This document shows positions 1 to 64,000 of a stretch of DNA of 64,000 nucleotides, one piece after another. Origin of the DNA: an uncultured delta proteobacterium (GTDB taxonomy: Bacteria; Desulfobacterota; Syntrophobacteria; BM002); contig CAVQGX010000006.1 in the NCBI GenBank assembly GCA_963712115.1, forward strand, positions 21,662-85,661, in the 5' to 3' direction. The notes below the pieces were generated by a model. The model was not told the DNA's origin. It saw only the letters and a program-made list of their open reading frames with translations, and did not search any database. The position numbers and the translations under genes are program-made. How positions within the stretch are numbered: the first letter of the stretch is position 1; each line of letters opens with the position of its first letter.

Positions 1-1061
1 CAGGGATAGCCTCGCAGCAAAGTCTTGGCTTCCGGGACGCTACCCGGGTTATCCATTTTCATTTCACTCGACAAGCGCTTGAGAAAGTATTCGGTCAAAA
101 GGTCAATGTCTTCAGCCCGTTCGCGCAGCGGTGGCAGCCAGAGAGTAACCACTTTGAGACGGTAGTAGAGATCTTCCCTAAAGCGTCCTTCTGCGATGGC
201 AGCTTCGAGGTCTCTGTTGGTTGCGGCGATGATCCGGACATCCACCGGAATGGGCTCCCGTCCACCTAGTCTTTCAATACTTTTTTCCTGAAGCAACCGC
301 AGTATCTTGGCCTGGATGCTGAGGGGCATGTCCCCTATTTCATCCAGAAAAATGGTGCCGCCGTTGGCTTGCTGAATTTTTCCCAGACGACGACTTACCG
401 CTCCGGTAAAGGCTCCCCTTTCATAACCGAAAAGCTCGCTCTCGAGGAGAGTCTCGGGAATTGCCACGCAATTGATCACCAAAAATGGTCTATGTGCCCT
501 TTTGCTGTGCTGATATATGGCCCGAGCCACCAGCTCCTTGCCCGTCCCGGACTCGCCCCTAATCAGTGCGGTGGCATCGGTGGAAGCAACCCTCCCTATG
601 GCCTTGTAAATCTCCTGCATTGGTTTGCTCCGGCCAATAATGGCATCCGCCGACGGCTTGTCTGGAACTATGTCCATCTCTACCCGCGAGTGCATAAGTC
701 GACCGGCCTCCAAGGCATCCCTTACCAGGGCAAGGATATCGGGAATATTGAAGGGTTTGAGGACGTAGTCGAAGGCACCCTCCTTGGTGGCCTCTATAGC
801 CGTTTCAGTAGTGCCATAGGCGGTCATTATTATTATGGGCAGCTTGGGCTCTACTTTGCGCATGGCCCTGCTGGCTTCCAGGCCATTAATTCCTGGCAAG
901 CGCACATCCATGACCACCAAATCAGGAGGAGATTGTCGCACCATGGCCAGACCTGATTCGCCATTGGCCGCTGTCTGCACCGTGTGCCCCTCCTCAATGA
1001 GAAGCTTTTCAAAGCTCTGCCTCAGTTGAGGATCGTCATCAACGATTAGGACCTTGCCCAA
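1..1061 (-). CDS. Sigma54-dependent response regulator (NtrC/AtoC family), 3' end runs off the window
   Basis: Not in the ORF track. Manual translation from TTG at 1061 (GGAGG upstream) gives GKVLIVDDDPQLRQS...DLVVMDVRLPG...FDYVLKPF, then GESGTGKE and ESELFGYEKGAFTGA. Confidence 0.93.
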   Translation of the reverse strand, partial: MGKVLIVDDDPQLRQSFEKLLIEEGHTVQTAANGESGLAMVRQSPPDLVVMDVRLPGINGLEASRAMRKVEPKLPIIIMTAYGTTETAIEATKEGAFDYVLKPFNIPDILALVRDALEAGRLMHSRVEMDIVPDKPSADAIIGRSKPMQEIYKAIGRVASTDATALIRGESGTGKELVARAIYQHSKRAHRPFLVINCVAIPETLLESELFGYERGAFTGAVSRRLGKIQQANGGTIFLDEIGDMPLSIQAKILRLLQEKSIERLGGREPIPVDVRIIAATNRDLEAAIAEGRFREDLYYRLKVVTLWLPPLRERAEDIDLLTEYFLKRLSSEMKMDNPGSVPEAKTLLRGYP

Positions 1062-1882
1062 ACTGCATCCTCCCGGCACGGCAGGGTAATGGTAAAGGTC
1101 GTCCCCTCACCCTCCTTGGATTTCAGAGATAGCCAACCACCGTGTTCCTCTACGATGCGGTAGGCAATGCTGAGCCCCAAGCCCGTCCCCTCTTCCTTGG
1201 TGCTAAAAAAGGGTTGAAATACCTGATCACGAACTGATTTTGGAATACCAGGACCGTTGTCTTTCACCCGTATTACCACCACCCGGCCCAAAGGCTCAAC
1301 CACGCCTTCTTCCTCACGAATGACAATCAAGCCGCCTTCGCCCATGGCCTCACAACCGTTTACCAGTAGATTAATCAAGACCTCTTTTAACTGCTCGGGA
1401 TCGGCCTCTATCATGGGCAGACGGTGTTCCCGGTCAAGCTCTACCTGGACACCGTAGGACTCTAACCGATGTCGAAGGAGCTGCAGTGCCATGTCCACTA
1501 CCTCGGAAGGACTGATACTCTGAATTTTCAGCTTGGGTGGTCGGGCAAACTCGAGAAAGTTTTGGACGATAGTGTCAATGTGGCGCACTTCCTCCGAGAT
1601 CACCTCGAAGTCCTCTTGCTGGGTTTGAGAAAGTTCCAGCGACCGTTCCAGGGAGAAAAGCCTCATGTTCACAGAAGTCAGCGGGTTGCGGATGGTGTGA
1701 GCCACTCCCGCAGCCAGTTTTCCCACCATGGCCAGTTTCTCCGCCTGCAGAAGGTGCGCGCGGCTCTGTTGTAGTTCAGACTGTGTCTGATCTACGTTCT
1801 CCATGAGGCTGTGGACTCTCTGGCTTAAGGCGGTCATCTCCCTGGGGAGGGAGCTGTTGATGTCTACGTCACCCGCTTCCAT
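1046..1882 (-). CDS. Sensor histidine kinase, C-terminal HisKA/HATPase part (joins 1893-2534 across a 1-nt frameshift)
   Basis: H-box AHTIRNPL, N-box NLLVNG, G1 DNGPG, F-box FQPFFSTK, G2 GTGLGL. Confidence 0.88.
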   Translation of the reverse strand: MEAGDVDINSSLPREMTALSQRVHSLMENVDQTQSELQQSRAHLLQAEKLAMVGKLAAGVAHTIRNPLTSVNMRLFSLERSLELSQTQQEDFEVISEEVRHIDTIVQNFLEFARPPKLKIQSISPSEVVDMALQLLRHRLESYGVQVELDREHRLPMIEADPEQLKEVLINLLVNGCEAMGEGGLIVIREEEGVVEPLGRVVVIRVKDNGPGIPKSVRDQVFQPFFSTKEEGTGLGLSIAYRIVEEHGGWLSLKSKEGEGTTFTITLPCREDAVWARS

Positions 1883-1892
1883 GGATAGTATT

Positions 1893-2534
1893 CTAATTGG
1901 TTTCAGGATCTGATTCAGCAGGATATAGGCCAGCAGAATAGCCCAAAACCAGGACGCTTGGTAGAGCCACCAGGGTCATACCTTTAACCAACCGTGTCTG
2001 AGCACGACTCTTGATCCGAGCGTCATTGATTTCTTCCTTCTTGATTGCCCTATATTGATCGCAGAGACCCTGGATGGCGAAGAACTGCTTCCTCACATCC
2101 CAGTGGCGCTCGGCCCCGGCTTCCCGCTTGCCGGCCTGATATAGCTGAATTACTTGGTCCCGGGCAAAGATATAACGAAGGTACTCTGATTCGATCTGAT
2201 TGAGGATGCTTCGCTCATTATCTGTCTGGGCCGAGTTGCGGGCTTTCTTTAGCCAGGTATGGAAGGACTCGTTGAGTTCCTCCAATTGGTTGAGCCAGTC
2301 AGGGTTGCCATCGAGGAAATAATAGGTTGTCAAACCCTTTTGCCTGACCAGAGCCGTCTCCAGCTCTTCCGCCGCCTGTAACCCCATCACGGCACTATCA
2401 AAGACCGAATCGAAGAGATTCGCCATCCGGTAGGTATGCCACATGGTGACGAGGCCACCGCCTAGAGTGGTCAACACCAAGGCAGCCAGAATCAAGATGA
2501 TTCGACTGCGCAGGCTTAGTCGTTTCATGATCAC
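1893..2534 (-). CDS. N-terminal TM plus periplasmic four-helix sensor part of the same histidine kinase
   Basis: TM, helical domain, TM. Removing one base from the C-run at 1942-1944 reads VLVLAILLAYILLNQILKPIRILSMEAG into the kinase ORF. Confidence 0.8.
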   Translation of the reverse strand: MIMKRLSLRSRIILILAALVLTTLGGGLVTMWHTYRMANLFDSVFDSAVMGLQAAEELETALVRQKGLTTYYFLDGNPDWLNQLEELNESFHTWLKKARNSAQTDNERSILNQIESEYLRYIFARDQVIQLYQAGKREAGAERHWDVRKQFFAIQGLCDQYRAIKKEEINDARIKSRAQTRLVKGMTLVALPSVLVLGYSAGLYPAESDPETN

Positions 2535-2634
2535 GGTTTTATTGTATTACCTGTTTGTTCTTTCTCCGGACACCATGACCCCATAAGGAATCATGGAGTA
2601 TGGAGCATTAAACAACAAGCAAAAACCCCATGGG

Positions 2635-4449
2635 CTATGCTGAGTCGCCCCCGCCCAGGTGTACCGCAAGCCTCTGGTGAACAGGCTCTTTCTTGGCCCC
2701 ATCCTCTGGTGGCAGTGGTAAGCGGACATGGAAGGTGGTTCCCAAACCCACCGCACTATTCACGCTGATTTCTCCTTCCATCTTTTTAATGATGCCATAG
2801 CAGATGGAAAGACCCAATCCGGTTCCCTTGCCCACTGGTTTGGTGGTGAAGAAGGGATCGAAGATCCTGGCAAGATTAGCTTTAGGAATGCCTTGCCCGG
2901 TATCGGCAACGTCCACCACCACCTGGCCGCCATCAACTCGGGTAGTAATTTCAAGAGTTCCACCGTCAGGGGTCATGGCGTCCAGAGCGTTATTGACCAG
3001 ATTAAGTAATACCTGTTCAAATTCCGATGGTGAAACATGGACCTCCGGCAGGTGTTGAGCAAGGTTTAAGTTGAGTTTCACATTGCTGTACTTTACTCGC
3101 TGTTCGGAAAGCGCGACCACTTCGTCTATGAGCTCGTTCAATTGTACTTTACGAAGTTCCGGATCTGTCTTCCGGGCAAAGCTCAAAAGCTTGTGAGTTA
3201 TTTGTTTACAACGTACCCCTTGGTTTTTGATCTGTTTGAGAGCTCTTCGGACCTCGGCTGGATCTTCACAGGTGCCGTCTTCCTCTAGTAGATCCTCAAT
3301 CCAGCCTGCCTCCTCCACCATTATTGCCACCGGGTTGTTGATTTCGTGGGCTATGCCGGCCGCCAACTCTCCCACCGAGGCCAGTTTGCCTGCTTCAATG
3401 ATCTGCTCGTTCATCATTTCTTTTTCCCGGTCAGCCCAGACTACGCGCTTGATGATTCTACTGGATAAGATGAAAGCCATGCTTACGATGCCCAGGCCGC
3501 CCACAAGGAAGATGACCAGGGCCAGCTTTCGAGCGCGATACAGATCTGCGAAGGCATCCGTCGCATCCTGTTGGTAGACTAGCAGCCACTCCCCTTTTTT
3601 CAGCGGAGTGCTGACACTGATGTACTCCCCACCCCTATTTGGATCGCTCTCTATTACGGTCACCGGCTGCCGGTCATTTTTCTTTTTACGAAGCCGATCC
3701 GTTGCTTCTAAATGACCTTGGTCCTCGGGGGGCAAACCTTGGTGGAAACTCTTGACGAGCAGGTCCACATGCTTTCTGCTGTTCTGCCTAGCCGCCAGTG
3801 GGGCGTTGGTCTGAAATTCTCCCTCGTGGTTGACGATAAAAGCGATGCCGGTCTTACCAATGCGGAGATTCTCCACCAGAGAATTGAAAGCGACGAAATC
3901 AATAGTGGACCGCAAAATCCAGGTGCCACCCTGCCACTCCTTCTTGACTGCCACAATAAAATGGGGCAGCCCTCTGATGCCCAGAAATACATCGCTGATA
4001 AATTGCTCACTTTTCAGAGCCTTTTTAAACCAGTCCGCCTCAGAATAGTTGACCCGAGCCAGCTTGAAAGCCCCGGCGTAAGCGACCTGGAGGCCGTCCC
4101 CATTGACTAAACCCAGGTCCACGAACACCCCACCGTGTTCTTCCTGGAGGATGGCCAGTTTTCCCTGAAGAAACGACTCATCACGCAACTGCTCTAGGCT
4201 AAAGGTTCTGGTCATCACCCTGATATCGGCCAATTTTTCATCGAGAAAACCGTCGATATTTTGCCTGTGTTTCTGCACCACTTCTTCCAGGTGGGCAATT
4301 ACCTTTTCTTGGTAGGATACTTGGAACTGGTAGAGGATCATCCCGGCAATAAGAAGGAGGGGCGCAAAAGACACAAGAATCATGACCAAGAGCATGTTTC
4401 TCTTGAGCGTTCTGTAATAGTATGGGCCTACTATTTTCTTACCTTTCAT
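2635..4449 (-). CDS. Cache-domain sensor histidine kinase
   Basis: Two TMs around a Cache-like domain (FVDLGL, YAG, WF, SDVFLG, PHF), AHEINNP, DTGQG, GTGLGL. ATG 4449 preferred; ORF track opens at 4458. Confidence 0.92.
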
Positions 4450-4475
4450 GGACCACAACTCTGTTCATCTGGCTC

Positions 4476-4733
4476 TTCCGGAATTTGATTGGATGATCAC
4501 CTATTAGCCATTGATGCCATGGTTTCCCTTGGACAGGAGGTGCTCCGAGCCAAAGCGCATCTGAGCCACCGGTGTTTTGCTTTTGCAGCCTGGAATGACT
4601 TACATCTGCGTCGGCGGCAGTCATCTTGCAAAGCCATTAACCCAATCCAACTGATGCGAATATGCAGCTTTGTCGAGGAGCTCTTCCTGGCGAATCCAAC
4701 ACTTGTATTATGCTATCCAAGCATATTCCGGAA
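4476..4733. mobile_element. MITE-like element, family A, copy 1
   Basis: Imperfect terminal inverted repeats TTCCGGAATTTGATTGGAT / ATCCAAGCATATTCCGGAA. Colinear with 34976-35236. Confidence 0.75.
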
Positions 4734-4798
4734 AAACTGTTTATCTGGCTTTTATCTGCCCATTTCTAGTCAAAACTGTCCGCTGACTCCCTCTTTAG

Positions 4799-6316
4799 TT
4801 ACTTGGGCAGTACCACAGGCATGCCCAGCAAAGGCCAGATGACCAAGGCAGCTACACCCACCAGAACCATGAGCAGAACACTGGCCGGAATACCATAGAG
4901 AAAGAATTCCCCGGTGGTAAACTGCTTGGAGTCATAGGCAATAGCATTGGGCGCCGCACCCACCAAGAGCAGGAAGGGCATACCGGCGGTGACCAGGGAG
5001 GCAAATAGAACAACCTCGGGGGCAACCCCCAGGTATGGGGCGATGACCAGGGCCACCGGCAGTGAAATGGCGATGGCTGCCACGTTCATGATGAAATTGG
5101 TCATAATCATTACGAAGAAGGCAATGCTCAAGACAAAAACAAACCAGTTTGCCTTCTGGAACATTACCAGCCAGTTCACTGCCAGCCATTTGGCCGCGCC
5201 CGTTTCCCACAAGCAAAAGCCGATGGACATGGCACCGCCGAAAAGCAGGATGATGTTCCAGGGAATATCTTCCAGGTCTTTGAGGTCCAGAATCCTGGTG
5301 AGATAGAAGAGGATGGTGGCAATGAGGATGACCGCGGACTTGTTGAAAGGTTTCAGTGCTGGAAGGAAAGATTGCAGCGACAGAAAGATAATTGCAGCAA
5401 GGACGATTAAAATAGTCAAAATCTCCCTGCCGGTGATGCGACCCATTTGAGCCTGGAGAGTCTTTGCCTTTTCTCGCAGACCGGGGATGGTCTTTTTCTC
5501 CGGTTTGAAAAAGATCATGAAGAACCCCCAGAGCACGAAGACCATCAGCCAACCAATGGGAAACATATAGTAGGTCAGCTCAAAAAAAGTGACCTCCCTG
5601 CCGACAATGCCCTTGAAAAAGCCTATGGCCACCGCCCCTCGGGCTGCGCCCAGGAGGGTGATGATGCTGCCTGCCCCGGCCACGTAGGCCATGCCGATGA
5701 AGAGACCTTTGCCGAACTTTGTGGGTCTCTCCCCTTCACCATAGAGTGAATAGATGGTTAGCATCAGAGGGTAGACTGTGGCTGCCACCGCAGTGTGGGC
5801 CATGACGTGGGTGAGGGCTGCCGTTACCAGAAAGCAGCCGAGATAGATCATGCTGGTTTTCTCGCCGACAATGGAGAGCATTTTATAGGCGAGCCGCCTG
5901 GTAAGCCCAGTTTTTGTGAAAACCATACCAATCACAATGGACCCAAAAATAAACCACACCGAAGGATCCATGAAATCCTTGAAGGCTTCCGAAGCTGTTC
6001 GAATGAGAAACATCGACTGCATCACCCCGATGGTAATGGAGGTGACGCCGATGGGGACCACCTCAAATACCCACCAGGTCCCTGCCAACAAGAACACGGC
6101 CAGGGCACCCTTCGCTTCTTTGCTCAGGGGGAAATGTTCTCCCATGGGATCAACAGCGTCGGGCCAGGGAGGTGAGTAGTAGACGATAGTGAACAGCACC
6201 ACTCCCAACATAATAAAAAAGATTCTCTTCCAATTCATTCTCGCCAACAGAGAGGCAATGCCTCCTTCCTCGCGGGATGCTTCAAGGGCCAGTTCTTGCA
6301 CAGGTGTATCAGACAT
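4799..6316 (-). CDS. DASS/SLC13 family anion (sulfate or dicarboxylate) transporter
   Basis: 505-aa polytopic membrane protein with MAHTAVAA, GAGS..TLLG, TNFIMNVA and GAAPNAI motifs. Confidence 0.9.
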   Translation of the reverse strand: MSDTPVQELALEASREEGGIASLLARMNWKRIFFIMLGVVLFTIVYYSPPWPDAVDPMGEHFPLSKEAKGALAVFLLAGTWWVFEVVPIGVTSITIGVMQSMFLIRTASEAFKDFMDPSVWFIFGSIVIGMVFTKTGLTRRLAYKMLSIVGEKTSMIYLGCFLVTAALTHVMAHTAVAATVYPLMLTIYSLYGEGERPTKFGKGLFIGMAYVAGAGSIITLLGAARGAVAIGFFKGIVGREVTFFELTYYMFPIGWLMVFVLWGFFMIFFKPEKKTIPGLREKAKTLQAQMGRITGREILTILIVLAAIIFLSLQSFLPALKPFNKSAVILIATILFYLTRILDLKDLEDIPWNIILLFGGAMSIGFCLWETGAAKWLAVNWLVMFQKANWFVFVLSIAFFVMIMTNFIMNVAAIAISLPVALVIAPYLGVAPEVVLFASLVTAGMPFLLLVGAAPNAIAYDSKQFTTGEFFLYGIPASVLLMVLVGVAALVIWPLLGMPVVLPK

Positions 6317-6373
6317 TTTCCTTCCTCATTTCGAATGAGATGTAGTTCAACCCAGGTGGATTTCTCTCCAGTC

Positions 6374-6814
6374 TCACCACGACTTGGATTTCATCAGCTC
6401 TTTGATCCTCTCCTCATGTCTTTTTGAAACGAGAAGCATTCTCTTGTCTTTGGCTTTTTTGATTTTCTCCAAGAGCTCCTTGAAATCGGCAGGTTTTTCC
6501 ACGAAATCCATGGCGCCCAGTTTCATGGCCTCCACACCTTTGTCAATAGTGCCGTGACCGGTGAGTAGAATAATTTGTAGGTCTGGATTGATTTCTTTGA
6601 GCTTCTTCAGGGTCTCCAAGCCGTCCATCTCTGGCATGAGAAGGTCGAGGACGATTGCATCGTAGGCCTCTCCTTTGGCCTTGTCGATAGCCTCGGAACC
6701 TCCCCCGGCTGTTTCAACGTTGAACCCCCGGCCCTCCAGTCTTTCCGCCAGCAATTTGATAAAGTGCGGCTCGTCGTCAACCAGGAGTACCTTAATTTCT
6801 TCTGCTGAAGTCAT
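6374..6814 (-). CDS. Single-domain response regulator
   Basis: VLLVDDE, VLDLLMP, LTGHG, EKP. Confidence 0.93.
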   Translation of the reverse strand: MTSAEEIKVLLVDDEPHFIKLLAERLEGRGFNVETAGGGSEAIDKAKGEAYDAIVLDLLMPEMDGLETLKKLKEINPDLQIILLTGHGTIDKGVEAMKLGAMDFVEKPADFKELLEKIKKAKDKRMLLVSKRHEERIKELMKSKSW

Positions 6815-6828
6815 TACCTCCTCCCTGC

Positions 6829-7278
6829 CTAATCATCTTCATCCATGATTTTCTTTGCGGATTCGAAGTCTCCGGCCTCCGCAAAGGTTGCAGCCACCAT
6901 GGTATCTTCCATCTTGCGCCTGTAGGCGGCTTTCATCTTTTTTACCAACACATCCAGATTCACCGGTTTTTCCAGGTAGTCAAAGGCACCCAGCCTCTTG
7001 GCTTCCTCCTCGTCCTTTTCAGTCCCGTGGCCGGTGAGTATGATCACCTGGATCTTCGGATATGCCTTCCTCACCTGGCGCAAGACCTCCATCCCATCTA
7101 TACCGGGCATCTTCAGATCCAGGACCATGACGTCTGGCTCCTGGTCTTCCACAAAGGAGAGGGCCTCCTCGCCGTCTAGGACGGTATCCGAGCGCAGATC
7201 GCGCATCTTTAACCGTTCTGCCAAAGCCTTGACGAATTCCTCCTCATCATCCACCAGCAAAACCTTCATATCTTTCAT
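6829..7278 (-). CDS. Single-domain response regulator with C-terminal MVAATFAEAG tail
   Basis: VLLVDDE, VLDLKMP, LTGHG, EKP, then a short helical tail. Confidence 0.93.
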   Translation of the reverse strand: MKDMKVLLVDDEEEFVKALAERLKMRDLRSDTVLDGEEALSFVEDQEPDVMVLDLKMPGIDGMEVLRQVRKAYPKIQVIILTGHGTEKDEEEAKRLGAFDYLEKPVNLDVLVKKMKAAYRRKMEDTMVAATFAEAGDFESAKKIMDEDD

Positions 7279-7280
7279 GC

Positions 7281-7835
7281 TTACTCCTCCTTTTCGGGAG
7301 CAGATATCGGCTCTTTCCCCTCTTTGAGGATCTGCGTGGCACCGTTGAAGTCTCCCGATTCGGCCAATGTAGCAGATACCATAAGATCTTCAAGTCTTTT
7401 CCGGATTGATCTCTTTTTCTTGCCCTTCTTCGACTTTTTCTTCGCTCCAGCCTCTCGCAGTTTGGCCAGGAGATCCTCGAGGTCAAAGGGAATCAGCAGG
7501 TCGGCAAAAGCACCCCGTTTCATGCCCTCGATTGACCAGTGGATGCTTGAAGGACTCGTCAGGGTAATGAATTCGGCGAAAGTTTTTGTCTCCTTGATGG
7601 AATCCAGGATTCTGATTCCACTTGCACCAAGATCATTGACGTTTATGACCACCACATCAATGTCATCACGCTGCAAAATGGCAAGTGCCTCTGAGGCTGT
7701 CTGGGCAAAGCTGACCGCCACTCCCTTTGAGCAGATACGCTCGGACAGTGTCCCCATAAATCTTGAGTCTTCGCCAATCAGCAGGACATTCTCCTTCACA
7801 CTATCCAAACCCCCTCTTGGTGAGAGCGTTTCCAT
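7281..7835 (-). CDS. Pseudo-receiver protein with C-terminal MVSATLAESG tail
   Basis: Receiver pattern, but the phospho-Asp position is Asn (VVVINV) and the conserved Lys is Ile (LLIPF). Confidence 0.8.
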   Translation of the reverse strand: METLSPRGGLDSVKENVLLIGEDSRFMGTLSERICSKGVAVSFAQTASEALAILQRDDIDVVVINVNDLGASGIRILDSIKETKTFAEFITLTSPSSIHWSIEGMKRGAFADLLIPFDLEDLLAKLREAGAKKKSKKGKKKRSIRKRLEDLMVSATLAESGDFNGATQILKEGKEPISAPEKEE

Positions 7836-7870
7836 TATTGGTTCTTCCGCAAGAACCCCATTATTAAGGC

Positions 7871-7929
7871 TAGCCCGGATTTTTCATGAATCGCGGTCGC
7901 AGCAGGTGATTCATGGAATTTCCGGGCTA
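7871..7929. repeat. Palindromic element, family B
   Basis: TAGCCCGGA...CATGAATCGC / GTGATTCATG...TCCGGGCTA. Related to 22144-22270 and 63355-63406. Confidence 0.75.
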
Positions 7930-8256
7930 AGCATTTACCGGGACCAGGCCGGACCAGATTTTCACGCCCGCCAGTGGAGAATCTTCTACGGGGATCCAGC
8001 CGATCCAAACTTTAACACCGGGAAGTTCCAGACGAGCCGCTTTTGCCTTTCTGCCGCTCACTTGCAGAAACTCCCTGGCCGTATCAGCTAGCCCGGCCTC
8101 GGCGAAGGTGATTGCGGTCATCCAATCATCCAAAACCAACTTTTTCTTCCTAGTCGCCTTCGCGCCCACAAAACACAAGGCAGTTTCATGCTCGTTTGCC
8201 TCGGCAAAAGTCACCGCATTCATCAAATCTTCTAATCTCTTTCTCAGACCTTTCAT
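7927..8256 (-). CDS. Small hypothetical protein with two FAEA repeats and two GVK(V/I)W repeats
   Basis: AAGGAG RBS before ATG 8256 and downstream of a sigma54 promoter. The ORF-track start at 8316 overlaps that promoter. Confidence 0.8.
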   Translation of the reverse strand: MKGLRKRLEDLMNAVTFAEANEHETALCFVGAKATRKKKLVLDDWMTAITFAEAGLADTAREFLQVSGRKAKAARLELPGVKVWIGWIPVEDSPLAGVKIWSGLVPVNA

Positions 8257-8299
8257 GGCCATTCTCCTTTGTCCGCAATGATCTTTGCCTATACTATTT

Positions 8300-8315
8300 A
8301 GCAATGACCGTGCCA
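8300..8315 (-). promoter_or_regulatory. Sigma54 -24/-12 promoter
   Basis: Minus strand TGGCACGGTCATTGCT. Confidence 0.85.
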
Positions 8316-8377
8316 TACAATTTTTTATAGTTATTATAATTATTTAGATTCTAAGGTCATTACAGAATGATTTATTA

Positions 8378-8428
8378 TGTTTCAAATTAAGTCAGTAGAT
8401 ATTGATTCAAATTGTTTCAAATGAATCA
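8378..8428. promoter_or_regulatory. Candidate upstream activator sequences
   Basis: TGTTTCA-AAT-TAAGTCA, TGATTCA-AAT-TGTTTCA and TGTTTCA-AA-TGAATCA, 60-115 bp upstream of the sigma54 site. Confidence 0.55.
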
Positions 8429-8469
8429 TAAGGGGAAAAGATGGGAGATTGCAATCTATGGGGTGTGTA

Positions 8470-9186
8470 TCATGCATACTTTGCAGGAAAGGAGAGGATT
8501 ACCTTGTTTTGCCTTTCGTCCTCTTGCTCAGCGGCAATGGTGCCGCCCAACCCTTTCATGGTTTGGGCTAATAGGGCGAGGTCTGATTCACCTTGTTCTG
8601 CCTCAGCCGAAGGGTCGGCGGAGACTAGTGCTCCTATCTTGTCTGCCTCAACCGTCCCTTGGTCTGTTACCGTCACCTGGAACATTTCTCCGGACCGATC
8701 TGTCTTCACCGTTACCTCAGCCTCCCTGGGGGAGCAATTGATCGCCCGTTCGATGAATCCAAAAATTACATAAAGAAGGCGAAAGGGGTCGCTCTGGAGG
8801 TGCAAGGGTTCAGAGTCCAGTTTCGTTTCTAGATTTACCCGACGCAGGGTGGCAAACCTTTGGGCCAGAATAACAGTTTGCTTGACCGTCTCATTGAGAT
8901 CCAAGTCTACCAACGACTTGTCCATGCTGTGAGCGAACTGGTTCAACCGTTTAACGATAGCCGCACTCCGTTGCACCTGTTCCTCTATGGAACCAATCAG
9001 GTTGGTCAATCGTGAGTACTGTGGCCAATCGTCGGGCGCGTCTTTGCGCAGAAGATCTCCCATGAGCCCGACTGACTCGTTGATAATGGCGAGAGTGTTT
9101 TTGATCTCATGGGAAAGGCTGGCAGTCACTTTGCCCATGAAACCTATCTCTTTTACTCTGGAGAGTTCTTCAACCTTTTTCTCCAT
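8470..9186 (-). CDS. Sensor-less HisKA protein with degenerate HATPase domain (candidate phosphotransfer protein)
   Basis: H-box SHEIKNTL intact. N-box Asn absent (FGFIERA), G1 reduced to DQGT, no F or G2 box. Confidence 0.8.
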   Translation of the reverse strand: MEKKVEELSRVKEIGFMGKVTASLSHEIKNTLAIINESVGLMGDLLRKDAPDDWPQYSRLTNLIGSIEEQVQRSAAIVKRLNQFAHSMDKSLVDLDLNETVKQTVILAQRFATLRRVNLETKLDSEPLHLQSDPFRLLYVIFGFIERAINCSPREAEVTVKTDRSGEMFQVTVTDQGTVEADKIGALVSADPSAEAEQGESDLALLAQTMKGLGGTIAAEQEDERQNKVILSFPAKYA

Positions 9187-9190
9187 GGCT

Positions 9191-9568
9191 TCAATCCGTG
9201 CTTACTTTACTTGCGGCTTCTTTCATTTTCTCCAGCATTTCTTCTATGTCCACCGGCTTGATCAGATAATCAAAGGCACCCAACCTCATTCCTTCGATAC
9301 CCTCCCTGGTGGATCCATGGCCGGTCAGCAGGATGACCTGGGTATTGGGGTGGGTCGATTTGATTTGCCTCAGGACCTCCAGTCCACCCAACCCCGGCAT
9401 CATCACATCAAGAATGACCACCTCGAATTCCTTTTCCACCAGCCTGGCCAATGCTTCTTCCCCGTTCAGTGCGCTGTCCACCTCAATACCTCGCAACATG
9501 AGTCTCTCTGAGAGGGCCGAGACAAATTCTTCTTCGTCATCAACCAGCAACACTCTATATTCTGCCAT
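9191..9568 (-). CDS. Single-domain response regulator
   Basis: VLLVDDE, ILDVMMP, LTGHG, IKP. Confidence 0.93.
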   Translation of the reverse strand: MAEYRVLLVDDEEEFVSALSERLMLRGIEVDSALNGEEALARLVEKEFEVVILDVMMPGLGGLEVLRQIKSTHPNTQVILLTGHGSTREGIEGMRLGAFDYLIKPVDIEEMLEKMKEAASKVSTD

Positions 9569-9578
9569 CTTCGAGCTC

Positions 9579-11313
9579 CTATGCCATCTTGCATTTCCGA
9601 GGAAGAACTACGGTGAAAGTGCTACCCTTTCCTAACTTACTTTCCACTCTGATGTCACCACCGCATTTGGCTACAATGCCGTAAGAAATGGATAGTCCCA
9701 GTCCGGTACCTTGCTCTTTGCCCCTCGTGTAGAAGGGATCAAATATGTGTTTCAGGTCATCCGGGTGAATACCACGGCCGTCGTCGGCGATTGCAACTTC
9801 AACGATGTCCGGTTCCGTCTCATTTTCCTTGGTAGCAATGGTGATGTTGCCCCCATCCGCCACCGCTTCAAAGGCATTGTTAATGATGTTCAAGAACACC
9901 TGCTGCAGCTGACCCCTGTCGTGGGCGATGGGGGCGAGATCCGGGGCAAGGTTGAAATTTACCTTGATATTTCGGTGGAAGGCCTCCTTCTCCAAAAAGC
10001 CCAGCACCTCTTGCACCAGCTCGTTGAGGTAGATTGTCTCAACCTTGACATCCATGCGCTTGGCGAATCCGAGGAGTCGATGAGTGATTTCCCGGCAGCG
10101 GTTAACCGACCTCAAGATGGATTCCACCTGCGACAGCAATTTCTCCCGGTCATGGTATTCCTTGGAGAATTCTACCAGGTCTTTAAGCAAGCCTGCTTTT
10201 TCGTTGATGATGGCCAGGGGGTTGTTTATCTCATGAGCCACACCAGCGGCCAGCCTCCCCAGTGAAGCCAGCTTGGCAGTTTGCTCCACTTCGATGTAGC
10301 AGGATTCACGCTTTTGATCGGCTTCGCGGATTCGATCTACCAAGAGGCCGGCAGTCCTGAAAGAGACTATGAGGATGACTGCCACACTGACCACCAGGAC
10401 CAGGAGAAGTTCGCTTTTCAAGGTAAACCAGCCGGCCATCACCTCACCAGGTTCCTTGATCAGAACGAGAATAAAAGTGGCACCCCGCAAGTAGGCGTAA
10501 CCTAGCAGGTGTTCTCCGTGATCGTCCTTCGTTCTGGTTATAACCGCTTCCTGACTCATTGGTGGGACTGGAAGAGAAACTTTTTCCAGGACGTTACCGT
10601 GGAATCGCGAAGGTGTCTGCAGGACACCCTCCCGATCTATAAGAAATATATCGCTCCCAGGTCTGAGGGTGATGGTGCTAATGAGCTGGTTGAACTTCTC
10701 GGTGTCAATGGTGGCTCGCAAAACATAAAAATCACCTTCGACAGTATCCCGCTTGATGGCTATGACGAAATGGGGAAATTTCCGGTATCCCAGGAAAACG
10801 TTGCTGACGTAGACCCCACGAAGCTGTACCTCCTGAAACCAGTCTTGATCTCGGTAATTCTTGCCCTTGAGTTCGTAGGGCCCGGCGTAGCTTCGCTGTA
10901 GACCGGAAGAGTCGATAAGACCGAGGTCTACAAACTCGGGGAACTCTGCCCTCAGACTCTGAAAAATGAAATTGAGACGGCCTTGGTTGCTCAGTTCCTC
11001 AAAAGTGCGCTCCCGGATCAGCAACCTCAGGGTGGACTCCCGCTCGCTCAGGAAAAGCTCGAGGGTGTGTTTTGCACTGGTGATCAACCTCGTCAGCGGT
11101 TTGACAATTTCTTCCTTGAGCGCACTCTGATACTGATAGTAGTTGATTGCCGCCATGAGCAGCAGAGGAATGATCGCAGTGGCGCAGACAATCAAGACAA
11201 AATTCTTGCGCAGGAGGTTGTATCGTTCAGGCCCCTCCCCGTAGTTGGGGAAAGTCCTTCAAGCCTTTGGGCATCAGCCGTCGAAACTTTTGCCAGATAC
11301 CGCTCATCTTCAT
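9579..11313 (-). CDS. Cache-domain sensor histidine kinase (paralogue of 2635-4449); 1-nt frameshift near the 5' end
   Basis: ORF 9579-11195 has AHEINNP, DDGRG, GTGLGL. Removing one G at 11247-11250 extends it to ATG 11313 (MKMSGIWQKF...ERYNLLRKNFVLIV). Confidence 0.88.
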
Positions 11314-11664
11314 CAACCTTGAGAAGCTTCTCCACTCAGGATCGCTCCGGGCTCAAGTCTACCACCTCTGGCAAACTCCAGGGCCCGGTCGTACGGCGCT
11401 ATTACAGAATCAATAACCCTTACCTCTTTTCCAGGTGAGATACTGGAAATACTCCTCCTCTATACCACCACAGATTACCATGGTGATCCCTTCGGTGAGA
11501 ATCAGGTGACAAAGATCTTCAGCGGACACGCTTGGTAAAACCACAGTTTTGCAGTGCAGCACCTCGCCAGTGGAATCCACCGTGGCAACCAGTACCTCGC
11601 TGGTCAGGTCAAAGCGGGGCGCCACCTGGTCTCGCCAAATGGTAATCAACAGTTTCTCGTTCAT
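11313..11664 (-). CDS. NifB/NifX-like (dinitrogenase FeMo-cofactor family) small protein; 1-nt frameshift
   Basis: VAPRFD and VICGGI motifs. ORF 11410-11664 continues WKEVRVIDSVIAPY...SQG* to 11313 if one base of the T-run near 11427-11430 is removed. Confidence 0.75.
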
Positions 11665-11676
11665 TTCCTACAAATC

Positions 11677-11692
11677 AGCAATTATCGTGCCA
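11677..11692 (-). promoter_or_regulatory. Sigma54 -24/-12 promoter
   Basis: Minus strand TGGCACGATAATTGCT. Confidence 0.85.
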
Positions 11693-11743
11693 CATATAAA
11701 CTGTAATAAAATCAATATTTTGAGTATATAGTAAGATTTTATT

Positions 11744-11815
11744 TGTCTTATTTTGAGACAAAACAAAACACTAGGTTAATTTCATTTTGGTACAAAATTG
11801 AGACTATTTGAGACA
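11744..11815. promoter_or_regulatory. Candidate upstream activator sequences
   Basis: TGTCTTA-TTT-TGAGACA (11744), AATTTCA-TTT-TGGTACA (11778), TGAGACT-ATT-TGAGACA (11799). Confidence 0.6.
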
Positions 11816-11832
11816 TTATTTCTGCCCAACGG

Positions 11833-13242
11833 TCAAACCAGATTGTGCTGCTTCATTTTCCTCCACAGGGTTGACCTACCCCAGCCAAGAAGTTTGGCCG
11901 CCTTGCTCCTGTTGCCCCTGCTCTTCAGCAGGGCCTCGGAGATCATGCGACGCTCCATCTCTCGCCAGTTGAGCCGATTGTCAGCGACTCTCGTTTTCAT
12001 CTTCTCGTCCGCCAGTCCAGGGTAACTGTCCCTTTCGCCACCAGTCACCCCGGCCTCCGGTTGCAGGGACTCATCCCATGCTCCTCCAAGATAATCAGGC
12101 AAATGTTCTGGCTTTATAATGGTTTCATGGCAAACATTGGTGGCATATTCCACCATGTTGCCCAACTCGCGCACATTACCCGGGTATGGATACCGTCTGA
12201 GGATCTCAATGGCTTCCGGGGAAAAGGTTCTGATTTTCTTTTGAAATTGTTTGTTGAATTTGTTGAGGAAATACTCCATGAGTAGTCTTATATCTCCTTC
12301 CCGCTCACGCAGGGGCGGTACTTCGAGCCTCACCACATTGAGTCGGAAAAGAAGGTCTTCCCGAAAATTTCCCTGCCGCACCATGGCCTGCAAATCACGA
12401 TGGGTTGCGGCGATCAGCCGCACATCGGCTCTTGCGCTTCTGGTCCCGCCCAGAGGGATAATTTCCTTGTCATCGAGGAAAGTCAGAAGCTTGACCTGAA
12501 GGGTCAAAGGTAAATCGCCAATTTCAGTTAGATAAAGCGTCCCTCCGTCGGCCAGTTGGAATCGACCGGGCTTATCCCGCACAGCACCCGTGAAAGCGCC
12601 TCTTGTATGACCGAAAAGCTCTGACTCCAAGAGAGTCTCGGGCAAAGCGCCGCAGTTGATCTTAATAAAAGGCCCTTGCGCTCTGGGGGACACCCGATGG
12701 ATCACCGAGGCAATGAGGTCTTTACCAGTGCCGGTCTCTCCTGTTATCAGCACTGAGGAATCAGTCTGTGAGATAATGGGAAGAATGTCTAAAAGTTTTT
12801 GCATCTTGGGGCTGTGACCAACCAGGTCACTGAAATCGTGAGCTATTTGAGTCTTCTTATCCAACTGACGGAGCAGCGAAATATCCTCGATCGTCTCTAT
12901 CACCCCTACAGGCTGACCTTCATCGTCCTTGAGGACAGAGGCGTGGATCATAACCGGAATTTTTTGTCGTTCCCGGTTGATTATGTTTCCTTCAAGGTGA
13001 ACAGCTCGGTCACTTTCCAAGGCCTGTTTTGCCGGACACTGCTGAGTACAGAGGTTATTCCTGATGATGTGAGAACAGCCAACCCCAATGGCCTCCTCTC
13101 GGCTGAAGCCGGTCATGGCCTCAAGGGCTCGGTTTATTGCCTGGATCCGCATGTTTGTGTCAAGAACAGCGACCCCTAGAGGAATGCAGTCTATTACTTC
13201 GTCTAGCTGGACACTTTTGTTTGGAAAAGAAGAAAAATCCAT
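11833..13242 (-). CDS. PAS-domain sigma54-dependent transcriptional activator (PAS-AAA+-Fis HTH), OrpR-like
   Basis: GETGTGKD, ESELFGH, GAFTGA, YPGNVREL, C-terminal HTH. PAS carries C-x8-C-x3-C. Confidence 0.92.
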   Translation of the reverse strand: MDFSSFPNKSVQLDEVIDCIPLGVAVLDTNMRIQAINRALEAMTGFSREEAIGVGCSHIIRNNLCTQQCPAKQALESDRAVHLEGNIINRERQKIPVMIHASVLKDDEGQPVGVIETIEDISLLRQLDKKTQIAHDFSDLVGHSPKMQKLLDILPIISQTDSSVLITGETGTGKDLIASVIHRVSPRAQGPFIKINCGALPETLLESELFGHTRGAFTGAVRDKPGRFQLADGGTLYLTEIGDLPLTLQVKLLTFLDDKEIIPLGGTRSARADVRLIAATHRDLQAMVRQGNFREDLLFRLNVVRLEVPPLREREGDIRLLMEYFLNKFNKQFQKKIRTFSPEAIEILRRYPYPGNVRELGNMVEYATNVCHETIIKPEHLPDYLGGAWDESLQPEAGVTGGERDSYPGLADEKMKTRVADNRLNWREMERRMISEALLKSRGNRSKAAKLLGWGRSTLWRKMKQHNLV

Positions 13243-13300
13243 GGTGAAAATCTCCTTGACACCTCATAATATCAAGGATAACAGTTACTCTCGGCTAACA

Positions 13301-13533
13301 TAAAGAATCTGGGCTCTGCCTCCGGCCCGGAGGGAGGAACGGACTTTGGCCTGCCCAACTGAAAGGCACAGGGTTCAAGGTATAAGGCACATGGCAACAA
13401 TAGATCTTGAATATTCCTTTCTTCCCTGCGCCCTACGCCTTGCGCCTTAAGCCTAAGACCTCTTCGGCTGGCAAAGCCATTGTGATTTGACCTAGCCCCG
13501 AGAACAGGTTTTTGATAATTAAATAAAACCTAC
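13301..13533 (+). repeat. Dispersed repeat family C, copy 1
   Basis: Core 13361-13478 differs from the 25375-25590 copy at 7 of 118 positions (manual count). Contains inverted AAGGCAC / CGCCTT heptamer runs. Confidence 0.85.
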
Positions 13534-13559
13534 GCCAGAATCGGAACATTGTCAACAAA

Positions 13560-14033
13560 ATGAAACGTAGTGAAACAGCTCCTTTTACTGTGCAAGAAGC
13601 CTCAGGAGCGGATGCTACCGCCATTCTAGCTTTGGCAGATGTGCACCGGGACGAATTGGGGGCAATCATGCAGCATCGACAGTGGCTGTTGCAACAAGTA
13701 GAAATGGGAGAGGTTTTCGTCGCCAAAGCTGCCGAGGGCAAAGTGATAGGCTTCGTTGTTTTCAGTCACCAAAGTCTCAGGAAACAAGAAAATACCACCG
13801 TCTACTATCTTTGCACCAGTAAAGATTATAGGGGGCAGGGAGTTGGAAAATTGCTTATGGAGGCAGTGGCCTCCGATGCGCGAATCCGCGGCAAAAAAAC
13901 TATAGACCTGAAATGCCCGGCTCACGCTCCAGCAAATTACTTTTACAAAGGCATTGGCTACAAGTTATTGCAGAGTGAAACAGATCAGCAGGGCGGCCGT
14001 CTAAATGTCTGGACTCTACGTCTCTCGGAGTGA
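13560..14033 (+). CDS. GNAT family N-acetyltransferase
   Basis: Motif A YRGQGVG and ANYFYKGIGY. Confidence 0.88.
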   Translation: MKRSETAPFTVQEASGADATAILALADVHRDELGAIMQHRQWLLQQVEMGEVFVAKAAEGKVIGFVVFSHQSLRKQENTTVYYLCTSKDYRGQGVGKLLMEAVASDARIRGKKTIDLKCPAHAPANYFYKGIGYKLLQSETDQQGGRLNVWTLRLSE

Positions 14034-14106
14034 TTGATTTTGTTTTTTTATTGTATCGAATTATAAATACATCATTTCAAATCACCGGGGTTTCGGGAGA
14101 ATCACC

Positions 14107-14661
14107 ATGAAAATAAAGACCGTCAGGGATATAATGACTCCTCTTTCCGAGTACGGGACGATTTCGGAGGAGGCCACTTTGTATGAGGCTGCTGTGGCCC
14201 TGGATAAAGCTCAGCAGGAGTTCCAGCAGGATCGTAGCCGGCACAGATTGCTTCTTATCGTTGATCAGAATGGAGAGGTCAAGGGAAAGATCAGCCAGTT
14301 GGATGTGCTAAGAGCCCTGGAACCAAAGGGAGAGCACATCGAGGACTCACGGTTATTGAGACGTTTCGGCGTCAGCAGGGAGTATCTAAAGCCCATGCTC
14401 AAGCAGTTTCACTTTTGGGAAAAACCACTGATGGACCTCTGCAAAGAGGCAGGGAGGCTCAAGGTGAAAAGGTTGCTCCATGCCCCAGCAGAAGGAGAGT
14501 TCGTCGATGAAAATGCTTCTCTGGCCGAAGCCATCCACCAATTAGATATGGGGCATTATCAGTCTTTGTTGGTCACAAGGGGCAAAAAGATTGTGGGAAT
14601 CTTGAGACAGAGAGATATGTTCAAAGAGGTTTTTGAGACTCTAAGCATTTGTGAGTTGTGA
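14107..14661 (+). CDS. CBS-domain protein
   Basis: VRDIMTP, GKISQLDVL, VGILRQRDM. Confidence 0.85.
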   Translation: MKIKTVRDIMTPLSEYGTISEEATLYEAAVALDKAQQEFQQDRSRHRLLLIVDQNGEVKGKISQLDVLRALEPKGEHIEDSRLLRRFGVSREYLKPMLKQFHFWEKPLMDLCKEAGRLKVKRLLHAPAEGEFVDENASLAEAIHQLDMGHYQSLLVTRGKKIVGILRQRDMFKEVFETLSICEL

Positions 14662-14718
14662 ACAGGCACCACCTGCTAGACTGACAGTTATCTGCAATCT
14701 ATCTTCTGGAATTTACCA

Positions 14719-16194
14719 ATGCCTAAGGTTTTAGAAGCTGGTACCAACAGCGACAGTTTCAATTGGAAGAGGATAGTTCTCTTACTAATGGGAATACTGC
14801 TCTTTGCCTTGGTCTATTATTCCCCTTCCTGGTCCGAGGCTGTTGACCCAGTGGGAAAGCACTTCTCTCTGAGCAGAGAGGGAAAAGGTGCCTTGGCGGT
14901 CGCACTCCTTGCCTCAACCTGGTGGGTATTTGAAGTGGTGCCAGTGGGAATAACCAGCCTGGCCATTGGCGTACTCCAGGTTTTTTTCTTTATTCGTCCT
15001 GCTAAAGAAGCTTTCAATGACTTCATGGACCCTTCGGTCATGTTCATCTTCGCCTCCATTGTCATCGGCATGGTTTTCACCAAGACAGGCTTGACCAGGC
15101 GTCTGGCCTACAAGATGCTGGTGATCGTGGGGGAGAGAACCAGCATGATTTACCTGGGCTGTTTTGTTGTCACCGCAGCTCTCACCCACATCATGGCCCA
15201 TACAGCAGTGGCAGCGACTATTTATCCTCTAATTCTATCCATTTATGGACTTTACGAAGCAGACGACAAACCGACCCGATTTGGAAAAGGGCTCCTCATT
15301 GGCATGGCCTATGTGGCTGGAGCCGGCAGCATCGTTACCCTTCTGGGGGCCGCGCGAGGCCCCGTTGCCATAGGCATCTTCAACGATGTTGTAGGAAAGG
15401 ATGTTGGCTTTTTCGAGTTGAGTTACTACATGCTCCCCATCGGATGGCTTATGACCTTTCTGCTATGGGTGTTTTTCTTGATCCTCTTCAGGCCTGAAAA
15501 AAAGGTCATACCCGGCTTAAGAGAAAGAGCCATCCGGCTCAATGCCAGCCTTGGTCCCATGACCAGAAACGAGATCACTGCCGGTTGCATAATTTTGGGC
15601 TGTGTCCTGGTAATGTCCTTGCGTTCCTTTATTCCTCTTCTAAAACCGCTGGATAAAACTGCCATTATTGTGACATCCACAATCTTGTTTTTTATTACCG
15701 GCATTCTCGATATCGACGATCTCGAAGAGATCCCCTGGGACATCATTCTCCTTTTCGCAGGTGCAATAAGCTTAGGTTTTTGCCTCTGGGAAACTGGGGC
15801 AGCGAGATGGCTGGCGGTGAAGTGGCTTATGAAATTGGAAGGAGCCAACTGGTTCCTGTTCGTCATGGGCATTGCATTTTTCGTCATGATCATGACCAAC
15901 TTCATCATGAACGTGGCTGCTATTGCCATCTCCCTTCCGGTGGCCCTGGTTATCGCTCCCTATCTGGGGGTGGCGCCGGATGTCATACTCTTTGTATCTT
16001 TGGTGGCAGCCGGCATGCCATTTCTCCTACTGGTAGGAGCTGCACCGAATGCCATTGCTTATGAGTCAGGGCAGTTCACTGCCGGTGAATTCTTCGCCTA
16101 CGGAACTCTGGCAAGCATCATACTTATGGCAGTAATGGCTCTTGCGGTTTTCTTTCTCTGGCCTCTGATGGGAATGCCCATTTTTGTGTCGTAG
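14719..16194 (+). CDS. DASS/SLC13 family transporter (paralogue of 4799-6316)
   Basis: Long identical stretches with the first copy, e.g. IAFFVMIMTNFIMNVAAIAISLPVALVIAPYLGVAP. Confidence 0.9.
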   Translation: MPKVLEAGTNSDSFNWKRIVLLLMGILLFALVYYSPSWSEAVDPVGKHFSLSREGKGALAVALLASTWWVFEVVPVGITSLAIGVLQVFFFIRPAKEAFNDFMDPSVMFIFASIVIGMVFTKTGLTRRLAYKMLVIVGERTSMIYLGCFVVTAALTHIMAHTAVAATIYPLILSIYGLYEADDKPTRFGKGLLIGMAYVAGAGSIVTLLGAARGPVAIGIFNDVVGKDVGFFELSYYMLPIGWLMTFLLWVFFLILFRPEKKVIPGLRERAIRLNASLGPMTRNEITAGCIILGCVLVMSLRSFIPLLKPLDKTAIIVTSTILFFITGILDIDDLEEIPWDIILLFAGAISLGFCLWETGAARWLAVKWLMKLEGANWFLFVMGIAFFVMIMTNFIMNVAAIAISLPVALVIAPYLGVAPDVILFVSLVAAGMPFLLLVGAAPNAIAYESGQFTAGEFFAYGTLASIILMAVMALAVFFLWPLMGMPIFVS

Positions 16195-16230
16195 CGCACC
16201 CTGGCTTCAGCGTCCTATTAGTTCCAAGCG

Positions 16231-16260
16231 AAAAAAAGCCAGGAGACATTCCCCTGGCTC
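16231..16260 (-). terminator. Intrinsic terminator of the TSUP/DUF1634 operon
   Basis: Minus strand AGCCAGG-loop-CCTGGCT followed by a T-tract. Confidence 0.65.
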
Positions 16261-16336
16261 AGTTGATTGTCTGGCAATAGAATCAACCCAGAAAACGTAT
16301 AGTCTCTCTGGGACTCATTTAATTAAATATACCCTC

Positions 16337-16756
16337 CTAATGGCCGCCTGTGCCCAGCAGTCCGGAGGCCCCCAGGCAAAGTACCAACACTTCCAATATG
16401 ATGAGCACCACAAAAGCGATATCTTTCTGTTTAACATAGTAAGGCAGAATGACTATGTAGCAGACAATCGTCATCCCCGCCAGCAGGGCAATTCCGATAA
16501 AATTGAGAAAGTCGCCCTTACCAAGTAGGGTAGCCCAACCCCACCCTATGGGGATGTTGGCCTCTTGCACATACTGGCTCACCGGCATGGACCAGTATTG
16601 CGAAATTTCGTTGATCGGTACGTAACTTTCAAAAATTCCGCTTACGTAGACGAAGAAGGTAACAATCAGTATGGCTATGGCGCCCCAGCTGCCATAAAAA
16701 AGCAGGTTGGCATAGGTGATCTGTTCGGGTGGAGCTTGTGGTGACTTAGATGACAT
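16337..16756 (-). CDS. DUF1634-like membrane protein
   Basis: Small 3-TM protein (GWGW, GDFLNFIGI) directly after a TSUP gene. Confidence 0.75.
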   Translation of the reverse strand: MSSKSPQAPPEQITYANLLFYGSWGAIAILIVTFFVYVSGIFESYVPINEISQYWSMPVSQYVQEANIPIGWGWATLLGKGDFLNFIGIALLAGMTIVCYIVILPYYVKQKDIAFVVLIILEVLVLCLGASGLLGTGGH

Positions 16757-16773
16757 TTCTTCACCTCACTGAA

Positions 16774-17727
16774 TTAAATACCAAGCCCTTTCATAAAGGC
16801 TCTAACCCCTGCGAACAGGAGCACACCAATGACAATGTAGCGGATGACCTTCGGTTTCGCCACCGCCAGAATTCTCACTCCCACAAAAGATCCCAGCATT
16901 AGTCCTACGATGGAAGGCACCGCCATAAGGGGAATGACGCAGCCCTGATTGAGATAGATCCAGGCCGCCGAGGTGTCGGTGATGGAGAGCAAAAACTTGC
17001 TGGTTCCCACCGAGAGCTTCAAGGGGGCTCCCATGAGCAAATTAAGCACCGGAACATTGGCCCACCCCGCACCCAGGCCGAACATACCGGCCATGACGCC
17101 GATGACGATAAAAAGAAGCAAGCCTGGCAGGGTGCGGTGGGTTTTCCACTCGATATTTTCTCCGGTGGATGGCTCCAGATAAGCACCGGCCATTTTCAAA
17201 GCTCCCCCTATTCCGTCCTGCTTTTCCACCACCGGCCGTTCCACGTTCTTGGACAAGGTGATCAAGGCCGCGATGAAAATGATTGTCGCCCCCAGGGCAA
17301 TCTGGATGATGTTGGTGGGAAGAGCAAGACCCAGCAGAGCACCGACAATGGCGCAACTGGAGGCAATGAGAGCAACCGGCAGAGCGAGGCGGAGATTGGC
17401 AAAGTTTCTCTTGAGCAAGCCCGGCCCTGCTGCCAGAGCCCCTGCCAGGGCCACCAGCAATCCTGTCCCCCTGACAAAGTCAAGGTGAAATGGAAAGAAG
17501 CCACTCACCAGGGGCACATAAAGCACGCCGCCGCCAACACCAGCCAGAACCGCCAGGATTCCCAGGACAAAGCAGAAGAAAAAGAGAACAATGGGCCAGA
17601 ACCACCAGGCACGTTGTGAACCTTCTACAATCGCCCCTTCTGCTGTGGCCCATGCGGGGGATGATACTAACCATAAGAAAAGAAAAACCGCCTTGACCGT
17701 AAGCACTCTGCAGCCGTTTCTAATCAT
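16774..17727 (-). CDS. TSUP family (TauE/SafE) transporter
   Basis: Duplicated GVGGG..VP and GLGAG..NVP repeats, GTS motif. Confidence 0.88.
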   Translation of the reverse strand: MIRNGCRVLTVKAVFLFLWLVSSPAWATAEGAIVEGSQRAWWFWPIVLFFFCFVLGILAVLAGVGGGVLYVPLVSGFFPFHLDFVRGTGLLVALAGALAAGPGLLKRNFANLRLALPVALIASSCAIVGALLGLALPTNIIQIALGATIIFIAALITLSKNVERPVVEKQDGIGGALKMAGAYLEPSTGENIEWKTHRTLPGLLLFIVIGVMAGMFGLGAGWANVPVLNLLMGAPLKLSVGTSKFLLSITDTSAAWIYLNQGCVIPLMAVPSIVGLMLGSFVGVRILAVAKPKVIRYIVIGVLLFAGVRAFMKGLGI

Positions 17728-17795
17728 TGACTAACCTCAACAGATATGGATCGACCGAATCGGATAGGACTTACAAAAGAGATGTGAACAAGAGT

Positions 17796-17853
17796 ACGTG
17801 CATTTTATAACAAAGTCCCGCCTAAACTAGCAAACCCCTGACATTTCTGTCAA
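17796..17853 (-). promoter_or_regulatory. Sigma70-type promoter with downstream Rex-like box
   Basis: Minus strand TTGACA-N18-TAGTTT, then TTGTTATAAAATGCACGT. Confidence 0.5.
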
Positions 17854-17952
17854 GGTAAATCTGTTTTCAAATTACGTAGATATTCAGGCCAGAAGCGAAA
17901 TTGCGGGTCCTCTGAGACCGGGGAGAAAGAGCCATTCCCCCCCTACACGCTG

Positions 17953-18792
17953 TTAAGCCTTTGGCCTATAAAGAAGTACTGGCCGGTTGGTCCGTCGAAT
18001 AATCTGCAGTGATCTCTCACTCAGGATGTTAAAACGACCGGACTTGCCAAAACCCTGAGCTCCAAGCACCACGAGATCGTAGTTATTTAGGGCTATTTCT
18101 CGAACCACTTCGTCAACAACATTGCCTTCTATAAGCTTGGTTTGAGGTTGGTGTTCCAGCTTACTCAGGGCGGACTCCCCTTTGAGAACACAGGCGTCAG
18201 CGAACTCCTGGCTTTCCTGGTCGTCGGTATCGCGAACGTGCATCAGGGTGATCTCGGGCTTTTTCTTCAACAGCATGGGGCCGATGAAATTGAGAGCTTC
18301 TTGGTCGCAAGAGGAGCCGGAGTAGGCCACCAGCACCCGATGTATGTTTCTCAGTTCTCTGACAATGAGCACGGGCCGGTTTGAGTGATGGATGACCTGG
18401 GTGTGCACCTGCCCCAGAAGCATCTCCCTGAGAGCAGAAGACCGATGGCAGCCGAGCACAATGAGGTCGACATCTTTATCGCTGGCTTCACGGATAATCA
18501 CCTCCGCCGGGTCCCCCACCAGAATTTTGGGTTCACAAGGGACCTTCCCCTCGAGGCATATCTCGCAGGCATCAGCAATGGCTGCCTCAATCTCTTTGGC
18601 TTGCTCATCAATCTTCTTTTTGTGATCCTTTTTAAGAAATGGAACGTCGAAGTCTTCAAGAATGATGTTCCCCACATCCTTCTTCACGTGGATGGCCTCC
18701 ACCTCGGCATCGAAGTGTTCCAGCAGGTGGCAAGCGTACCGAAGCGCCAGACGTGATTCCAGGTCTTGGTCAACCGCAACAAGAACCTTCAT
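17953..18792 (-). CDS. Tandem universal stress protein
   Basis: Two USP domains (VLVAVD, DLIVLG, PVLIV; VLVAY, DLVVLG, PVLLY). Confidence 0.9.
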   Translation of the reverse strand: MKVLVAVDQDLESRLALRYACHLLEHFDAEVEAIHVKKDVGNIILEDFDVPFLKKDHKKKIDEQAKEIEAAIADACEICLEGKVPCEPKILVGDPAEVIIREASDKDVDLIVLGCHRSSALREMLLGQVHTQVIHHSNRPVLIVRELRNIHRVLVAYSGSSCDQEALNFIGPMLLKKKPEITLMHVRDTDDQESQEFADACVLKGESALSKLEHQPQTKLIEGNVVDEVVREIALNNYDLVVLGAQGFGKSGRFNILSERSLQIIRRTNRPVLLYRPKA

Positions 18793-19019
18793 ACGACCCC
18801 CTTCTTTATCGCTTTTTCAAAGTAGTCTGTCTCCACCGTTGGCCCCATAATATTTGGGCAGCACCAGCAGATAGTTTTTTCAATCTAGAAAAAAATAATC
18901 ACTCTGGGAAAACTTTACTAGTTTCTAGCCTCCGAACCTCCACCATCCCTTCACTGTGGTCGATCCGGCCCTTGTCCTTTAGGGGACAAACCTGGGTTAA
19001 TCTATCAGAACTCGACAGT

Positions 19020-19038
19020 AAGTGCAACTTTTAACAAA
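19020..19038. promoter_or_regulatory. Rex-like box upstream of USP
   Basis: GTGCAACTTTTAACAAA, matching GTGCATTTTATAACAAA at 17798. Confidence 0.45.
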
Positions 19039-19131
19039 CTATTTATGGGCTCAATTTCCATCCCCCTCATCTGGCCACTATAATCTCTCAACCCCCCGCC
19101 CATTTCCCACCCTAGCTCTTTCGACAAACAA

Positions 19132-19200
19132 TTACCCACTTTTTACCGGGTATAAAATGGGTAAAATTACCCATTTCATACCCGGTTAGTTTTGGGTAAA
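19132..19200. repeat. 69-bp palindrome, copy 1
   Basis: Dyad centred on TGGGTAAAATTACCCA. Second copy at 40943-41011. Confidence 0.85.
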
Positions 19201-19298
19201 AAAAGGCGGGAGGGGAAACAATATGATAAAATGATGAAAAGATGATTGAGCCTGATGCTCATGACCTTTGTTACGCCTGTGATCTGGAGAGCAAGGAA

Positions 19299-19913
19299 AT
19301 GGAGCAGAAATACATCAATGAGGAGAAGGTGCGAGAGACAGTGGCTTTTCACGGCCACATGTGCCCGGGGCTTGCCATTGGCATCCGGGCAGCGGAGGTG
19401 GCCTTGCGAGAAATCGGCCCCCACGCCCATGATGAGGAAGTTGTGGCAGTGGTGGAGACCGACATGTGCGGGGTAGATGCTATCCAGTTTCTCACCGGTT
19501 GCACCTTTGGCAAAGGCAATTTAATTCACCTGGACTATGGCAAAAACAGCTTCACCTTCTTTCGCCGCTCAGATGGGAAGGGTATTCGCCTTGTCACCAG
19601 AGGGGAAGCGCTGGATGCACCAGACCCTGAATGGGAAACCCTCCGAAGCAGGCTTGGTGACGAAGACCTGACTCAAGAAGAACGGGATCGTTTCCGGCAT
19701 TTGCATGAGGCCCGCTCCAGGCAGATCTTGGAGATCCCTTTGGAAAATCTTTTCGAGGTCAAGAAGCCGCAGGGCAAGATCCCCAGCCACGCCCGCCTTA
19801 TGGACAGCATCACCTGCGAGTCCTGTGGCGAGGGAGTGATGGAAACCCGCACCCGGCGCTTTTCGGGGAAGACAGTCTGTATTCCCTGTTTCAATGAAAT
19901 GGAGCAGCGCTAG
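19299..19913 (+). CDS. FmdE family protein with C-terminal C4 zinc finger
   Basis: FHGHMCPG, CGVDAIQ, GCTFGKGN, CESCGE...CIPC. ORF track opens at 19242. Confidence 0.9.
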   Translation: MEQKYINEEKVRETVAFHGHMCPGLAIGIRAAEVALREIGPHAHDEEVVAVVETDMCGVDAIQFLTGCTFGKGNLIHLDYGKNSFTFFRRSDGKGIRLVTRGEALDAPDPEWETLRSRLGDEDLTQEERDRFRHLHEARSRQILEIPLENLFEVKKPQGKIPSHARLMDSITCESCGEGVMETRTRRFSGKTVCIPCFNEMEQR

Positions 19914-19920
19914 CCGCAGA

Positions 19921-20210
19921 GATACTAGGCACTAGGGACTAAGCACAAGGCACCGTCTAGTCATTTGCTTCGCCGTCATTAGGCCTACGGCCGTCATTAA
20001 GTTGTTTCAGCGCCACAATTAAAGTTAACTATGAATGACAGGGTAACGAAACTGGGAACCCGCTTGTCGTTGATGCCGGTTGCGGTGCGGGACTGAGCGG
20101 TGCGCAGCGAGGCTAGATAATTGACCTAATGACCATAAATGACGCCGAAGGCATTATGACAGCGTGGCGTAATGACCTCATGACTCCTGCCGCTTGCCGC
20201 TATGCTGCTG
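19921..20210. repeat. Composite nested repeat (CACTAGG heptamers, GTCATT/AATGAC module, inner CGAAACTGGGAACCCGC module)
   Basis: Modules shared with 53274-53435 (reverse strand) and 38182-38232. Confidence 0.8.
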
Positions 20211-20367
20211 CAGTCAATAATTTTTCCCTCCCTTGAGATGTAAAGTTTCTCCTGCCTTGACGACTAAAGTGCAATTCCATCAGGTTGCTGATGGGGTTTT
20301 CACATTTTTTCCCAGGTAAAAGAACCTTTTCGGGGACTCAGAACAGAAAAAGATAAGGAGTGACATC

Positions 20368-20793
20368 ATGGATACTAAAAAGACACTGATAGCTCTGTCT
20401 GTAGGTTTTGTCGTCCTGGCCTTTGTTTCCGCCTCCTGGGCGGGCGAAACAAGGATTCCATTAGAGGCTGCCAAACCACATCCAAATGCCAGTGGAACAG
20501 CCTATCTGAGTGGGGATAGCTTGAGCGTCCATGCCAAGGGGCTTCAACCCGGCTCGGTCTACACTGTCTGGTTTGTAAATATGAAGCCGAGGAAGCACGA
20601 AACCGGAGCGGGAACTGCGCCCTACATGTTCAAGACCGACTCCAGGGGATATGGAGCATATGCTGCCACTCTGTCGGAATCTCCATTTGGAGAGTGGCAA
20701 ATGATAATGATCGTCCTTCACCCCAATGGGAACCCTAATGACATGAAGAATATGAAGGGCGCCCTGAAAGCACCGATCCCTGAGACTGGATAA
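20368..20793 (+). CDS. Exported hypothetical protein
   Basis: AAGGAG RBS, signal peptide ending SWA, own terminator. Confidence 0.8.
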   Translation: MDTKKTLIALSVGFVVLAFVSASWAGETRIPLEAAKPHPNASGTAYLSGDSLSVHAKGLQPGSVYTVWFVNMKPRKHETGAGTAPYMFKTDSRGYGAYAATLSESPFGEWQMIMIVLHPNGNPNDMKNMKGALKAPIPETG

Positions 20794-20805
20794 GGGTCAA
20801 TTTGT

Positions 20806-20840
20806 GGGAGAGGAGAGGCCTCCTCTCCCCTTCTTTTTTT
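20806..20840 (+). terminator. Intrinsic terminator
   Basis: GGGAGAGGAG-AGGC-CTCCTCTCCC followed by a T-rich tract. Confidence 0.8.
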
Positions 20841-21054
20841 CTTCACCTTCGTCTTTATCTCCCATCTCATTTTATCGCTATGCTCTATGCGCTCTGCGCT
20901 ATGCGAAGAGGGCTGGCACACCATTTGCCTATTAGATGATGCGCTAGATCTATTCAATGGTTGAGCAAGATGCGGTTTTCCCTTAGTTAGAGCCCCCTTG
21001 GGCTCCTTGCCGAGGCCAGGTGAGAGTGTAATCTTGTGCCTTTGGAGTATAAGT

Positions 21055-21879
21055 ATGGATACATTTAGGTCTCCCAAAAGACACCACTACTCCAGAACGG
21101 AGGTTAGGTGGGAGGTACATTTTTTCACTGACCATGGCCATATGGAGGGTGAAACCGTTAACATCAGCCCAGAGGGGGTAATGGTCTCCTGCAAGGAATT
21201 GCCTCCCTTGGAGGACAATTTTCGCCTGGTAATCCGACCACCCGACCACTACCCTCTGGACCTCACCGGCAGGGTAGTGTGGACTACCATCTGTAACCCC
21301 GTCAGTGGTGCGGAGAGTATCGGTGTTGACATTCAATTTATGTCAATAGGGGAAAAAGATAGACTCTATCTCCAAGGATTAATTAGTGGACACTTCGAGA
21401 AAGAGGTTGGAGAAATTGGTGAAAACCTGATGACTCGCCCGGAGGTGGTCACAGAGAAGGGGCTGGGACCGACTAAGGCGCCGCAAATTGCCGACATTAG
21501 CTTGCCGGTGTTCTACAATAAGGGGGGGAAAACTGTGCAAGCCGTTGGTAGTCGGTTTTCCACCAAAGGCTGTCACATCTACACCAGGTTGGCACCCCCC
21601 AAGGGGACGGTTTTTTCCTTACAGGTGAAAAATCCTCGAACCGGTAAATCCATACAGGTGGACAGCTCGGTGGTTCAATGTAAGCGCTGTCTCATCAAAA
21701 ATCATTGGGGCATGATCCTCCGTTTCATGAATCTTAGCGGCTCGGAAAGGGAGGAGATTCGGCAAATCTTGGAAGAGGCCTCCACTGCCGCCAAGCCAAA
21801 TAAGGAACCCAAGTACATAAAGAGCAGGATAGGACAGGCGCTCCTGAAACATTTTGGCAGAAAACGTACTGTACACTAG
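21055..21879 (+). CDS. Tandem PilZ-domain protein
   Basis: KRHHYSR...NISPEG, GRVVW, GVDIQF. Second degenerate domain RFSTKG...GMILRF. ORF track opens at 20998. Confidence 0.8.
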   Translation: MDTFRSPKRHHYSRTEVRWEVHFFTDHGHMEGETVNISPEGVMVSCKELPPLEDNFRLVIRPPDHYPLDLTGRVVWTTICNPVSGAESIGVDIQFMSIGEKDRLYLQGLISGHFEKEVGEIGENLMTRPEVVTEKGLGPTKAPQIADISLPVFYNKGGKTVQAVGSRFSTKGCHIYTRLAPPKGTVFSLQVKNPRTGKSIQVDSSVVQCKRCLIKNHWGMILRFMNLSGSEREEIRQILEEASTAAKPNKEPKYIKSRIGQALLKHFGRKRTVH

Positions 21880-21983
21880 CCATTGTCACTAGGCACATTT
21901 AACATTTATCCTTTCTCAGATCTAAAAATGCAAAGCCACACGAGGTTCAATCACGGCCTGGCCCCAACCGAACCTCCGCGCCC

Positions 21984-22133
21984 CTACCTCATGTTCTCTT
22001 GAAGATAATTCTTCACCGTCCTTCGATCCAATCCTGTCCTCCGAGCTACTTCTTGATAAATGCCATACCGCTGGTAGAGGAGAGTGCAGTTCTCTTGCCT
22101 CGAGGGTTTCCGTGTGAGAAGATAGGGGGCATC
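21984..22133 (-). pseudogene. Orphan C-terminal HTH fragment of a transcriptional activator
   Basis: Manual translation DAPYLLTR...CTLLYQRYGIYQEVARRTGLDRRTVKNYLQENMR*, with no recognisable upstream activator domain. Confidence 0.55.
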
Positions 22134-22143
22134 TTTGTTTAGC

Positions 22144-22270
22144 CGGATGTTTCATGAATTCTGCGAGACCGCGGATATGGCCGTCCTTCCGGGTCAGGTA
22201 GCCTCAGGTACCGCGGTCCCGGTGGCACGCCCATATTCGCGGTCTCGCCACGAAATTCATGAAACATCCG
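22144..22270. repeat. Palindromic element, family B (long form)
   Basis: Perfect 17-bp arms CGGATGTTTCATGAATT / AATTCATGAAACATCCG. Inner arms GCGAGACCGCGGATATGG / CCATATTCGCGGTCTCGC. Confidence 0.85.
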
Positions 22271-22282
22271 TGAGTTTTACTT

Positions 22283-22474
22283 ATGACCATAAGAACAAAA
22301 TGCATTATCACTCTAATACTCTTGGCCATGGTGGACACCGTAATTCCCCTCCCCATTATAGGAGCGATCCTCATATACGTTCTGCTTCAGAGGCCGCCAT
22401 GGTTCAGAAATGTTGTTGCGGACATCTACAGGGACGGACCAGGCTCAATAGAGGGAGGAATAAAAGGAGGATAA
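22283..22474 (+). CDS. Small membrane protein
   Basis: 63 aa, hydrophobic hairpin then RPPWF; abuts the next gene. Confidence 0.6.
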   Translation: MTIRTKCIITLILLAMVDTVIPLPIIGAILIYVLLQRPPWFRNVVADIYRDGPGSIEGGIKGG

Positions 22475-22477
22475 GAT

Positions 22478-22930
22478 ATGCGTAAGATATTGCTGATCCT
22501 AATGTCACTTTTCTTACTTGTTTCAATCGCTTATGCTGATAACGGGCTCATCAGCATAAAAAGCCCTTACGATGTAGAAAAGACGGCGGACCGCCTCGAA
22601 AATGCTTTAAATGAAAAAGGTATGACCGTCTTTATCAGGATCAATCATGCCGAGGGTGCTCGCAAGGTGGGAAAGAACTTGCGCCCAACCGAATTAGTTA
22701 TATTTGGCAATCCGAAAGTGGGCACACCACTGATGCAGTGTGGCCAGAGCGTTGCAATCGATCTTCCGCAGAAAGCTCTGATTTGGGAAGACGAAGCTGG
22801 GCAAGTATGGTTGACTTATAATGATCCAAACTATCTGGCCAATCGTCACAACCTGGCGGGATGTGATGAAGTCATAAAGAAAATAGAGAAGGCGTTGGGC
22901 AACTTTGCCAAGACTGCAACTATGCCATAA
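22478..22930 (+). CDS. DUF302 family exported protein
   Basis: Signal peptide, INHA, FGNPKVGTPLM, IDLPQK. Confidence 0.9.
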   Translation: MRKILLILMSLFLLVSIAYADNGLISIKSPYDVEKTADRLENALNEKGMTVFIRINHAEGARKVGKNLRPTELVIFGNPKVGTPLMQCGQSVAIDLPQKALIWEDEAGQVWLTYNDPNYLANRHNLAGCDEVIKKIEKALGNFAKTATMP

Positions 22931-22937
22931 ACCACAA

Positions 22938-23033
22938 ACCTAACAATTTGATGTATCCAAACCCGCCTTGAGCGCTGCCGCAGCCTCGGGCACGGCCTCG
23001 TTATGCGGTTGTTGAACACGGCTGCTGTTATAT
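22938..23033 (+). other. Solitary attC-like site (tentative)
   Basis: ACCTAAC (RYYYAAC) 7 nt after the DUF302 stop, ends GTTATAT, 96 bp, imperfect internal dyad. Confidence 0.35.
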
Positions 23034-23120
23034 GATAGCCTGCCTGTATTCTGTCTAACCAGGTGGAACGGTAATGCCTGCAAAATTCTGACCTTTGACA
23101 ACCATAGAGGGGGCACGTAA

Positions 23121-23921
23121 ATGAATAAAGAACGTCTCAAGAAGTTGGCTGAAGATCCTCGATTCATCCAATCCATCTACAACTACTGCGACCGATGGTG
23201 TGAGCGCTGTCCGTTCACCGCACGCTGTTTGAATTTTGCTCTCGATGAGGAGGACTTCGACCACCTGGAGACTCAGGATTTAGATAACGAAGCCTTCTGG
23301 AAAAAGTTATCAGAGACCTTTCAAATGACCCTGGAACTACTGGAGGAAGCGGCAGAGGAGCAAGGAATAGACCTAGATTCCCTCGATACGGAGGAAGTCG
23401 AAGAGGAAGATAGATTAAACGACGAATTGGCCAGAGATCATGAATGCTCTCGCATGGCTAAACTCTACAGTGAAATGGTTGATGATTGGTTGGATTCAGC
23501 CAGAGACCTTTTTTCCTCAGAGGAAGAAGAACTTTCTGCTGACGAATCGCTTGAACCACTGGACAACAGCCCGGCTGAAAAAGATGACGGCTTGCTGGAG
23601 CCAGTGGAAGTTGTCGGCTGGTATCAGCACCTGATTTACGTCAAACTCATGCGGGCGATCCGAGGGGAGTTGTTAGAGGAACCAGAGATTCTTGATGAAT
23701 ATCCTAAGGACTCGGATGGGTCGGCTAAAGTCGCATTAATCGGCATTGACCGTTCCATTGCTGCCTGGGGAGAGATCCGCAACCTTTTTCCCCACCGGAG
23801 CGACCAGATCATGGACATTCTCCTTCACCTCGAACAATTACGGAGGAAAGCAGAAAAAACATTCCCCGATGCGAGAGCATTCATCCGACCTGGGTTCGAT
23901 AAAATTGATCTGAATAGCTAG
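23121..23921 (+). CDS. Acidic hypothetical protein with N-terminal cysteine cluster
   Basis: YNYCDRWCERCPFTARC; C-terminal FIRPGFD; 266-aa ORF with RBS. Confidence 0.8.
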   Translation: MNKERLKKLAEDPRFIQSIYNYCDRWCERCPFTARCLNFALDEEDFDHLETQDLDNEAFWKKLSETFQMTLELLEEAAEEQGIDLDSLDTEEVEEEDRLNDELARDHECSRMAKLYSEMVDDWLDSARDLFSSEEEELSADESLEPLDNSPAEKDDGLLEPVEVVGWYQHLIYVKLMRAIRGELLEEPEILDEYPKDSDGSAKVALIGIDRSIAAWGEIRNLFPHRSDQIMDILLHLEQLRRKAEKTFPDARAFIRPGFDKIDLNS

Positions 23922-23924
23922 AAA

Positions 23925-24129
23925 GGAGACAGGAGTCAGAATCAGAATTCAGTAGGCAAAGAGCATAGAGCAGAGGGCATAGGGTTAAAATTTCGAAATA
24001 CGAAATCCGAAATTACCACAGTGCCTAGTGCTTAGTCCGCTAGTGACCTAGTTGAAACGGTCTGCTTGCTGTCGGCTGTCCGCTGCCTGCTGGTCGCTTG
24101 CACTATGCTCCATGCCTCATGGTCCATGC
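23925..24129. repeat. Mosaic of degenerate heptamer arrays
   Basis: AGGAGTC/AGAATTC, AGAGCAT/AGGGCAT, CGAAATM, TGCCTAG, GCTGTCS and CYATGCY runs. Confidence 0.8.
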
Positions 24130-25341
24130 TTAACTGCTGCCTCCTGACTCCTTCCCTTTGACCAATTCTTTGGTGTACTGGAAGGCGCCGTCTCGCTCGA
24201 TCCAACGGTCGCCCTTTCTCTCCAGAATCCAGCCACTGTCTTTTTTGCCACCAAAGGGTAGGCGAAGGGGCGTGAAGAGAAAATCGGGATTATCATATAC
24301 CATGCCGAAGTGAGCCTGAAATGCCTCCCTTGAATACTCAGTTGGAGATCCGAAAAAAGCCAAGAGAAAGCCATATTTGGTTTGAATTAACTCCTGTGCC
24401 AAGGCTTCCTCATGCTGGAAGGGACTGAGGACGAGAAATGGGCCGAATAGTTCCAGGTCTGGAATTTTATCCACGTCCATCTCCAGAACCAGAGGAAAAA
24501 CCAACTCTCCCTCCATCCCTCCAGCGAGCAGGCGAGCCTCTGAGCACTGTTCTAAGGCCCTCTCAAGAATCGCCCTGGTTCGTTCCACCCGAATCGGTCC
24601 AATATCAGTATTTGGATCTAAAGGATCTCCAACTTTGAGATTTCCCGTAAACTCCAAGATCTGGTTGCGTACCTCTTGGTACAGATCCCTGTGAATAAAG
24701 GCCTTTTTCAGGGTAGTGCAGTATTGACCACCGTTAATGAAAGCCCGCCGTGCTATAAACCTGCTCGCTGCCTGAATATCAGCATCCTCAAATACTACAG
24801 CCACGGGCATGCCGCCCGGTCCAGCGAAAAAGAGTTTATCAAAGGCGCGATGCTCTTTCCGGTATGCTTCTCCCACTGCCGAGGCCCCCGAAATAAATAG
24901 AACCCGGACCGCTTCATCCTCCACGCATCCCCGGCCAAAAGCCCGGTTGTTATTACCTATAACCGGTTGGAAAGCTTTCAGGGGCTTGCCAATCTCCGCA
25001 ATCAGATTCGCCGAACGGGGGGTTTGCGAGGAAAAGCTAAACCTCAGTTGGTTTCCTGTGAGGAGCGCCGCACCACCAAGACGCGCCAACATAACAGTCG
25101 GGGCATCATAAGGAAAAATAGCAGCAACGGTTCCGTATGGTCGGCCATTTTCCAACCACTGGATCTCCTCTTCCATGGTATTGAGATGCTGAACCGCCAA
25201 TTCCACTTCAACGGAGGTGATTTTCACAGGAAAGCCAGCGTCCAATGCCGCGGCTTCCAGAAAATCCGCTTTTCGACTTTCGAGACTTCTCGCAAGGCCC
25301 TTTATGTCATTCAGCCGCTTGGTATAGTCTATACTTGACAC
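24130..25341 (-). CDS. Atypical aldehyde dehydrogenase family protein
   Basis: FINGGQYCTT (catalytic Cys), ELFGP, PFGGKKDSG. GGAGG RBS before GTG 25341; the ORF-track extension to 25794 runs through a repeat. Confidence 0.85.
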   Translation of the reverse strand: MSSIDYTKRLNDIKGLARSLESRKADFLEAAALDAGFPVKITSVEVELAVQHLNTMEEEIQWLENGRPYGTVAAIFPYDAPTVMLARLGGAALLTGNQLRFSFSSQTPRSANLIAEIGKPLKAFQPVIGNNNRAFGRGCVEDEAVRVLFISGASAVGEAYRKEHRAFDKLFFAGPGGMPVAVVFEDADIQAASRFIARRAFINGGQYCTTLKKAFIHRDLYQEVRNQILEFTGNLKVGDPLDPNTDIGPIRVERTRAILERALEQCSEARLLAGGMEGELVFPLVLEMDVDKIPDLELFGPFLVLSPFQHEEALAQELIQTKYGFLLAFFGSPTEYSREAFQAHFGMVYDNPDFLFTPLRLPFGGKKDSGWILERKGDRWIERDGAFQYTKELVKGKESGGSS

Positions 25342-25374
25342 TGGTACACTCCTCCCTGCTAAATAGGGACACAG

Positions 25375-25590
25375 TAAAGAATCCGGACCCAAAGGATCCG
25401 GCTTTGGGCTGCCCAAGTGAAAGGCACAGGATTCAAGGCACAAGGCACATGGTAACAATAGATTTTGAATATTCTTTTCTTCCCTGCGCCCTACGCCTTG
25501 CGCCTTAAGCCTAAGATCTCTTCGGCTGGCAAAGCCGTTGAACTCTGACCCGACCCTAAGGACCTGGTTTTCGATGATGAATAAATCTAC
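25375..25590 (+). repeat. Dispersed repeat family C, copy 2
   Basis: Colinear with 13301-13533. Confidence 0.85.
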
Positions 25591-25740
25591 ATGGATTTTA
25601 CAAAATGGCAAGCGTTTCCCCCAATACCTGCCGAAAATCCCCTCTTCCTGTCGGGGGAGTGCCCGACTAACTAGCTTGGAAAGAGCACCTGCGTTATACT
25701 TTACGACCGTAGTGCTCAACAGAGGGGCGGAATCTCGACC

Positions 25741-26505
25741 ATGACTCCTTCTCCAGACTTCATCAAGGTATGGAAGGATAAATATACAATCCATTCATAC
25801 CAAGTAGATATCAAAAGCAAGGCAACCTTAGTAGCCTTGTGTCAGCTCTTGCAGGAATCGGCCTGGCAGCATGCCGAACATTTAGGGCTTGGGTTCTCCC
25901 ATTTGAAGGAAAATAACTTTATCTGGGTCTTAGCTCGACAGCTGATTAGGATTAGCTCCTATCCCAAATGGGGGGATAACATCGAGGTCCACACCTGGCC
26001 CACAGGAAAGGACAGAATCTTTTGCTACCGTGACTTTAGAATCATAGACCCTAGTGGCTCCATAGCCGCTGAAGCTACCACTACCTGGTTTGTTATTGAC
26101 CAAGTTAATAGAAAGCCACAGAAAACAGCTCTCTATTATCACTTGGAACTTCCAGAAGAGGTTGAATTTGTCTTTCCTGATCGGTTAAACAAATTGGATC
26201 CTCTCGATTCAGAGGATTTCACCAAGTCGATTCAGGTTTCTTACGGGGATTTGGACATGCACAAGCATGTAAATAACCTGAGATATGTAGAGTGGATGTT
26301 CAATTGCCTCCCCCTCGAATTTCTGAGCACTCATATTTTAAAGGAAATAGAGATTAACTATATGTCTGAAGCGTCATATAAGGATGAAATCGCGGTGAGT
26401 TATGAAAAAAAAGGAAAATCAAACTTCTTCCACACAATAAGGAGAAAAAGAGACAATACAGAGATTTGCAGAGCCAGAACAGTCTGGGAGCAAAGCGGAG
26501 GGTAG
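25741..26505 (+). CDS. Acyl-ACP thioesterase (FatA/FatB-like)
   Basis: Double hot-dog pattern, WVLAR, DLDMHKHVNNLRY. Confidence 0.9.
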   Translation: MTPSPDFIKVWKDKYTIHSYQVDIKSKATLVALCQLLQESAWQHAEHLGLGFSHLKENNFIWVLARQLIRISSYPKWGDNIEVHTWPTGKDRIFCYRDFRIIDPSGSIAAEATTTWFVIDQVNRKPQKTALYYHLELPEEVEFVFPDRLNKLDPLDSEDFTKSIQVSYGDLDMHKHVNNLRYVEWMFNCLPLEFLSTHILKEIEINYMSEASYKDEIAVSYEKKGKSNFFHTIRRKRDNTEICRARTVWEQSGG

Positions 26506-26510
26506 TTGAG

Positions 26511-26984
26511 ATGGAAGGGGAGCCGGAGAAAAAAGATGGTTATCTCATTGGCGTGATATCGGACACCCATGGTCACCTACGAGCCGAGGCGGCCGAGGCT
26601 TTAAAGGGTGTAGACCTGATCATTCATGCTGGTGACATAGGTAAGCCCGAGGTGCTTGCGGCATTGGGAAAAATAGCCCCTGTCCATGCTGTGCGCGGAA
26701 ACATGGATGGCCATTGGGCCTTTGGGCTGCCTGAAACTGAGGTAGTAGAATTAGGAGATTTTTTGCTCTACGTGCTCCATGATGTTTTTCGCCTCGACAT
26801 AGACCCGGTTGCAGCCGGCTTTGTCGCAGTGATTAACGGTCACACTCACACCGCAGCCATAGAGAACCGCAAGGGTGTTCTCTATCTAAACCCTGGCAGT
26901 GCCGCATCTTTCAGGTCACCCGCCACAATTGCCCTCCTGCGCATACGGGGTAACTCATTGCAAGCGGAAGTGGTGGAGGTCTAG
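26511..26984 (+). CDS. Metallophosphoesterase (YfcE/MJ0936 family)
   Basis: SDTHG, HAGD, VRGNMD, GHTH, NPGS. Confidence 0.92.
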   Translation: MEGEPEKKDGYLIGVISDTHGHLRAEAAEALKGVDLIIHAGDIGKPEVLAALGKIAPVHAVRGNMDGHWAFGLPETEVVELGDFLLYVLHDVFRLDIDPVAAGFVAVINGHTHTAAIENRKGVLYLNPGSAASFRSPATIALLRIRGNSLQAEVVEV

Positions 26985-26992
26985 TTAACAAT

Positions 26993-27547
26993 ATGAGCCC
27001 TGTTCTGACATCCTGTCCAAGAATTGGAGGACGGAAATTTTTTCTCCTCAGGCCTGCAGTACTTGGGGTGATTCTCTTATTGTTTTCTCCCTCCTGCTCC
27101 AAAGAAGACGAAGCTGAGAAAATCCGCAGTTTAATCAAGGAAGGGGCCGAGCTCGCCGAAAAACACGACCTGAGTGGGCTGATTAAATTTACCACCGAGG
27201 ACTTTGTTGCCCAGCCCGGTAAGCATGATAGTCGAGAGGTCAGGAGGATACTCTGGTTCGCCTTCAACCATTATGGCAATTTCAGAATCATGTATCCTGA
27301 GCCAAGTGTCGATCTTGGGCCTGAAGGTCGAGACGGTTCAGCCAGAGTTTATTTCTTGATCGTCAAAAGAGAACAATCCGCGCCTAAAGTCAAAGACCTG
27401 TACAAAGATCCGAAGGGCTGGATTGAAGAGGTGGGTGAAAGTGCCGATCTCTATCGACTCAGCCTTGACTTGTTGAAAGAAAATGGAGATTGGTTGGTAA
27501 AAGGAGCCCTGCTTGAGCCTTTCAGGGGAACTGGATTCAGTGGCTAG
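26993..27547 (+). CDS. Putative lipoprotein, NTF2-like
   Basis: Hydrophobic stretch followed by SPSC; C-terminal KENGDWLV. Confidence 0.7.
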   Translation: MSPVLTSCPRIGGRKFFLLRPAVLGVILLLFSPSCSKEDEAEKIRSLIKEGAELAEKHDLSGLIKFTTEDFVAQPGKHDSREVRRILWFAFNHYGNFRIMYPEPSVDLGPEGRDGSARVYFLIVKREQSAPKVKDLYKDPKGWIEEVGESADLYRLSLDLLKENGDWLVKGALLEPFRGTGFSG

Positions 27548-27610
27548 CAGATGGTTGACCACAGAGAGACGGAAGCCACGGAGGATATAGATTATCTCCG
27601 GCCTGGAGAC

Positions 27611-27779
27611 AGTTAGTGTCAGTCGTCCGTTGTGGGTTCACTTCGTTCAGCGCTTCGAGCATGGCGCTTGGCGCATGGAGTTTTCGTTTTAGCCCTCTGC
27701 TCCATGCTCTATGCCCCATGCCTTACAACGGACTACTGACCACGGACCATGGACAATATTAGGTGAGATATCCGGGTTA
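27611..27779. repeat. Nested inverted heptamer arrays ending in a family-B right arm
   Basis: GTCAGTCGTCCGTTGT / ACAACGGACTACTGAC enclosing GCATGG / CCATGC arrays; ends ATATCCGGGTTA. Confidence 0.75.
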
Positions 27780-30191
27780 ATCTACAGGCGGTTTAGTCTT
27801 GGGCAAGCAGACGGTAAAGGCCATATGACCTCCCTCGGAGGTATATGAGAGAAGACCTCCCATATTCTTCAGCAGACGGTAGCAAAGTGGCAATCCTATA
27901 CTCTCACCGCCTTCAGCAAAAGGCATGAAGAGCAGTTCAGGGTGTTTAATTTCCTGTCCTGGGACTGGATTCTTGAACTCAATGCAGAAGTCCTGCTCAC
28001 TCTCAAAGGTTCTTATGGCAAGAACGCCGCCGTTTTCCATGGCTTCTGCTGCGTTGAGAATTAGATTGACAAAAATTTGCGTCAATATATCAGGATCTGT
28101 GTAGACCTCCGACAGATCTGGATGGAGTTTCAATTTGCAGGTAATCCTCCTGAGTTCCGTTTCGGGAGAGAGCAGATCCACACAATGAGCAATAATGCTG
28201 TTGACCGAGCACCCCTGAGGACGGACTTGTACTGGTTTGAGGTAGTTTCTTATTCTAGACAATATCCTTTCCAACCGTTGGGACTCCTGGAGAATAATCT
28301 CACATTCGGGTAGGTCCGGCAGTTTTTGTTGGAGGCGCCGGGCAAAGCCCCCAAGGGATACCAAAGGATTGCGGATTTCGTGAGCTACTTCTGCAGCGAT
28401 GGTACCCAGGGTATTTAGCTTCTCCCTCTGGACGATGGCTTTTTCCAGTTGCTTCCGCTGGGTGACATCGAAGAACACTCCGCTCACATAGTCGATATTA
28501 CCCTTTTCATCGCACACTATTTGTCCCCTGTCTTGTATCCAGAGGATTTCCCCGGATTTCGTCTCAATCCTGTATTCCCTCACATAAAATTTGTTTGTTT
28601 TTAAGGCTTGGACAAAAGCTCTCTTGGCAACCTCGAAGTCGCTATCTATGACAAGGTCGCGCCACTTTTTCTTTCGAGAGTTGAATTCCTCCATGCTGAA
28701 ACCCGTAAGCAGCTCGATCTTTTCATCCATGAAATCCACAGACCAGTCTTGGTATCCCCGGTAAACAATGCTTGGTATGCTATTTATTAAGTGGCGGTAC
28801 CTGGTCTCACTTTCCCGGAGCTCTCCCTCGACCCTCTTTCGATCTTCTATCTCTCGTTTGAGCTGCTCGTTTGTGAACAACAGTTCGGCGGTACGCTCTT
28901 GCACTCGAAGCTCCAGCTCGGCATGCGCTCTCTGCAGGGCCTCCTCCGCCCGCTTGCGGTCGGTTATGTCTGTGAGCACGCCCAAACTTCCAGTGAATTG
29001 CCCCTCCGAATCGTAAAAACCCCTGGGGGATACGAGCGTATATACTCTGCGACCGTCTTTTGCTCTCCAGTCGATCTCATAGCTCTTTGTTTCGCCTGTT
29101 CTACGTTTAGCCATCTCCTCTCTCATGAAGTCCTGGTAGTCTCCGTGGACGAATTCCAAAAGGTGATAGCCTACCATTTCCTCCCGAGAATATCCCAGCA
29201 TTTCCGCAAGTTTTTCATTGACGAAAGTAAATATATAATCACGGTCCGCCATGGCCAACCCCTCGTTCATCGTCTCTACAAGGTGGCGATAGCGTTCCTC
29301 ACTTTCCCGCATTGTCTCCTCAGCAATCTTCCGATTAGTGATGTCACGAATCAGACCATCGTACGAGAGCAGATTTCTCTCCACGTCGTAGTTGGGCACC
29401 AGACTATTGCTCACCCACCTGATCTGACCATCCTTTCGCATGATCCGATGTTCAATCGATCTGGGCTCGTGGCCGGCCAATATCTCGGAGGCCTGGGATC
29501 GGACAAGATCCTGATCTTCTTGCGGCACCATTCTAATCCACAGAAAAGGATCTGCGCTAAATTCCTCTGTAGTGTAACCTGTCACCGCCACACAGTTCGG
29601 CCCGTGATAGGTTTCCGCAGGGTGACCGTTTGCCACCCGCACAGTAAATATGTAATCGGTTATGGCCTCGGTAATTCTCCGGTATCGACTCTCACTTTCA
29701 CTCAGCGCCTTTTCAGCACGCTTGGCCTCGGTAATGTCAAGGGCAGTGAATATTACCCCTTGCGAAAGGTCCGCCGGATCTACGGGGGTTGATCTCAAAT
29801 GAACTTCAATCGCTCTACCGTCTTTGCGCCGCCAGCGAGTTTCAATCCTTCCTATCCCCTTCTCCTCCATATCCTGGTATTTCTCCCGCCCGACACGCTC
29901 AAATTCCTCGTCGTTTTCATAAAGAATTCTGGCGCTTTGACCAATCAATTCGTCTCCAGAATATCCGAGCATTTCACACATATGGTCACTCAGCCAGTTC
30001 AGCACTCTATTGTGAACCAGGCCGATACCTATGGGCGCTGCTTTCAAAATGGACTTGATTGATGCTTCCCTCTCTTTAAGCGTTTCTGCTACCTTTAAAC
30101 CATCTGTTTCTAATCTGCCACAGAGCTGGCGCAGCTCAACCAGTTCATTGATGAGCTGTTTTTTAGTTTTATTTTCGTCTTTCATTGTCAT
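27777..30191 (-). CDS. Cytoplasmic multi-PAS histidine kinase
   Basis: Four PAS/PAC units ending DITE/DITN/DITD/DVTQ, AHEIRNPL, NLILNA. G1 box atypical. Confidence 0.92.
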   Translation of the reverse strand: MTMKDENKTKKQLINELVELRQLCGRLETDGLKVAETLKEREASIKSILKAAPIGIGLVHNRVLNWLSDHMCEMLGYSGDELIGQSARILYENDEEFERVGREKYQDMEEKGIGRIETRWRRKDGRAIEVHLRSTPVDPADLSQGVIFTALDITEAKRAEKALSESESRYRRITEAITDYIFTVRVANGHPAETYHGPNCVAVTGYTTEEFSADPFLWIRMVPQEDQDLVRSQASEILAGHEPRSIEHRIMRKDGQIRWVSNSLVPNYDVERNLLSYDGLIRDITNRKIAEETMRESEERYRHLVETMNEGLAMADRDYIFTFVNEKLAEMLGYSREEMVGYHLLEFVHGDYQDFMREEMAKRRTGETKSYEIDWRAKDGRRVYTLVSPRGFYDSEGQFTGSLGVLTDITDRKRAEEALQRAHAELELRVQERTAELLFTNEQLKREIEDRKRVEGELRESETRYRHLINSIPSIVYRGYQDWSVDFMDEKIELLTGFSMEEFNSRKKKWRDLVIDSDFEVAKRAFVQALKTNKFYVREYRIETKSGEILWIQDRGQIVCDEKGNIDYVSGVFFDVTQRKQLEKAIVQREKLNTLGTIAAEVAHEIRNPLVSLGGFARRLQQKLPDLPECEIILQESQRLERILSRIRNYLKPVQVRPQGCSVNSIIAHCVDLLSPETELRRITCKLKLHPDLSEVYTDPDILTQIFVNLILNAAEAMENGGVLAIRTFESEQDFCIEFKNPVPGQEIKHPELLFMPFAEGGESIGLPLCYRLLKNMGGLLSYTSEGGHMAFTVCLPKTKPPVD

Positions 30192-30392
30192 GCCTTATGC
30201 TTGGTGAATATTTGGCTTGGATAGGTAACATTACAGGAGGAAAGGAAGAGTTTCAAGAGGAAGATGGTCAGGAGTTACCCCATTTTTTCCTCGCGTGATT
30301 TGCCCATCTGCTGTGGTGGCTTGTTGGTTTGGCGAGACGGGCGAGACGAGTAATATCCGACCCCTGTCTCACCCGACCTCACGCTGAGTTTA

Positions 30393-30434
30393 CCCTGAGT
30401 GAGCTTGCCCTGAGCCTATCGAAGGGTCGAAGGG
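30393..30434. repeat. Self-nested REP-like motif
   Basis: CCCTGAG-TGAGCTTG-[CCCTGAGCCTATCGAAGGG]-TCGAAGGG, flanked by GGCGAGACG 9-mers. Confidence 0.6.
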
Positions 30435-30582
30435 CCCGATTTCCCGTCTCGTTGGGTTTTGCCCTTTGCCTCGATTGTGTTTTGTGGCCCTTGTGGTTAG
30501 CTTAAGTGGCCGAAAAACTGATCGATTTTTGTTTTGAGCAAGAGTCTGTTGACATTACTAGTATTATGGTGAAGGGTATTGT

Positions 30583-31476
30583 ATGGGACAAAAACTGAGG
30601 GGCGAACTATTGCACTACTCAATTATCACCAATCCCGTCTCAGGCGGAATGGCGGTGGACCAAAAGCGCTCTGCCTTGGCAAAAGCTGCGGAGATCCTCA
30701 AAGCAAGTATACACGGGCTTGACACTGCATCAGCCGAGGACTTCAGCGATTGTGCCAGGGATCTTGCCAGCCGATGCCAAGTACTGGTAGTCGCCGGGGG
30801 AGATGGGACTCTCTCCGACATTATCAATTCTATTGATACCACCAGAACACCAATAGGATTTCTCCCTCTGGGGACCGGTAATGCCATGCTGCACGGTTTG
30901 AAATACAAGGGCGATCTAGCCGACATTGCCAGGCGAATAAGAGACGGGAAGATTCACCAATTCGACCTGATCAGTTGCGATGAAAAAAGACGCGCTTTCA
31001 TAGCTTCGGTGGGGATCGAAGGTACGATAATACGGCTTTGGCAACAATCCCGTGATCGAGGGAGTTCTGGCTTCAAGGCCTACTTCCTTGCTACCTTGAG
31101 CTCATATTTTAAAGAATATAAACGAGCCAACGGTATGATTGACTTGGATGGGGAAAGGTTTGAAGCTAAAAATCTTTTGAGTCTGATGATAATGAAACAA
31201 CCCTATTTTGGCTTCGGCATGAAAGTTATGCCTAAAGCACGATTTGATGATGGGCAACTGCACATTCGCTGCATCAATTCTGGCCTTCTCAAGACTTCCT
31301 TTGGGATACTAACTGCATTTACTCTGGGCAATTTAACTGGCCGATATCTTACTGGTAAGGAGCTGACCCTGAAGTTGGACCGTCCGCTGGTGTTGCAATG
31401 TGATGGGAACGAGGGCTGGGAGGCTGACTCCTTTTACTTCAAGATTTTACCCAAAGCTCTAAAGATTAAATGTTAG
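30583..31476 (+). CDS. Diacylglycerol/lipid kinase family protein (YegS/DgkB-like)
   Basis: NPVSGG, GGDGT, PLGTGN, FDDG, CDGNE. Confidence 0.9.
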   Translation: MGQKLRGELLHYSIITNPVSGGMAVDQKRSALAKAAEILKASIHGLDTASAEDFSDCARDLASRCQVLVVAGGDGTLSDIINSIDTTRTPIGFLPLGTGNAMLHGLKYKGDLADIARRIRDGKIHQFDLISCDEKRRAFIASVGIEGTIIRLWQQSRDRGSSGFKAYFLATLSSYFKEYKRANGMIDLDGERFEAKNLLSLMIMKQPYFGFGMKVMPKARFDDGQLHIRCINSGLLKTSFGILTAFTLGNLTGRYLTGKELTLKLDRPLVLQCDGNEGWEADSFYFKILPKALKIKC

Positions 31477-32366
31477 AAACAGCGAATAAACCTGAAGAGA
31501 TTCCCTCCCCTTGGGAAGAGTTGGATCTGTCTGAACTCAGCGGAACCATGATGATCGTAGGGGCTTCGGATGTGGGCAAATCCACTTTCTCCCGTTACCT
31601 CTTCAAACGTCTATGTACGATCTATCCTCGGGTGGCATATCTGGATGGCGACCCGGGTCAATCCACCTTGGGACCTCCCGGCACCATGACTCTGGCCATG
31701 GCTAACAATGTCGATGACACCTTCCCACCTCGGGGACGCAGGTGGCGAAAATTTGTCGGCTCCGTTTCGCCGGTCGGTAACATGTTAGCCGTGCTGACCT
31801 GCGCAGCCCGCCTGTTGGAAGCAGCTCGGGAAGCAGAGGCGCAAGCAGTAATCTATGACACTACCGGCCTGATAGAAGCCGCCCGGGGGGGAATTCATCT
31901 CAAACTGGCAAAGATTGATCTCTTGCGCCCCGCGGTGCTCTTTGCCCTCCAGCGCGAGCAAGAATTGAAGACTCTGTTGCTGCCCCTGCGCCGAAGACGC
32001 CATATCTTAGTTTTAGAGTTTTCCCCGTCCTCGGCGGCGCAACGACGAGATATACCAGTTCGCAAGGCACACCGTGCCGCACAATTCGCCCAATACTTCA
32101 CCAACGGTTCTCAACTCAGGGTGAACTGGACCCAGTTTGCTGTGTTGCCTGCGCCGCGATTCAATCTCCACCGCTTGGTGGCATTGGAAGATGCAGATGG
32201 TTTCACCATCGGCCTGGGCATTGTGGTGCAGATTGATCGGTTTTACAGGCAGGTCATATTGCACACACCGGTAGACACACTTAACGGGGTAGATGTTATC
32301 CGGCTTGGGGATTTGCTGGTTGATCCGCTAACTTTTGAAGATAGTCCTCTCACCGGTAAATACTGA
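31470..32366 (+). CDS. Clp1/Grc3-like polynucleotide 5'-hydroxyl kinase
   Basis: Walker A GASDVGKST, DGDPGQ..GPPG, DTTG, RKAHR clasp-like motif. Confidence 0.82.
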   Translation: MLETANKPEEIPSPWEELDLSELSGTMMIVGASDVGKSTFSRYLFKRLCTIYPRVAYLDGDPGQSTLGPPGTMTLAMANNVDDTFPPRGRRWRKFVGSVSPVGNMLAVLTCAARLLEAAREAEAQAVIYDTTGLIEAARGGIHLKLAKIDLLRPAVLFALQREQELKTLLLPLRRRRHILVLEFSPSSAAQRRDIPVRKAHRAAQFAQYFTNGSQLRVNWTQFAVLPAPRFNLHRLVALEDADGFTIGLGIVVQIDRFYRQVILHTPVDTLNGVDVIRLGDLLVDPLTFEDSPLTGKY

Positions 32367-32480
32367 TCCAGGAAGTTTTTCCCAGACAGCAACCAGTCGC
32401 ACGCGAGGACAGGGTGAGCTGCGAGGTAATAGGTCATGGGATGCCTCCTACCCATAACCCATTACCTTTGACAGAAAATT

Positions 32481-33020
32481 TTAGCTTTTGTACTCCAAAA
32501 CCAGGCCTGTGTAGGTTCCATCATCGGCCCGGACTATGTCGTCCTGGCTGCTAGGGTCGCTTAGGTCAGGTGCGCTCATCCTATCTTTGCCCATGCTGAA
32601 AAGATCGAAGTCTTCATTCAGCGAAGAGGATTTGCCGCTGCCCTTGCCTTTGCCCTTGTTCTTCTTTCCTGTTGTTCGCCTAATTTCTTCCCCCCCGGAT
32701 GTGGTATCGAAATTGATATACTGATAAGGCGTCTTCCAAGGGTCCAGCATAGCTGAGCGATCTAGCTCAGCAAGGCTGTCTGGTAGCCGGTCGTTGGTGT
32801 GCCAGAACTCCAATATTTCTTTTTCCAGTACCCGGATCTCCGCTATGGCGCGGGTATTCTTGGCTCTGTCGATGAAATGAGAGTAGACTCCCATTCCTAT
32901 AATAGTGAGAAGAGCAAGCACACCTAGGACCACGATTAGCTCTATTAGAGTAAACCCTCGAGACCATCGAGTCCTTTTAGGGCAAGCAAATGGAAGAGTG
33001 TTCCTATTCAAAATTGGCAT
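32481..33020 (-). CDS. Type IV pilin / GspG-like pseudopilin
   Basis: Prepilin site RG-FTLIELIVV; DPWKTPYQY; FDLFSMGKD. Confidence 0.88.
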   Translation of the reverse strand: MPILNRNTLPFACPKRTRWSRGFTLIELIVVLGVLALLTIIGMGVYSHFIDRAKNTRAIAEIRVLEKEILEFWHTNDRLPDSLAELDRSAMLDPWKTPYQYINFDTTSGGEEIRRTTGKKNKGKGKGSGKSSSLNEDFDLFSMGKDRMSAPDLSDPSSQDDIVRADDGTYTGLVLEYKS

Positions 33021-33056
33021 ACACCCTCTCTTGGAGTGTTACTGCATCGCTTATTT

Positions 33057-33710
33057 CTATGAAGCCGTTAATTCTTCCGTAGAACTTTTATCCTCTGGCT
33101 CTCCATTCTCTTCAGAACTAACCCGAAAATACTTGACCTGATCTATAAGATCTTCAAGAAGCTGACGATGTTGTTTAAAGAGCTCTTGATCAGGATTTTG
33201 TCCTCCATGGTCATTGTTTGACCCTTGCTCGAGGGCCGTCAATGAATCGAGAGCTCTTGAGCCTGCTTGCTGCATGGATTCACACTGACCTGCGAGAGCA
33301 TCTATCATCTCATTCAGAGACTCATTTTCTCGGTGCAAGTAATCGTTTTTTCTTATCTGCACCCGGAAGTTCAAAACCCCTTTGGCAATTTCTGCAAAAG
33401 CCCAACGAAACCGATAAAGGGGGCCTATGAGTCGATGGAAGATACGTACCGAATGAATGCCCAAAACGCACACCATGGCGATGATTGCCGGCCACACCCG
33501 TGAATGAAGAGTAAGAAGTTTTTCGGCAGCTGCCGCACGAACTTCCCAACTCAAATCTTCATTGCTCATGGCCATTATGTCGGGAACAAATAGGCAGACT
33601 ATAAGAAACAGCACGATCACCAGACTGTAAGTGACGATTATGGCCAAGACTCTATATTGGAGCGACCGATCGACGATAGAATATTGCTGACGCCTCGTCC
33701 TTGCTGTCAT
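33057..33710 (-). CDS. Two-TM HAMP-domain protein
   Basis: Two TMs, then HRLIGPLYRF...IRKND..LNEM. Confidence 0.78.
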   Translation of the reverse strand: MTARTRRQQYSIVDRSLQYRVLAIIVTYSLVIVLFLIVCLFVPDIMAMSNEDLSWEVRAAAAEKLLTLHSRVWPAIIAMVCVLGIHSVRIFHRLIGPLYRFRWAFAEIAKGVLNFRVQIRKNDYLHRENESLNEMIDALAGQCESMQQAGSRALDSLTALEQGSNNDHGGQNPDQELFKQHRQLLEDLIDQVKYFRVSSEENGEPEDKSSTEELTAS

Positions 33711-33803
33711 GACTACTCCTCATGGGCATTTTGGTGAAACCCCGGCCCATTTACAAAAATGCAGAGTGAGAACTAGTACTTAGATTTCTTGTCTTTTCGC
33801 AGA

Positions 33804-33819
33804 TGCAGAACTTATGCCA
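33804..33819 (-). promoter_or_regulatory. Probable sigma54 promoter
   Basis: Minus strand TGGCATAAGTTCTGCA. Confidence 0.6.
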
Positions 33820-33975
33820 AGAAAAGCAAAAGAGAATGGTTTTGTCTGGTGTTTGGCAGACTAGACCACTTTCCCGTTTACTCTCTTCCACGCTATGCGC
33901 TACCATGTCCTGTCGAAGAATGCCCTCTGGGCTCAGCCTAAATCGTTCTCTTTTATTTAGAAATAGGGAGGTAAC

Positions 33976-34953
33976 ATGGCAAAAGCGATTATTATGTATG
34001 ATACTGGTGGTCCCGAGGTTCTCCGTTGGGAGGAGTATGATCCGGGGAAGCCGGGCCCGGGGGAGGTCTTGCTTCGTCATGAAGCTGTGGGCTTGAATTA
34101 CATCGACATATATCACCGCTCCGGCCTTTACCCCTTGCCCTCTCTTCCCGGGATACCGGGCATGGAAGGTGGAGGTGTTGTGGAGGCCATTGGTGAGTCA
34201 GTAACTGAAGTCGCCGTGGGGGAGCGGGTGGCCTATGCCGGACTTCCTCCTGGTGCTTACGCCGAGGCCAGAATCATTCCGGCCCACCGTCTGGTAAAGC
34301 TTCCCGATTCCATCTCCACCCGGCAAGGTGCGGCCATGATGCTCCAGGGCATGACCGCGAGGTATCTTCTCCACGGCTGTTACAAGGTTAAAACCGGTGA
34401 CACTATCTTGATTCAGGCAGCCGCGGGAGGCGTCGGCTTGATTGTTTGCCAGTGGGCCAAATATCTGGGCGCTACAGTAATCGGTACGGTGGGATCCCCG
34501 GAGAAGGCGGAATTAGCTCAAAGTCACGGTTGCCATTATCCCATCCTCTACCAAGAGGAGGACTTTGTTTCGAGAGTTAAGGAGATTACTCAAGGGAAGG
34601 GCGTTGATGTGGTGTACGATTCAGTGGGCCAGGCCACCTTTATGAAGTCCCTGGATTGCTTGCGGCCCCTGGGAATGATGGTGAGCTTCGGTCAGGCTTC
34701 TGGGCCGATCCCGCCTTTTGATCTTGGAATTCTCGCTGCCAAGGGCTCTTTGTTCCTCACCCGACCAAGTCTCATGGCCTACACAGCAAAGAGGGAGGAT
34801 CTCCTTGCTCACGCCCAAGACCTATTCGAGGTAGTGGAAAAAGGCGCGGTCAAGATAGAAATACGCCAGACCTATGCCCTGGCTGAAGCGGTCCAGGCCC
34901 ACCGCGATCTCGAGGGTCGCAAGACCACCGGCTCGACAGTGTTAATTCCCTGA
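33976..34953 (+). CDS. qor: NADPH:quinone oxidoreductase (zeta-crystallin/MDR family)
   Basis: GGPEVL, GLNYID, AAAGGVG, YDSVG, GSLFLTRP, TTGS. Confidence 0.92.
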   Translation: MAKAIIMYDTGGPEVLRWEEYDPGKPGPGEVLLRHEAVGLNYIDIYHRSGLYPLPSLPGIPGMEGGGVVEAIGESVTEVAVGERVAYAGLPPGAYAEARIIPAHRLVKLPDSISTRQGAAMMLQGMTARYLLHGCYKVKTGDTILIQAAAGGVGLIVCQWAKYLGATVIGTVGSPEKAELAQSHGCHYPILYQEEDFVSRVKEITQGKGVDVVYDSVGQATFMKSLDCLRPLGMMVSFGQASGPIPPFDLGILAAKGSLFLTRPSLMAYTAKREDLLAHAQDLFEVVEKGAVKIEIRQTYALAEAVQAHRDLEGRKTTGSTVLIP

Positions 34954-34975
34954 ATCAAAGGCTAAAACATAGTCC

Positions 34976-35236
34976 GTCTGGAATTTGCTTGGATGATCAT
35001 TTATTAACCATTGATGTGATGATTTTGCTTGGGCAGGGGGATTTCCGAGGCAAAGTGCATCTGAGCCACCGGTGTCTTGCTTTGGCAGCCTGGAATGACT
35101 TTCATCTGCGTCGGCGGCAGCCTTATTGCGGAGCGACGAACCGCAGTCCAACTGATGCGAATATGCAGCTCTGTCGAGGAGTTCTCCCTGGCCAAGCCGG
35201 CGCTTTGATCATGCTATCCAAGCAAATTCCGCAGAC
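34976..35236. mobile_element. MITE-like element, family A, copy 2
   Basis: Perfect 15-bp TIR GGAATTTGCTTGGAT / ATCCAAGCAAATTCC. Colinear with 4476-4733. Confidence 0.78.
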
Positions 35237-35326
35237 CTTAAAACTGGAAGAGACAACTGTAAGTGCAGATTTAACCTGCACTTACAGTTGACTAGGGCTA
35301 GTTATGCTTCGCCAGGCAGTTTCTTC

Positions 35327-35773
35327 CTACGAGGTAAAAAGACAGATTTTGCAATGTCTGGCGTATTTCAGAAAATCCTCAGCTGACCAAACGACTACGT
35401 CATCTATCAGTTTATTCTCATCAATTTCCATCATGTCCACCGTCATCTTGCAGGCGATCAGCTCGACCCCTTCGAGTTGGGCCACCTCCTGGAGTTCAGC
35501 CAGGCTGGGAATGTTAGCCTTGGTAATCTTTTTCTTCATCATCCCCGTGGCAATGCTGGACATCCCCGGAATGGCTCCCATGACTCCGGGGGGGATGAAC
35601 TTGGCCCTCTCGGCACCGCCTTTGAGCACCATGTTCAAACCCATAAATGAGTAAAAGATCTTGCTCTCCATCCCCTGGCGAGCTGCGTTGATCGCCAGCA
35701 CCAGTGAGGGATAAGCCCCATCAAGGGTGTCCTTCACGCAAATGAAGGCAGCTTTTTCTTTCTCTTCAGCCAT
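35327..35773 (-). CDS. DsrE/DsrF/DrsH-like (DsrE2-type) protein
   Basis: IFYSFMG, IPSLAEL, LIACKMTVDMM. Confidence 0.85.
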   Translation of the reverse strand: MAEEKEKAAFICVKDTLDGAYPSLVLAINAARQGMESKIFYSFMGLNMVLKGGAERAKFIPPGVMGAIPGMSSIATGMMKKKITKANIPSLAELQEVAQLEGVELIACKMTVDMMEIDENKLIDDVVVWSAEDFLKYARHCKICLFTS

Positions 35774-35916
35774 TGATTTTCCTCCTTGACTAAAACACTA
35801 GGAAACCAAAGGTAAAGTTTCCTTGGTTGAATTTTCTTACAAAACCTCTTTTTACTTCTTACAAGTGAGACCATTGTAGACTTGCCACTGACCCAAAGGA
35901 TGTTCTCTATTTTTAA

Positions 35917-37191
35917 CTAGAACCTCCAGGTAAAGGCGAAACTAAGACTGTCTTCGGACAGCTTAGATTTCAACTTTGCACTTGAGCCATCTGGGGCTGT
36001 GCCACTTTCAGAAAGTTCGTTCTCGAAGGCATGCATGTAAGACAAATTGAGCACTAAACTCTCACCAAGCTCATACCCTACGCCTGCAGCTATGTGGTGT
36101 TCCACCACGGCGGGGAACCCTATGACTCTAAAGCTTTCATAGTAGTAACGTGGTAGGCTTTTACCCTGAACATTGACGAAATCTGGTGGGCCTAAGAGAC
36201 TCCCATTCCAGTTATCGTGATCGTCTACTGGATTCTCCGCATAATTATAACCTACGCGGAAAAATACATGGTCGATGGCTTCCCATTGCCCCCCGACAGC
36301 GAAGACCCACTGGTCGTTCCAATCGAAATCCTCATAACCGTCGGCATCCGACCAGTTTATATATTTCACATTGGTCTCGAGCAACACTCTGGCCTTGAGA
36401 AACTCGTAGGCAACACCCAAGCCAACCTCCTGTGGCTGTTCCAAGGTTAGATTCTGTCTACGACCATTCCCGCTAAAATCGTAGACGTGATTGTATGTTG
36501 CCTTCTGCGGCGAGGTGTAGACCAGGCCAAGGGTTAGTTGATCGATAGGTTTGTAGGTACCCCCAAGTTTAATCCCATAGGAATAGGCAGCAACCGTACC
36601 GTCACCCAGGTCGAGGGTTGAGTAGTTGATCTGAAAAGACGTGCCCACTGAAAGATTCGGCAGAACCTGGTAAGCAATGGTGGGGGCGAATTTCATTAAC
36701 TGTAGATTAGTGTACGTTCCTGCGGCAAGGGGCTGAGTCCCCCCAAAGAAGTACCCCGATTGATCGAGAGCGGTGTCCCGGTAATCCACCCCAAGACCGG
36801 AAACGCCATAGGCTGAAAGGCCGAATCTCCATCTGGCATCAGGTCCACCTATGGGAACGGAAAATCCTATTGCGGGAATAGCATAATTTTGATCCCGAGC
36901 ATCAGCCTTGAAGGTCTGCCCCGAAGCAGTGACTTCAGCCTTTGGCTCCGGCATAAAAATTGTCCCGGCAAAGTCAAACTGGGAACTGGGGCAGTATGGA
37001 CCGAAACACATGGCCGACGGGTTGGAAAAAACCGCACTGATGGCATCCTGCGGGGCAGCTATACCCACACCACCCATTGACCTGGAAGTAGGGCCAATGC
37101 CAATCAACTGCTGACCATTCGTCGCAAAAGCAGCCGGCGACAATGTGGCAATGAGCATAACAGCTAGCAATACGGTTAATAGCTTTCGCAT
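35917..37191 (-). CDS. FadL/OmpP1/TodX family outer membrane transporter
   Basis: Signal peptide, MGG..A, NPSAM, C-terminal Phe. Confidence 0.88.
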   Translation of the reverse strand: MRKLLTVLLAVMLIATLSPAAFATNGQQLIGIGPTSRSMGGVGIAAPQDAISAVFSNPSAMCFGPYCPSSQFDFAGTIFMPEPKAEVTASGQTFKADARDQNYAIPAIGFSVPIGGPDARWRFGLSAYGVSGLGVDYRDTALDQSGYFFGGTQPLAAGTYTNLQLMKFAPTIAYQVLPNLSVGTSFQINYSTLDLGDGTVAAYSYGIKLGGTYKPIDQLTLGLVYTSPQKATYNHVYDFSGNGRRQNLTLEQPQEVGLGVAYEFLKARVLLETNVKYINWSDADGYEDFDWNDQWVFAVGGQWEAIDHVFFRVGYNYAENPVDDHDNWNGSLLGPPDFVNVQGKSLPRYYYESFRVIGFPAVVEHHIAAGVGYELGESLVLNLSYMHAFENELSESGTAPDGSSAKLKSKLSEDSLSFAFTWRF

Positions 37192-37318
37192 AAATCACTC
37201 CTTTCCTCTTTTAGAATTAAGGTAACCTGATATCCATCAATTGACCCTCTCACCCCCTTTTCATTTAAAATATTTCACTAGCAGGCTGCTAGATAAACTT
37301 GTTTCTAATCGGGACAAG

Positions 37319-37333
37319 GTTCACGCTATGAAC
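37319..37333. promoter_or_regulatory. Candidate MarR operator (related sites 37918-37932 and 38058-38072)
   Basis: GTTCA-CGCTA-TGAAC palindrome. Confidence 0.5.
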
Positions 37334-37443
37334 TTTATCCCTGAAACAAATAAATATTGCCACAACCTAGGTTGTCAGTTTCATTTGGAATCGATTTTAT
37401 CGATTCTTCGCAGGAGAAATTGGTGCTCTATATGAAAAATCCG

Positions 37444-37935
37444 TTAGACCATCTGATTCTTAACGGCTTCCATGCTTGCTCGGAGTATTTCGAGGCAGGA
37501 AATGACCATTTTACGCTGTTCGGGCTCGAATTCTAGCAGTAACCTCTGGTGCAGGTCTTTGGTGACATCGTTTAATTCTCTGGATTGCTTTTGGCCTTTA
37601 CTGGTAAGCCCGATCAGCTTGACCCTGGCATCTTTGGGGTCGTCTATGCTTTCAACCAATCTTTTCTGAAGCAAACCATTGATGATCTTGGTGACGCGAC
37701 TTTTAGCAACATCCAGCCTTTGGGAAATTCCTTTGGCAGTTAGATACCTTTCCTCGCCGAAAAGCATCAAACATCGCAGTTCTGCCTCGGGAATGTCGAA
37801 TTTTTTCGAGAGAAATGAGGTCCGCTCTTTGCAGCATTGGACAACCTCTGCGATGAGGTCCTCCAATTTCTGGCTTTGATAATCTAGCAAAACATCATTG
37901 GAATTTGTTTCTCGATCATTCATAGTGTTAAGCAT
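37444..37935 (-). CDS. MarR family transcriptional regulator
   Basis: wHTH VAKSRVTKIINGL, DPKDARVKLIGLTSKG. Confidence 0.92.
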   Translation of the reverse strand: MLNTMNDRETNSNDVLLDYQSQKLEDLIAEVVQCCKERTSFLSKKFDIPEAELRCLMLFGEERYLTAKGISQRLDVAKSRVTKIINGLLQKRLVESIDDPKDARVKLIGLTSKGQKQSRELNDVTKDLHQRLLLEFEPEQRKMVISCLEILRASMEAVKNQMV

Positions 37936-38117
37936 ATTAGCGATTATTAGAATTCTCAGTCAAGAAAATTTTTAAACAAAATTTCAAATTTACTAAAAAT
38001 ATAGTAAAATTAAATATATATAAAATAACTATTTAATTCACTCCCATTATTATTTAAGTACATATCGTGAACCAATATTCCGACAAATCCCTGGTCTCGA
38101 TTCTTCGAGTACAATAG

Positions 38118-38330
38118 TTGTTGATCCCGTAAAAACCCACTAATGATACGGCACAGTAAAAAGCTCCAGATGCAAGGCGCGCGAAACTGGGAACCCGCCA
38201 CAAAGTGGTGGGACTGAGCGGAGCGCAGCGAGCGCGAATAATCTTTAGGAATGAGGCGTACTTACAGGTACGCCGCAATGACTAAAGATGAAGCGCAACA
38301 CAGCAGATGGACTTTTTACGAAGCCGTCAA
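38118..38330. mobile_element. MITE-like element, family D
   Basis: Arms ACGGCACAGTAAAAAGCTCC / GGACTTTTTACGAAGCCGT, extra partial left arm TTGATCCCGTAAAAA, central GGCGTAC-N6-GTACGCC. Confidence 0.72.
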
Positions 38331-38357
38331 TGGTTGGGAAGGATCTGAGAACCCCTT

Positions 38358-38373
38358 TGGCACTCTTCTTGCT
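38358..38373 (+). promoter_or_regulatory. Sigma54 promoter
   Basis: TGGCACTCTTCTTGCT. Confidence 0.75.
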
Positions 38374-38410
38374 CACCTAGCCCTACCAAGTAAACCCTCG
38401 GAGCACCAAG

Positions 38411-40912
38411 GTGGACGTAGTGGATACGGGGCAACTAACCCTCGAGAATGTGCCAGGTGGAAAAAGCGAAGAAGCTGTAGCCTCCTATTTAGCCAAGCTT
38501 TTCAAAAGTGTTTCTCGGGACAAGTTGGTTGGCTTGATCAGGAGAGCGCCTGTTGTCTTGAGCAGAAACGTGCCTGCCGCAACTGCCAGGAAGATTATCG
38601 CCGAACTGCAAAGGCTCGGTGCCACGGCAGTCTATGTTCCCAATGGTTCAGAACAAACCAGAACAACAGAGGAGAAAACATCTGGTGCAGATCTTGGCAT
38701 GCCAATTCTGCAAGCCTTCCAGGGTGATCTTCCTCGTGTACCGGTTTCCCCTTTGTACAATCTTGGTCTTACCCTGGTTGCTTTTGCCATGCTGCTTTTA
38801 CCGCTCATCTATCTGGGGCTAATCACCGGAGTTGTCTATCTCCTCTACTACCATGCCACGGAAAACATAGAGTTATTGCAGAGGCTCACTAGCGGTAGAG
38901 CTGCAATTTTTGTTTACCTGGCACCGATGGTGGTAGGAAGTTTGCTCGTGCTTTTTATGATAAAGCCGCTCTTTGTCCGGCGAGCTTGGTACATCAGGCC
39001 CAGCAAAATAGAACGGCAAGATGAACCCCTCCTCTTTGCCTTTGTGGAAAAGCTTTGCAATCGAGTGGGCGCACCCATGCCAAGTGAAATGCACCTGGAC
39101 ATTAACGTGAACGCCTCGGCCAGTTTCCGGCGGGGCCTTTTGAGTATTTTTGCTAATGACCTCGTCCTCACCATTGGCCTACCTTTGGCTGCAGGACTTA
39201 ACCTTCACCAGTTCGCCGGGATTCTGGCCCATGAGTTCGGCCATTTCGCCCAGGCCACCGGAATGCGGGTCACCTACATTATTCGCTCGATCAACTTTTG
39301 GTTCGAGCGAGTAGTTTATGAGGAAGACGAGTGGGATGAGCGCATCCGTCGCTGGAGCCGGAACTGGGATTTCCGCATTGGCATAATCCTGTTAATAGCC
39401 CGGCTCTTTATCTGGATTACTCGCAAGATCCTTTGGGTGCTAATGCTTTTCGGTCATGCCATCAGCAGTTTCATGCTTCGGCAGATGGAGTACGACGCGG
39501 ATCGATATGAAACCCATCTTGTGGGCTCGGAGGTCTTCGAATCCACTACCCAAAGAATGGTAGAGCTATCCCTGGCCCATGAGTGGGCCTTTCAGGATCT
39601 GGGAAACGCTTGGGAGGAAGGGCGCTTGGTTGACAACCTCCCAGCCCTGATCCTGGCCAATGAGAGACAAATACCCGAAGATGTCAGGCAGAAGGTCCTG
39701 AAAGCCCACCTGATAGATGCTCGCACCGGCCTTTTCCACACTCATCCTTGCGATCTAGACCGTATCACCAGCGCCCGAAAGCTCAAAGCCCAACCCTTAT
39801 TCAAACTGGATCTCTCCCATGGGAAAATTCAAAGTCATATAGAGCAGGCAAGAACAAGGTACACGGCAAAGGTTTTTACTTCTTCTCCCCCCGCCTCAAT
39901 CCTGTTTAAAGATTTTGGCGCTCGAGCCCACAGGGTTTCTCTGGATTATTACCGCGGTGTCTTCGGCAAAGAGGTCATGCCAAAAAATCTTGTAAGCGTG
40001 GAGGCCATGGTGAAAAGCCATGACCAGGAGTGGGAATATTCCAGAGCCCTGAACCGCTTTTCCCAGGGTCAGTTTACCGTGCTAAGACCAATAGGCCTGC
40101 CTCAAAATTGCCTCCAGGCCACGGTCGATTACAACAAGATTCCCCCAAAGCTCAAGTCTGCCCGAGAACTCATCATCAGTTCTGCAGGGGACTACGATCA
40201 GAGGCTCAAAAGATTCAACAGCCTGGAAATTCGTATAATGGAGGCTTTCCAGAATCGAGCCCTCTTGGACGGTGGCCTCCACCTATCCGCCGCCGAGGTT
40301 AAAGCCATGGAAAAAGTTTTTCAGGAGGTAGAGCAGGGACAACGTCTGGCCGTCATAGATGAACTCAATTCCTTTGAGAAGCTCCTGCGCGCTCGTATGA
40401 CAGGTGCTCTGCAGCTACTCAACGTCCAGAGCGTAGTTGCTAAGATTGACAATGGTGAAGACCCGAAACAGACAGCCGAAAGATTTATAAAAACTGCCCA
40501 TGCTGTGGAAAACCAACTCACGGCTGTAAGAGATCTTCAAATTGCCTATCAGCAGTTGGCTGTGCTGGTAAACCGCTTGGAAGGAGAAGAGAACAACGAA
40601 AAACTGGTGCGACAGGTGCGGTTAAAAATGGAGGATTTACGACAGATCCTTGCTCGTCTCAGAAGATTGCTCATGGATATAACCTACCCCTTCGAACACA
40701 CTCAAGCTCAGATGACCTTGGGTGAGTTCGCCATTACGAATGTGCCTGGCAAAGATGAGCTAGGACCACTTCTTGAAGTGGCCTATGAGGCGGTAGACAG
40801 GCTCTTCAGGGTTTACGTTCGCCTAGTTGGCAGGCTTGCCCACTTGGCAGAATTGGTGGAAAACGGACTAGGTCTCCCCCCCCTGCCAGAACCACCCCAA
40901 CAACACAACTAA
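38411..40912 (+). CDS. M48 (HtpX-like) membrane metallopeptidase with extra N- and C-terminal domains
   Basis: VNASA, LAHEFGHF, RQMEYDAD, THP. Confidence 0.88.
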   Translation: MDVVDTGQLTLENVPGGKSEEAVASYLAKLFKSVSRDKLVGLIRRAPVVLSRNVPAATARKIIAELQRLGATAVYVPNGSEQTRTTEEKTSGADLGMPILQAFQGDLPRVPVSPLYNLGLTLVAFAMLLLPLIYLGLITGVVYLLYYHATENIELLQRLTSGRAAIFVYLAPMVVGSLLVLFMIKPLFVRRAWYIRPSKIERQDEPLLFAFVEKLCNRVGAPMPSEMHLDINVNASASFRRGLLSIFANDLVLTIGLPLAAGLNLHQFAGILAHEFGHFAQATGMRVTYIIRSINFWFERVVYEEDEWDERIRRWSRNWDFRIGIILLIARLFIWITRKILWVLMLFGHAISSFMLRQMEYDADRYETHLVGSEVFESTTQRMVELSLAHEWAFQDLGNAWEEGRLVDNLPALILANERQIPEDVRQKVLKAHLIDARTGLFHTHPCDLDRITSARKLKAQPLFKLDLSHGKIQSHIEQARTRYTAKVFTSSPPASILFKDFGARAHRVSLDYYRGVFGKEVMPKNLVSVEAMVKSHDQEWEYSRALNRFSQGQFTVLRPIGLPQNCLQATVDYNKIPPKLKSARELIISSAGDYDQRLKRFNSLEIRIMEAFQNRALLDGGLHLSAAEVKAMEKVFQEVEQGQRLAVIDELNSFEKLLRARMTGALQLLNVQSVVAKIDNGEDPKQTAERFIKTAHAVENQLTAVRDLQIAYQQLAVLVNRLEGEENNEKLVRQVRLKMEDLRQILARLRRLLMDITYPFEHTQAQMTLGEFAITNVPGKDELGPLLEVAYEAVDRLFRVYVRLVGRLAHLAELVENGLGLPPLPEPPQQHN

Positions 40913-40942
40913 TCCAACAATATCAAAAATTTCCTAACATTT

Positions 40943-41011
40943 TTACCCACTGGTTACCGTGTAAAAAATGGGTAAATTTACCCACTTCTTACACGGTAAG
41001 TTTTGGGTAAA
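40943..41011. repeat. 69-bp palindrome, copy 2
   Basis: Dyad centred on TGGGTAAATTTACCCA. Confidence 0.85.
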
Positions 41012-41038
41012 GTTGGTTTCTCTACTATCCATCTAAAC

Positions 41039-41054
41039 TGGCACGGCTATTGCA
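41039..41054 (+). promoter_or_regulatory. Sigma54 promoter
   Basis: TGGCACGGCTATTGCA. Confidence 0.85.
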
Positions 41055-41101
41055 CTAATAGGTTTCGGCTTAAACCACCTTGAGAAAGGCACTAGGTTCC
41101 C

Positions 41102-43225
41102 ATGAAAAAGAGCCTAACTGATACAGACGTCTTTCTTCGCACCTCGCGAGCAGATGATCCCCACAGGGAGATCAAAGCCCAACTCGCCCAGTTTCTCCTC
41201 GCCCTTATTCAAGCCTTTCTCCGCACCGGTTACTACACTTCAGATCACCCTGAAGCGCAAAAAGCCAAGGTAGGACTGTACGAAGATTTTCAAGGTCTTT
41301 TCTCTCAAAGGGACGAGCTTACCTTCCTCATTCGCGAGGAACCCGAAGGGAAAAACATCTTAATCGAAGGGGTGTTGCCAGAGATCCAAGACCTCAATAG
41401 TCTCATGATAGAGGGGATGGCAGAGATGTATGTCCCCAGATTTGCCAAATTCCTTGAGCAGAAAGACCTTATCAGTTTGACTCTTAAAAACGCCATGACT
41501 CCGACGGAATTCACCAGTTTCGTTGACATCATGAGCGAACCGAGTTTTGTTGATACCAGAGGCAAGGGCGATAAAGAACGATTCAGCCGAACCGTACAAG
41601 AGAAAGAAATTGTTAACATCTCCTACATCTACAATGAAGAACTCGTCACCGTGCGGAACATCCCTTGGCGAGCTCAAATCGCCCTCACTCGTCTCAAGAA
41701 AGACTTCAGTATGGTCCCCTATTTCACCGACCTCGACCTTGAAGGGCTGAGGAAAGTCAGAAGGCAAATCATTCAGGACCTGATTCGACCTCTGCGAAAC
41801 GCTGAAGCTATCTATTATATTTTGACCAACAGTGATCTAGCCGTAACCGAGGAATTCAAGGAGGCCGAGATCGACCAAGAAATAATAGAGTGTCTTTCTG
41901 ATGATCTTCTCGCTCAGGCATCCCGGGCACTGCTCAAGGAGGCCTTCCGTCGGGGGGAGACAGAACCTGCACAAGGGAAGGCAGTAGAACTTGCCAAAGA
42001 CCTTGCCCATACCCTCAATCTAAGGAAAGTTGATGGCAGGGAGTCCATTCTGGAAGAGTACGTCAAGCACAAGCTCATTTCTGCTGATCAGTTGCCAGCG
42101 GAGATGCAGCATCAGATCAGGCTTGAGCAGCTAACCAAAAGAATTCTCCAGGACAGCAACTCTATTCTCGTCCAGCTAGACAAAATTCAGGACGAAGAAA
42201 AGTATCTGCGAGTGGCCCGAACTCTTGGGGCAATTATGCCTGAATTGACCCGAAGAGATCATTATGAGCCAATCCTCGAAATCATCAATTGTTTCGATCG
42301 ACACCTGAGTGAGAAAAAGGAGTTTTCCAACTGCGCCGCCCTAATTCTAGATGAAATCTGCAAGGGCGAAATTATTCTTGCACTGAAGAGCAAATTTCTA
42401 TTAGGCAGAAAAGAAACGTGCCAAGCCATTGCTCCCATCTTCCGTAAACTGGGCAGCAGAGCTTTACCTCAACTTGTCTCTATTCTGGTCAGAAGTCAGG
42501 ACCATTTCGTTCGCAAAAATGTCTGCGAGCTAGTAACCCAGATCGACCCCTCAGCCATCAACTTTATCCTTAGCAAACTAAACGAGAAAGGAAGCGAAAC
42601 TAGATCCATAATCGACATCCTCCGAATATTGGCAGAATTAGACTTGGACGGGGCAAAGCATCCCTTGGCCAATAGTGTCTTGTCCTTTCTAAATCATGAA
42701 AATCCCCACATCAGGGCGGAAGCTTTGAGAGTTTACTACAGAGTAAAAGGGGCAGAGGGTAAGGTACTGTATCTCGATCTCCTGAATGACAGTGATGTAA
42801 ATGTCCAGAAGGAGGCAATTGAATGTCTTGCCCGAGTCAAAAGTGGAACTGCCCTTGGTAAGTTTATGGAAATGTTAAAGAACTCCGATGATATTCCCTC
42901 GGACAAGCGAGTGCAGATTGAAGCCTGCCTGTACAGGTCCATGGGCTTTTATGGCAACCTTGAACGACCAGACATGGGAACCCTTGAAGACTTCCTTCTG
43001 GCAGCACTGGACAGCAAAGTGGGCTCAGGAACCCTTAGATGGACCACCATAAGAAAAAAGGCCATCCAACCGGAGGTAATAGCTGCAATCTGCGAGGCTT
43101 TAGGAAAAATCGGTACTCGCAGGTCTCGTGGAGTTCTGCAAAAACTCAAAAAACAAAAGGACACCCCCTGGCAAAACAAAGCCGAAGAAGCCCTGGCAAA
43201 AATAGCCGAAAGGGAAGTAGGCTGA
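41102..43225 (+). CDS. HEAT-repeat protein
   Basis: N-terminal YTSDHP; C-terminal repeats HENPHIRAEAL, DSDVNVQKEAI, ICEALGKIG. Confidence 0.82.
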   Translation: MKKSLTDTDVFLRTSRADDPHREIKAQLAQFLLALIQAFLRTGYYTSDHPEAQKAKVGLYEDFQGLFSQRDELTFLIREEPEGKNILIEGVLPEIQDLNSLMIEGMAEMYVPRFAKFLEQKDLISLTLKNAMTPTEFTSFVDIMSEPSFVDTRGKGDKERFSRTVQEKEIVNISYIYNEELVTVRNIPWRAQIALTRLKKDFSMVPYFTDLDLEGLRKVRRQIIQDLIRPLRNAEAIYYILTNSDLAVTEEFKEAEIDQEIIECLSDDLLAQASRALLKEAFRRGETEPAQGKAVELAKDLAHTLNLRKVDGRESILEEYVKHKLISADQLPAEMQHQIRLEQLTKRILQDSNSILVQLDKIQDEEKYLRVARTLGAIMPELTRRDHYEPILEIINCFDRHLSEKKEFSNCAALILDEICKGEIILALKSKFLLGRKETCQAIAPIFRKLGSRALPQLVSILVRSQDHFVRKNVCELVTQIDPSAINFILSKLNEKGSETRSIIDILRILAELDLDGAKHPLANSVLSFLNHENPHIRAEALRVYYRVKGAEGKVLYLDLLNDSDVNVQKEAIECLARVKSGTALGKFMEMLKNSDDIPSDKRVQIEACLYRSMGFYGNLERPDMGTLEDFLLAALDSKVGSGTLRWTTIRKKAIQPEVIAAICEALGKIGTRRSRGVLQKLKKQKDTPWQNKAEEALAKIAEREVG

Positions 43226-43230
43226 AGCGC

Positions 43231-43472
43231 AGATTTAGATTGCAGATTGTAGATTGCACAGAAACCACTAGGCACCATTCCAGTTCTGAGAGTCCCATTG
43301 CAGAGTTCTTATTTATCATTCGGACATTGTGGTAACTTGCCGTTTTCAAAAGAATGTGAGATGCAAAATGTCGAAATGCAAAATGATAAATTACTTCTGA
43401 CTTCTGTGTGCTGTCAGCTGCAAGCTGGCTCCTTGCTCTATGCCTTCCCAAATCCGCAATCCCTAAATCTCC
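43231..43472. repeat. Composite repeat cassette with arms shared with 53250-53435
   Basis: GAAACCACTAGGCAC (43261) and CTATGCCTTCCCAAATCCGCAATC (43438), inside AGATTGC / GCAATC heptamers. Confidence 0.8.
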
Positions 43473-43574
43473 ACCCACCTCCACTCAGACCACCGACGAA
43501 AAGCTTGCCCTTTTGCCCCCTTTGGTGTTATAGAAACAGGCTTAGCCCTTTCAGCCGTAAAGTTAGGAAGATTC

Positions 43575-45005
43575 ATGGAATACGAAGCAGTTATCGGCCT
43601 GGAAGTCCATGCCCAACTTCTCACCGAAAGCAAGATTTTTTGCGGTTGCTCCACCAAGTTTGGTGCAGCCCCGAATACCCACACCTGCCCCGTTTGTCTC
43701 GGCATGCCCGGAGTGCTTCCGGTCCTCAACCGCAAGGTAGTGGAATTCACCATCCGGTTGGCTCTGGCTACCAACTGTAAGATAGCCAGCACGAGTAGGT
43801 TCGCCCGAAAAAACTATTTCTATCCTGACCTGCCTAAAGGTTACCAGATCTCTCAGTACGAACTGCCTGTAGCCCACCAGGGCTGGATAGATATAGAGGT
43901 CAATGGTGCGAGCAAACGAATTGGCATTACTCGCATTCATCTCGAGGAGGACGCGGGCAAGCTGATCCACGATGAGACCCAGCCACTCAGCTATGTGGAC
44001 TTTAACCGCACTGGCGTGCCACTTGTTGAAATAGTTTCTGAGCCGGATCTCAGGACCCCAGAGGAGGCATCCACCTTTTTGAAAAAACTACGGGATATTG
44101 TCCGTTATTTGGACATATGTGACGGCAACATGGAGGAAGGGAGCTTGCGCTGCGACGCCAACATCTCCTTGCGACCTGCGGGGTCGGAAGGTTTTGGCGT
44201 CAAGACCGAAGTGAAAAACATGAACTCTTTCCGCTTCGTCCAGAGGGCCCTCGAGTACGAAATTAAACGGCAGCGGGCAATACTCGAACAAGGGGGCACC
44301 ATTGTCCAGGAAACCCGCTTGTGGGACAGTGACGCAGGGGTAACCCACGGTATGCGCGGCAAGGAGGAAGCCCATGACTACCGCTACTTCCCGGATCCGG
44401 ATCTGGTGCCGGTGGTGGTAGATGAGGAGTGGATAGAGAAGGTCCTTTCAGAGCTGCCTGAACTACCCGACGCTAAAAAAGCTCGGTTCATAATAGACTA
44501 TAACTTGCCGGAGCAAGATGCAATTGTGCTGACTGGCAGCAAGGAACTGGCAACTTATTATGAGGCTTGTGTGGGCCGGTTTCCTCAGCCAAAAAAGGTT
44601 AGCAATTGGATCATGGTGGAACTGCTCAGGGAGTTGAACAAAGACGAGCGAGAAATTGACCAATGCCCAGTGAAACCGGAGGACCTTGCCCATCTCCTTA
44701 AGCTAATAGATGATGGCATTATCAGTGGAAAAATTGCCAAGATCGTTTTCGAAGAGATGTACGCCACTGGTAAAACCCCAGAGTTGATTGTTGAGGAAAA
44801 AGGGTTGAAACAGGTCACGGATGAGGGCGAAATCGCCGATGTTATTGAAACCGTACTGGCTGCTCATCCCAGTCAAGTCAAAGATTACCGCATGGGGAAA
44901 GAAAAACTTCTGGGGTTCTTCGTCGGCCAGGTTATGAAGCAGACTCGAGGCAAGGCCAATCCCGAGTTGGTCAACAATATCCTCAGGGAGAAATTGGGAC
45001 AGTAA
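43575..45005 (+). CDS. gatB: Asp/Glu-tRNA amidotransferase subunit B
   Basis: [39 protein letters not shown]. Confidence 0.98.
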
Positions 45006-45008
45006 TCT

Positions 45009-46052
45009 ATGGTACCTACTATCACCTGGCAAGATAATTATGTAGTAATGATAGACCAGCGTAAACTGCCTTTTAAGGAAAGCTACGTGGTGTGTAAAAC
45101 TGCTGCCCAGGTGGTCGACGCCATTCGCAAGATGGTGATCCGCGGTGCCCCTGCCATTGGGGTGGCCGCAGCCATGGGTCTCGCCCTGGGTGCAAGCAGG
45201 ATCAAATCCGGAAACCGTTCTACTTTTGAGCGTCACTTCTCGCGTATTTGTGAGCAAATGGCCAGAGCCAGGCCCACGGCGAGCAATCTCTTCTGGGCCA
45301 TCCAGTCCATGCAGGAGGTGCTGAAACAACACCCTAAAGCGGGAGTTACGGAACTTAAAGATCTTTTACGGAGGAAGGCGGATGAACTCTTTGCCGCAGA
45401 TCAGGCCATTAATCGAGCAATTGGTTTCAATGGTCAGACAGTCGTGCCAGACGGGGCAACAGTTCTCACCCACTGCAATGCTGGAGCCCTGGCCACTGCT
45501 GGGTATGGCACCGCCCTCGGGGTAGTGCGGGCTGCCTGGGAGGCAGGGAAGAATATTCGGGTCCTCGCTGATGAAACCCGGCCTTTCTTACAGGGCAGCA
45601 GGTTAACAGCCTGGGAACTGCAGCAGGACAACATTCCCGTCACCCTGATTACCGACAGCATGGCTGGTTATCTCATGAGTAAGGGGAGGGTTCAGCTAAT
45701 TGTTGTAGGTGCCGACAGGGTAGCAGCCAATGGAGACGTTGCCAACAAAATAGGCACTTATTCTCTCGCCGTCCTGGCTAAGGAAAACAAGGTGCCATTT
45801 TATGTTGCCGCACCCCTGTCGACCGTGGATCTGCTTGTTCCCACAGGGGAGGAAATCCCTATCGAGGAAAGGGACCCTAAAGAGGTGACCCACAGTTTTG
45901 GTCAGGCCATAGCCCCGGCCGGGGTCGCCGCCTGGAACCCGGCCTTCGACGTGACTCCCAGCCGTTTTATAGAGGGAATCATCACTGAAAAAGGTATCGC
46001 CCGCAAGCCTTATAAAAAGGCTCTCAGAGCCCTGAAGGAAGAGAACGCATAA
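45009..46052 (+). CDS. mtnA: S-methyl-5-thioribose-1-phosphate isomerase
   Basis: [41 protein letters not shown]. Confidence 0.96.
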
Positions 46053-46067
46053 CGCGTTCTCTTCCTT

Positions 46068-46198
46068 CACTAGGCACTAAGCACTAGGGACTATGCACTA
46101 CTGAGAAGCCTTACGTTACAGGCAACGGGGATTCCTCGGTATCCTAATAGTTTTTTAAGAGAACTCGGTGCCTAGTGCCTACTGCCTAGTGCTTAGTT
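46068..46198. repeat. Inverted CACTAGG / CCTAGTG heptamer arrays
   Basis: CACTAGG CACTAAG CACTAGG GACTATG CACTA ... GTG CCTAGTG CCTACTG CCTAGTG CTTAGT. Confidence 0.8.
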
Positions 46199-46223
46199 AC
46201 GCGAAAAGAAGGGAGTGGAAACC

Positions 46224-47141
46224 ATGGTGGAGAAGGCTAAGAAGATCTGGATTGATGGTAAGTTTGTTGACTGGGATGATGCCAACGTTCACATCCTCAC
46301 TCACACCCTGCACTATGGCCTGGGGATCTTCGAAGGCATTCGCTGTTATGAATGCGAAGACGGACGTTCCGCAGTATTTCGCCTTCCAGAGCACGTTGAG
46401 CGGTTTTTTCACTCTGCTCATTCCATGTTCATGAAGATCCCATTCAGCCAGAAAGAAATCAGCCAGGCTATTCTGGACACCCTTAGAACCAATGAGCAAA
46501 AAGCCGCTTACATCAGGCCCCTTGCCTTTATCGGAGAGGGGGCCATGGGTCTTCATCCTCAAAACAACCCAGTACGGGTTTCTATCATTACCTGGCCCTG
46601 GGGCGCTTACCTGGGCGAGGAAGGGCTCACCAAAGGGATTCGGGCCAAGGTTTCATCTTTCACCCGGCACCACCCCAACATATTGATGACCAAGACCAAA
46701 ACTTGTGGCAACTACGTAAACTCCATCCTGGCCAAGCTCGAAGTCACCAAGGACGGCTATGATGAGGCAATTATGCTCGATCCAGATGGCTATGTTGGTG
46801 AGGGTACAGGAGAGAACATCTTCATCGCTCGCAGGGGCGTGCTCAGAACGCCACCGCTCACTTCCATCCTACCGGGAATCACCCGGAATTGTGTCATTAC
46901 CCTGGCCCGCGATCTAGGCTTCGCTGTGCTAGAGGAGAGGTTTTCCCGAGACGATCTCTACGTTGCCGACGAGGCATTCTTCACCGGAACCGCAGCAGAA
47001 ATCACCCCTATCCGGGAGGTAGACCAGAGAACCATTGGAGAGGGGCTTCCAGGGCCTCTAACCAAAAAACTGCAGGACACCTACTTCCAAGTGGTTAGGG
47101 GTAGTAAGGCGGAGTATGGCCACTGGTTAGCGTACGTTTAG
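46224..47141 (+). CDS. ilvE: Branched-chain amino acid aminotransferase
   Basis: [44 protein letters not shown]. Confidence 0.96.
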
Positions 47142-47183
47142 AGGTTTGGCGGCTACCGAGACCCGCCCTAGGTTGCTTCAACA

Positions 47184-47340
47184 ATGTGAGATTTGGGATT
47201 CGGCATAGGGCATAGAGCATGGGGCATAGGGTAAGGAGTCAGGAGTCAGAATCCAGAATTCAGGTTTCAGCTTTTGTGTTTCTCTTCTTTGACACCTGAC
47301 ACCTTGAGATTTGGTGCTTGGGATGTGGGATGTGAGATAT
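47184..47340. repeat. Mosaic of heptamer arrays
   Basis: GGCATAG, AGGAGTC, CAGGTTT / GACACCT and GGATGTG runs; 47260-47305 is the reverse complement of the 51464-51510 module. Confidence 0.8.
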
Positions 47341-47375
47341 ATATCTAGAGAGAAGCATAGAGTCGGAGAGCCAGC

Positions 47376-47732
47376 GTGGACATTGAGGACTTATACGAAC
47401 TGATTCCAGATTTAATCTGCAGCGAAGACTGCTACGAATGTTGCAAGAATTTCGGTGTGCCTTCCAGAACCAAGGTAGAGGACGAACGGCTCAAGAAGTT
47501 CCTGGACGATAACGGTATGCAGCCTGGGGAGGCTCGCGGTCACACCTGCCCATACCTGGATGAAACCTTACCAGAAGGGGGGTGTTCCATTTACCCTGTC
47601 AGGCCATTAATATGTCGCCTATACGGCACATCTCCCAGCTACCTTTGCAAAATGGGGATCAGGCCGGTGAGGCTTCTGGAGGAAGATGAAGAGGAGGAAA
47701 TCTTTTATCTCTACCAGAAGAATTTTTTCTAA
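47376..47732 (+). CDS. YkgJ family cysteine-cluster protein
   Basis: CSEDCYECC, CPYL, CSIYPVRPLICRLYG. Confidence 0.88.
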   Translation: MDIEDLYELIPDLICSEDCYECCKNFGVPSRTKVEDERLKKFLDDNGMQPGEARGHTCPYLDETLPEGGCSIYPVRPLICRLYGTSPSYLCKMGIRPVRLLEEDEEEEIFYLYQKNFF

Positions 47733-47872
47733 TTAGTGCTCATCCAAAAACGGCCGTTTTCAGATGAACGCGATCAGCTATCAGCAAAGTACATGTAAAC
47801 ACAACATATCAAACTGACAGCTGAATGCTGACAGCTTCATCCGGGAATCTCGTGCCGGATGGACACTAATTA
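47730..47872. mobile_element. MITE-like element, family E
   Basis: TAATTAGTGCTCATCC / GGATGGACACTAATTA (14/16) enclosing TCAGC / GCTGA heptamers. Confidence 0.65.
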
Positions 47873-48064
47873 TTCAAGCCTGTAGTGAGGCTCGTCTCCT
47901 GCCTTTCCCACCAAAGCAAGCTGCCCCCCACATTGCTCGCACACATGGAGACTGCTCAACATCTTCACCTCGGTGTTGGCAGGATCTTCCAGAGATATTA
48001 AATCGGCAGGAATGTAGATGGACACTCCACACTGCTGGCACATGCATTCCATCTCTTCACTCAT
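47870..48064 (-). CDS. Small zinc-ribbon protein
   Basis: GAGGTG RBS; CQQC...CEQC; 64 aa. Confidence 0.7.
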   Translation of the reverse strand: MSEEMECMCQQCGVSIYIPADLISLEDPANTEVKMLSSLHVCEQCGGQLALVGKAGDEPHYRLE

Positions 48065-48242
48065 AAAATCACCTCTCGCAAAAACCAACTGTAATCCAAG
48101 CTTTAGCCACCGAGGAAAATACCCGGAAAAATTAGTCCTGGCAAGAGAAAGGTGATTTATTGTGGCTAGGGTCCTCAAGGATAATTATATTTTTAAACTA
48201 ACGACTGACTAAGTAAAAAAACATATTCGATTGGAGGGCTTT

Positions 48243-49385
48243 ATGGATTTCGCTATGCCAGACAATGTGGCCAAAGACCTGGTGGAGTTTACCGATTTTC
48301 TTCGAAACCACATGGAGCCTTTCCTCAATGGGTGGTACAAGAAGGAGGTCATTCCAAGGGAGTTTTTTCAGCATCTGGGGCAGGAAGGCTGGTTGGGTTT
48401 CGCTCAGAAGGATGGACGGTTCGTCGAACAATCCTACCTGACACAGACGCTTCTTATGGAAAAACTGGCCAAAATTTCCCCGGGCGTTGCAGTGGCTGTC
48501 ATGGTCCAGATCTCTCTTGGCATGGTTCCTCTTTTTCTTTTCGGTTCAGAAGCACAGAAGGCAACTTACTTGCCCTCGGCCGCCAGAGGAGAGACCCTCA
48601 TTTGCCTGGGCAATACGGAGCACAAGGCCGGAAGCGATGTTGCCAACATCGGTATGGAGGCTGAGAAAGTCGATGGCGGTTGGGTGCTCAACGGTACCAA
48701 GGCCTATGTCACCAACGGTGCTATCAGTGACCTCGCACTGATTACTGCGGTCTCTGACCCTGATGCCAGTCGAAATCGCAGACTGTCCATGTTCCTGGTT
48801 GACCTCTCCTCAAACGGGGTACGGAGAAAAAAATTGAACAAACGAGTCTGGATCCCCTCTGACCTAACTAGGATACATTTCGACAAGGTCTTTGTTCCTG
48901 AAGAGAACCTCGTTGGTGAACAGGGTAAAGGACTGCACCAGGTACTTGCCACCTTCACTCAGAGCAGAATCCCTATCAGCGGACTAACATTAGGTACAGC
49001 GGTGGGAGCTTTTGAGGCGGGACTAGAGCGGGCCACAAAACGTGAGATCTTCGCCCAAAAGATCGTGGATTTTCAGGCAAAATCTTTCGAGATTGCTGAC
49101 TTTTTTACCCGCATCCAAGCAGCCCGCCTACTGGTGCTGAAGGCGGGTTGGACAAAAGATCAGGGCAATGACTTCCGCCTGGAAGCCTCAATGGCCAAAT
49201 ACATGTCGGTGGAGATCGCCCGGCAGATTGGGGTTTGGGCGGCTGATCTCTTTGGCGCTGCTTCAGTGATGCAGGATCACCCGGTGCACAAATTCCCAAT
49301 GGATGCTTGGGGTTCTTCACTGGGAGAAGGAACCCAGGATGTGCAAAAATTGATAATTTTTAGGGAGATTATGAAGAGGGAATGA
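48243..49385 (+). CDS. Acyl-CoA dehydrogenase
   Basis: TEHKAGSD, LNGTKAYVTNG, ASMAK, GEGTQDVQK. Confidence 0.93.
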   Translation: MDFAMPDNVAKDLVEFTDFLRNHMEPFLNGWYKKEVIPREFFQHLGQEGWLGFAQKDGRFVEQSYLTQTLLMEKLAKISPGVAVAVMVQISLGMVPLFLFGSEAQKATYLPSAARGETLICLGNTEHKAGSDVANIGMEAEKVDGGWVLNGTKAYVTNGAISDLALITAVSDPDASRNRRLSMFLVDLSSNGVRRKKLNKRVWIPSDLTRIHFDKVFVPEENLVGEQGKGLHQVLATFTQSRIPISGLTLGTAVGAFEAGLERATKREIFAQKIVDFQAKSFEIADFFTRIQAARLLVLKAGWTKDQGNDFRLEASMAKYMSVEIARQIGVWAADLFGAASVMQDHPVHKFPMDAWGSSLGEGTQDVQKLIIFREIMKRE

Positions 49386-49546
49386 GGGAATTGTAGATTT
49401 TAGATTGTGGATTGGGGAATGGATCTTATACATTTGAAACTATAGATATTTCCCGCAGCGTGCTTATATTTTACAGGACAAAAGCTTATCTGTTAAATTA
49501 GATTTAGGGCTAGAATCACTACCAAATGGTCAAGGAGGAGAGCAAC

Positions 49547-51439
49547 ATGGCCAAGAAGTCAAGTCGTCCATCATCCGAGGATAAGAATATCTTCGAAAAA
49601 CTCAGGTCTTCATTCGGCGACATTCCGCCCAAGGGCGATCCCGGCCGTCGCAAATTTCATTTCTCTTTCTGGTACTTTCTTATGGCTCTACTCGCTTTGT
49701 CGCTTATTCACGACTATTTCATGGCTAGACAGGTCAACACCATCCCCTACTCTGAATTCAAACGCTACGTGGTCGAGGGGAAAATCCAGAAACTTTCCAT
49801 AAAGCCTCAGCAAATAACCGGCACACTCACTCAAGACGACAAAGGAGGCAAGGATCAACAGTTTGTTACCGTAAGGGTTGATGACCCAGGATTGGTAAAA
49901 CTGCTGGACGAGAATAAAATCGACTACACCGGTCACTACGAAAGCAAATGGCTGGCCAGCCTCCTGGCCTGGATTCTGCCCCTCGCTTTCTTCATCATTG
50001 TGTGGAGATTTCTCCTTGGCCGCATGGCCGGCGGCCCGCAAGGGGTTCTCTCGTTGGGCAAAGCCCGGGCTAAAATTTACGCAGAACGTGAGGTGGGTAT
50101 AACTTTCAACGACGTCGCTGGTATTGACGAGGCCAAGCAAGAGCTTGAGGAGATTGTCGAATTCCTCAAGACTCCAGAGAAGTTCACTCGTCTCGGGGGA
50201 AAAATTCCCAAGGGTGTCTTACTGGTGGGTGCGCCGGGAACGGGCAAGACTTTGTTGGCCAAGGCCGTAGCGGGTGAGTCCGGAGTGCCTTTTTTCAGCA
50301 TCAGCGGCTCTGATTTTGTCGAGATGTTCGTTGGCGTGGGTGCTGCTAGAGTGCGCGATCTCTTTGCCCAGGCCAAAGAGCATGCTCCCTGCATCATCTT
50401 TGTGGATGAACTGGATGCACTGGGCAAAGCGCGGGGCATGAGTCCCATGGGGGGGCACGATGAGCGGGAACAAACTCTTAATCAACTCTTGGTGGAAATG
50501 GACGGCTTCGATGCCACAGTCGGGGTCATCATCATAGCTGCCACAAATCGTCCCGAGATTCTCGATCCTGCCCTTTTGCGGGCAGGACGCTTCGACCGGA
50601 ATGTGGCCATAGACCGGCCTGACGTGCGCGGTCGGGAAGCTATTCTCAAGGTTCATGCAAAAGGTGTAAAGCTTGGATCTGATGCGGACCTTGCTAAGGT
50701 AGCGGCTCTGACCCCTGGTTTCGTGGGTGCGGACCTGGCCAACCTGATCAACGAGGCAGCCCTGCTTTCAGCCCGCCGCGACAAGAAAAGCGTTGGTATG
50801 GCCGAATTTCAAGAGGCCATAGATCGGATCATTGGTGGGCTGGAAAAGAAAAACCGCATGATGAACGAAAAGGAAAAACTCATCGTAACCTACCATGAAA
50901 GTGGTCACACCTTGGTGGCCATGAGCGTGCCCACCGCCGATCCCGTCAATAAAGTCTCCATTATTCCCAGAGGAATTGCTGCCCTGGGTTACACTCAGCA
51001 ACTTCCCACCGAGGATCGTTATCTCATGACTCGGGAGGAACTACTTGACCGACTTTGTGTGCTTTTAGGAGGCCGGGTGGCGGAGGAAATTGTCTTTAAA
51101 GACGTATCCACAGGTGCGCAGAATGACTTGCAGCGGGCTACCGACATTGCCCGCAGTATGGTGACAGAGTATGGAATGAGCGAGAAGTTGGGCTTGGTCA
51201 CCTACGCCAAGGAGAGAAGGCCTCTTTTTCTGAATACGGGTTTTTCACCCGCCAAAGAATACAGCGATGAGACCGCAAAAGAGATTGATTCCGAGGTCTC
51301 GCGCTTAATGTCGGAGGCTCACGACCGGGTCAAGAAGATACTCACGGACAAACGACAACAACTGGAGATTCTCTCCCAGACTCTATTGGAAAAAGAGACT
51401 ATACTCGGGGATGAACTTAAGAAACTGCTAGAATTGTAG
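49547..51439 (+). CDS. ftsH: ATP-dependent zinc metalloprotease FtsH
   Basis: Two TMs, [34 protein letters not shown]. Confidence 0.97.
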
Positions 51440-51458
51440 ATTGCAGATTGACAAACTA

Positions 51459-51530
51459 GGTTTCAGGTGTCAGGTGTCAGGAAAGAGAAACACAAAACCT
51501 GAAACCCGAACACTGAAACCTGAAACCTCA
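51459..51530. repeat. Inverted CAGGTGT / CTGAAAC heptamer hairpin
   Basis: Spacer GAGAAACACAAAA is also present, reversed, near 47272-47285. Confidence 0.8.
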
Positions 51531-51595
51531 ACGCTGAAGACTGACTGTAACAAAACCCACCTCCCCTAACGGTGCTTAATTTGCATAAGGTAAGA

Positions 51596-53113
51596 CTACT
51601 CATTGCCCTCGGCCAGGGGCTTCCAGCTTTGAAGTAGCCGGGTGAGCAGGTGCACGCCCATGCCTGTGGCCCCCTTGGGCACCAAAGCACTCCCTTTATC
51701 CGCCCAGGCACAGCCGGCAATGTCCAGATGAGCCCAGGGAATTCCCTCGGGAACGAACTGCTTCAGGAAAATCGCAGCGGTAATTGCCCCCGCTTTCCGC
51801 CCGTCGACGTTTTTGAGATCGGCAACGTCGCTCTTCATCGACTCGAAGTAGCTATCCCAAAGGGGCAGTGGCCAAACCTTCTCACCACTTTCATCCGCCG
51901 CAGCCTGCAACCTTGCCTGTAATTCATCGTTGCTACTCAGAAGTCCTGCGACATTGTCACCCAGTGCCACGATACATGCTCCGGTAAGAGTGGCAAGATC
52001 AATTATGGCCTGAGGCTTATAGCGGTCGGCATAAGTGAGGGCATCGGCGAGAATCATTCGTCCCTCTGCGTCTGTATTTATCACCTCAATGTTTAGACCA
52101 CTCAAGGAGTGGATCACATCTCCCGGCTTGTATGCCTTGCCGCTAGGGAGATTTTCCGTAAAAGGAATTATAGCAACAACCCTCACTGGCAAGTTCAAGG
52201 CTGCAATAGTTTGCATGGCCCCGATTACTGCAGCACTTCCTGCCATGTCATGCTTCATCTTGTCCATGTCCTTTGCCGGCTTTATAGAAATTCCGCCGCT
52301 GTCAAAAGTGATACCTTTGCCTACGAGAACCACGGGGGGGCTCTTCTCGCCTGAAGGCTGATAATCCATCACCACCATGAGGCCCGGTTCTTCACTCCCC
52401 TGGGCCACCGCCAAAAAAGCGCCCATCCCCAGCTTCTTTGCCTCGGGCTCCCGAATAAGTTTGAAGCTCATGCCAGCTTGGGCCGCCACATCCTCCGCCC
52501 TCTTAGCCAAAAAGGTAGGAGTAGCTTGATTGGAGGGCAAAGTGACTAGATCCCGGGCCAGATAGATTCCTGCCGCCACTGCTTTTGCCCGGTCCACACC
52601 TGCTGCCAATGCTTTTGTTTTCTTACTAGAGAGAATAGCTAAGGAGTCAAAGTCCTTGATCTTATCCCGCTCCCTGGTAAGTAATTTAGTGAATTGGTAA
52701 AGGCCCAGCATCCCACCTAGGACGCAAGCTTCAGCCGTTTCTCCAATACCAAGAGGGAATTCGCTGTCCAGTGGAATCGGCAAAACCGCGCGGGGCTGAC
52801 GCCGATCCCTTAAGGTTTTGAGAGCCTGGGCCATAGCTTCTCTCAAAGCCTGGGCAGTGAAATTCTCCCTTTTCCCCAGCCCCATGAGAAGAATGCGTTT
52901 TATAGCCGCAGAACCCTGAGTGAAGAGAAGAACATTTTCCAGGTGCTCGCCGCGAAAATCACCAGCTTCAATCACCCGGCTGACAATTGATCCAGTAACG
53001 GTGTTGACTGCAGCCGCAGGCTCGAGCAACTTATCGTCCATCTCAAAATGAAATAGTACTACCGCTTCCGCAGCTGTAGCGGTGATATCACCTTTCTGGA
53101 TTTTTATATCCAT
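51596..53113 (-). CDS. pepA: Leucyl aminopeptidase (M17)
   Basis: GKGITFDSGG, MKHDMAG, NTDAEGR, DLATLTGA, HLDIAG. Confidence 0.96.
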   Translation of the reverse strand: MDIKIQKGDITATAAEAVVLFHFEMDDKLLEPAAAVNTVTGSIVSRVIEAGDFRGEHLENVLLFTQGSAAIKRILLMGLGKRENFTAQALREAMAQALKTLRDRRQPRAVLPIPLDSEFPLGIGETAEACVLGGMLGLYQFTKLLTRERDKIKDFDSLAILSSKKTKALAAGVDRAKAVAAGIYLARDLVTLPSNQATPTFLAKRAEDVAAQAGMSFKLIREPEAKKLGMGAFLAVAQGSEEPGLMVVMDYQPSGEKSPPVVLVGKGITFDSGGISIKPAKDMDKMKHDMAGSAAVIGAMQTIAALNLPVRVVAIIPFTENLPSGKAYKPGDVIHSLSGLNIEVINTDAEGRMILADALTYADRYKPQAIIDLATLTGACIVALGDNVAGLLSSNDELQARLQAAADESGEKVWPLPLWDSYFESMKSDVADLKNVDGRKAGAITAAIFLKQFVPEGIPWAHLDIAGCAWADKGSALVPKGATGMGVHLLTRLLQSWKPLAEGNE

Positions 53114-53127
53114 CGGTCACTCCTTTG

Positions 53128-53435
53128 GTCAGCATTCAGCTATCAGCCGTCAGCAATCAGCTTTTCCACCAGTTGTTTTGCTACAGATTAGTTTTTTTAC
53201 CACAAAGGCCACAAAGACCACAAAAGGATATTTGAGATTTTAGAACTAAGATTGCAGATTTGGGAAGGCATAGGGCGTAGGACTATGCGGTCATTTGGCC
53301 ACTAGATGTGGCCGTCATAATGCTACGCTGTCATTCATGGTCATTTGTTGTAACGACTTAATGACGGCCGTGAGGCCTAATGACGGCGCAGCCGAATGAC
53401 GCGGAGCAAATGACCTGCCAGTGCCTAGTGGTTTC
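53128..53435. repeat. Composite repeat cassette (TCAGC heptamers, CCACAAAG 9-mers, shared arms, GTCATT/AATGAC module)
   Basis: Arms match 43261 and 43438; interior matches 19960-20180 on the opposite strand. Confidence 0.82.
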
Positions 53436-53495
53436 GGCGCAGATTGGCGCTGGATGAGCCCTCAACACGAAACCATCCGATCTACTACGTCTGGC

Positions 53496-54167
53496 CTATT
53501 TTTTCTCTGACGGAAACATCTCAAGCAGGAGCGGATCAAGGCTGTAATCGGGGTCAAGTTGGCGCAGCTGTTTTACTGCGGTCCAGGACTCACCTACCTG
53601 ATCTGCCTTGGCTGCAGCCAGTGCCAAGCAGTGCCAACTATCCGGGTCCTTCGGTTCTAACTTGGCGGCCCTCCGACATGAGATTATAGCCTCGTGGTAA
53701 TGCTCCTGTCTCAGCATAGCCATGCCGAGGCCGCGATGATTCTCACCACACTCTGGCTCTATGTCCACAGCCCGGCGAAAGGACTGCTCTGCCCTCACAT
53801 ATTCATCCAATTCCATGTATGACATGCCAAGATTGTAGAAAAGATCCCCTCTTTCCATACCAAGATCAATTGCTCGCAGGTATTCGGCGGCCTCATCTGG
53901 GTGGAGGCCGAGCTGGCCGTAGGCGTAGCCCAGATGATAACGGGCCAGCCCGTTACCGGGCTCCTGATTCAACACTCGCAAATGTTGGTTAACCGCCTCT
54001 TCGAAACGACCCTGCCTAAGGGGCAAATCAGCATATTCAGGACAGACCCAGCGGTCATCTGCAAGGTATGTCCTTTGCTCTCTTAAGCTTTGACAACCAA
54101 AGGGAAGGAGGAAGAGAAGGATCAGGAATAGTCCCAGCACGAGGCTTGTACCCTTAATGAGTTTCAT
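53496..54167 (-). CDS. TPR-repeat lipoprotein
   Basis: Hydrophobic N-terminus with FGC; YHLG / YNLG / HRGLG TPR units. Confidence 0.85.
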   Translation of the reverse strand: MKLIKGTSLVLGLFLILLFLLPFGCQSLREQRTYLADDRWVCPEYADLPLRQGRFEEAVNQHLRVLNQEPGNGLARYHLGYAYGQLGLHPDEAAEYLRAIDLGMERGDLFYNLGMSYMELDEYVRAEQSFRRAVDIEPECGENHRGLGMAMLRQEHYHEAIISCRRAAKLEPKDPDSWHCLALAAAKADQVGESWTAVKQLRQLDPDYSLDPLLLEMFPSEKK

Positions 54168-54185
54168 TGTCTGACCCCTCTTCGT

Positions 54186-54285
54186 TGATTTTAGATTTCA
54201 GACTTTAGATTTAAGATTGGCAAAAGTTCAAACTATAAAATCTCAAATCTCAGATCCACAATCTACAATCTGAGATCTGCAATCT
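54186..54285. repeat. Inverted AGATTTY / RAATCT heptamer arrays
   Basis: Left and right arrays are reverse complements of one another. Confidence 0.78.
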
Positions 54286-54314
54286 CTATGCTGCAAACTT
54301 GATGCCGAGATGTG

Positions 54315-54512
54315 TTAAACCTAATGTTGCAGACCCAAACCGGCAAAAACCGTTGCGCTCGCGCGATAGCACGCCATCTGAGGCTGTACTCGCCTCGGAC
54401 AGGACTTCACGTACGGTCAAGTACGCCTCGACCTGTCCGAGCCTGTGCGCAGCCACATCTGACGCGCTCTTGCGCGTTTTTCCTCGGAATGGGTCTGCAA
54501 CATTAGGTTTAA
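54315..54512. mobile_element. MITE-like element, family F
   Basis: Perfect 23-bp TIR TTAAACCTAATGTTGCAGACCCA. Inner TCGGACAGG / CCTGTCCGA and CGTAC-N6-GTACG. Confidence 0.8.
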
Positions 54513-54618
54513 TAATTGACAGGGCAAGGTGAGCCCGTTTAGTATCAGCTCTCAATCGGATCCGTTGCAACAATTCCTGAATCCCTAAATTCCTTAATGT
54601 TTTCCTCGAGGTGCCGCC

Positions 54619-56712
54619 GTGAAAGACTTCTTCTATCCGGAGCATGTTGCAGTTGTTGGTGTGTCCCCCTCTCCCAGCAACCTTGCCCGCGCTATTGTCT
54701 ATCATCTCATTGAATTCCGCTACACCGGTAAGATCTATTTAGTCGGCCCCAAGGGCGGCTCTTTCATGGATCACCCGATTTATCCGACAATTGCCCATAT
54801 ACCCGATCAGGTGGATCTTGCGGCAATCCTCACCCCGGCCTTTACCTTGCCTGAAATCATGGAGACATGTGGACAAAAGGGTATCAAGCGAGTGGTAATC
54901 GAATCTGCTGGCTTCAGCGAATTGGGGGATGAGAAAAAGGGCCTCGAACAACAGTTGGCTACCATAGCACACAAGTATGGCATCCGCTTCATCGGCCCTA
55001 ACTGCATCGGGGTAATCAACAAGGAAAATGGCTTGGCGACTCCCTTCATGCCCTTTAGCAACACCTTTAATTTAGGCCCCCTTTCCATCATCTCCCAGAG
55101 TGGAGGAGTGGGAGGTGCTTTGTTGAACGAGTTGGCAAGTGAAAATCTCGGTTTTAACAAATTCGCCTCCATTGGTAACAAGTTGGACACCGATGAGAAC
55201 GACCTTCTTGAGTACTTCCTTGAAGATAGAGGCACGGAGACGGTTTTTCTTTATCTGGAGGGGATTGCGGACGGTCGCCGACTCATGGAAATCTCTTTCC
55301 GCTCCAGAAAACCCATCCTAGCACACAAGTCCAATACTAGCGAGGCCAGTACACGAATCGCCAGGTCACACACCGGTTCTCTCTCCGCCTCCGAGGAGGT
55401 GGTCAACGCAGCTTTTCGACAATGCGGCATCCACCGGGTTACCGATATGAATTCCACCCTAACAGCTATCAAGGCACACGGTCTTCCGCCAATGCGTGGC
55501 AACCGTCTTGCGATAATTTCCCGTTCAGGGGGTCATGCTGTTGTTGCCGCCGACGCTGTTGCCAAATACGGCTTTATCCTGCAACCCTTTCCGGAAGACT
55601 TCCTAAAGATGGTGGAAAGCCGCCTCCGTGCCGGGGTTATCCGCCTCGGAAACCCCATGGATCTGGGGGACCTTTTTGATTTTGAGCTTTTTCACCAAAT
55701 CGTAAGCGACACCCTAGCCCGTGAGGACATTGATGGGATGCTGGTTGTACTAAACTACAACGGCATCTTTTTTGAGGAAAATAGCCGAAACTTGGTGGGA
55801 AAAATCAAGGAGATCTGCTTGCAGATGCAGAAACCTGTGGCCTTGTGCGTTGTCACTACCGAAGAGGAGTGGCGGTTAAACCGCCGCAATCACCCTGGCT
55901 TTCCCATGTTCACCGACCCAGAAGATGCGGCAAAAGCTCTGGCCATTTCCAGAGATTTTTCCCACCGCAAGATCTCTATTTTTGAAGAGGCTAAAACCTT
56001 CGCGGTTGATCAGGAGAAACCGTTAGCTATTCTGGCCGAGGCCAAAACTCGACAGGCACGGCAGCTCACCACGGCTGAGTCCTTTGAAATCCTTGCGAAC
56101 TACTCCATCCCCTTAGCTCCATGGAGCCAGGCAAGGAGTAGTCAAGAGGCCGCAATGCGAGCCACAGCCTTTGGATTTCCAGTGGCCATGAAGGTGATGG
56201 GCGAGGAATTTATCCACAAATCCGACGTAGGGGGAGTACTTCTTAATCTTAGCAATGAGGCCGCGGTGAGGGATGGATTCGATCGGCTGGCTGCCATAAT
56301 TCAGACAGCTGAATCAAAACCCGAGGAAAAAGCTATCCTAGTGCAAAAAATGATTTCTGAAGGGTATGAGGTTTTTGTAGGCGCCAAGCAAGATCCCGTC
56401 TTTGGTCCGGTAATTCTTGCAGGACTGGGTGGAGTATACGTGGAGGTCTTCGGAGATGTAACCCTCAGAGTGGCTCCTGTGAGTGCTGCCGAAGCCCGGA
56501 AGATGTTTGGCGAAATTCGTGGCAGCCAGCTTCTGGAAGGTGTAAGAGGGCAGCAACCTGGAGACCTTGAGGCTCTCATCGACATTGTCCAACGAATCTC
56601 TCAACTAGTCTGCGATCTGCCCCAGATCCAAGAGTTGGACTTAAATCCCATCAAGGTTTTACCAAAGGGCCAGGGATGCCTGGTGGTGGATTGCAGGATG
56701 GTAATGGCCTAG
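54619..56712 (+). CDS. ADP-forming acetate/acyl-CoA synthetase (fused CoA-binding and ATP-grasp)
   Basis: VVGVS, SAGFSE, IGPNCIG, SQSG, SHTGS, NPMD, HKSDVGGV, ELDLNP. Confidence 0.92.
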   Translation: MKDFFYPEHVAVVGVSPSPSNLARAIVYHLIEFRYTGKIYLVGPKGGSFMDHPIYPTIAHIPDQVDLAAILTPAFTLPEIMETCGQKGIKRVVIESAGFSELGDEKKGLEQQLATIAHKYGIRFIGPNCIGVINKENGLATPFMPFSNTFNLGPLSIISQSGGVGGALLNELASENLGFNKFASIGNKLDTDENDLLEYFLEDRGTETVFLYLEGIADGRRLMEISFRSRKPILAHKSNTSEASTRIARSHTGSLSASEEVVNAAFRQCGIHRVTDMNSTLTAIKAHGLPPMRGNRLAIISRSGGHAVVAADAVAKYGFILQPFPEDFLKMVESRLRAGVIRLGNPMDLGDLFDFELFHQIVSDTLAREDIDGMLVVLNYNGIFFEENSRNLVGKIKEICLQMQKPVALCVVTTEEEWRLNRRNHPGFPMFTDPEDAAKALAISRDFSHRKISIFEEAKTFAVDQEKPLAILAEAKTRQARQLTTAESFEILANYSIPLAPWSQARSSQEAAMRATAFGFPVAMKVMGEEFIHKSDVGGVLLNLSNEAAVRDGFDRLAAIIQTAESKPEEKAILVQKMISEGYEVFVGAKQDPVFGPVILAGLGGVYVEVFGDVTLRVAPVSAAEARKMFGEIRGSQLLEGVRGQQPGDLEALIDIVQRISQLVCDLPQIQELDLNPIKVLPKGQGCLVVDCRMVMA

Positions 56713-56772
56713 TCAGCTGGCAGCGGACAGCGGCCAGGAAAAAGCTGGACTTATGGAGTAGTAGAGCATTGT

Positions 56773-56906
56773 AAAATCTCAAATTCCAAGCACCAAATCC
56801 CAATTAAATCCCAAATTACAATATTCAATGACAAAAACAGGTTTGGAATTTTGAATTTTGGTCATTGTGATTTGTTTGGAACTTGTGATTTGTGATTTGG
56901 AATTTG
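56773..56906. repeat. Long imperfect hairpin of CAAAT / ATTTG heptamers
   Basis: AAATTCCAAGCACCAAATCCC... pairs with ...TGTGATTTGTGATTTGGAATTT. Confidence 0.78.
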
Positions 56907-56998
56907 CAGTCACCCTAGCACTCCAACGCTCAATTGTCGGCAAGCAGAGCGTTGGCCCAGCGTTTATCAGATAGGTGTCGCGTGCGAAAGGTGACCTG

Positions 56999-57355
56999 TT
57001 AGTCGACCTTGCGGAGTATCAGATCGTCTCCCTGCCGGAGAATCTGAAAAACATCACCTTTTTGGAAGCCAAGGTTCTCTAAAAGAAGAGAGCGAGTCAG
57101 AGTAATGCTGCCACTCTGGCCGATACTTCTTCGATAGCCCGTGTCAGTAATCTGGGCCACCGCCTTGTCCCTGGCTTTTGGCATCTCGAATTGTGGAATC
57201 TCACCAAGTTGCCGCAACCCCTTCACATAGAGGTCCTGCACCTGGGCTTTCATTTTGATCCCAAATATTCGTTGGATCTCTTCCAGTGACTTTCCTTTTT
57301 GTACCTCCAGGGCTACCATCTTGGGATCCACAGGAGGACTGCCGCCTGCCGCCAT
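56999..57355 (-). CDS. Hypothetical protein with C-terminal AbrB/MazE-like domain
   Basis: IGQSGSITL...LGFQKGD...LILRK pattern; GGAGG RBS. Confidence 0.7.
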   Translation of the reverse strand: MAAGGSPPVDPKMVALEVQKGKSLEEIQRIFGIKMKAQVQDLYVKGLRQLGEIPQFEMPKARDKAVAQITDTGYRRSIGQSGSITLTRSLLLENLGFQKGDVFQILRQGDDLILRKVD

Positions 57356-57621
57356 AAATATCCCTCCATCTGTCGAGACGCCTTATCAATAATACTGGAG
57401 AATTTATTCGAAGCTAGTGTTGAGGTAGGTGTGCGTTGTCCGCTATTTCCTGCTCGTTACATTTTAACGCTATTTGATCTCATGTCAATGGTGGATAATA
57501 CTGCCCCTTTTTTGTTACTCCAAAATCTGCTATGGTTGCCCAACGATATCAAATCAATAACTTTTTTATTACCCTCTATCAGGTTTTGGTCATTATTAGT
57601 CGATCTGGGGAGATTCAAGTA

Positions 57622-58437
57622 ATGGTCACTTTAACTGCCAATTTTACCTCAAGACTATCTTGGTGGTTGTTGCTGGCGGCTTGTTTTTTCTTGCTGACGT
57701 CATGCGCTAAACGACGGGCTGAGGAAATAGACAAGTCTGTCGCTCAACACCCCAAGTTCAAAGAACTCCGTAGCGAGAACAAAGAGCTGCTGCAAAGCTT
57801 GGAGTCTCTCGAAGGCGAAATAGCCAAATCTAAGCTGCGAATACTAGAGAAAGAGGCACAGGTAAAGGCATTAGAGGAGCGCTTGAACTCACAGCAGGTA
57901 ATGCTAGATGAAGCCATCCAGGAAGTGGTAAGGGCCAAAGCCAAGCTTCGCAGCCTCGAAACCAAGGCTGAGGCGGCTTCGGACATGGCTGAGGCTGAAA
58001 TTGCGGTAAAGGCTCTGAAAGTCAAGCTGGCGGGCCGGGGTAGTGATCCAGAGATTGCCAAAGCTGAACAACTGCTGAACATGGGTGTTAAAGAGTTTGA
58101 AAGAGAAAACTATGGGGGTGCGTTGTATCTCACCACTCAGGCCAAAGGCCAGATCAAGACTGCCGAGATGCGACTTGGGGGCCGAAAGATGCCTTCGGAC
58201 GTTCGAAAGGAGCTAAAGCCAGTTGCCGGTGAGGCATTGTTTGCTCAACCCATCCCGCTTCAGGTATTGAAAACTAGCAACCTAAGAGAACTGCCGGATC
58301 TCAAGAGCAATATACTCGCCACCCTGGAGAAAGGCACTCCGCTCATCGGCTATTCTTACAAGGATCAGTGGGTGAGAGTGACCATGGAGGACGGGACCGC
58401 CGGCTGGATTTTTCAAACCCTGGTAGGCGGTCGTTAG
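57622..58437 (+). CDS. Coiled-coil lipoprotein with C-terminal SH3b domain
   Basis: LTSC lipobox; SNLRELP, WVRV, GWI. ORF track opens at 57532. Confidence 0.82.
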   Translation: MVTLTANFTSRLSWWLLLAACFFLLTSCAKRRAEEIDKSVAQHPKFKELRSENKELLQSLESLEGEIAKSKLRILEKEAQVKALEERLNSQQVMLDEAIQEVVRAKAKLRSLETKAEAASDMAEAEIAVKALKVKLAGRGSDPEIAKAEQLLNMGVKEFERENYGGALYLTTQAKGQIKTAEMRLGGRKMPSDVRKELKPVAGEALFAQPIPLQVLKTSNLRELPDLKSNILATLEKGTPLIGYSYKDQWVRVTMEDGTAGWIFQTLVGGR

Positions 58438-58440
58438 GTT

Positions 58441-58513
58441 GGGGGCAGCTCAAAGCCAGGTGCACCCTCCGGGCCTTAGACCTTATGGGCTGGAGGCAGG
58501 CCTGGATTCTTTA
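58441..58513 (-). repeat. Family C repeat, partial copy 3 (left end)
   Basis: Minus strand TAAAGAATCCAGG..CTGCCTCC..GGCCCGGAGGG..GGCTTTGAGCTGCCC. Confidence 0.7.
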
Positions 58514-60259
58514 TTTGGCCTTGCTCTTTGTTCTCTTTTTTTTCTTTTTATTGGCGCCAGCCAAAACGACCCGGTTCCGTCCCAACTCTTTTGCCTCATA
58601 CAAGGCCGCATCTGCATTTCGCATGACGGACTGAGCGTCCTCACCATTTTCCGGGTAGGAAGCGACACCCACGCTTATCGTTACTTTTATCGACTCACCC
58701 TTACCACCAAAACTTTGCTCGGCCACCTTATTCCGAATTCGCTCTGCCGCTTCCACTCCCTGCTCTGGACCAATTTCCGGCAGCATAATTATGAATTCTT
58801 CCCCGCCATAACGGGCAGCGTAATCGCTGCTGCGGATAGACTCTTTGAAGACTGATGCCAGCCTACTCAGTACTTCATCTCCCGCCAGATGACCATATGT
58901 GTCGTTGTATTTTTTGAAATGATCAATGTCGATAACTAGGAATGAAAATGAGTGACTGTGCCGCTGAGAGCGACTTACCTCTTTATCAAGAGCCTCCATT
59001 AGATGTTTGCGATTGTACAGCCCAGTAAGACCATCCGTTATGGAGATCTCGTGAAGCTCGACGTTTTTTTGCTGCAGAGTCTCGTTGATTGCGGCAAGTT
59101 CCTCTCGCCCTTGGCGCAGCCGCGCTACCATGTCATTGAAAACCTCGGTCAGATAGCCCACCTCACTGCGACTGCTAACAGGCACATCCACCTCCAGATC
59201 GCCTGCGGCTACCTTGCCAGCCCCACTGGTCAACCTATTGAGCGGCCGGACTAAGCTGAGGCTAAGGAGGTAGGCTGCGAGACCGATTAGAAACAGCAGT
59301 CCGACAACTAGAGCCAAAGTAAGGTTGCGCAGCCGGACAATCTGGGCATAGGCCTTTGCTCTTTCTTTCTCGGCAACAACCCCCCAACCCAGCTCTGACA
59401 TCCTTTTAAGAGCTCCCACCACCGTTTGGTTTTGATAACCCAGATAAACATTGGGCTCTCCCTCTTGAGAAAAGAGTTTTTTCGTCGTGTTATCTAAAAG
59501 CTTGGTTTCCAGGAACTTTGCTGAGCTGGACTGGGAACTGACGAGCAAAAAACCGTCTTGAGTAATCAAATAGAGCTCGCCTATTTCGCCCTGGGCATAT
59601 TTCATCAAGACTTTACTAATGGTGCGGAAGTTTAGCTTCGCCACCAAAACACCTAATAACCGCTCGTTGGCAGTTCTAATGGGCTGAGTAATCACAATAA
59701 CCGCCGCTTGCAAGGTCTCTTCCCAATATGCACTTCCAATAGTGTACTTGTTCGCCTGGGCTCTCTCGAGCCATTTCTCCGGTAGTGTGACGGTGGTTAC
59801 CTTGTCTGAACTGGTAGCCACCGGTGCTCCATGCAAATCCAAAAGCATAAGTTCCTGGTAATCGACGATTTTTTCCCTGACCGACCCCAGGTAATCTTTG
59901 AGTCTCCGGTGGGCTACTACGTTTTCTATGTGACCGCTTCCTTCGCGTAAGATTTTTTCAAGATTTTCTAAGACTACGTAAGAACTAGAAAAAACGCGAA
60001 GGTCGTACAGTCGATCTTTCAGCCACAAATCAAGCTCACGGGAGACTTGGCTGGTCACTACTCGCAGTTCCTGTTTGATCTTTTCATTCAGGAATTCACG
60101 ATTCTGGACATAAGAAAGCCAGCCCATGGTCACCGATGGGATGATGGTGGCAAGAAGAGCAAACACTATTATCTGGGTTTTGATGCTTTTCAAAGGAGCA
60201 ACCTGGAGGAACTGCTCTTTACTTAGCTTCTTGACAGACAAAAGAGACCTCTCTACCAC
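58511..60259 (-). CDS. Diguanylate cyclase with Cache and HAMP domains
   Basis: Two TMs, HAMP, DGLTGLYN, RSSD I-site, GGEEF. Start uncertain; ORF track opens at 60316. Confidence 0.93.
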   Translation of the reverse strand: MVERSLLSVKKLSKEQFLQVAPLKSIKTQIIVFALLATIIPSVTMGWLSYVQNREFLNEKIKQELRVVTSQVSRELDLWLKDRLYDLRVFSSSYVVLENLEKILREGSGHIENVVAHRRLKDYLGSVREKIVDYQELMLLDLHGAPVATSSDKVTTVTLPEKWLERAQANKYTIGSAYWEETLQAAVIVITQPIRTANERLLGVLVAKLNFRTISKVLMKYAQGEIGELYLITQDGFLLVSSQSSSAKFLETKLLDNTTKKLFSQEGEPNVYLGYQNQTVVGALKRMSELGWGVVAEKERAKAYAQIVRLRNLTLALVVGLLFLIGLAAYLLSLSLVRPLNRLTSGAGKVAAGDLEVDVPVSSRSEVGYLTEVFNDMVARLRQGREELAAINETLQQKNVELHEISITDGLTGLYNRKHLMEALDKEVSRSQRHSHSFSFLVIDIDHFKKYNDTYGHLAGDEVLSRLASVFKESIRSSDYAARYGGEEFIIMLPEIGPEQGVEAAERIRNKVAEQSFGGKGESIKVTISVGVASYPENGEDAQSVMRNADAALYEAKELGRNRVVLAGANKKKKKRTKSKAK

Positions 60260-60269
60260 CTTAACCCGG

Positions 60270-61484
60270 TTAGCCAGATAAGTAATCTTTGAGTTTTTTG
60301 GCATCTGACTCTGCAATGCCTGCGTAGTCGATGCCCAACATAGTCACCTTTGGATCCGTGCGGGCAGGTTTAACCCGACGAATTGTCCCCAGAGTCCTTA
60401 TCTCCCCCCATGGTTGTGGAAGTTCAATTTCCAACCGCACCTCACTTTGGAGTTGAAATGGTTCCGGTGATGCTCCCGACACCCCAACCACGATTCCAGA
60501 CAGGGTGATGTCTACGGAAACACCAGTCCAGGAACTCGCTTTTAGCGCTCCATTCGGAGTAGTCTGAGGGAGCACTACGAACTTCACTTGTATGCGGTCC
60601 TTCGGGCGAGAGTCACTCGTCCGTTCATCCACTCCCACTTCGGCACGTTTCTGTTCAGTGCTCCCCAATCTTTTTTGGTAATACTCAACCAACACTTTCT
60701 TGACCGTGGGGTGTTCTTTTACCACCCTTCTCATGCTGGTATAACTGAGCTCGACAATGACACTGGTATCCAGAGCCATCACTGAACCCGAGCGTGGCTT
60801 ACCGGTGAGGAATGACATTTCACCGAAGAACTGACTTACCCCCAGAACGGCAAGCTCCAGTTCCTCTCCGTGATGATCTCTGGTGAAGACTCTGACCTGA
60901 CCATCCAGAATTACATAGATGGATCGTCCTGGATCTCCTTCACGAATGATCATTTCCCCAGCACTAAATACGTGGAGCGTTGCTTCATCAGCGAGCTTCT
61001 TCCGTTCATCTGCATTCAAGGGGGAGAAAAATGGAATAGCTGCAACTGCCTCCTGAAGCCTTTCAGACCACGGCTTGCTCTTTTGTGCGTCTTTCTCTAC
61101 CCCTTTGTCCTCTGAAACTGCGAAATCCAGATCTTCAGAAGCAGTCGCAAGGATTTGCACTGTTTCAAAAAGTTGGTCGCTACCCGCCGAAAGCTCCTTC
61201 TCTATGAAGCGAAAGGTGATGCCTCCAATTTTGAAGGTGTCACCAGACTTGAGGACCACTCTTTTCGCCCGTTGACCACCGATTAAAATGCCATTGGCGC
61301 TTCCCAGATCCTCTACCACCCACTTACCATCCGTGAATACGACTCTGGCATGGTTTCGTGAGGTCGTGGGATCTGGCAGGGTAATGGTGTTGTCCGCAGA
61401 CCGGCCAATAGTGGTAGGGCCTAGCAATGGGTAGACCGTTTTTTGCATGGACCCTATTTCAAATGCCAAATAACTCTGCTTCAT
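60270..61484 (-). CDS. FHA - cNMP-binding - PilZ multidomain protein
   Basis: IGR / SRNHA / SANG (FHA), FGEMS...PRS (cNMP), RPKDR...DITLSG (PilZ). ATG 61484 preferred. Confidence 0.85.
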   Translation of the reverse strand: MKQSYLAFEIGSMQKTVYPLLGPTTIGRSADNTITLPDPTTSRNHARVVFTDGKWVVEDLGSANGILIGGQRAKRVVLKSGDTFKIGGITFRFIEKELSAGSDQLFETVQILATASEDLDFAVSEDKGVEKDAQKSKPWSERLQEAVAAIPFFSPLNADERKKLADEATLHVFSAGEMIIREGDPGRSIYVILDGQVRVFTRDHHGEELELAVLGVSQFFGEMSFLTGKPRSGSVMALDTSVIVELSYTSMRRVVKEHPTVKKVLVEYYQKRLGSTEQKRAEVGVDERTSDSRPKDRIQVKFVVLPQTTPNGALKASSWTGVSVDITLSGIVVGVSGASPEPFQLQSEVRLEIELPQPWGEIRTLGTIRRVKPARTDPKVTMLGIDYAGIAESDAKKLKDYLSG

Positions 61485-61692
61485 CAAACCATTCCTATTC
61501 GGCTTTAGCTGAATAAGACAGTAAGGCTCTTGTTCATGTCCAGGCAGGACCTTAGCAACAGAAGATACGGCTGAAACCGCAACGATCCCGACAACACAGG
61601 AAGGTAATCCTGCCTGGGTGTAGAATTTCGCGCAATATTCCCGCTCAAACCAGCTTGAAACCCTATTTGTCCACAGACTTATGAGGGGCTTA

Positions 61693-61708
61693 TGCACATT
61701 TCTTGCCA
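61693..61708 (-). promoter_or_regulatory. Possible sigma54 promoter
   Basis: Minus strand TGGCAAGAAATGTGCA. Confidence 0.45.
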
Positions 61709-61881
61709 ATTTTCAGAGGATTTTGGGACTGCGGGGACGTGCGGGCATGGAGTGATGGAATATTGGAGTGATGGCACGAAATTCGAAAAAGTCAAGAATT
61801 GCGATTTTTTGGAAGCTCACTTCGTTGAGACATGTTATATTAGCCAACTCTAACAGCTGGCGAACTGCAGAGGTATCTGTT

Positions 61882-62757
61882 GTGAAGAAGACAAAAAGAA
61901 ATGCTCCTTGCCCTTGTGGAAGCGGACTGAAACACAAAAAATGCTGCTTGGGTAAAGAGAAATTAGTGGATGAAAGGGTCAAGGAAATCTATGCCAAGAA
62001 TTTCAATATTAGGCTAAAAGAAAAAGCGGATGTGAAGGGTATTAAACGAGCAGGGCGGCTAGTTACAAGAACCCTTGACCTGGTGGAGACTAAAATTAGG
62101 CCGGGCATTACAACTGATGAGATTAACACTATTGTCCATGAGTTTACCATTAAAAGTGGTGCCATCCCTGCGCCGTTGAGCTATCGGGGATTTCCTAAAT
62201 CAGTTTGTGTTTCCGTGAATGAAGTGATCTGTCATGGCATCCCGGGAGAACGAATTTTGCGAGACGGGGACATAGTCAATGTGGATGTGACTACCATCCT
62301 CAATGGCTACTATGCCGATGCCAATAAGACTTATTTCGTGGGCACACCAGGCCCTGAGGCCAAAAAGATAGTCAGGGTGGCTCGTGAGAGTCTCAAACTG
62401 AGTTTGGCCGTGGTTAAGCCTGGGAATACCATAGGTCATATCGGCTGGGCTATACAACAATATGCGGAAGGTGAAGGTTGTTCAGTGGTGGAGGAATTTA
62501 CCGGTCACGGGATAGGGTTTGACTTCCACGAGCCTCCACAGGTGCCCCATTTCGGTAGGAAAGGTGAAGGGGTTACTCTAGTACCCGGCATGGTATTCAC
62601 CATTGAACCTATGATTAATTTGGGAAAGAAAGATTTGCGAATTTTGGATGATAACTGGACGGCAGTAACCCGGGACGGATCCCTTTCTGCCCAATTTGAG
62701 CAAACAGTCCTCGTTACCAACAATGGCTATAAAAGCCTAACTCCATTCGAGCTATAG
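61882..62757 (+). CDS. map: Type I methionine aminopeptidase with N-terminal SEC-C motif
   Basis: CPCGSGLKHKKCC, SVNEVICHGIP, GHGIG..FHE, FTIEPMIN, SAQFEQT. Confidence 0.95.
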   Translation: MKKTKRNAPCPCGSGLKHKKCCLGKEKLVDERVKEIYAKNFNIRLKEKADVKGIKRAGRLVTRTLDLVETKIRPGITTDEINTIVHEFTIKSGAIPAPLSYRGFPKSVCVSVNEVICHGIPGERILRDGDIVNVDVTTILNGYYADANKTYFVGTPGPEAKKIVRVARESLKLSLAVVKPGNTIGHIGWAIQQYAEGEGCSVVEEFTGHGIGFDFHEPPQVPHFGRKGEGVTLVPGMVFTIEPMINLGKKDLRILDDNWTAVTRDGSLSAQFEQTVLVTNNGYKSLTPFEL

Positions 62758-62847
62758 AGATTTAAGATTTAAGATCTTAGATCTCAGATTGACACACCTG
62801 GAAATTACAAAATTCTGCAATCTTCAATCTTAAATCTACAATCTAAG
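62757..62847. repeat. Inverted AGATTTA / TAAATCT heptamer arrays
   Basis: Same family as 54186-54285 and 43231-43260. Confidence 0.75.
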
Positions 62848-63354
62848 AACTCGGTGAAAAGTATTCCTATCACAAGAGTAGTTTTTCTATTGACAGGATC
62901 ACTACTTCCCCCTTAATCTACTCGTAGATAAACCACTATTTACCATCAACAACAAGGAGGAGTTTTGTCCAATGTTAGTGAAAATGGGCCTGCCTCGCTC
63001 CTAGCGGCATGGTGTCTTATCCCTAGGAGCAAAAAATCGTTGATGACATTGATGGGCTAAAATCTTTTTATAGCAGCCTCAAAGCATTCTCTGGTGCTGA
63101 TTTCTCCGAAAGATAACAATTTCAAATTAAACCACACTTAACGAATACAGTCTTGCTTAATCGCTCTCGACAGAAAAGCTTCTAAGAGTTTCCTTCTGGA
63201 TTTACCTCCAGCCGCGCCCCTTGCTCTTAGGGTGATCAACCTCCTTCTGGAAAAATTCTTCTCCTCATTCTTAATTCCTGGCGATTGTCTCCCATGGCTG
63301 CTTTAATTGGCAGAGGATGATCTGCTCTGGCCTGTAAATACTAGCTATTTATTT

Positions 63355-63406
63355 TACTCGGATGTTTCATGAATTGTTGTCGCGAGACCACGAAACATCC
63401 GGGTTA
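63355..63406. repeat. Palindromic element, family B (short form)
   Basis: CTCGGATGTTTCATG ... CACGAAACATCCGGG; retains GCGAGACC. Confidence 0.78.
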
Positions 63407-63417
63407 AGGAGGGGACC

Positions 63418-63921
63418 ATGTTTATTCAGCAAACGGATCTTTTCCGGGGAATGAGCAAGGAATTTGTAAAAAAAGTGTATGCTACCGGGGTGAAAGAATC
63501 CTTTGCGGAAGGTAAGATATTATTCCCTGAAGGAGCTAAGGCCAAGTATTTCTATATTTTGCTGAAAGGACGCATTAAGCTGGCAGTTGGCGAAATTAGA
63601 CAGCTTGTCCATGTGGTCGAACATCCAGGAGAGGTTTTTGGTTGGTCCAGTCTTGTCGGCCGAGAACTCTATTCCGCCACCGCCAAATGTATGGCAGATA
63701 CCAAGCTGCTAAAATTCGACGGGGGAGAGTTCCGCACAGTACTAGAAAAAGATCCTAGAAATGGACTAGAGCTTTTCAGGCGGCTGTCAGGGGCTTTGGG
63801 AGAGCGGCTTATCAGCAGCTATGGTGCCCTGGCTTTTGCCCAACCAAGCGAGGAGCATCGTACCTACGGCAGTTCTCTCACACTCAAACAAGCTGACAGC
63901 GAGGTAAGCGAGAGTCCCTAG
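63418..63921 (+). CDS. Cyclic-nucleotide-binding (Crp/Fnr N-terminal) domain protein without HTH
   Basis: LF.GM, FYILLKG, GEVFGWSSL, YSATA; AAGGAGG RBS. Confidence 0.85.
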   Translation: MFIQQTDLFRGMSKEFVKKVYATGVKESFAEGKILFPEGAKAKYFYILLKGRIKLAVGEIRQLVHVVEHPGEVFGWSSLVGRELYSATAKCMADTKLLKFDGGEFRTVLEKDPRNGLELFRRLSGALGERLISSYGALAFAQPSEEHRTYGSSLTLKQADSEVSESP

Positions 63922-64000
63922 TAGGAGGGGGTGACGCAAAGGGGTAAAAACATAAGAAAAGGGATTCAGCTCTTGTGGCTAAATCCCTCGAATATTAATT

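Follow-up and report, generated by a model that had tools for sequence, protein, structure and literature searches.

A probable, divergent TPR-like hairpin shared by a receiver, a pseudo-receiver and a small protein in a signaling operon of an uncultured delta-proteobacterium

Introduction

In an uncultured δ-proteobacterium of the Desulfobacterota (assembly GCA_963712115.1), one operon of two-component genes creates a puzzle: Why do three adjacent proteins, a canonical receiver (RR2), a pseudo-receiver and a small protein, carry the same peptide, M-x-A-x-T-F-A-E-A-G-x-x-x-A? The operon lies in the 64,000 nucleotides of contig CAVQGX010000006.1 that were analyzed here, hereafter the window, which according to Pfam and NCBIfam models also contains two DASS genes, a TauE gene, a CBS protein, a USP and at least three kinases. 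A sequence-only reading of the window had reported four copies of the peptide in one operon, and the translations and coordinates confirm each of them in its place: two in the small protein and one each in the tails of the pseudo-receiver and RR2, all on the minus strand (table 1).

Table 1. Features of the operon and its surroundings (positions in the window)
Feature	Position	Strand	Basis or sequence
Sigma-54 enhancer-binding activator, PAS + AAA+ + Fis-type HTH	11833..13242	-	Pfam Sigma54_activat 1.8e-67, PAS_9, HTH_8
Sigma-54 promoter before NifX-like ORF and kinase operon	11677..11692	-	TGGCACGATAATTGCT, exact TGGCAC-N5-TTGCW match
NifX/NifB-like 'dinitrogenase FeMo-cofactor' small ORF, 84 aa	11410..11664	-	Weak NCBIfam MrpORP match and synteny
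Kinase A, sensor histidine kinase with periplasmic dCache	9579..11195	-	Pfam dCache_1, HisKA, HATPase_c; conserved neighbor
RR1, plain single-domain receiver, no tail motif	9191..9568	-	Pfam Response_reg 3.2e-29
Cytoplasmic kinase-like protein	8470..9186	-	Sub-threshold HisKA and HATPase_c
Sigma-54 promoter before small gene	8300..8315	-	TGGCACGGTCATTGCT, perfect TGGCAC-N5-TTGCW match
Small protein gene, 109 aa	7927..8256	-	Two TPR-like hairpins and two C-terminal L-x-G-V-K-V/I-W-x-G strands
Small protein, hairpin unit 1	8179-8244	-	RKRLEDLMNAVTFAEANEHETA
Small protein, hairpin unit 2	8077-8133	-	LDDWMTAITFAEAGLADTA, 34 residues after unit 1
Small protein, C-terminal repeats	7987-8025 and 7936-7974	-	LPGVKVWIGWIPV and LAGVKIWSGLVPV
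Pseudo-receiver, 184 aa, Lys-rich linker	7281..7835	-	Pfam Response_reg 41.5 bits
Pseudo-receiver tail hairpin	7338-7403	-	RKRLEDLMVSATLAESGDFNGA
RR2, canonical receiver, 149 aa	6829..7278	-	Pfam Response_reg 1.1e-29, 103.3 bits
RR2 tail hairpin	6856-6915	-	KMEDTMVAATFAEAGDFESA
RR3, receiver without motif	6374..6814	-	Pfam Response_reg 2.3e-32
DASS-family sodium-coupled anion symporter	4799..6316	-	TIGR00785 204.4 bits (cut-off 198.6), Pfam Na_sulph_symp
Kinase B, second dCache sensor histidine kinase	2635..4458	-	Pfam dCache_1, HisKA, HATPase_c

A Conserved Module without a Name

Because the motif is short and rich in alanine and glutamate, its recurrence might reflect a chance or compositional resemblance among alanine-rich helices that have no function in common. 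This explanation retains a negligible probability in view of four lines of evidence. First, the pattern M..[AVIST][TAS][FLMY]AE[AS][GNS] matches the six-frame translation of the whole genome (9,800,024 residues) five times, against 0.12 matches expected from composition; four of the five are the operon copies, which lie within 1.4 kb, while the fifth falls in an ORF of 57 residues on another contig. Second, the octamer RKRLEDLM is common to the small protein and the pseudo-receiver but is encoded by different synonymous codons, 7 of the 24 bases being different, which indicates that the likeness has been kept at the protein level and does not stem from a recent copy of DNA. Third, 50 columns are invariant among 17 orthologs of RR2, including A129, F132, A133, E134, G136 and A141 of the tail. 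Fourth, a 40-column profile of the motif retrieves 789 protein clusters (E ≤ 0.001) among 1.84 billion representatives.

The motif is thus a conserved module that has no name. In the source phylum, 63 of the 401 genomes sampled contain it (41 of 254 genera), and it also occurs in Nitrospirota. Its carriers in sulfate-reducing bacteria are receivers, pseudo-receivers, small proteins and proteins resembling universal stress proteins (USP-like), with three to four units per chain in some relatives; architectures were surveyed in the best 150 of the 789 clusters. Matches in the ESM Atlas are confined to unnamed clusters of Thermodesulfobacteriota, and a search of full-text literature with the core peptides returned a single, unrelated paper on vaccine design. 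The profile found no match among PDB sequences; an alignment of 66 motif proteins found four, all with E ≥ 0.15 and none useful (the 57-residue chain mAIT03, two viral polymerases and a PPR protein). With its 789 clusters in two phyla of anaerobes, the module defines a compact and widespread building block, which would provide database curators with a new repeat family to model.

The Module as a Probable TPR-like Hairpin

The sequence-only reading knew of no characterized function for the motif, but the motif does have relatives: the shared peptide, with about 25 conserved residues in a period of 34, appears to form one divergent helix-turn-helix hairpin of the TPR-like kind. The consensus of tetratricopeptide repeats (TPR) places small and large residues at positions 8, 11, 15, 17, 20, 24, 27 and 32. 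Among 261 motif instances, which were picked by columns 11-15 so that only the other columns are independent, A8 is conserved in 97% and A20 in 98%, both outside the selected core, whereas phenylalanine at position 11 and G15 (85%) lie inside it. Position 17 holds an aromatic residue or histidine (H, F, W or Y) and position 24 one of L, M, I or V; hydrophobic residues also occupy positions 2, 6, 9 and 23, and positions 27 and 32 show no conservation. In 97 multi-unit proteins the spacing between units has its mode at 34 residues (37 of 116 spacings) and its minimum at 31, with 58% falling within 32-40; the small protein of the window has the 34-residue spacing too. TPR families also lead the weak Pfam matches of the 66 aligned proteins (TPR_4 in 19, TPR_14 in 12, TPR_12 and TPR_6 in 11 each), although no TPR match listed with a score reaches its gathering cut-off, the best being TPR_4 with 24.8 bits against 27. 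The three window proteins hold one, one and two units, not three or more in tandem.

Since TPR is a known protein-binding fold, this likeness fits the earlier proposal of a docking or oligomerization helix, and the hairpin is most likely a protein-docking module.

The Proteins That Carry the Hairpin

The ATG at 8256 is the most likely start of the small protein, in agreement with the end coordinate given by the sequence-only reading; a GGAG lies at 8264-8267, 7 bases before it, and the alternative ORF of 129 residues from position 8316 would run across the sigma-54 promoter. AlphaFold2 (AF2) predicts helices at residues 3-21, 25-35, 44-55 and 59-65, namely two helix-turn-helix pairs, at a low mean pLDDT of 56. 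The two L(P/A)GVK(V/I)WxG repeats noticed before are indeed there and form the sole such pair in a real ORF of the whole genome; across the family one or two copies are kept, in the form (F)LxxVGLxGVRVWYG. The protein belongs to no Pfam or NCBIfam family, without any Pfam match even at E ≤ 1, and every one of its 131 homologs is annotated as 'hypothetical'.

The pseudo-receiver deserves its label, for it matches the receiver fold while its catalytic residues are replaced: the acidic pair by GE, the phospho-accepting Asp by Asn and the conserved Lys by Ile. In its relatives the replacing residues are others; of seven aligned pseudo-receivers, all have lost the Lys and six the Asp. The receiver residues of RR2 (D10, D11, D54, T82 and K104) are invariant in the 17 orthologs. 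Its helix α5 is continuous with the tail in the AF2 model, which has a pLDDT of 83 overall and 51-55 in the tail; at that low value, the tail is drawn as one straight helix (residues 108-147) and not as a hairpin.

Comparison of 21 trios shows that hairpins at the same position are 0.50-0.57 identical between genomes, versus 0.39-0.48 between positions; judged by sequence, each hairpin position retains its own identity. Fusions of the 'Rosetta stone' kind lend no support to an association of the units, as none of 40 longer representatives scanned is a receiver with two or more hairpins. A search for proteins of more than 262 residues with the RR2 tail likewise found none, but this is weak evidence (six candidates, none of which scored).

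A Putative Phosphorelay

Upstream of the tailed proteins, the kinase-like protein retains an invariant H26 and the THE-x-N signature, while all nine sequences (the window protein and eight orthologs) lack the N, G1 (DxGxG), F and G2 (GxGLG) boxes, in an alignment where two true kinases both possess these ATP-binding boxes. It is therefore a candidate histidine phosphotransferase. Related genomes repeat the gene order kinase A, RR1, kinase-like protein, small protein, (pseudo-receiver), RR2; in two loci, L035 and L036, the small gene lies close behind the kinase-like gene. The tailed receiver is found in all 18 kinase-type loci, from 18 genomes, together with an adjacent small motif protein in 16 and a tailed pseudo-receiver in 9, while the remaining 2 have the tailed receiver without the small motif protein. 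This synteny and the degenerate kinase-like protein suggest a phosphorelay in which the hairpin would be the sole output of the last receiver.

Further upstream, the sigma-54 activator is syntenic in relatives, has a C-x8-C-x3-C in its PAS region and lacks a receiver domain. The NifX-like ORF is shorter than its relatives (116-138 residues), one of which, the ortholog at L040:3670-4053, matches Nitro_FeMo-Co at 1.6e-5.

Transporters and Promoters

Of 79 named motif loci, 65 have a DASS, CitMHS or TauE transporter no farther than about 7 kb away, against 2.2% of random 14-kb windows of the source genome; these loci belong to related genomes and were retrieved via the motif or the small protein, so that their counts are not independent. 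The motif genes do have a conserved link to receivers and transporters, the absence of which would have refuted the sequence-only reading, with tailed receivers in 18 of 18 kinase-type loci. Two or three motif genes are adjacent in 55 of the 79 loci, and 47 total at least three units, while 18 have a single unit. USP-like motif proteins occur in loci that lack a stand-alone tailed receiver; these loci do contain kinases, NtrC-type activators and receiver-bearing Lon proteases. A role of the motif as degron or adaptor for the Lon-receiver protease, present in 16 of the 79 loci, was set aside, since none lies near the window operon.

The anion carried by the co-encoded transporters is probably sulfate. 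In the DASS sulfate-transporter cluster of sulfate reducers, many two-component systems with Cache-domain kinases adjoin the transporters, alongside CBS-domain proteins, and Cache kinases and CBS proteins have been proposed to regulate sulfate uptake (PMC11887813). The hairpin module is unmentioned in that paper, whose main text never uses the terms TPR, tetratricopeptide, CheY or receiver.

The sequence-only reading had further suggested that the DASS transporter might be controlled post-translationally, since none of the receivers has a DNA-binding domain. This argument is weakened by the perfect sigma-54 promoters and by the HTH activator encoded upstream: a transcriptional output is at hand, and regulation need not be post-translational. 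Of 13 relatives checked, 4 have a similar element ahead of the small gene, and in 9 the strict pattern is missing. In the window, a 35-base tandem repeat occupies positions 8356-8425, upstream of the small-gene promoter. Contigs of an RNA library (run X16, 6960-8140) reach from RR2 across the pseudo-receiver into the small gene, but they derive from relatives 90-99% alike and may include DNA carry-over. Contigs of X16 and X18 become thin above about 8240-8270, near the predicted sigma-54 start, while X17 reads through; as contigs cannot define where a transcript starts, this pattern was rejected as evidence.

How Might the Hairpins Work?

From these observations we infer an order for the relay, a binding of hairpin to hairpin and a target. 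The Cache kinase A would pass phosphate to RR1, then to the ATP-blind kinase-like phosphotransferase and finally to RR2, where phosphorylation would alter the availability of the hairpin that continues helix α5. This hairpin would then stack with those of the small protein and the pseudo-receiver into a composite TPR-like bundle of three or four units. The signal would go from this bundle either to the upstream-encoded sigma-54 activator or to the anion transporters encoded alongside, which probably carry sulfate. We favor this four-step model as a whole only tentatively, giving it somewhat less than an even chance, and the single-unit loci imply that hetero-stacking cannot be the sole mode of action.

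The same loci would be readily understood if each hairpin docked on the same site of a third protein instead of binding other hairpins. Several proteins of one pathway bearing the same short conserved surface are typical of docking motifs, USP-like proteins also carry the motif, in loci that encode no stand-alone tailed receiver, and the RR2 tail is modeled as a free, extended helix. Such a partner might be a receiver domain or the kinase-like phosphotransferase; it might also be the sigma-54 activator, a protein of the CBS or USP type, or the transporter on its cytoplasmic side. The small protein and pseudo-receiver would then be competitors or decoys for RR2. Yet A8, F11, A12, G15, A20 and the conserved hydrophobics correspond to packing residues of the TPR consensus, not to an exposed epitope; the 34-residue period within one chain and the three to four units per locus are what stacking repeats predict; and no candidate partner is common to all 79 loci. 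Docking on a common partner is a serious but rather unlikely alternative.

Plain self-association, with the hairpin dimerizing its own carrier via a four-helix bundle and the three proteins acting separately, appears improbable. It too would suit the 18 single-unit loci. Moreover, the RR2 tail continues α5, the usual dimer face of receivers, and USP domains commonly dimerize. However, it leaves unexplained the adjacency of motif genes in 55 of 79 loci, the retention of the tail by a catalytically dead receiver and the conservation, in 131 homologs, of a small protein that is little else than hairpins.

Returning to the stacking model, its boldest form would have a TPR domain split over several proteins and assembled only in one phosphorylation state so as to gate sulfate uptake, with the C-terminal G-V-K-V-W-x-G strands of the small protein serving as ligand or latch of the bundle. 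This version is a long shot; if true, it would constitute a new kind of response-regulator output, in which a signal causes a binding domain to be put together from parts. In the transporter clusters the module occupies the output end of a probable phosphorelay, and the question it addresses is how sulfate reducers regulate their sulfate uptake. 'Single-domain receivers of unknown output' can now be turned into a testable model of three small soluble proteins with an invariant F-A-E core.

Comparison with Known Systems

A close likeness is to TPR itself (Pfam TPR_1, TPR_2, TPR_4, TPR_6, TPR_12 and TPR_14), with which the motif has in common the 34-residue period, positions 8, 11, 15, 17, 20 and 24, and, at low confidence, a predicted helix-turn-helix. 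It differs from TPR in the absence of conserved positions 27 and 32, in a short helix B that leads into a basic and probably disordered linker, and in an invariant Glu at position 13. Moreover, TPR units come at least three in tandem, whereas here one or two are present per protein and the units are scattered over several proteins of one operon.

At the level of the pathway, Spo0F-Spo0B-Spo0A and CckA-ChpT-CtrA are relays using a kinase-like protein that has a phosphorylatable His and no ATP-binding site. The operon resembles them in gene order and box losses, having a kinase, a stand-alone receiver, a His protein devoid of the ATP site and a terminal receiver; in contrast to Spo0A and CtrA, the terminal receiver has no DNA-binding domain, and the phosphotransfer is putative. 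The Rap phosphatases of Bacillus are large, multi-repeat TPR proteins whose targets are receiver or output domains; in them, too, TPR-type helices bind phosphorelay components, a binding that is putative here. Unlike the hairpin proteins, they are large and without a receiver domain of their own, and no sequence relation is suggested.

In gene content, the window compares with the DASS sulfate-transporter cluster of sulfate reducers, sharing DASS genes, Cache kinases, several two-component genes and CBS proteins, but the regulators of that cluster are called WalR-type whereas the window receivers are single-domain (PMC11887813). As for the joining of a receiver to a TPR-type module in place of a DNA-binding domain, an archaeal two-component census lists response regulators of the REC-PAS-TPR and TPR-TPR-TPR-REC architectures (PMC5847659). 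Those entries have a full, multi-repeat TPR recognized by Pfam (PMC5847659), whereas RR2 has a single, unrecognized unit, and the further units are found on the neighboring pseudo-receiver and small protein.

The Motif Copies and Their Spread

The four copies of the peptide M-x-A-x-T-F-A-E-A that the sequence-only reading reported in one operon are all present in the ORF translations exactly as placed, two in the small protein and one at the C-terminus of both the pseudo-receiver and the single-domain receiver RR2. Composition predicts 0.12 matches to the motif regular expression in the 9.8 million six-frame residues of this 4.9-Mb genome; five were found, namely these four and one in a 57-aa ORF on another contig, C31. 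In that locus (C31:291982-297689) the motif protein precedes a 102-aa membrane protein, a TauE permease and a USP, after which come a USP-like protein whose N-terminus holds a degenerate motif copy (RRLERYGEAAALAQAGLQDVAQE) and a Lon protease carrying a receiver domain; the arrangement recurs in many Nitrospirota loci. The small protein and the pseudo-receiver have the octamer RKRLEDLM in common with different synonymous codons, which argues that selection at the peptide level, not recent DNA copying, preserves it. Equally real are the two C-terminal L-x-G-V-K-V/I-W-x-G repeats of the small protein, found in no other ORF of the genome, and the 184-aa protein was rightly called a pseudo-receiver: its acidic pair, phospho-Asp and Lys are all replaced, and its fold scores 41.5 bits.

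Searches with a 40-column profile built from the four copies matched 789 clusters among 1.84 billion representatives (E<=0.001) and, in a sample of 401 genomes from the same phylum, hit 63 (41 of 254 genera). Named records belong to Thermodesulfobacteriota (Syntrophobacterales, Desulfobacterales, Desulfarculaceae, Desulfomonilaceae, Desulfurivibrionaceae and others) and to Nitrospirota of Thermodesulfovibrio type, the nearest being a Syntrophobacterales MAG (92%). The motif recurs in three architectures. Small proteins (45-130 aa) contain it one to three times, larger ones of about 195-270 aa have between one and four copies ahead of a divergent USP domain, and receivers or pseudo-receivers bear a single C-terminal copy. 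The small protein has 131 homologues, every one annotated as hypothetical, and domain scans placed it in no Pfam or NCBIfam family.

Likeness to TPR Hairpins

Over 261 motif instances, Ala is conserved at positions 8 (97%) and 20 (98%), positions 2, 6, 9, 23 and 24 are hydrophobic and position 17 is His or aromatic; positions 11-15 read F-A-E-A-G, columns which served to select the instances and whose conservation is not independent. The motif fits the TPR consensus at positions 8, 11, 15, 17, 20 and 24, departing from it at 27 and 32. Successive units most often lie 34 residues apart (37 of 116), a sharp maximum, and never fewer than 31. Pfam matches of the motif are all below threshold, and TPR families top them: in 66 proteins TPR_4 appears in 19, TPR_14 in 12 and TPR_12 and TPR_6 in 11 each, with PPR, TPR_19, TPR_2, TPR_1 and TPR_8 among the others. 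A PDB sequence search gave no match of the motif to solved structures. AF2 models the small protein as two helix-turn-helix pairs ending in a C-terminus that is disordered (mean pLDDT 56), and RR2 as a confident receiver (pLDDT 83) whose alpha-5 extends through the motif as one long, low-confidence helix.

The module is TPR-like, unnamed in Pfam and NCBIfam, and widespread in sulfate reducers. The reading with the best support takes the peptide for an orphan hairpin of TPR-like type that makes protein-protein contacts and is the output of the terminal receiver; RR2 has no other appendage.

Gene Neighborhoods and Possible Contacts of the Hairpins

Regions of 16 kb were fetched around 20 of the 63 matching genomes, mainly best matches, and 18 were of the kinase type. 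All 18 have a tailed receiver, 16 an adjacent small motif protein with C-terminal G-V-R-V-W-Y-G strand(s), 12 the kinase-like protein (phmmer cut-off), nine a tailed pseudo-receiver and eight a close DASS orthologue, TauE or CitMHS/TrkA_C transporters replacing DASS in others. CBS proteins, USPs and further receivers and kinases surround the fetched loci. In three relatives (L040:10795-11508; corresponding position in L046 and L047) a 237-aa ORF directly follows the DASS gene; Pfam scanning of the L040 protein assigns it to the LCIB-type beta-carbonic anhydrases (7.3e-54), which one would not expect beside a putative sulfate carrier.

A small-protein alignment search yielded 79 named loci. A DASS, CitMHS or TauE gene is present in 65 of them (TauE, which we take to be the TSUP family of a 2018 comparative study, in 47, DASS in 16 and CitMHS in 6), against 2.2% of 14-kb windows drawn at random from this genome, which has eight such genes. 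Motif genes are adjacent in 55 loci, and units number one in 18, two in 14, three in 23, four in 23 and five in one; because the genomes are related and the searches motif-seeded, all these locus counts describe a family, not independent trials. In 21 trios, same-position hairpins are 0.50-0.57 identical across genomes versus 0.39-0.48 to other hairpins of their own genome, so that the four positions are not interchangeable copies.

In mechanistic terms, what would the hairpins bind? The hairpins of the small protein, the pseudo-receiver and RR2 may stack on one another. We tentatively favor this reading because the repeat period is 34 residues, the conserved residues are of packing type, loci hold sets of three to four units and identity follows position. 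Its main rival, that every hairpin docks on one common third partner and competes there, seems somewhat less likely. Simple self-dimerisation of the carriers would account for single-unit loci, yet leaves the adjacency of motif genes unexplained, and we regard it as improbable. We infer both the hairpin target (the activator, CBS or USP proteins, or the transporter) and the transported anion from the gene neighborhood only. The sequence-only reading was sound in its observation, and its interpretation of a docking or oligomerisation helix is supported in part.

Probable Phosphorelay and Transcription

Genes of the cluster and of the adjoining second transporter block
Feature	Position	Strand	Basis or location
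PAS/sigma-54 activator	11833-13242	minus	ORF and domain scan
NifX-like short ORF	11410-11664	minus	ORF and domain scan
Histidine kinase A, dCache	9579-11195	minus	ORF and domain scan
RR1, plain receiver	9191-9568	minus	ORF and domain scan
Kinase-like protein, cytoplasmic	8470-9186	minus	ORF and domain scan
Small protein	7927-8256	minus	ORF and domain scan
Pseudo-receiver, receiver-like, 184 aa	7281-7835	minus	ORF and domain scan
RR2, receiver, 149 aa	6829-7278	minus	ORF and domain scan
RR3, receiver	6374-6814	minus	ORF and domain scan
DASS symporter	4799-6316	minus	TIGR00785 match above cut-off
Kinase B, second dCache kinase	2635-4458	minus	ORF and domain scan
GNAT acetyltransferase	within 13560-18792		second transporter block
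CBS protein	14107-14661		second transporter block
Second DASS	14719-16194		second transporter block
ORF of 139 aa, no assigned family	between second DASS and TauE permease		second transporter block
TauE permease	16774-17727		second transporter block
Tandem USP	17953-18792		second transporter block

The phospho-His box (H-box, T-H-E-x-x-N) of the kinase-like protein is intact, while its ATP-binding boxes, namely the N-box Asn, G1, F and G2, are lost in all nine aligned orthologues; both true kinases of the window retain the missing boxes. Spo0B and ChpT, which are similarly built, carry phosphate between receivers, and the kinase-like protein is, by its sequence, a candidate phosphotransferase of this type in a sulfate reducer. 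Taken with the gene order, this is most simply read as a relay of four steps, in which phosphate would pass from kinase A to RR1, then to the kinase-like protein and finally to RR2; a phosphorelay in this cluster is probable.

Sigma-54 elements and the upstream PAS/sigma-54 activator, which lacks a receiver domain, add a transcriptional arm that was absent from the earlier account. The exact element TGGCAC-N5-TTGCT lies on the minus strand at 8300-8315, ahead of the small gene, and at 11677-11692, ahead of the NifX-like ORF; with at most one mismatch, the pattern has seven matches in the window versus 2.7 expected. Since the first promoter falls inside a 129-aa ORF call, the start of the small gene lies further down, 8256 being the most likely position, with GGAG seven bases upstream. 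A 35-base tandem direct repeat (8356-8425, 74% alike) upstream of this promoter could be the activator's binding site, and the second promoter is preceded by AT-rich (ATTTTGAGACAAAA-like) repeats at 11716-11815. Four metatranscriptome libraries, each from a different study, gave contigs that cover the region with 90-99% likeness. One of these runs over RR2, the pseudo-receiver gene and the small gene (6960-8140); DNA carry-over is possible.

Other features accompany these genes. The PAS domain of the activator contains C-x8-C-x3-C (GCSHIIRNNLCTQQCP), which could bind a metal or an Fe-S cluster or sense redox state. The NifX/FeMo-cofactor-like ORF has 84 aa versus 116-138 aa in syntenic relatives, which may reflect truncation or a different start. 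Two runs have related contigs that lack the 86-base spacer between the small and pseudo-receiver genes (7840-7925); in its place some carry 3 bases, and others about 17-18 bases of another sequence. Downstream of kinase B, translations of 1-2534 (minus) read as another kinase pair and an NtrC-type receiver/sigma-54 activator, whose gene is incomplete, extending past the window start. With the second transporter block (13560-18792) adjoining, the first 19 kb resemble a single large island for anion uptake and signalling.

Comparison with Known Systems

DASS and TSUP/CysZ-type carriers are candidate sulfate transporters of sulfate reducers, according to a 2018 comparative study (PMC5840216). For 26 sulfate reducers, a 2025 paper describes clusters in which DASS-type sulfate transporters are accompanied by Cache kinases, CBS proteins and numerous two-component systems, with sulfate sensing as their proposed role; its main text mentions neither the motif nor TPR or receiver tails (PMC11887813). 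Literature text searches for the motif letters returned no relevant match. The module is experimentally tractable. Receivers with full TPR domains are already on record (PMC5847659), and the single hairpin on the receivers described here differs from these domains.

Follow-up and report, generated by a model that had tools for sequence, protein, structure and literature searches.

The STRR of cyanobacteria are tandem heptamer repeats, with the units CCCCAGT, TTGGTCA and CAACAGT, and the REP and BIME sequences of enterobacteria, which occur with RAYT, form spacer mosaics of short palindromic and non-palindromic motifs placed preferentially 3' of genes. The small dispersed repeats (SDR) of Nostocaceae are said, after Elhai et al. 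2008, to be mobile, very short and found inserted within other repeats. These SDR are mentioned in an excerpt of PMC5861425, and an excerpt of PMC4679880 reports TAACTGA heptamers as abundant intergenic tandems in Beggiatoaceae, Cyanobacteria and Bacteroidetes, with different kinds mixed within a spacer and with unknown function. The BOX elements of Streptococcus pneumoniae and S. suis, composed of boxA, a variable boxB/boxD part and boxC, are described in the excerpted text of PMC3049150 as modular, intergenic, stem-loop-forming and of strain-variable length; they occur in clusters with other repeats and are probably present in transcripts as UTRs. In NIME, 20-bp dRS3 inverted repeats flank more than 100 families of 50-150-bp RS elements, and the arrays occupy syntenic positions, vary between strains and have recombination as their proposed driver (PMC1797815, in part).

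The two repeats described here, e1 and e2, lie in a window of 64,000 nucleotides (the whole stretch of DNA analyzed, to which coordinates without a contig prefix refer) from the genome of an uncultured sulfate-reducer-type bacterium, the gene spacers of which are rich in seven-base repeat blocks. This genome (G000) is a metagenome-assembled draft of 70 contigs with an estimated contamination of 5.99%. The original prediction was that both loci carry the same outer arms around different cargo, the interior being an exchangeable cassette between fixed junctions.

Results

Shared arms and unrelated interiors

The 5' arm GAAACCACTAGGCAC was found at 43261-43275 (+) and 53421-53435 (-), and the 3' arm CTATGCCTTCCCAAATC(C/T)GCAATC at 43438-43461 (+) and 53250-53273 (-), exactly where they had been predicted. 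These are the only two matches to each arm in the window, at up to two mismatches for the former and up to three for the latter, with 0.10 and 0.00 matches expected from shuffles, respectively. The 5' arm consists of GAAAC and 1.4 units of a CACTAGG heptamer (an 'A' block), and the 3' arm is the junction of a CTATGCC-type array to an AATCCGC-type array, which in e1 reads CTATGCC - TTCCCA - AATCCGC AATC. The interiors, of 162 nt in e1 (43276-43437) and 147 nt in e2 (53274-53420), had been called unrelated, and blastn (word 7, E<=10) agreed, as e1 matched the e2 locus at the two arms only. The inner motifs that had been named, ATTTATCATT and AATGATAAAT in e1 and a repeated GTCATT/AATGAC in e2, are likewise present. 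Both repeats are intergenic and run in the same direction as the flanking genes, which are a 707-aa ORF and gatB for e1 and a TPR gene and pepA for e2.

Outer inverted arrays are found at e1 and not at e2. The left one (43229-43258, +; TRF period 7, 4.4 copies) is made of GCAGATT-type heptamers, denoted H, and begins 4 nt past the stop codon of the 707-aa ORF; the right one (43451-43480, +) is of the AATCCGC type, denoted h, and is the inverse of the left. The MFE fold pairs these two arrays, and e1 as a whole folds no better than its shuffles (z -1.18). An H array also precedes the 5' arm at C18:82647, C22:24138, C26:42756 and C26:96768, and is present at the orthologous gatB locus of genomes G012 and G007. 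Between the arms, the first 77 nt of the interior (43276-43352, +), with ATTTATCATT at 43311-43320, are single-copy, having no other blastn match in the genome and none in the 17 genus genomes. The remainder (43353-43437, +) is built of repeat modules, namely, in this order, AAATGCA-type units, CTGACTT and CAGCTGN heptamers, and GGCTCCTTGCT, with a TRF array at 43353-43385 and AATGATAAAT at 43382-43391; positions 154-245 of the e1 query, counted from 43200, gave many short blastn matches genome-wide.

Upstream of gatB and outside the repeat is a block conserved between species (43496-43537, +). The sequence GAAAAGCTTGCCCTTT..TTTGGTG(T/C)TATAGGAAC is kept in all six relatives reaching it (G016, G012, G010, G008, G013 and G017), is only partial in G004 (AAAAACTTGCCC...) and lies beyond the end of the G007 segment. 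We infer that this block is the gatB promoter or leader; a promoter scan gave no match.

Structure and surroundings of e2

The e2 interior is an independent dispersed element, separate from the arms. It contains a GTCATT/AATGAC palindromic element with its own ends, delimited by blastn at 53289-53415 (-). The e2 query gave 72 matches in the genome, and among the matches listed at least 41 were of 60 nt or more and at least 17 of about 100 nt or longer. Matches started at e2 position 21-22 and ended at 122-147, and in all copies except one the GTCATT homology begins and ends within the arms. The fold is more stable than those of all 200 shuffles (z -3.82), and e2 has the ends GGTCATTTG...CAAATGACC; in the family alignment, conservation is confined to the motifs. 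Covariation in the GTCATT family was almost nil (2/20 pairs, covariation term +0.12).

The surroundings of this element consist of further modules. No H array lies upstream of the e2 5' arm (53421-53435, -), and within the linker GCATAGTCCTACGCC (53274-53288, -) an A-type unit in inverted orientation (TAGTCCTA) pairs with this arm in the fold. From the 3' arm (53250-53273, -) onward come an AATCTGC-type h array (53227-53260, -), a CTTTGTGGT 9-mer array (53199-53224, -; TRF period 9, 2.9 copies) and, directly upstream of the pepA start, a GCTGANN heptamer array (53136-53162, -; TRF period 7, 3.9 copies). G002 and G012 have the complete CCACAAAG hairpin module, of which this 9-mer array is one half.

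The e2 repeat is missing from all 12 aligned genus spacers; homology to the G001 and G003 spacers stops exactly before GAAAC of the 5' arm, and homology to the G002 spacer restarts at about 53260, within the 3' arm at AATCTGCAATC. The h array at 53227-53260 is shared with G002 and therefore predates the arrival of e2. Setting the e2 boundaries against G001, G003 and G002 revealed no target-site duplication.

Heptamer arrays across the genome and the genus

Arrays with a period of 7 account for 2115 of the 4658 TRF rows in the genome, the next commonest period for 541, and 2433 of the 2664 arrays with a period of 7, 14 or 21 lie outside crude gene calls (ORFs of at least 110 aa). Arrays occur in 924 of the 3037 spacers of at least 30 nt (about 30%), and in 65% of tandem spacers they are closer to the upstream stop codon. 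These and the following genome counts are slightly inflated because apparently duplicated contigs (C16/C59, C46/C47 and C43/C70) were retained. The heptamer vocabulary comprises dozens of families and is largely confined to one genus. The 3' junction was present in all 17 genus genomes and in none of 19 genomes of other families, and a search of one genome per GTDB species returned 32 stretches, all from uncultured Desulfobacterota-type MAGs.

Same-family arrays no more than 250 nt apart form 187 inverted pairs versus 22 direct pairs, and the inverted pairs mostly enclose single-copy loops. Polarity within a family is strict in 45 of 49 array families, and H..h pairs outnumber h..H pairs by 48 to 2. 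The middles of 45 H/h pairs fell into 39 clusters, of which 32 are single-copy. Complementarity between left and right H/h arms was 0.844 at their own locus versus 0.822 for cross-locus pairing (sd 0.009, maximum 0.848), and because the former barely exceeds the latter, there is no evident sign of inverted duplication or of strong selection on pairing. Fixed polarity of array pairs together with mostly single-copy loops is not a prediction of simple recombination.

Pairing of the arms

Both arms of e1 and e2 belong to this vocabulary. In the genome there are 178 copies of the 5' arm core CACTAGGCAC, in 150 A blocks, as well as 76 matches to the 3' arm 24-mer at up to five mismatches and 46 junction blocks ('B'). 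Nearly all lie outside crude ORF calls (149/150 and 45/46, respectively), and convergent spacers have more A blocks (30) than divergent ones (16), though the latter contain more spacer DNA. The refuting observation foreseen for the original prediction was that arms occur independently and pair only by chance. Most copies are indeed unpaired, as a B junction within 600 nt is lacking for 141 of the 150 A blocks and an A block for 31 of the 46 B blocks, yet all three genome copies of the exact 15-mer 5' arm have a 3' junction 145-165 nt downstream (hypergeometric P = 1.5e-4, given 9/150 A blocks with such a junction). At 9 of the 46 B-junction loci an A block stands upstream in the same orientation, at 87-189 nt, with counts of 2, 4 and 0 for the other three arrangements (binomial P = 0.004 for the A-then-B order).

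The genome-wide search for paired arms that had been proposed yielded about six loci with both ends in common, whose middles are of at least five different kinds. Junction positions vary among these loci, array lengths and unit numbers at the ends are not constant among copies, and the module strings upstream of the 46 B loci are very diverse. Across genomes, the exact 5' arm was found only in G000 (three copies), G012 (one, at the orthologous locus) and G010 (one, in non-repeat sequence). Altogether, the arms are generic array modules with a preferred order.

Turnover of the middles between species and strains

At the orthologous gatB spacer, the middles turn over while the arms persist. Of two sister species that retain the arms, G012 has a GGTGTCAGG hairpin flanked by the exact 5' arm on one side and a B-like junction on the other, and G007 has a GTCATT element of the e2 type between its arms; G016 carries other modules and four more distant species have no arrays. 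Two further orthologous loci have different middles with the outer arrays retained.

Contigs from other samples, rather than reads of the source population, provided further alleles. A DNA contig of run X2, with no mismatch on 43154-43226, has 26 other letters in place of 43227-43427 and keeps the 3' arm; the end of this X2-type allele recurs in contigs of two RNA-library runs, X15 and X16. In run X1, an anchored contig diverges immediately after the 5' arm. The e1 stretch 43303-43395 was covered by no contig of the four runs, and the e1 interior was absent from the metagenome contig collection searched.

Discussion

What had been proposed for e1 and e2 stands in part, in that the arms pair far above chance and the interiors differ between copies, orthologs and samples. 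The fixed junctions and a dedicated exchange found no support, since the arms are generic, occur mostly alone and vary in array length. We consider it probable that these loci are intergenic mosaics similar to BOX, NIME, BIME and STRR, in which interiors turn over by array recombination and nested insertion. The two would thus be among about six genome copies of a non-coding composite repeat with the likely layout [GATTGCA-type array] - GAAAC - [CACTAGG array] - variable middle - [CTATGCC array] - TTCCCA - [AATCCGC array]. Dispersed arrays of the same type could provide short stretches of homology at which ectopic recombination, gene conversion or template switching takes place, and recombination between two arrays would swap out whatever sequence they enclose. 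Palindromes are known to be unstable, and we suggest that breakage at hairpin tips may assist the replacement. The GTCATT element of e2 and other independent palindromic elements would insert or recombine into the array scaffolds, and a dedicated cassette enzyme would be unnecessary. Like REP, BOX and STRR, the composite repeats may be maintained as hairpins in 3' UTRs or between genes, and they may be largely selfish or structural.

The recurrence of the entire e2 with its arms at C2:84767-84950 (91% identity), in G016:C31 (89%) and also at the G007 gatB locus suggests another origin, in which a whole MITE-like unit, arms included, is copied by a transposase acting in trans and the interiors diverge later through decay, slippage and nested insertions. 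Its absence from every orthologous spacer aligned, its sharp left end and the four Y1-transposase genes in the genome are consistent with such copying. Against this, the six two-armed loci have non-homologous interiors, which are therefore not diverged copies of one master; the many homologous copies expected of a MITE exist for the e2 interior and not for e1 with its 77-nt single-copy part. The unit number of the end arrays varies, e2 has no target-site duplication, the Y1 genes showed no linkage to the e1 or e2 ends, and the RAYT-like one among them is flanked by GGGCGGGG..CCCCGCCC hairpins and not by these arrays. At the gatB locus the arms are orthologous in three species and the interior is not. 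We regard such copying as unlikely. That the resemblance arose by chance or by faulty assembly is hardly credible, even for a contaminated draft whose e1 interior recurs in none of the contigs searched, considering the shuffle expectations, the same architecture in the single-contig genomes G002, G011 and G013, and the G012 ortholog, which has this 5' arm at the corresponding locus.

In dedicated cassette exchange, the arms would be recognized by a site-specific recombinase, or by an enzyme of another kind, that swaps or installs interiors, as at integron attC sites or as with the recombinase proposed for Neisseria dRS3/NIME. The near-constant distance of the 3' junction from the exact 5' arms, the several interiors hosted by one orthologous locus and the strict polarity of same-family pairs would fit such an enzyme. 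However, no recombinase was found among the ten ORFs scanned around both loci, most copies of either arm are unpaired, junction positions differ across loci, and the exact 5' arm is limited to three genomes, whereas the repeat system is genus-wide; exchange of this kind is thus very improbable. To our knowledge, no phage integrase is linked to arrays of the e1/e2 type.

As regards array recombination and nested insertion, no recombination event was directly observed among the loci and contigs compared, and RecA-type recombination is poorly served because the shared homologies are only 10-30 nt long. A more speculative and rather improbable reading is that the arrays are active components of a system, common to the genus, that sets up or preserves pairs of arrays with fixed polarity around short sequences specific to each locus and swaps the enclosed sequence, together with a putative enzyme or binding protein reading seven-nucleotide units. 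Were this true, genes would be followed by programmable hairpin scaffolds, which could serve, for instance, in RNA 3'-end control or protein-array binding. The strict polarity and mostly single-copy loops could indicate a function at the level of RNA or single-strand DNA.

If mosaic turnover is the correct explanation, a genus of uncultured sediment Desulfobacterota has a rich, ordered vocabulary of heptamer arrays that renders spacers hypervariable among species, and even when near-identical strains are compared. It would offer a natural system for intergenic turnover driven by short dispersed repeats, as well as strain-typing markers for these uncultured bacteria. Heptamer-repeat biology, mainly known from cyanobacteria and giant sulfur bacteria, would gain another phylum.

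Among known systems, integron-type cassettes were considered and rejected: the neighbours are gatB, mtnA, ilvE, an acyl-CoA dehydrogenase, ftsH, pepA and a TPR protein, with no integrase, and the interiors are non-coding and only 147-162 nt long. REP and BIME are matched in the mosaic of motifs and the bias towards gene 3' ends; the arms are not 20-40-nt GC-rich palindromes, and the RAYT-like frame of this genome (C20:238180-238446) is flanked by different, GC-rich hairpins. Abundant intergenic tandem heptamer arrays are a feature shared with STRR and the TAACTGA repeats, as is the mixing of different heptamers within a spacer. The three STRR units occur 262, 448 and 263 times versus about 280-305 expected (TTGGTCA about 1.5-fold), hence without strong genome-wide enrichment, and HIP1 is likewise not enriched. 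The phylum, here of the Desulfobacterota type, and the units differ from those of STRR and TAACTGA, and the inverted pairs and ordered composites seen here are not described in the excerpt of PMC4679880. Very small repeats inserting into other repeats recall the SDR, as far as their description goes.

An Rfam search of 42900-53900 (E<=1) gave no match. With NIME, as excerpted, these loci share short conserved repeats that enclose many unrelated interiors, strain variation of arrays at syntenic positions and recombination as the proposed driver; the arms differ in being heptamer arrays in inverted pairs and not dRS3, of which the consensus ATTCCCN8GGGAAT is absent from e1 and e2 and occurs 14 times in the genome. 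The likeness to BOX, as excerpted, is architectural only and consists of conserved end modules around a variable middle in an intergenic position, along with stem-loops, lengths that differ among strains, clustering with further repeats and probable transcription in UTRs. The modules here are degenerate heptamer arrays, whereas BOX is assembled from boxes of 45-50 nt, and the middles here are of many unrelated kinds, single-copy ones included, rather than copies of one boxB.

Shared arms and unrelated interiors of e1 and e2

The elements e1 (43261-43461, plus strand) and e2 (53250-53435, minus strand) carry the same ends, as the original prediction had it. The 15-mer 5' arm GAAACCACTAGGCAC, made up of GAAAC and CACTAGG heptamers, lies at 43261-43275 (+) and 53421-53435 (-), and the 24-mer 3' arm CTATGCCTTCCCAAATC(C/T)GCAATC, a CTATGCC-TTCCCA-AATCCGC junction, lies at 43438-43461 (+) and 53250-53273 (-). 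Each arm has exactly two matches in the window, even with 2-3 mismatches allowed, compared with 0.10 (5' arm) and 0.00 (3' arm) expected from shuffled sequences. The interiors, of 162 nt in e1 and 147 nt in e2, contain the motifs named beforehand and show no similarity to each other detectable by blastn, which bears out the claim that they are unrelated.

Both elements are intergenic and have the same orientation as the flanking genes. Element e1 follows a 707-aa ORF, starting 4 nt past its stop codon, and some 110 nt separate the end of the element from gatB; e2 is located between a TPR-protein gene and pepA. No recombinase was found among the genes neighbouring either element, and Rfam gave no matches in 42900-53900 at E values up to 1. 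Promoter and terminator scans produced no result exceeding shuffle expectation; the single promoter-like site, TTCCCA-18-TAAAAT in the 3' arm of e2, compares with 0.5 expected.

The interior of e2 is an independent element. A blastn search of the genome with e2 returned 72 matches, 41 of them of at least 60 nt, with the homology extending from e2 position 21-22 (GGTCATTTG) to 122-147, so that it stays within the two arms. Both arms are present in just one further copy of this GTCATT element (C2:84767-84950, 91% identity; C-numbers denote contigs of the genome with the window, G000), and copies are numerous in relatives. The fold of e2 is far more stable than those of shuffles (z -3.82) and the GTCATT/AATGAC motifs are conserved in a 17-copy alignment. 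A conserved RNA structure in the family is nevertheless unsupported, because compensatory change was observed in 2 of 20 pairs (covariation term +0.12). The fold of e1 is indistinguishable from shuffles (z -1.18), its sole long-range stem joining the outer GATTGCA array with the AATCCGC array.

Genome-wide occurrence and pairing of the arms

Period-7 arrays make up 2115 of the 4658 Tandem Repeats Finder rows in G000 (4.9 Mb, 70 contigs, 48.9% G+C), followed by period 9 with 541. Among the units, ACTAGGC (144), ACCTCTG (120) and AAATCCG (103) are the most frequent, then AGAGCAT, AGGGCAT, AATCCGC and AGCGCAT. The 5' arm core CACTAGGCAC has 178 genome copies in 150 blocks, all inside CACTAGG/CACTAAG-type arrays, and the 3' arm is a CTATGCC-type array joined to an AATCCGC-type array via TTYYCA, with 76 genome matches (up to 5 mismatches) that form 46 junction blocks. 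According to a crude ORF call (ORFs of at least 110 aa, covering 77.6% of the genome), 149 of the 150 5' arm blocks and 45 of the 46 junctions are intergenic. In tandem gene settings, 65 of the 5' arm blocks are co-oriented with the flanking genes and 35 anti-oriented, and the junctions are split 13 to 13. Of the 3037 spacers that measure at least 30 nt, 924 contain one or more period-7 arrays, and arrays are closer to the upstream stop than to the next start codon in 65% of 617 array-bearing tandem spacers.

The contig pairs C16/C59, C46/C47, C43/C70 and C52/C29 have identical repeat loci, including their flanks, and may represent draft redundancy (estimated contamination 5.99%). These apparent duplicates were kept in the data, and repeat counts are therefore slightly inflated. 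Additionally, the dRS3-like sequence ATTCCCN8GGGAAT has 14 copies in G000, with about 0.3 expected by chance by our own arithmetic (12 fixed bases, 4.9 Mb).

Unpaired arms prevail, as a 3' junction within 600 nt is lacking for 141 of the 150 5' arm blocks, and 31 of the 46 junction blocks have no 5' arm block. The 5' block stands upstream of the junction in the same orientation at nine loci, at distances of 87-189 nt, and the other three arrangements occur 2, 4 and 0 times (9/15, binomial P 0.004). All three genome copies of the exact 15-mer are accompanied by a junction at +145 to +165 (hypergeometric 1.5e-4), and near-exact 5' arms behind a GATTGCA-type array supply additional two-armed loci. 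Six loci share a common plan consisting of a GATTGCA array, GAAAC, a CACTAGG array, a middle, a CTATGCC array, a TTCCCA-like sequence and an AATCCGC array. At C6:64922, which is e1, the middle consists of single-copy sequence and small arrays, and at C6:75082, which is e2 and is without the left array, it is the palindromic GTCATT element. The middle at both C18:82647 and C26:96768 is an AGTAGYC array whose core is TTGAGAGGAA, and GAGGTCA arrays are combined with an AATTCGA hairpin at C26:42756 and with a different short sequence at C22:24138, giving at least five kinds of middle. The pairing of all three exact 5' arms, the non-random order and the six two-armed loci argue that the arms do not pair merely at chance level.

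Inverted array pairs as the general architecture

Where two period-7 arrays of one family lie within 250 nt of each other, the pair is inverted 187 times and direct 22 times, with a median gap of 31 nt. A single polarity is found in 45 of 49 array families, and in the left arm of the 187 inverted pairs G exceeds C in 131, C exceeds G in 49 and 7 are ties. The GATTNNN family forms 48 convergent pairs versus 2 divergent ones, with 6 and 8 direct. The 45 middles of at least 20 nt form 39 clusters, and 32 have no second copy in the genome. Because of these counts of inverted pairs, polarity and middle diversity, the combination of same arms and different cargo is the rule of the whole repeat system and not a peculiarity of two loci.

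Locus-specific complementarity between GATTGCA/GCAGATT-type arrays and their inverted AATCCGC-type counterparts was rejected, as the value within loci (0.844) is just marginally above that of shuffled partners across loci (0.822, sd 0.009). Examples of fixed-polarity inverted pairs in the window are at 54187-54286 and 62758-62844, and the gaps of such pairs are mostly single-copy.

Orthologous loci across the genus

Orthologous spacers were compared with those of 17 other species genomes of the genus (G-numbers below). In the gatB spacer of G012, a GGTGTCAGG/CCTGACACC array hairpin lies between the GATTGCA array with the exact 5' arm on one side and CTATGCCTTTTCAAAGCC on the other. The spacer of G007 contains the GATTGCA array, a ACTAAGCACTGAGCACT block and a junction resembling the 3' arm, and the GTCATT element between them aligns full-length to e2 of G000, where it occupies the other locus. 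The closest relative by flank identity (G016, 90-93%) is without arms and carries another repeat alongside a 9-mer hairpin of CCACAAAG; different modules are present in G004, and the spacer appears plain by eye in G010, G008, G013 and G017. An abundant repeat with TAGCCCGGAT..TTTCATGAAT is found in the G016 spacer (L048, G016:C198), and in G000 the 10-mers of this repeat, with about 95-101 copies, rank among the most frequent. Upstream of gatB, the GAAAAGCTTGCCCTTT..TTTGGTGTTATAGAAAC block (window 43496-43537) is kept in 6 of 6 relatives whose segment reaches it; apart from these six, G004 retains a part of it and the G007 segment ends before it. The sequence further upstream is all variable. 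The block probably serves as promoter or leader of gatB.

At the pepA spacer, e2 is missing in all 12 genus genomes alignable on both flanks (G013 is incomplete). Homology to G001 and G003 ends precisely before GAAAC and homology to G002 restarts at AATCTGCAATC, within the 3' arm, so the stretch from GAAAC to TTCCCA (about 175 bp) is new in the G000 spacer, whose right-hand array is older.

Two further loci follow the rule of the gatB spacer, in that outer arrays stay and middles change. In G016 the C18 locus still has its GATTGCA and AATCTAC arrays, and the loop that they enclose, about 40 nt long, is unrelated. At C26:80960, G006 retains the left CAGCNGG and CACTAGG arrays and the right CTATGCC-TTCTTA-AATCAGC junction with a different middle; G016, G012 and G007 retain the CAGCTGG/CCAGCTG pair alone, with about 130 nt between, and in G003 and G005 the spacer is 15 nt long and contains a single unit. 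The spacer orthologous to G000:C18:82481-82661 is a hotspot of gain and loss. Here G002, G007 and G012 (L092, L093 and L094) have an insert of about 600-700 nt without heptamer arrays, which may encode a small opposite-strand gene, and at its position G000 and G016 carry a GATTGCA/AATCTAC hairpin element.

Alleles in other samples and distribution

Public sequencing runs matched at most 0.49 of the sampled words of 42900-43800. Contigs from four runs were compared, and 43303-43395 is covered by none of them, which has no bearing on absence. A DNA contig from run X2 is identical over 43154-43226 and then has 26 other letters linking 43226 to 43428, so that the 3' arm is kept and the left array, 5' arm and interior are missing. 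Contigs from two RNA libraries of other studies (X15 and X16) share this continuation past 43226, and a contig from X1 is anchored at 43197-43275 and continues with a longer CACTAGG-type array beyond the 5' arm. Since these contigs derive from other samples, what they document is allelic variation among relatives, as opposed to heterogeneity of the source population. Neither a 30-mer taken from the e1 interior nor a 24-mer from the end of the 707-aa ORF had any match in scans of metagenome contigs.

The 3' junction (up to 1 mismatch) was found in 17 of 17 genus genomes, in 1 of 4 from other genera of the family and in 0 of 19 from other families; the corresponding counts for a two-unit CACTAGG pattern were 17/17, 2/4 and 0/19. 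Across GTDB (one genome per species), the exact junction occurs in 32 stretches, all from MAGs titled Desulfobacterota, Deltaproteobacteria, Desulfobacteraceae or Syntrophobacterales. The exact 5' arm has three copies in G000, one in G012 (at the orthologous gatB locus) and one in G010, the last taken as a chance match given its non-repeat surroundings. A cyanobacterial origin was rejected, with HIP1 and the STRR units unenriched and the matching records being Desulfobacterota-type MAGs.

Possible mechanisms of turnover

There are four Y1-transposase genes in G000. One RAYT-like frame of 183 aa (G000:C20:238180-238446) has GGGCGGGG(A/T)..CCCCGCCC hairpins on both sides, and GC-rich hairpins of this kind are dispersed in spacers of G000 and relatives. 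A link between this gene and the arms was rejected, as the hairpin repeat it borders is a different one. Two near-identical composites lie about 3 kb apart (C27:137301-137321 and C27:140660-140680), and one has a GC-rich hairpin (CCCGCCCGCC..GGCGGGCGGG) inside its AATCCGC array, an example of nested insertion.

The elements are modular with a preferred order, the GTCATT element is independent, and middles turn over with arms retained. Through the short homologies that they offer, the dispersed arrays could promote ectopic recombination, gene conversion or template switching, by which the intervening sequence would be replaced, and palindromic elements may insert into array scaffolds. Palindromes are unstable, and on this basis breakage at hairpin tips might also contribute to turnover. 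The original prediction of an exchangeable cassette between fixed junctions found partial support: the shared ends are real and interior turnover does occur, yet the arms are generic modules and dedicated exchange is unsupported.

Comparison with known repeat systems

We file the e1/e2 system among the intergenic mosaic repeats. A literature search of titles and abstracts found no report of heptamer repeats in Desulfobacterota or sulfate reducers among the 12 of 915 matches listed. The closest architectures are BOX, NIME and the heptamer repeats of cyanobacteria and Beggiatoaceae, with BIMEs as another. Where testable, the defining sequences of those systems do not mark the present elements: dRS3 is absent from e1 and e2, and the units of STRR, the cyanobacterial heptamer repeats, are not enriched in G000. 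Heptamer repeats have been described in both cyanobacteria and Beggiatoaceae (PMC4679880). The BOX elements of pneumococcus and S. suis are described as having variable modules between conserved boxes at the ends (PMC3049150), and in neisserial NIMEs dRS3 repeats are described around more than 100 families of RS elements, with recombination proposed (PMC1797815).
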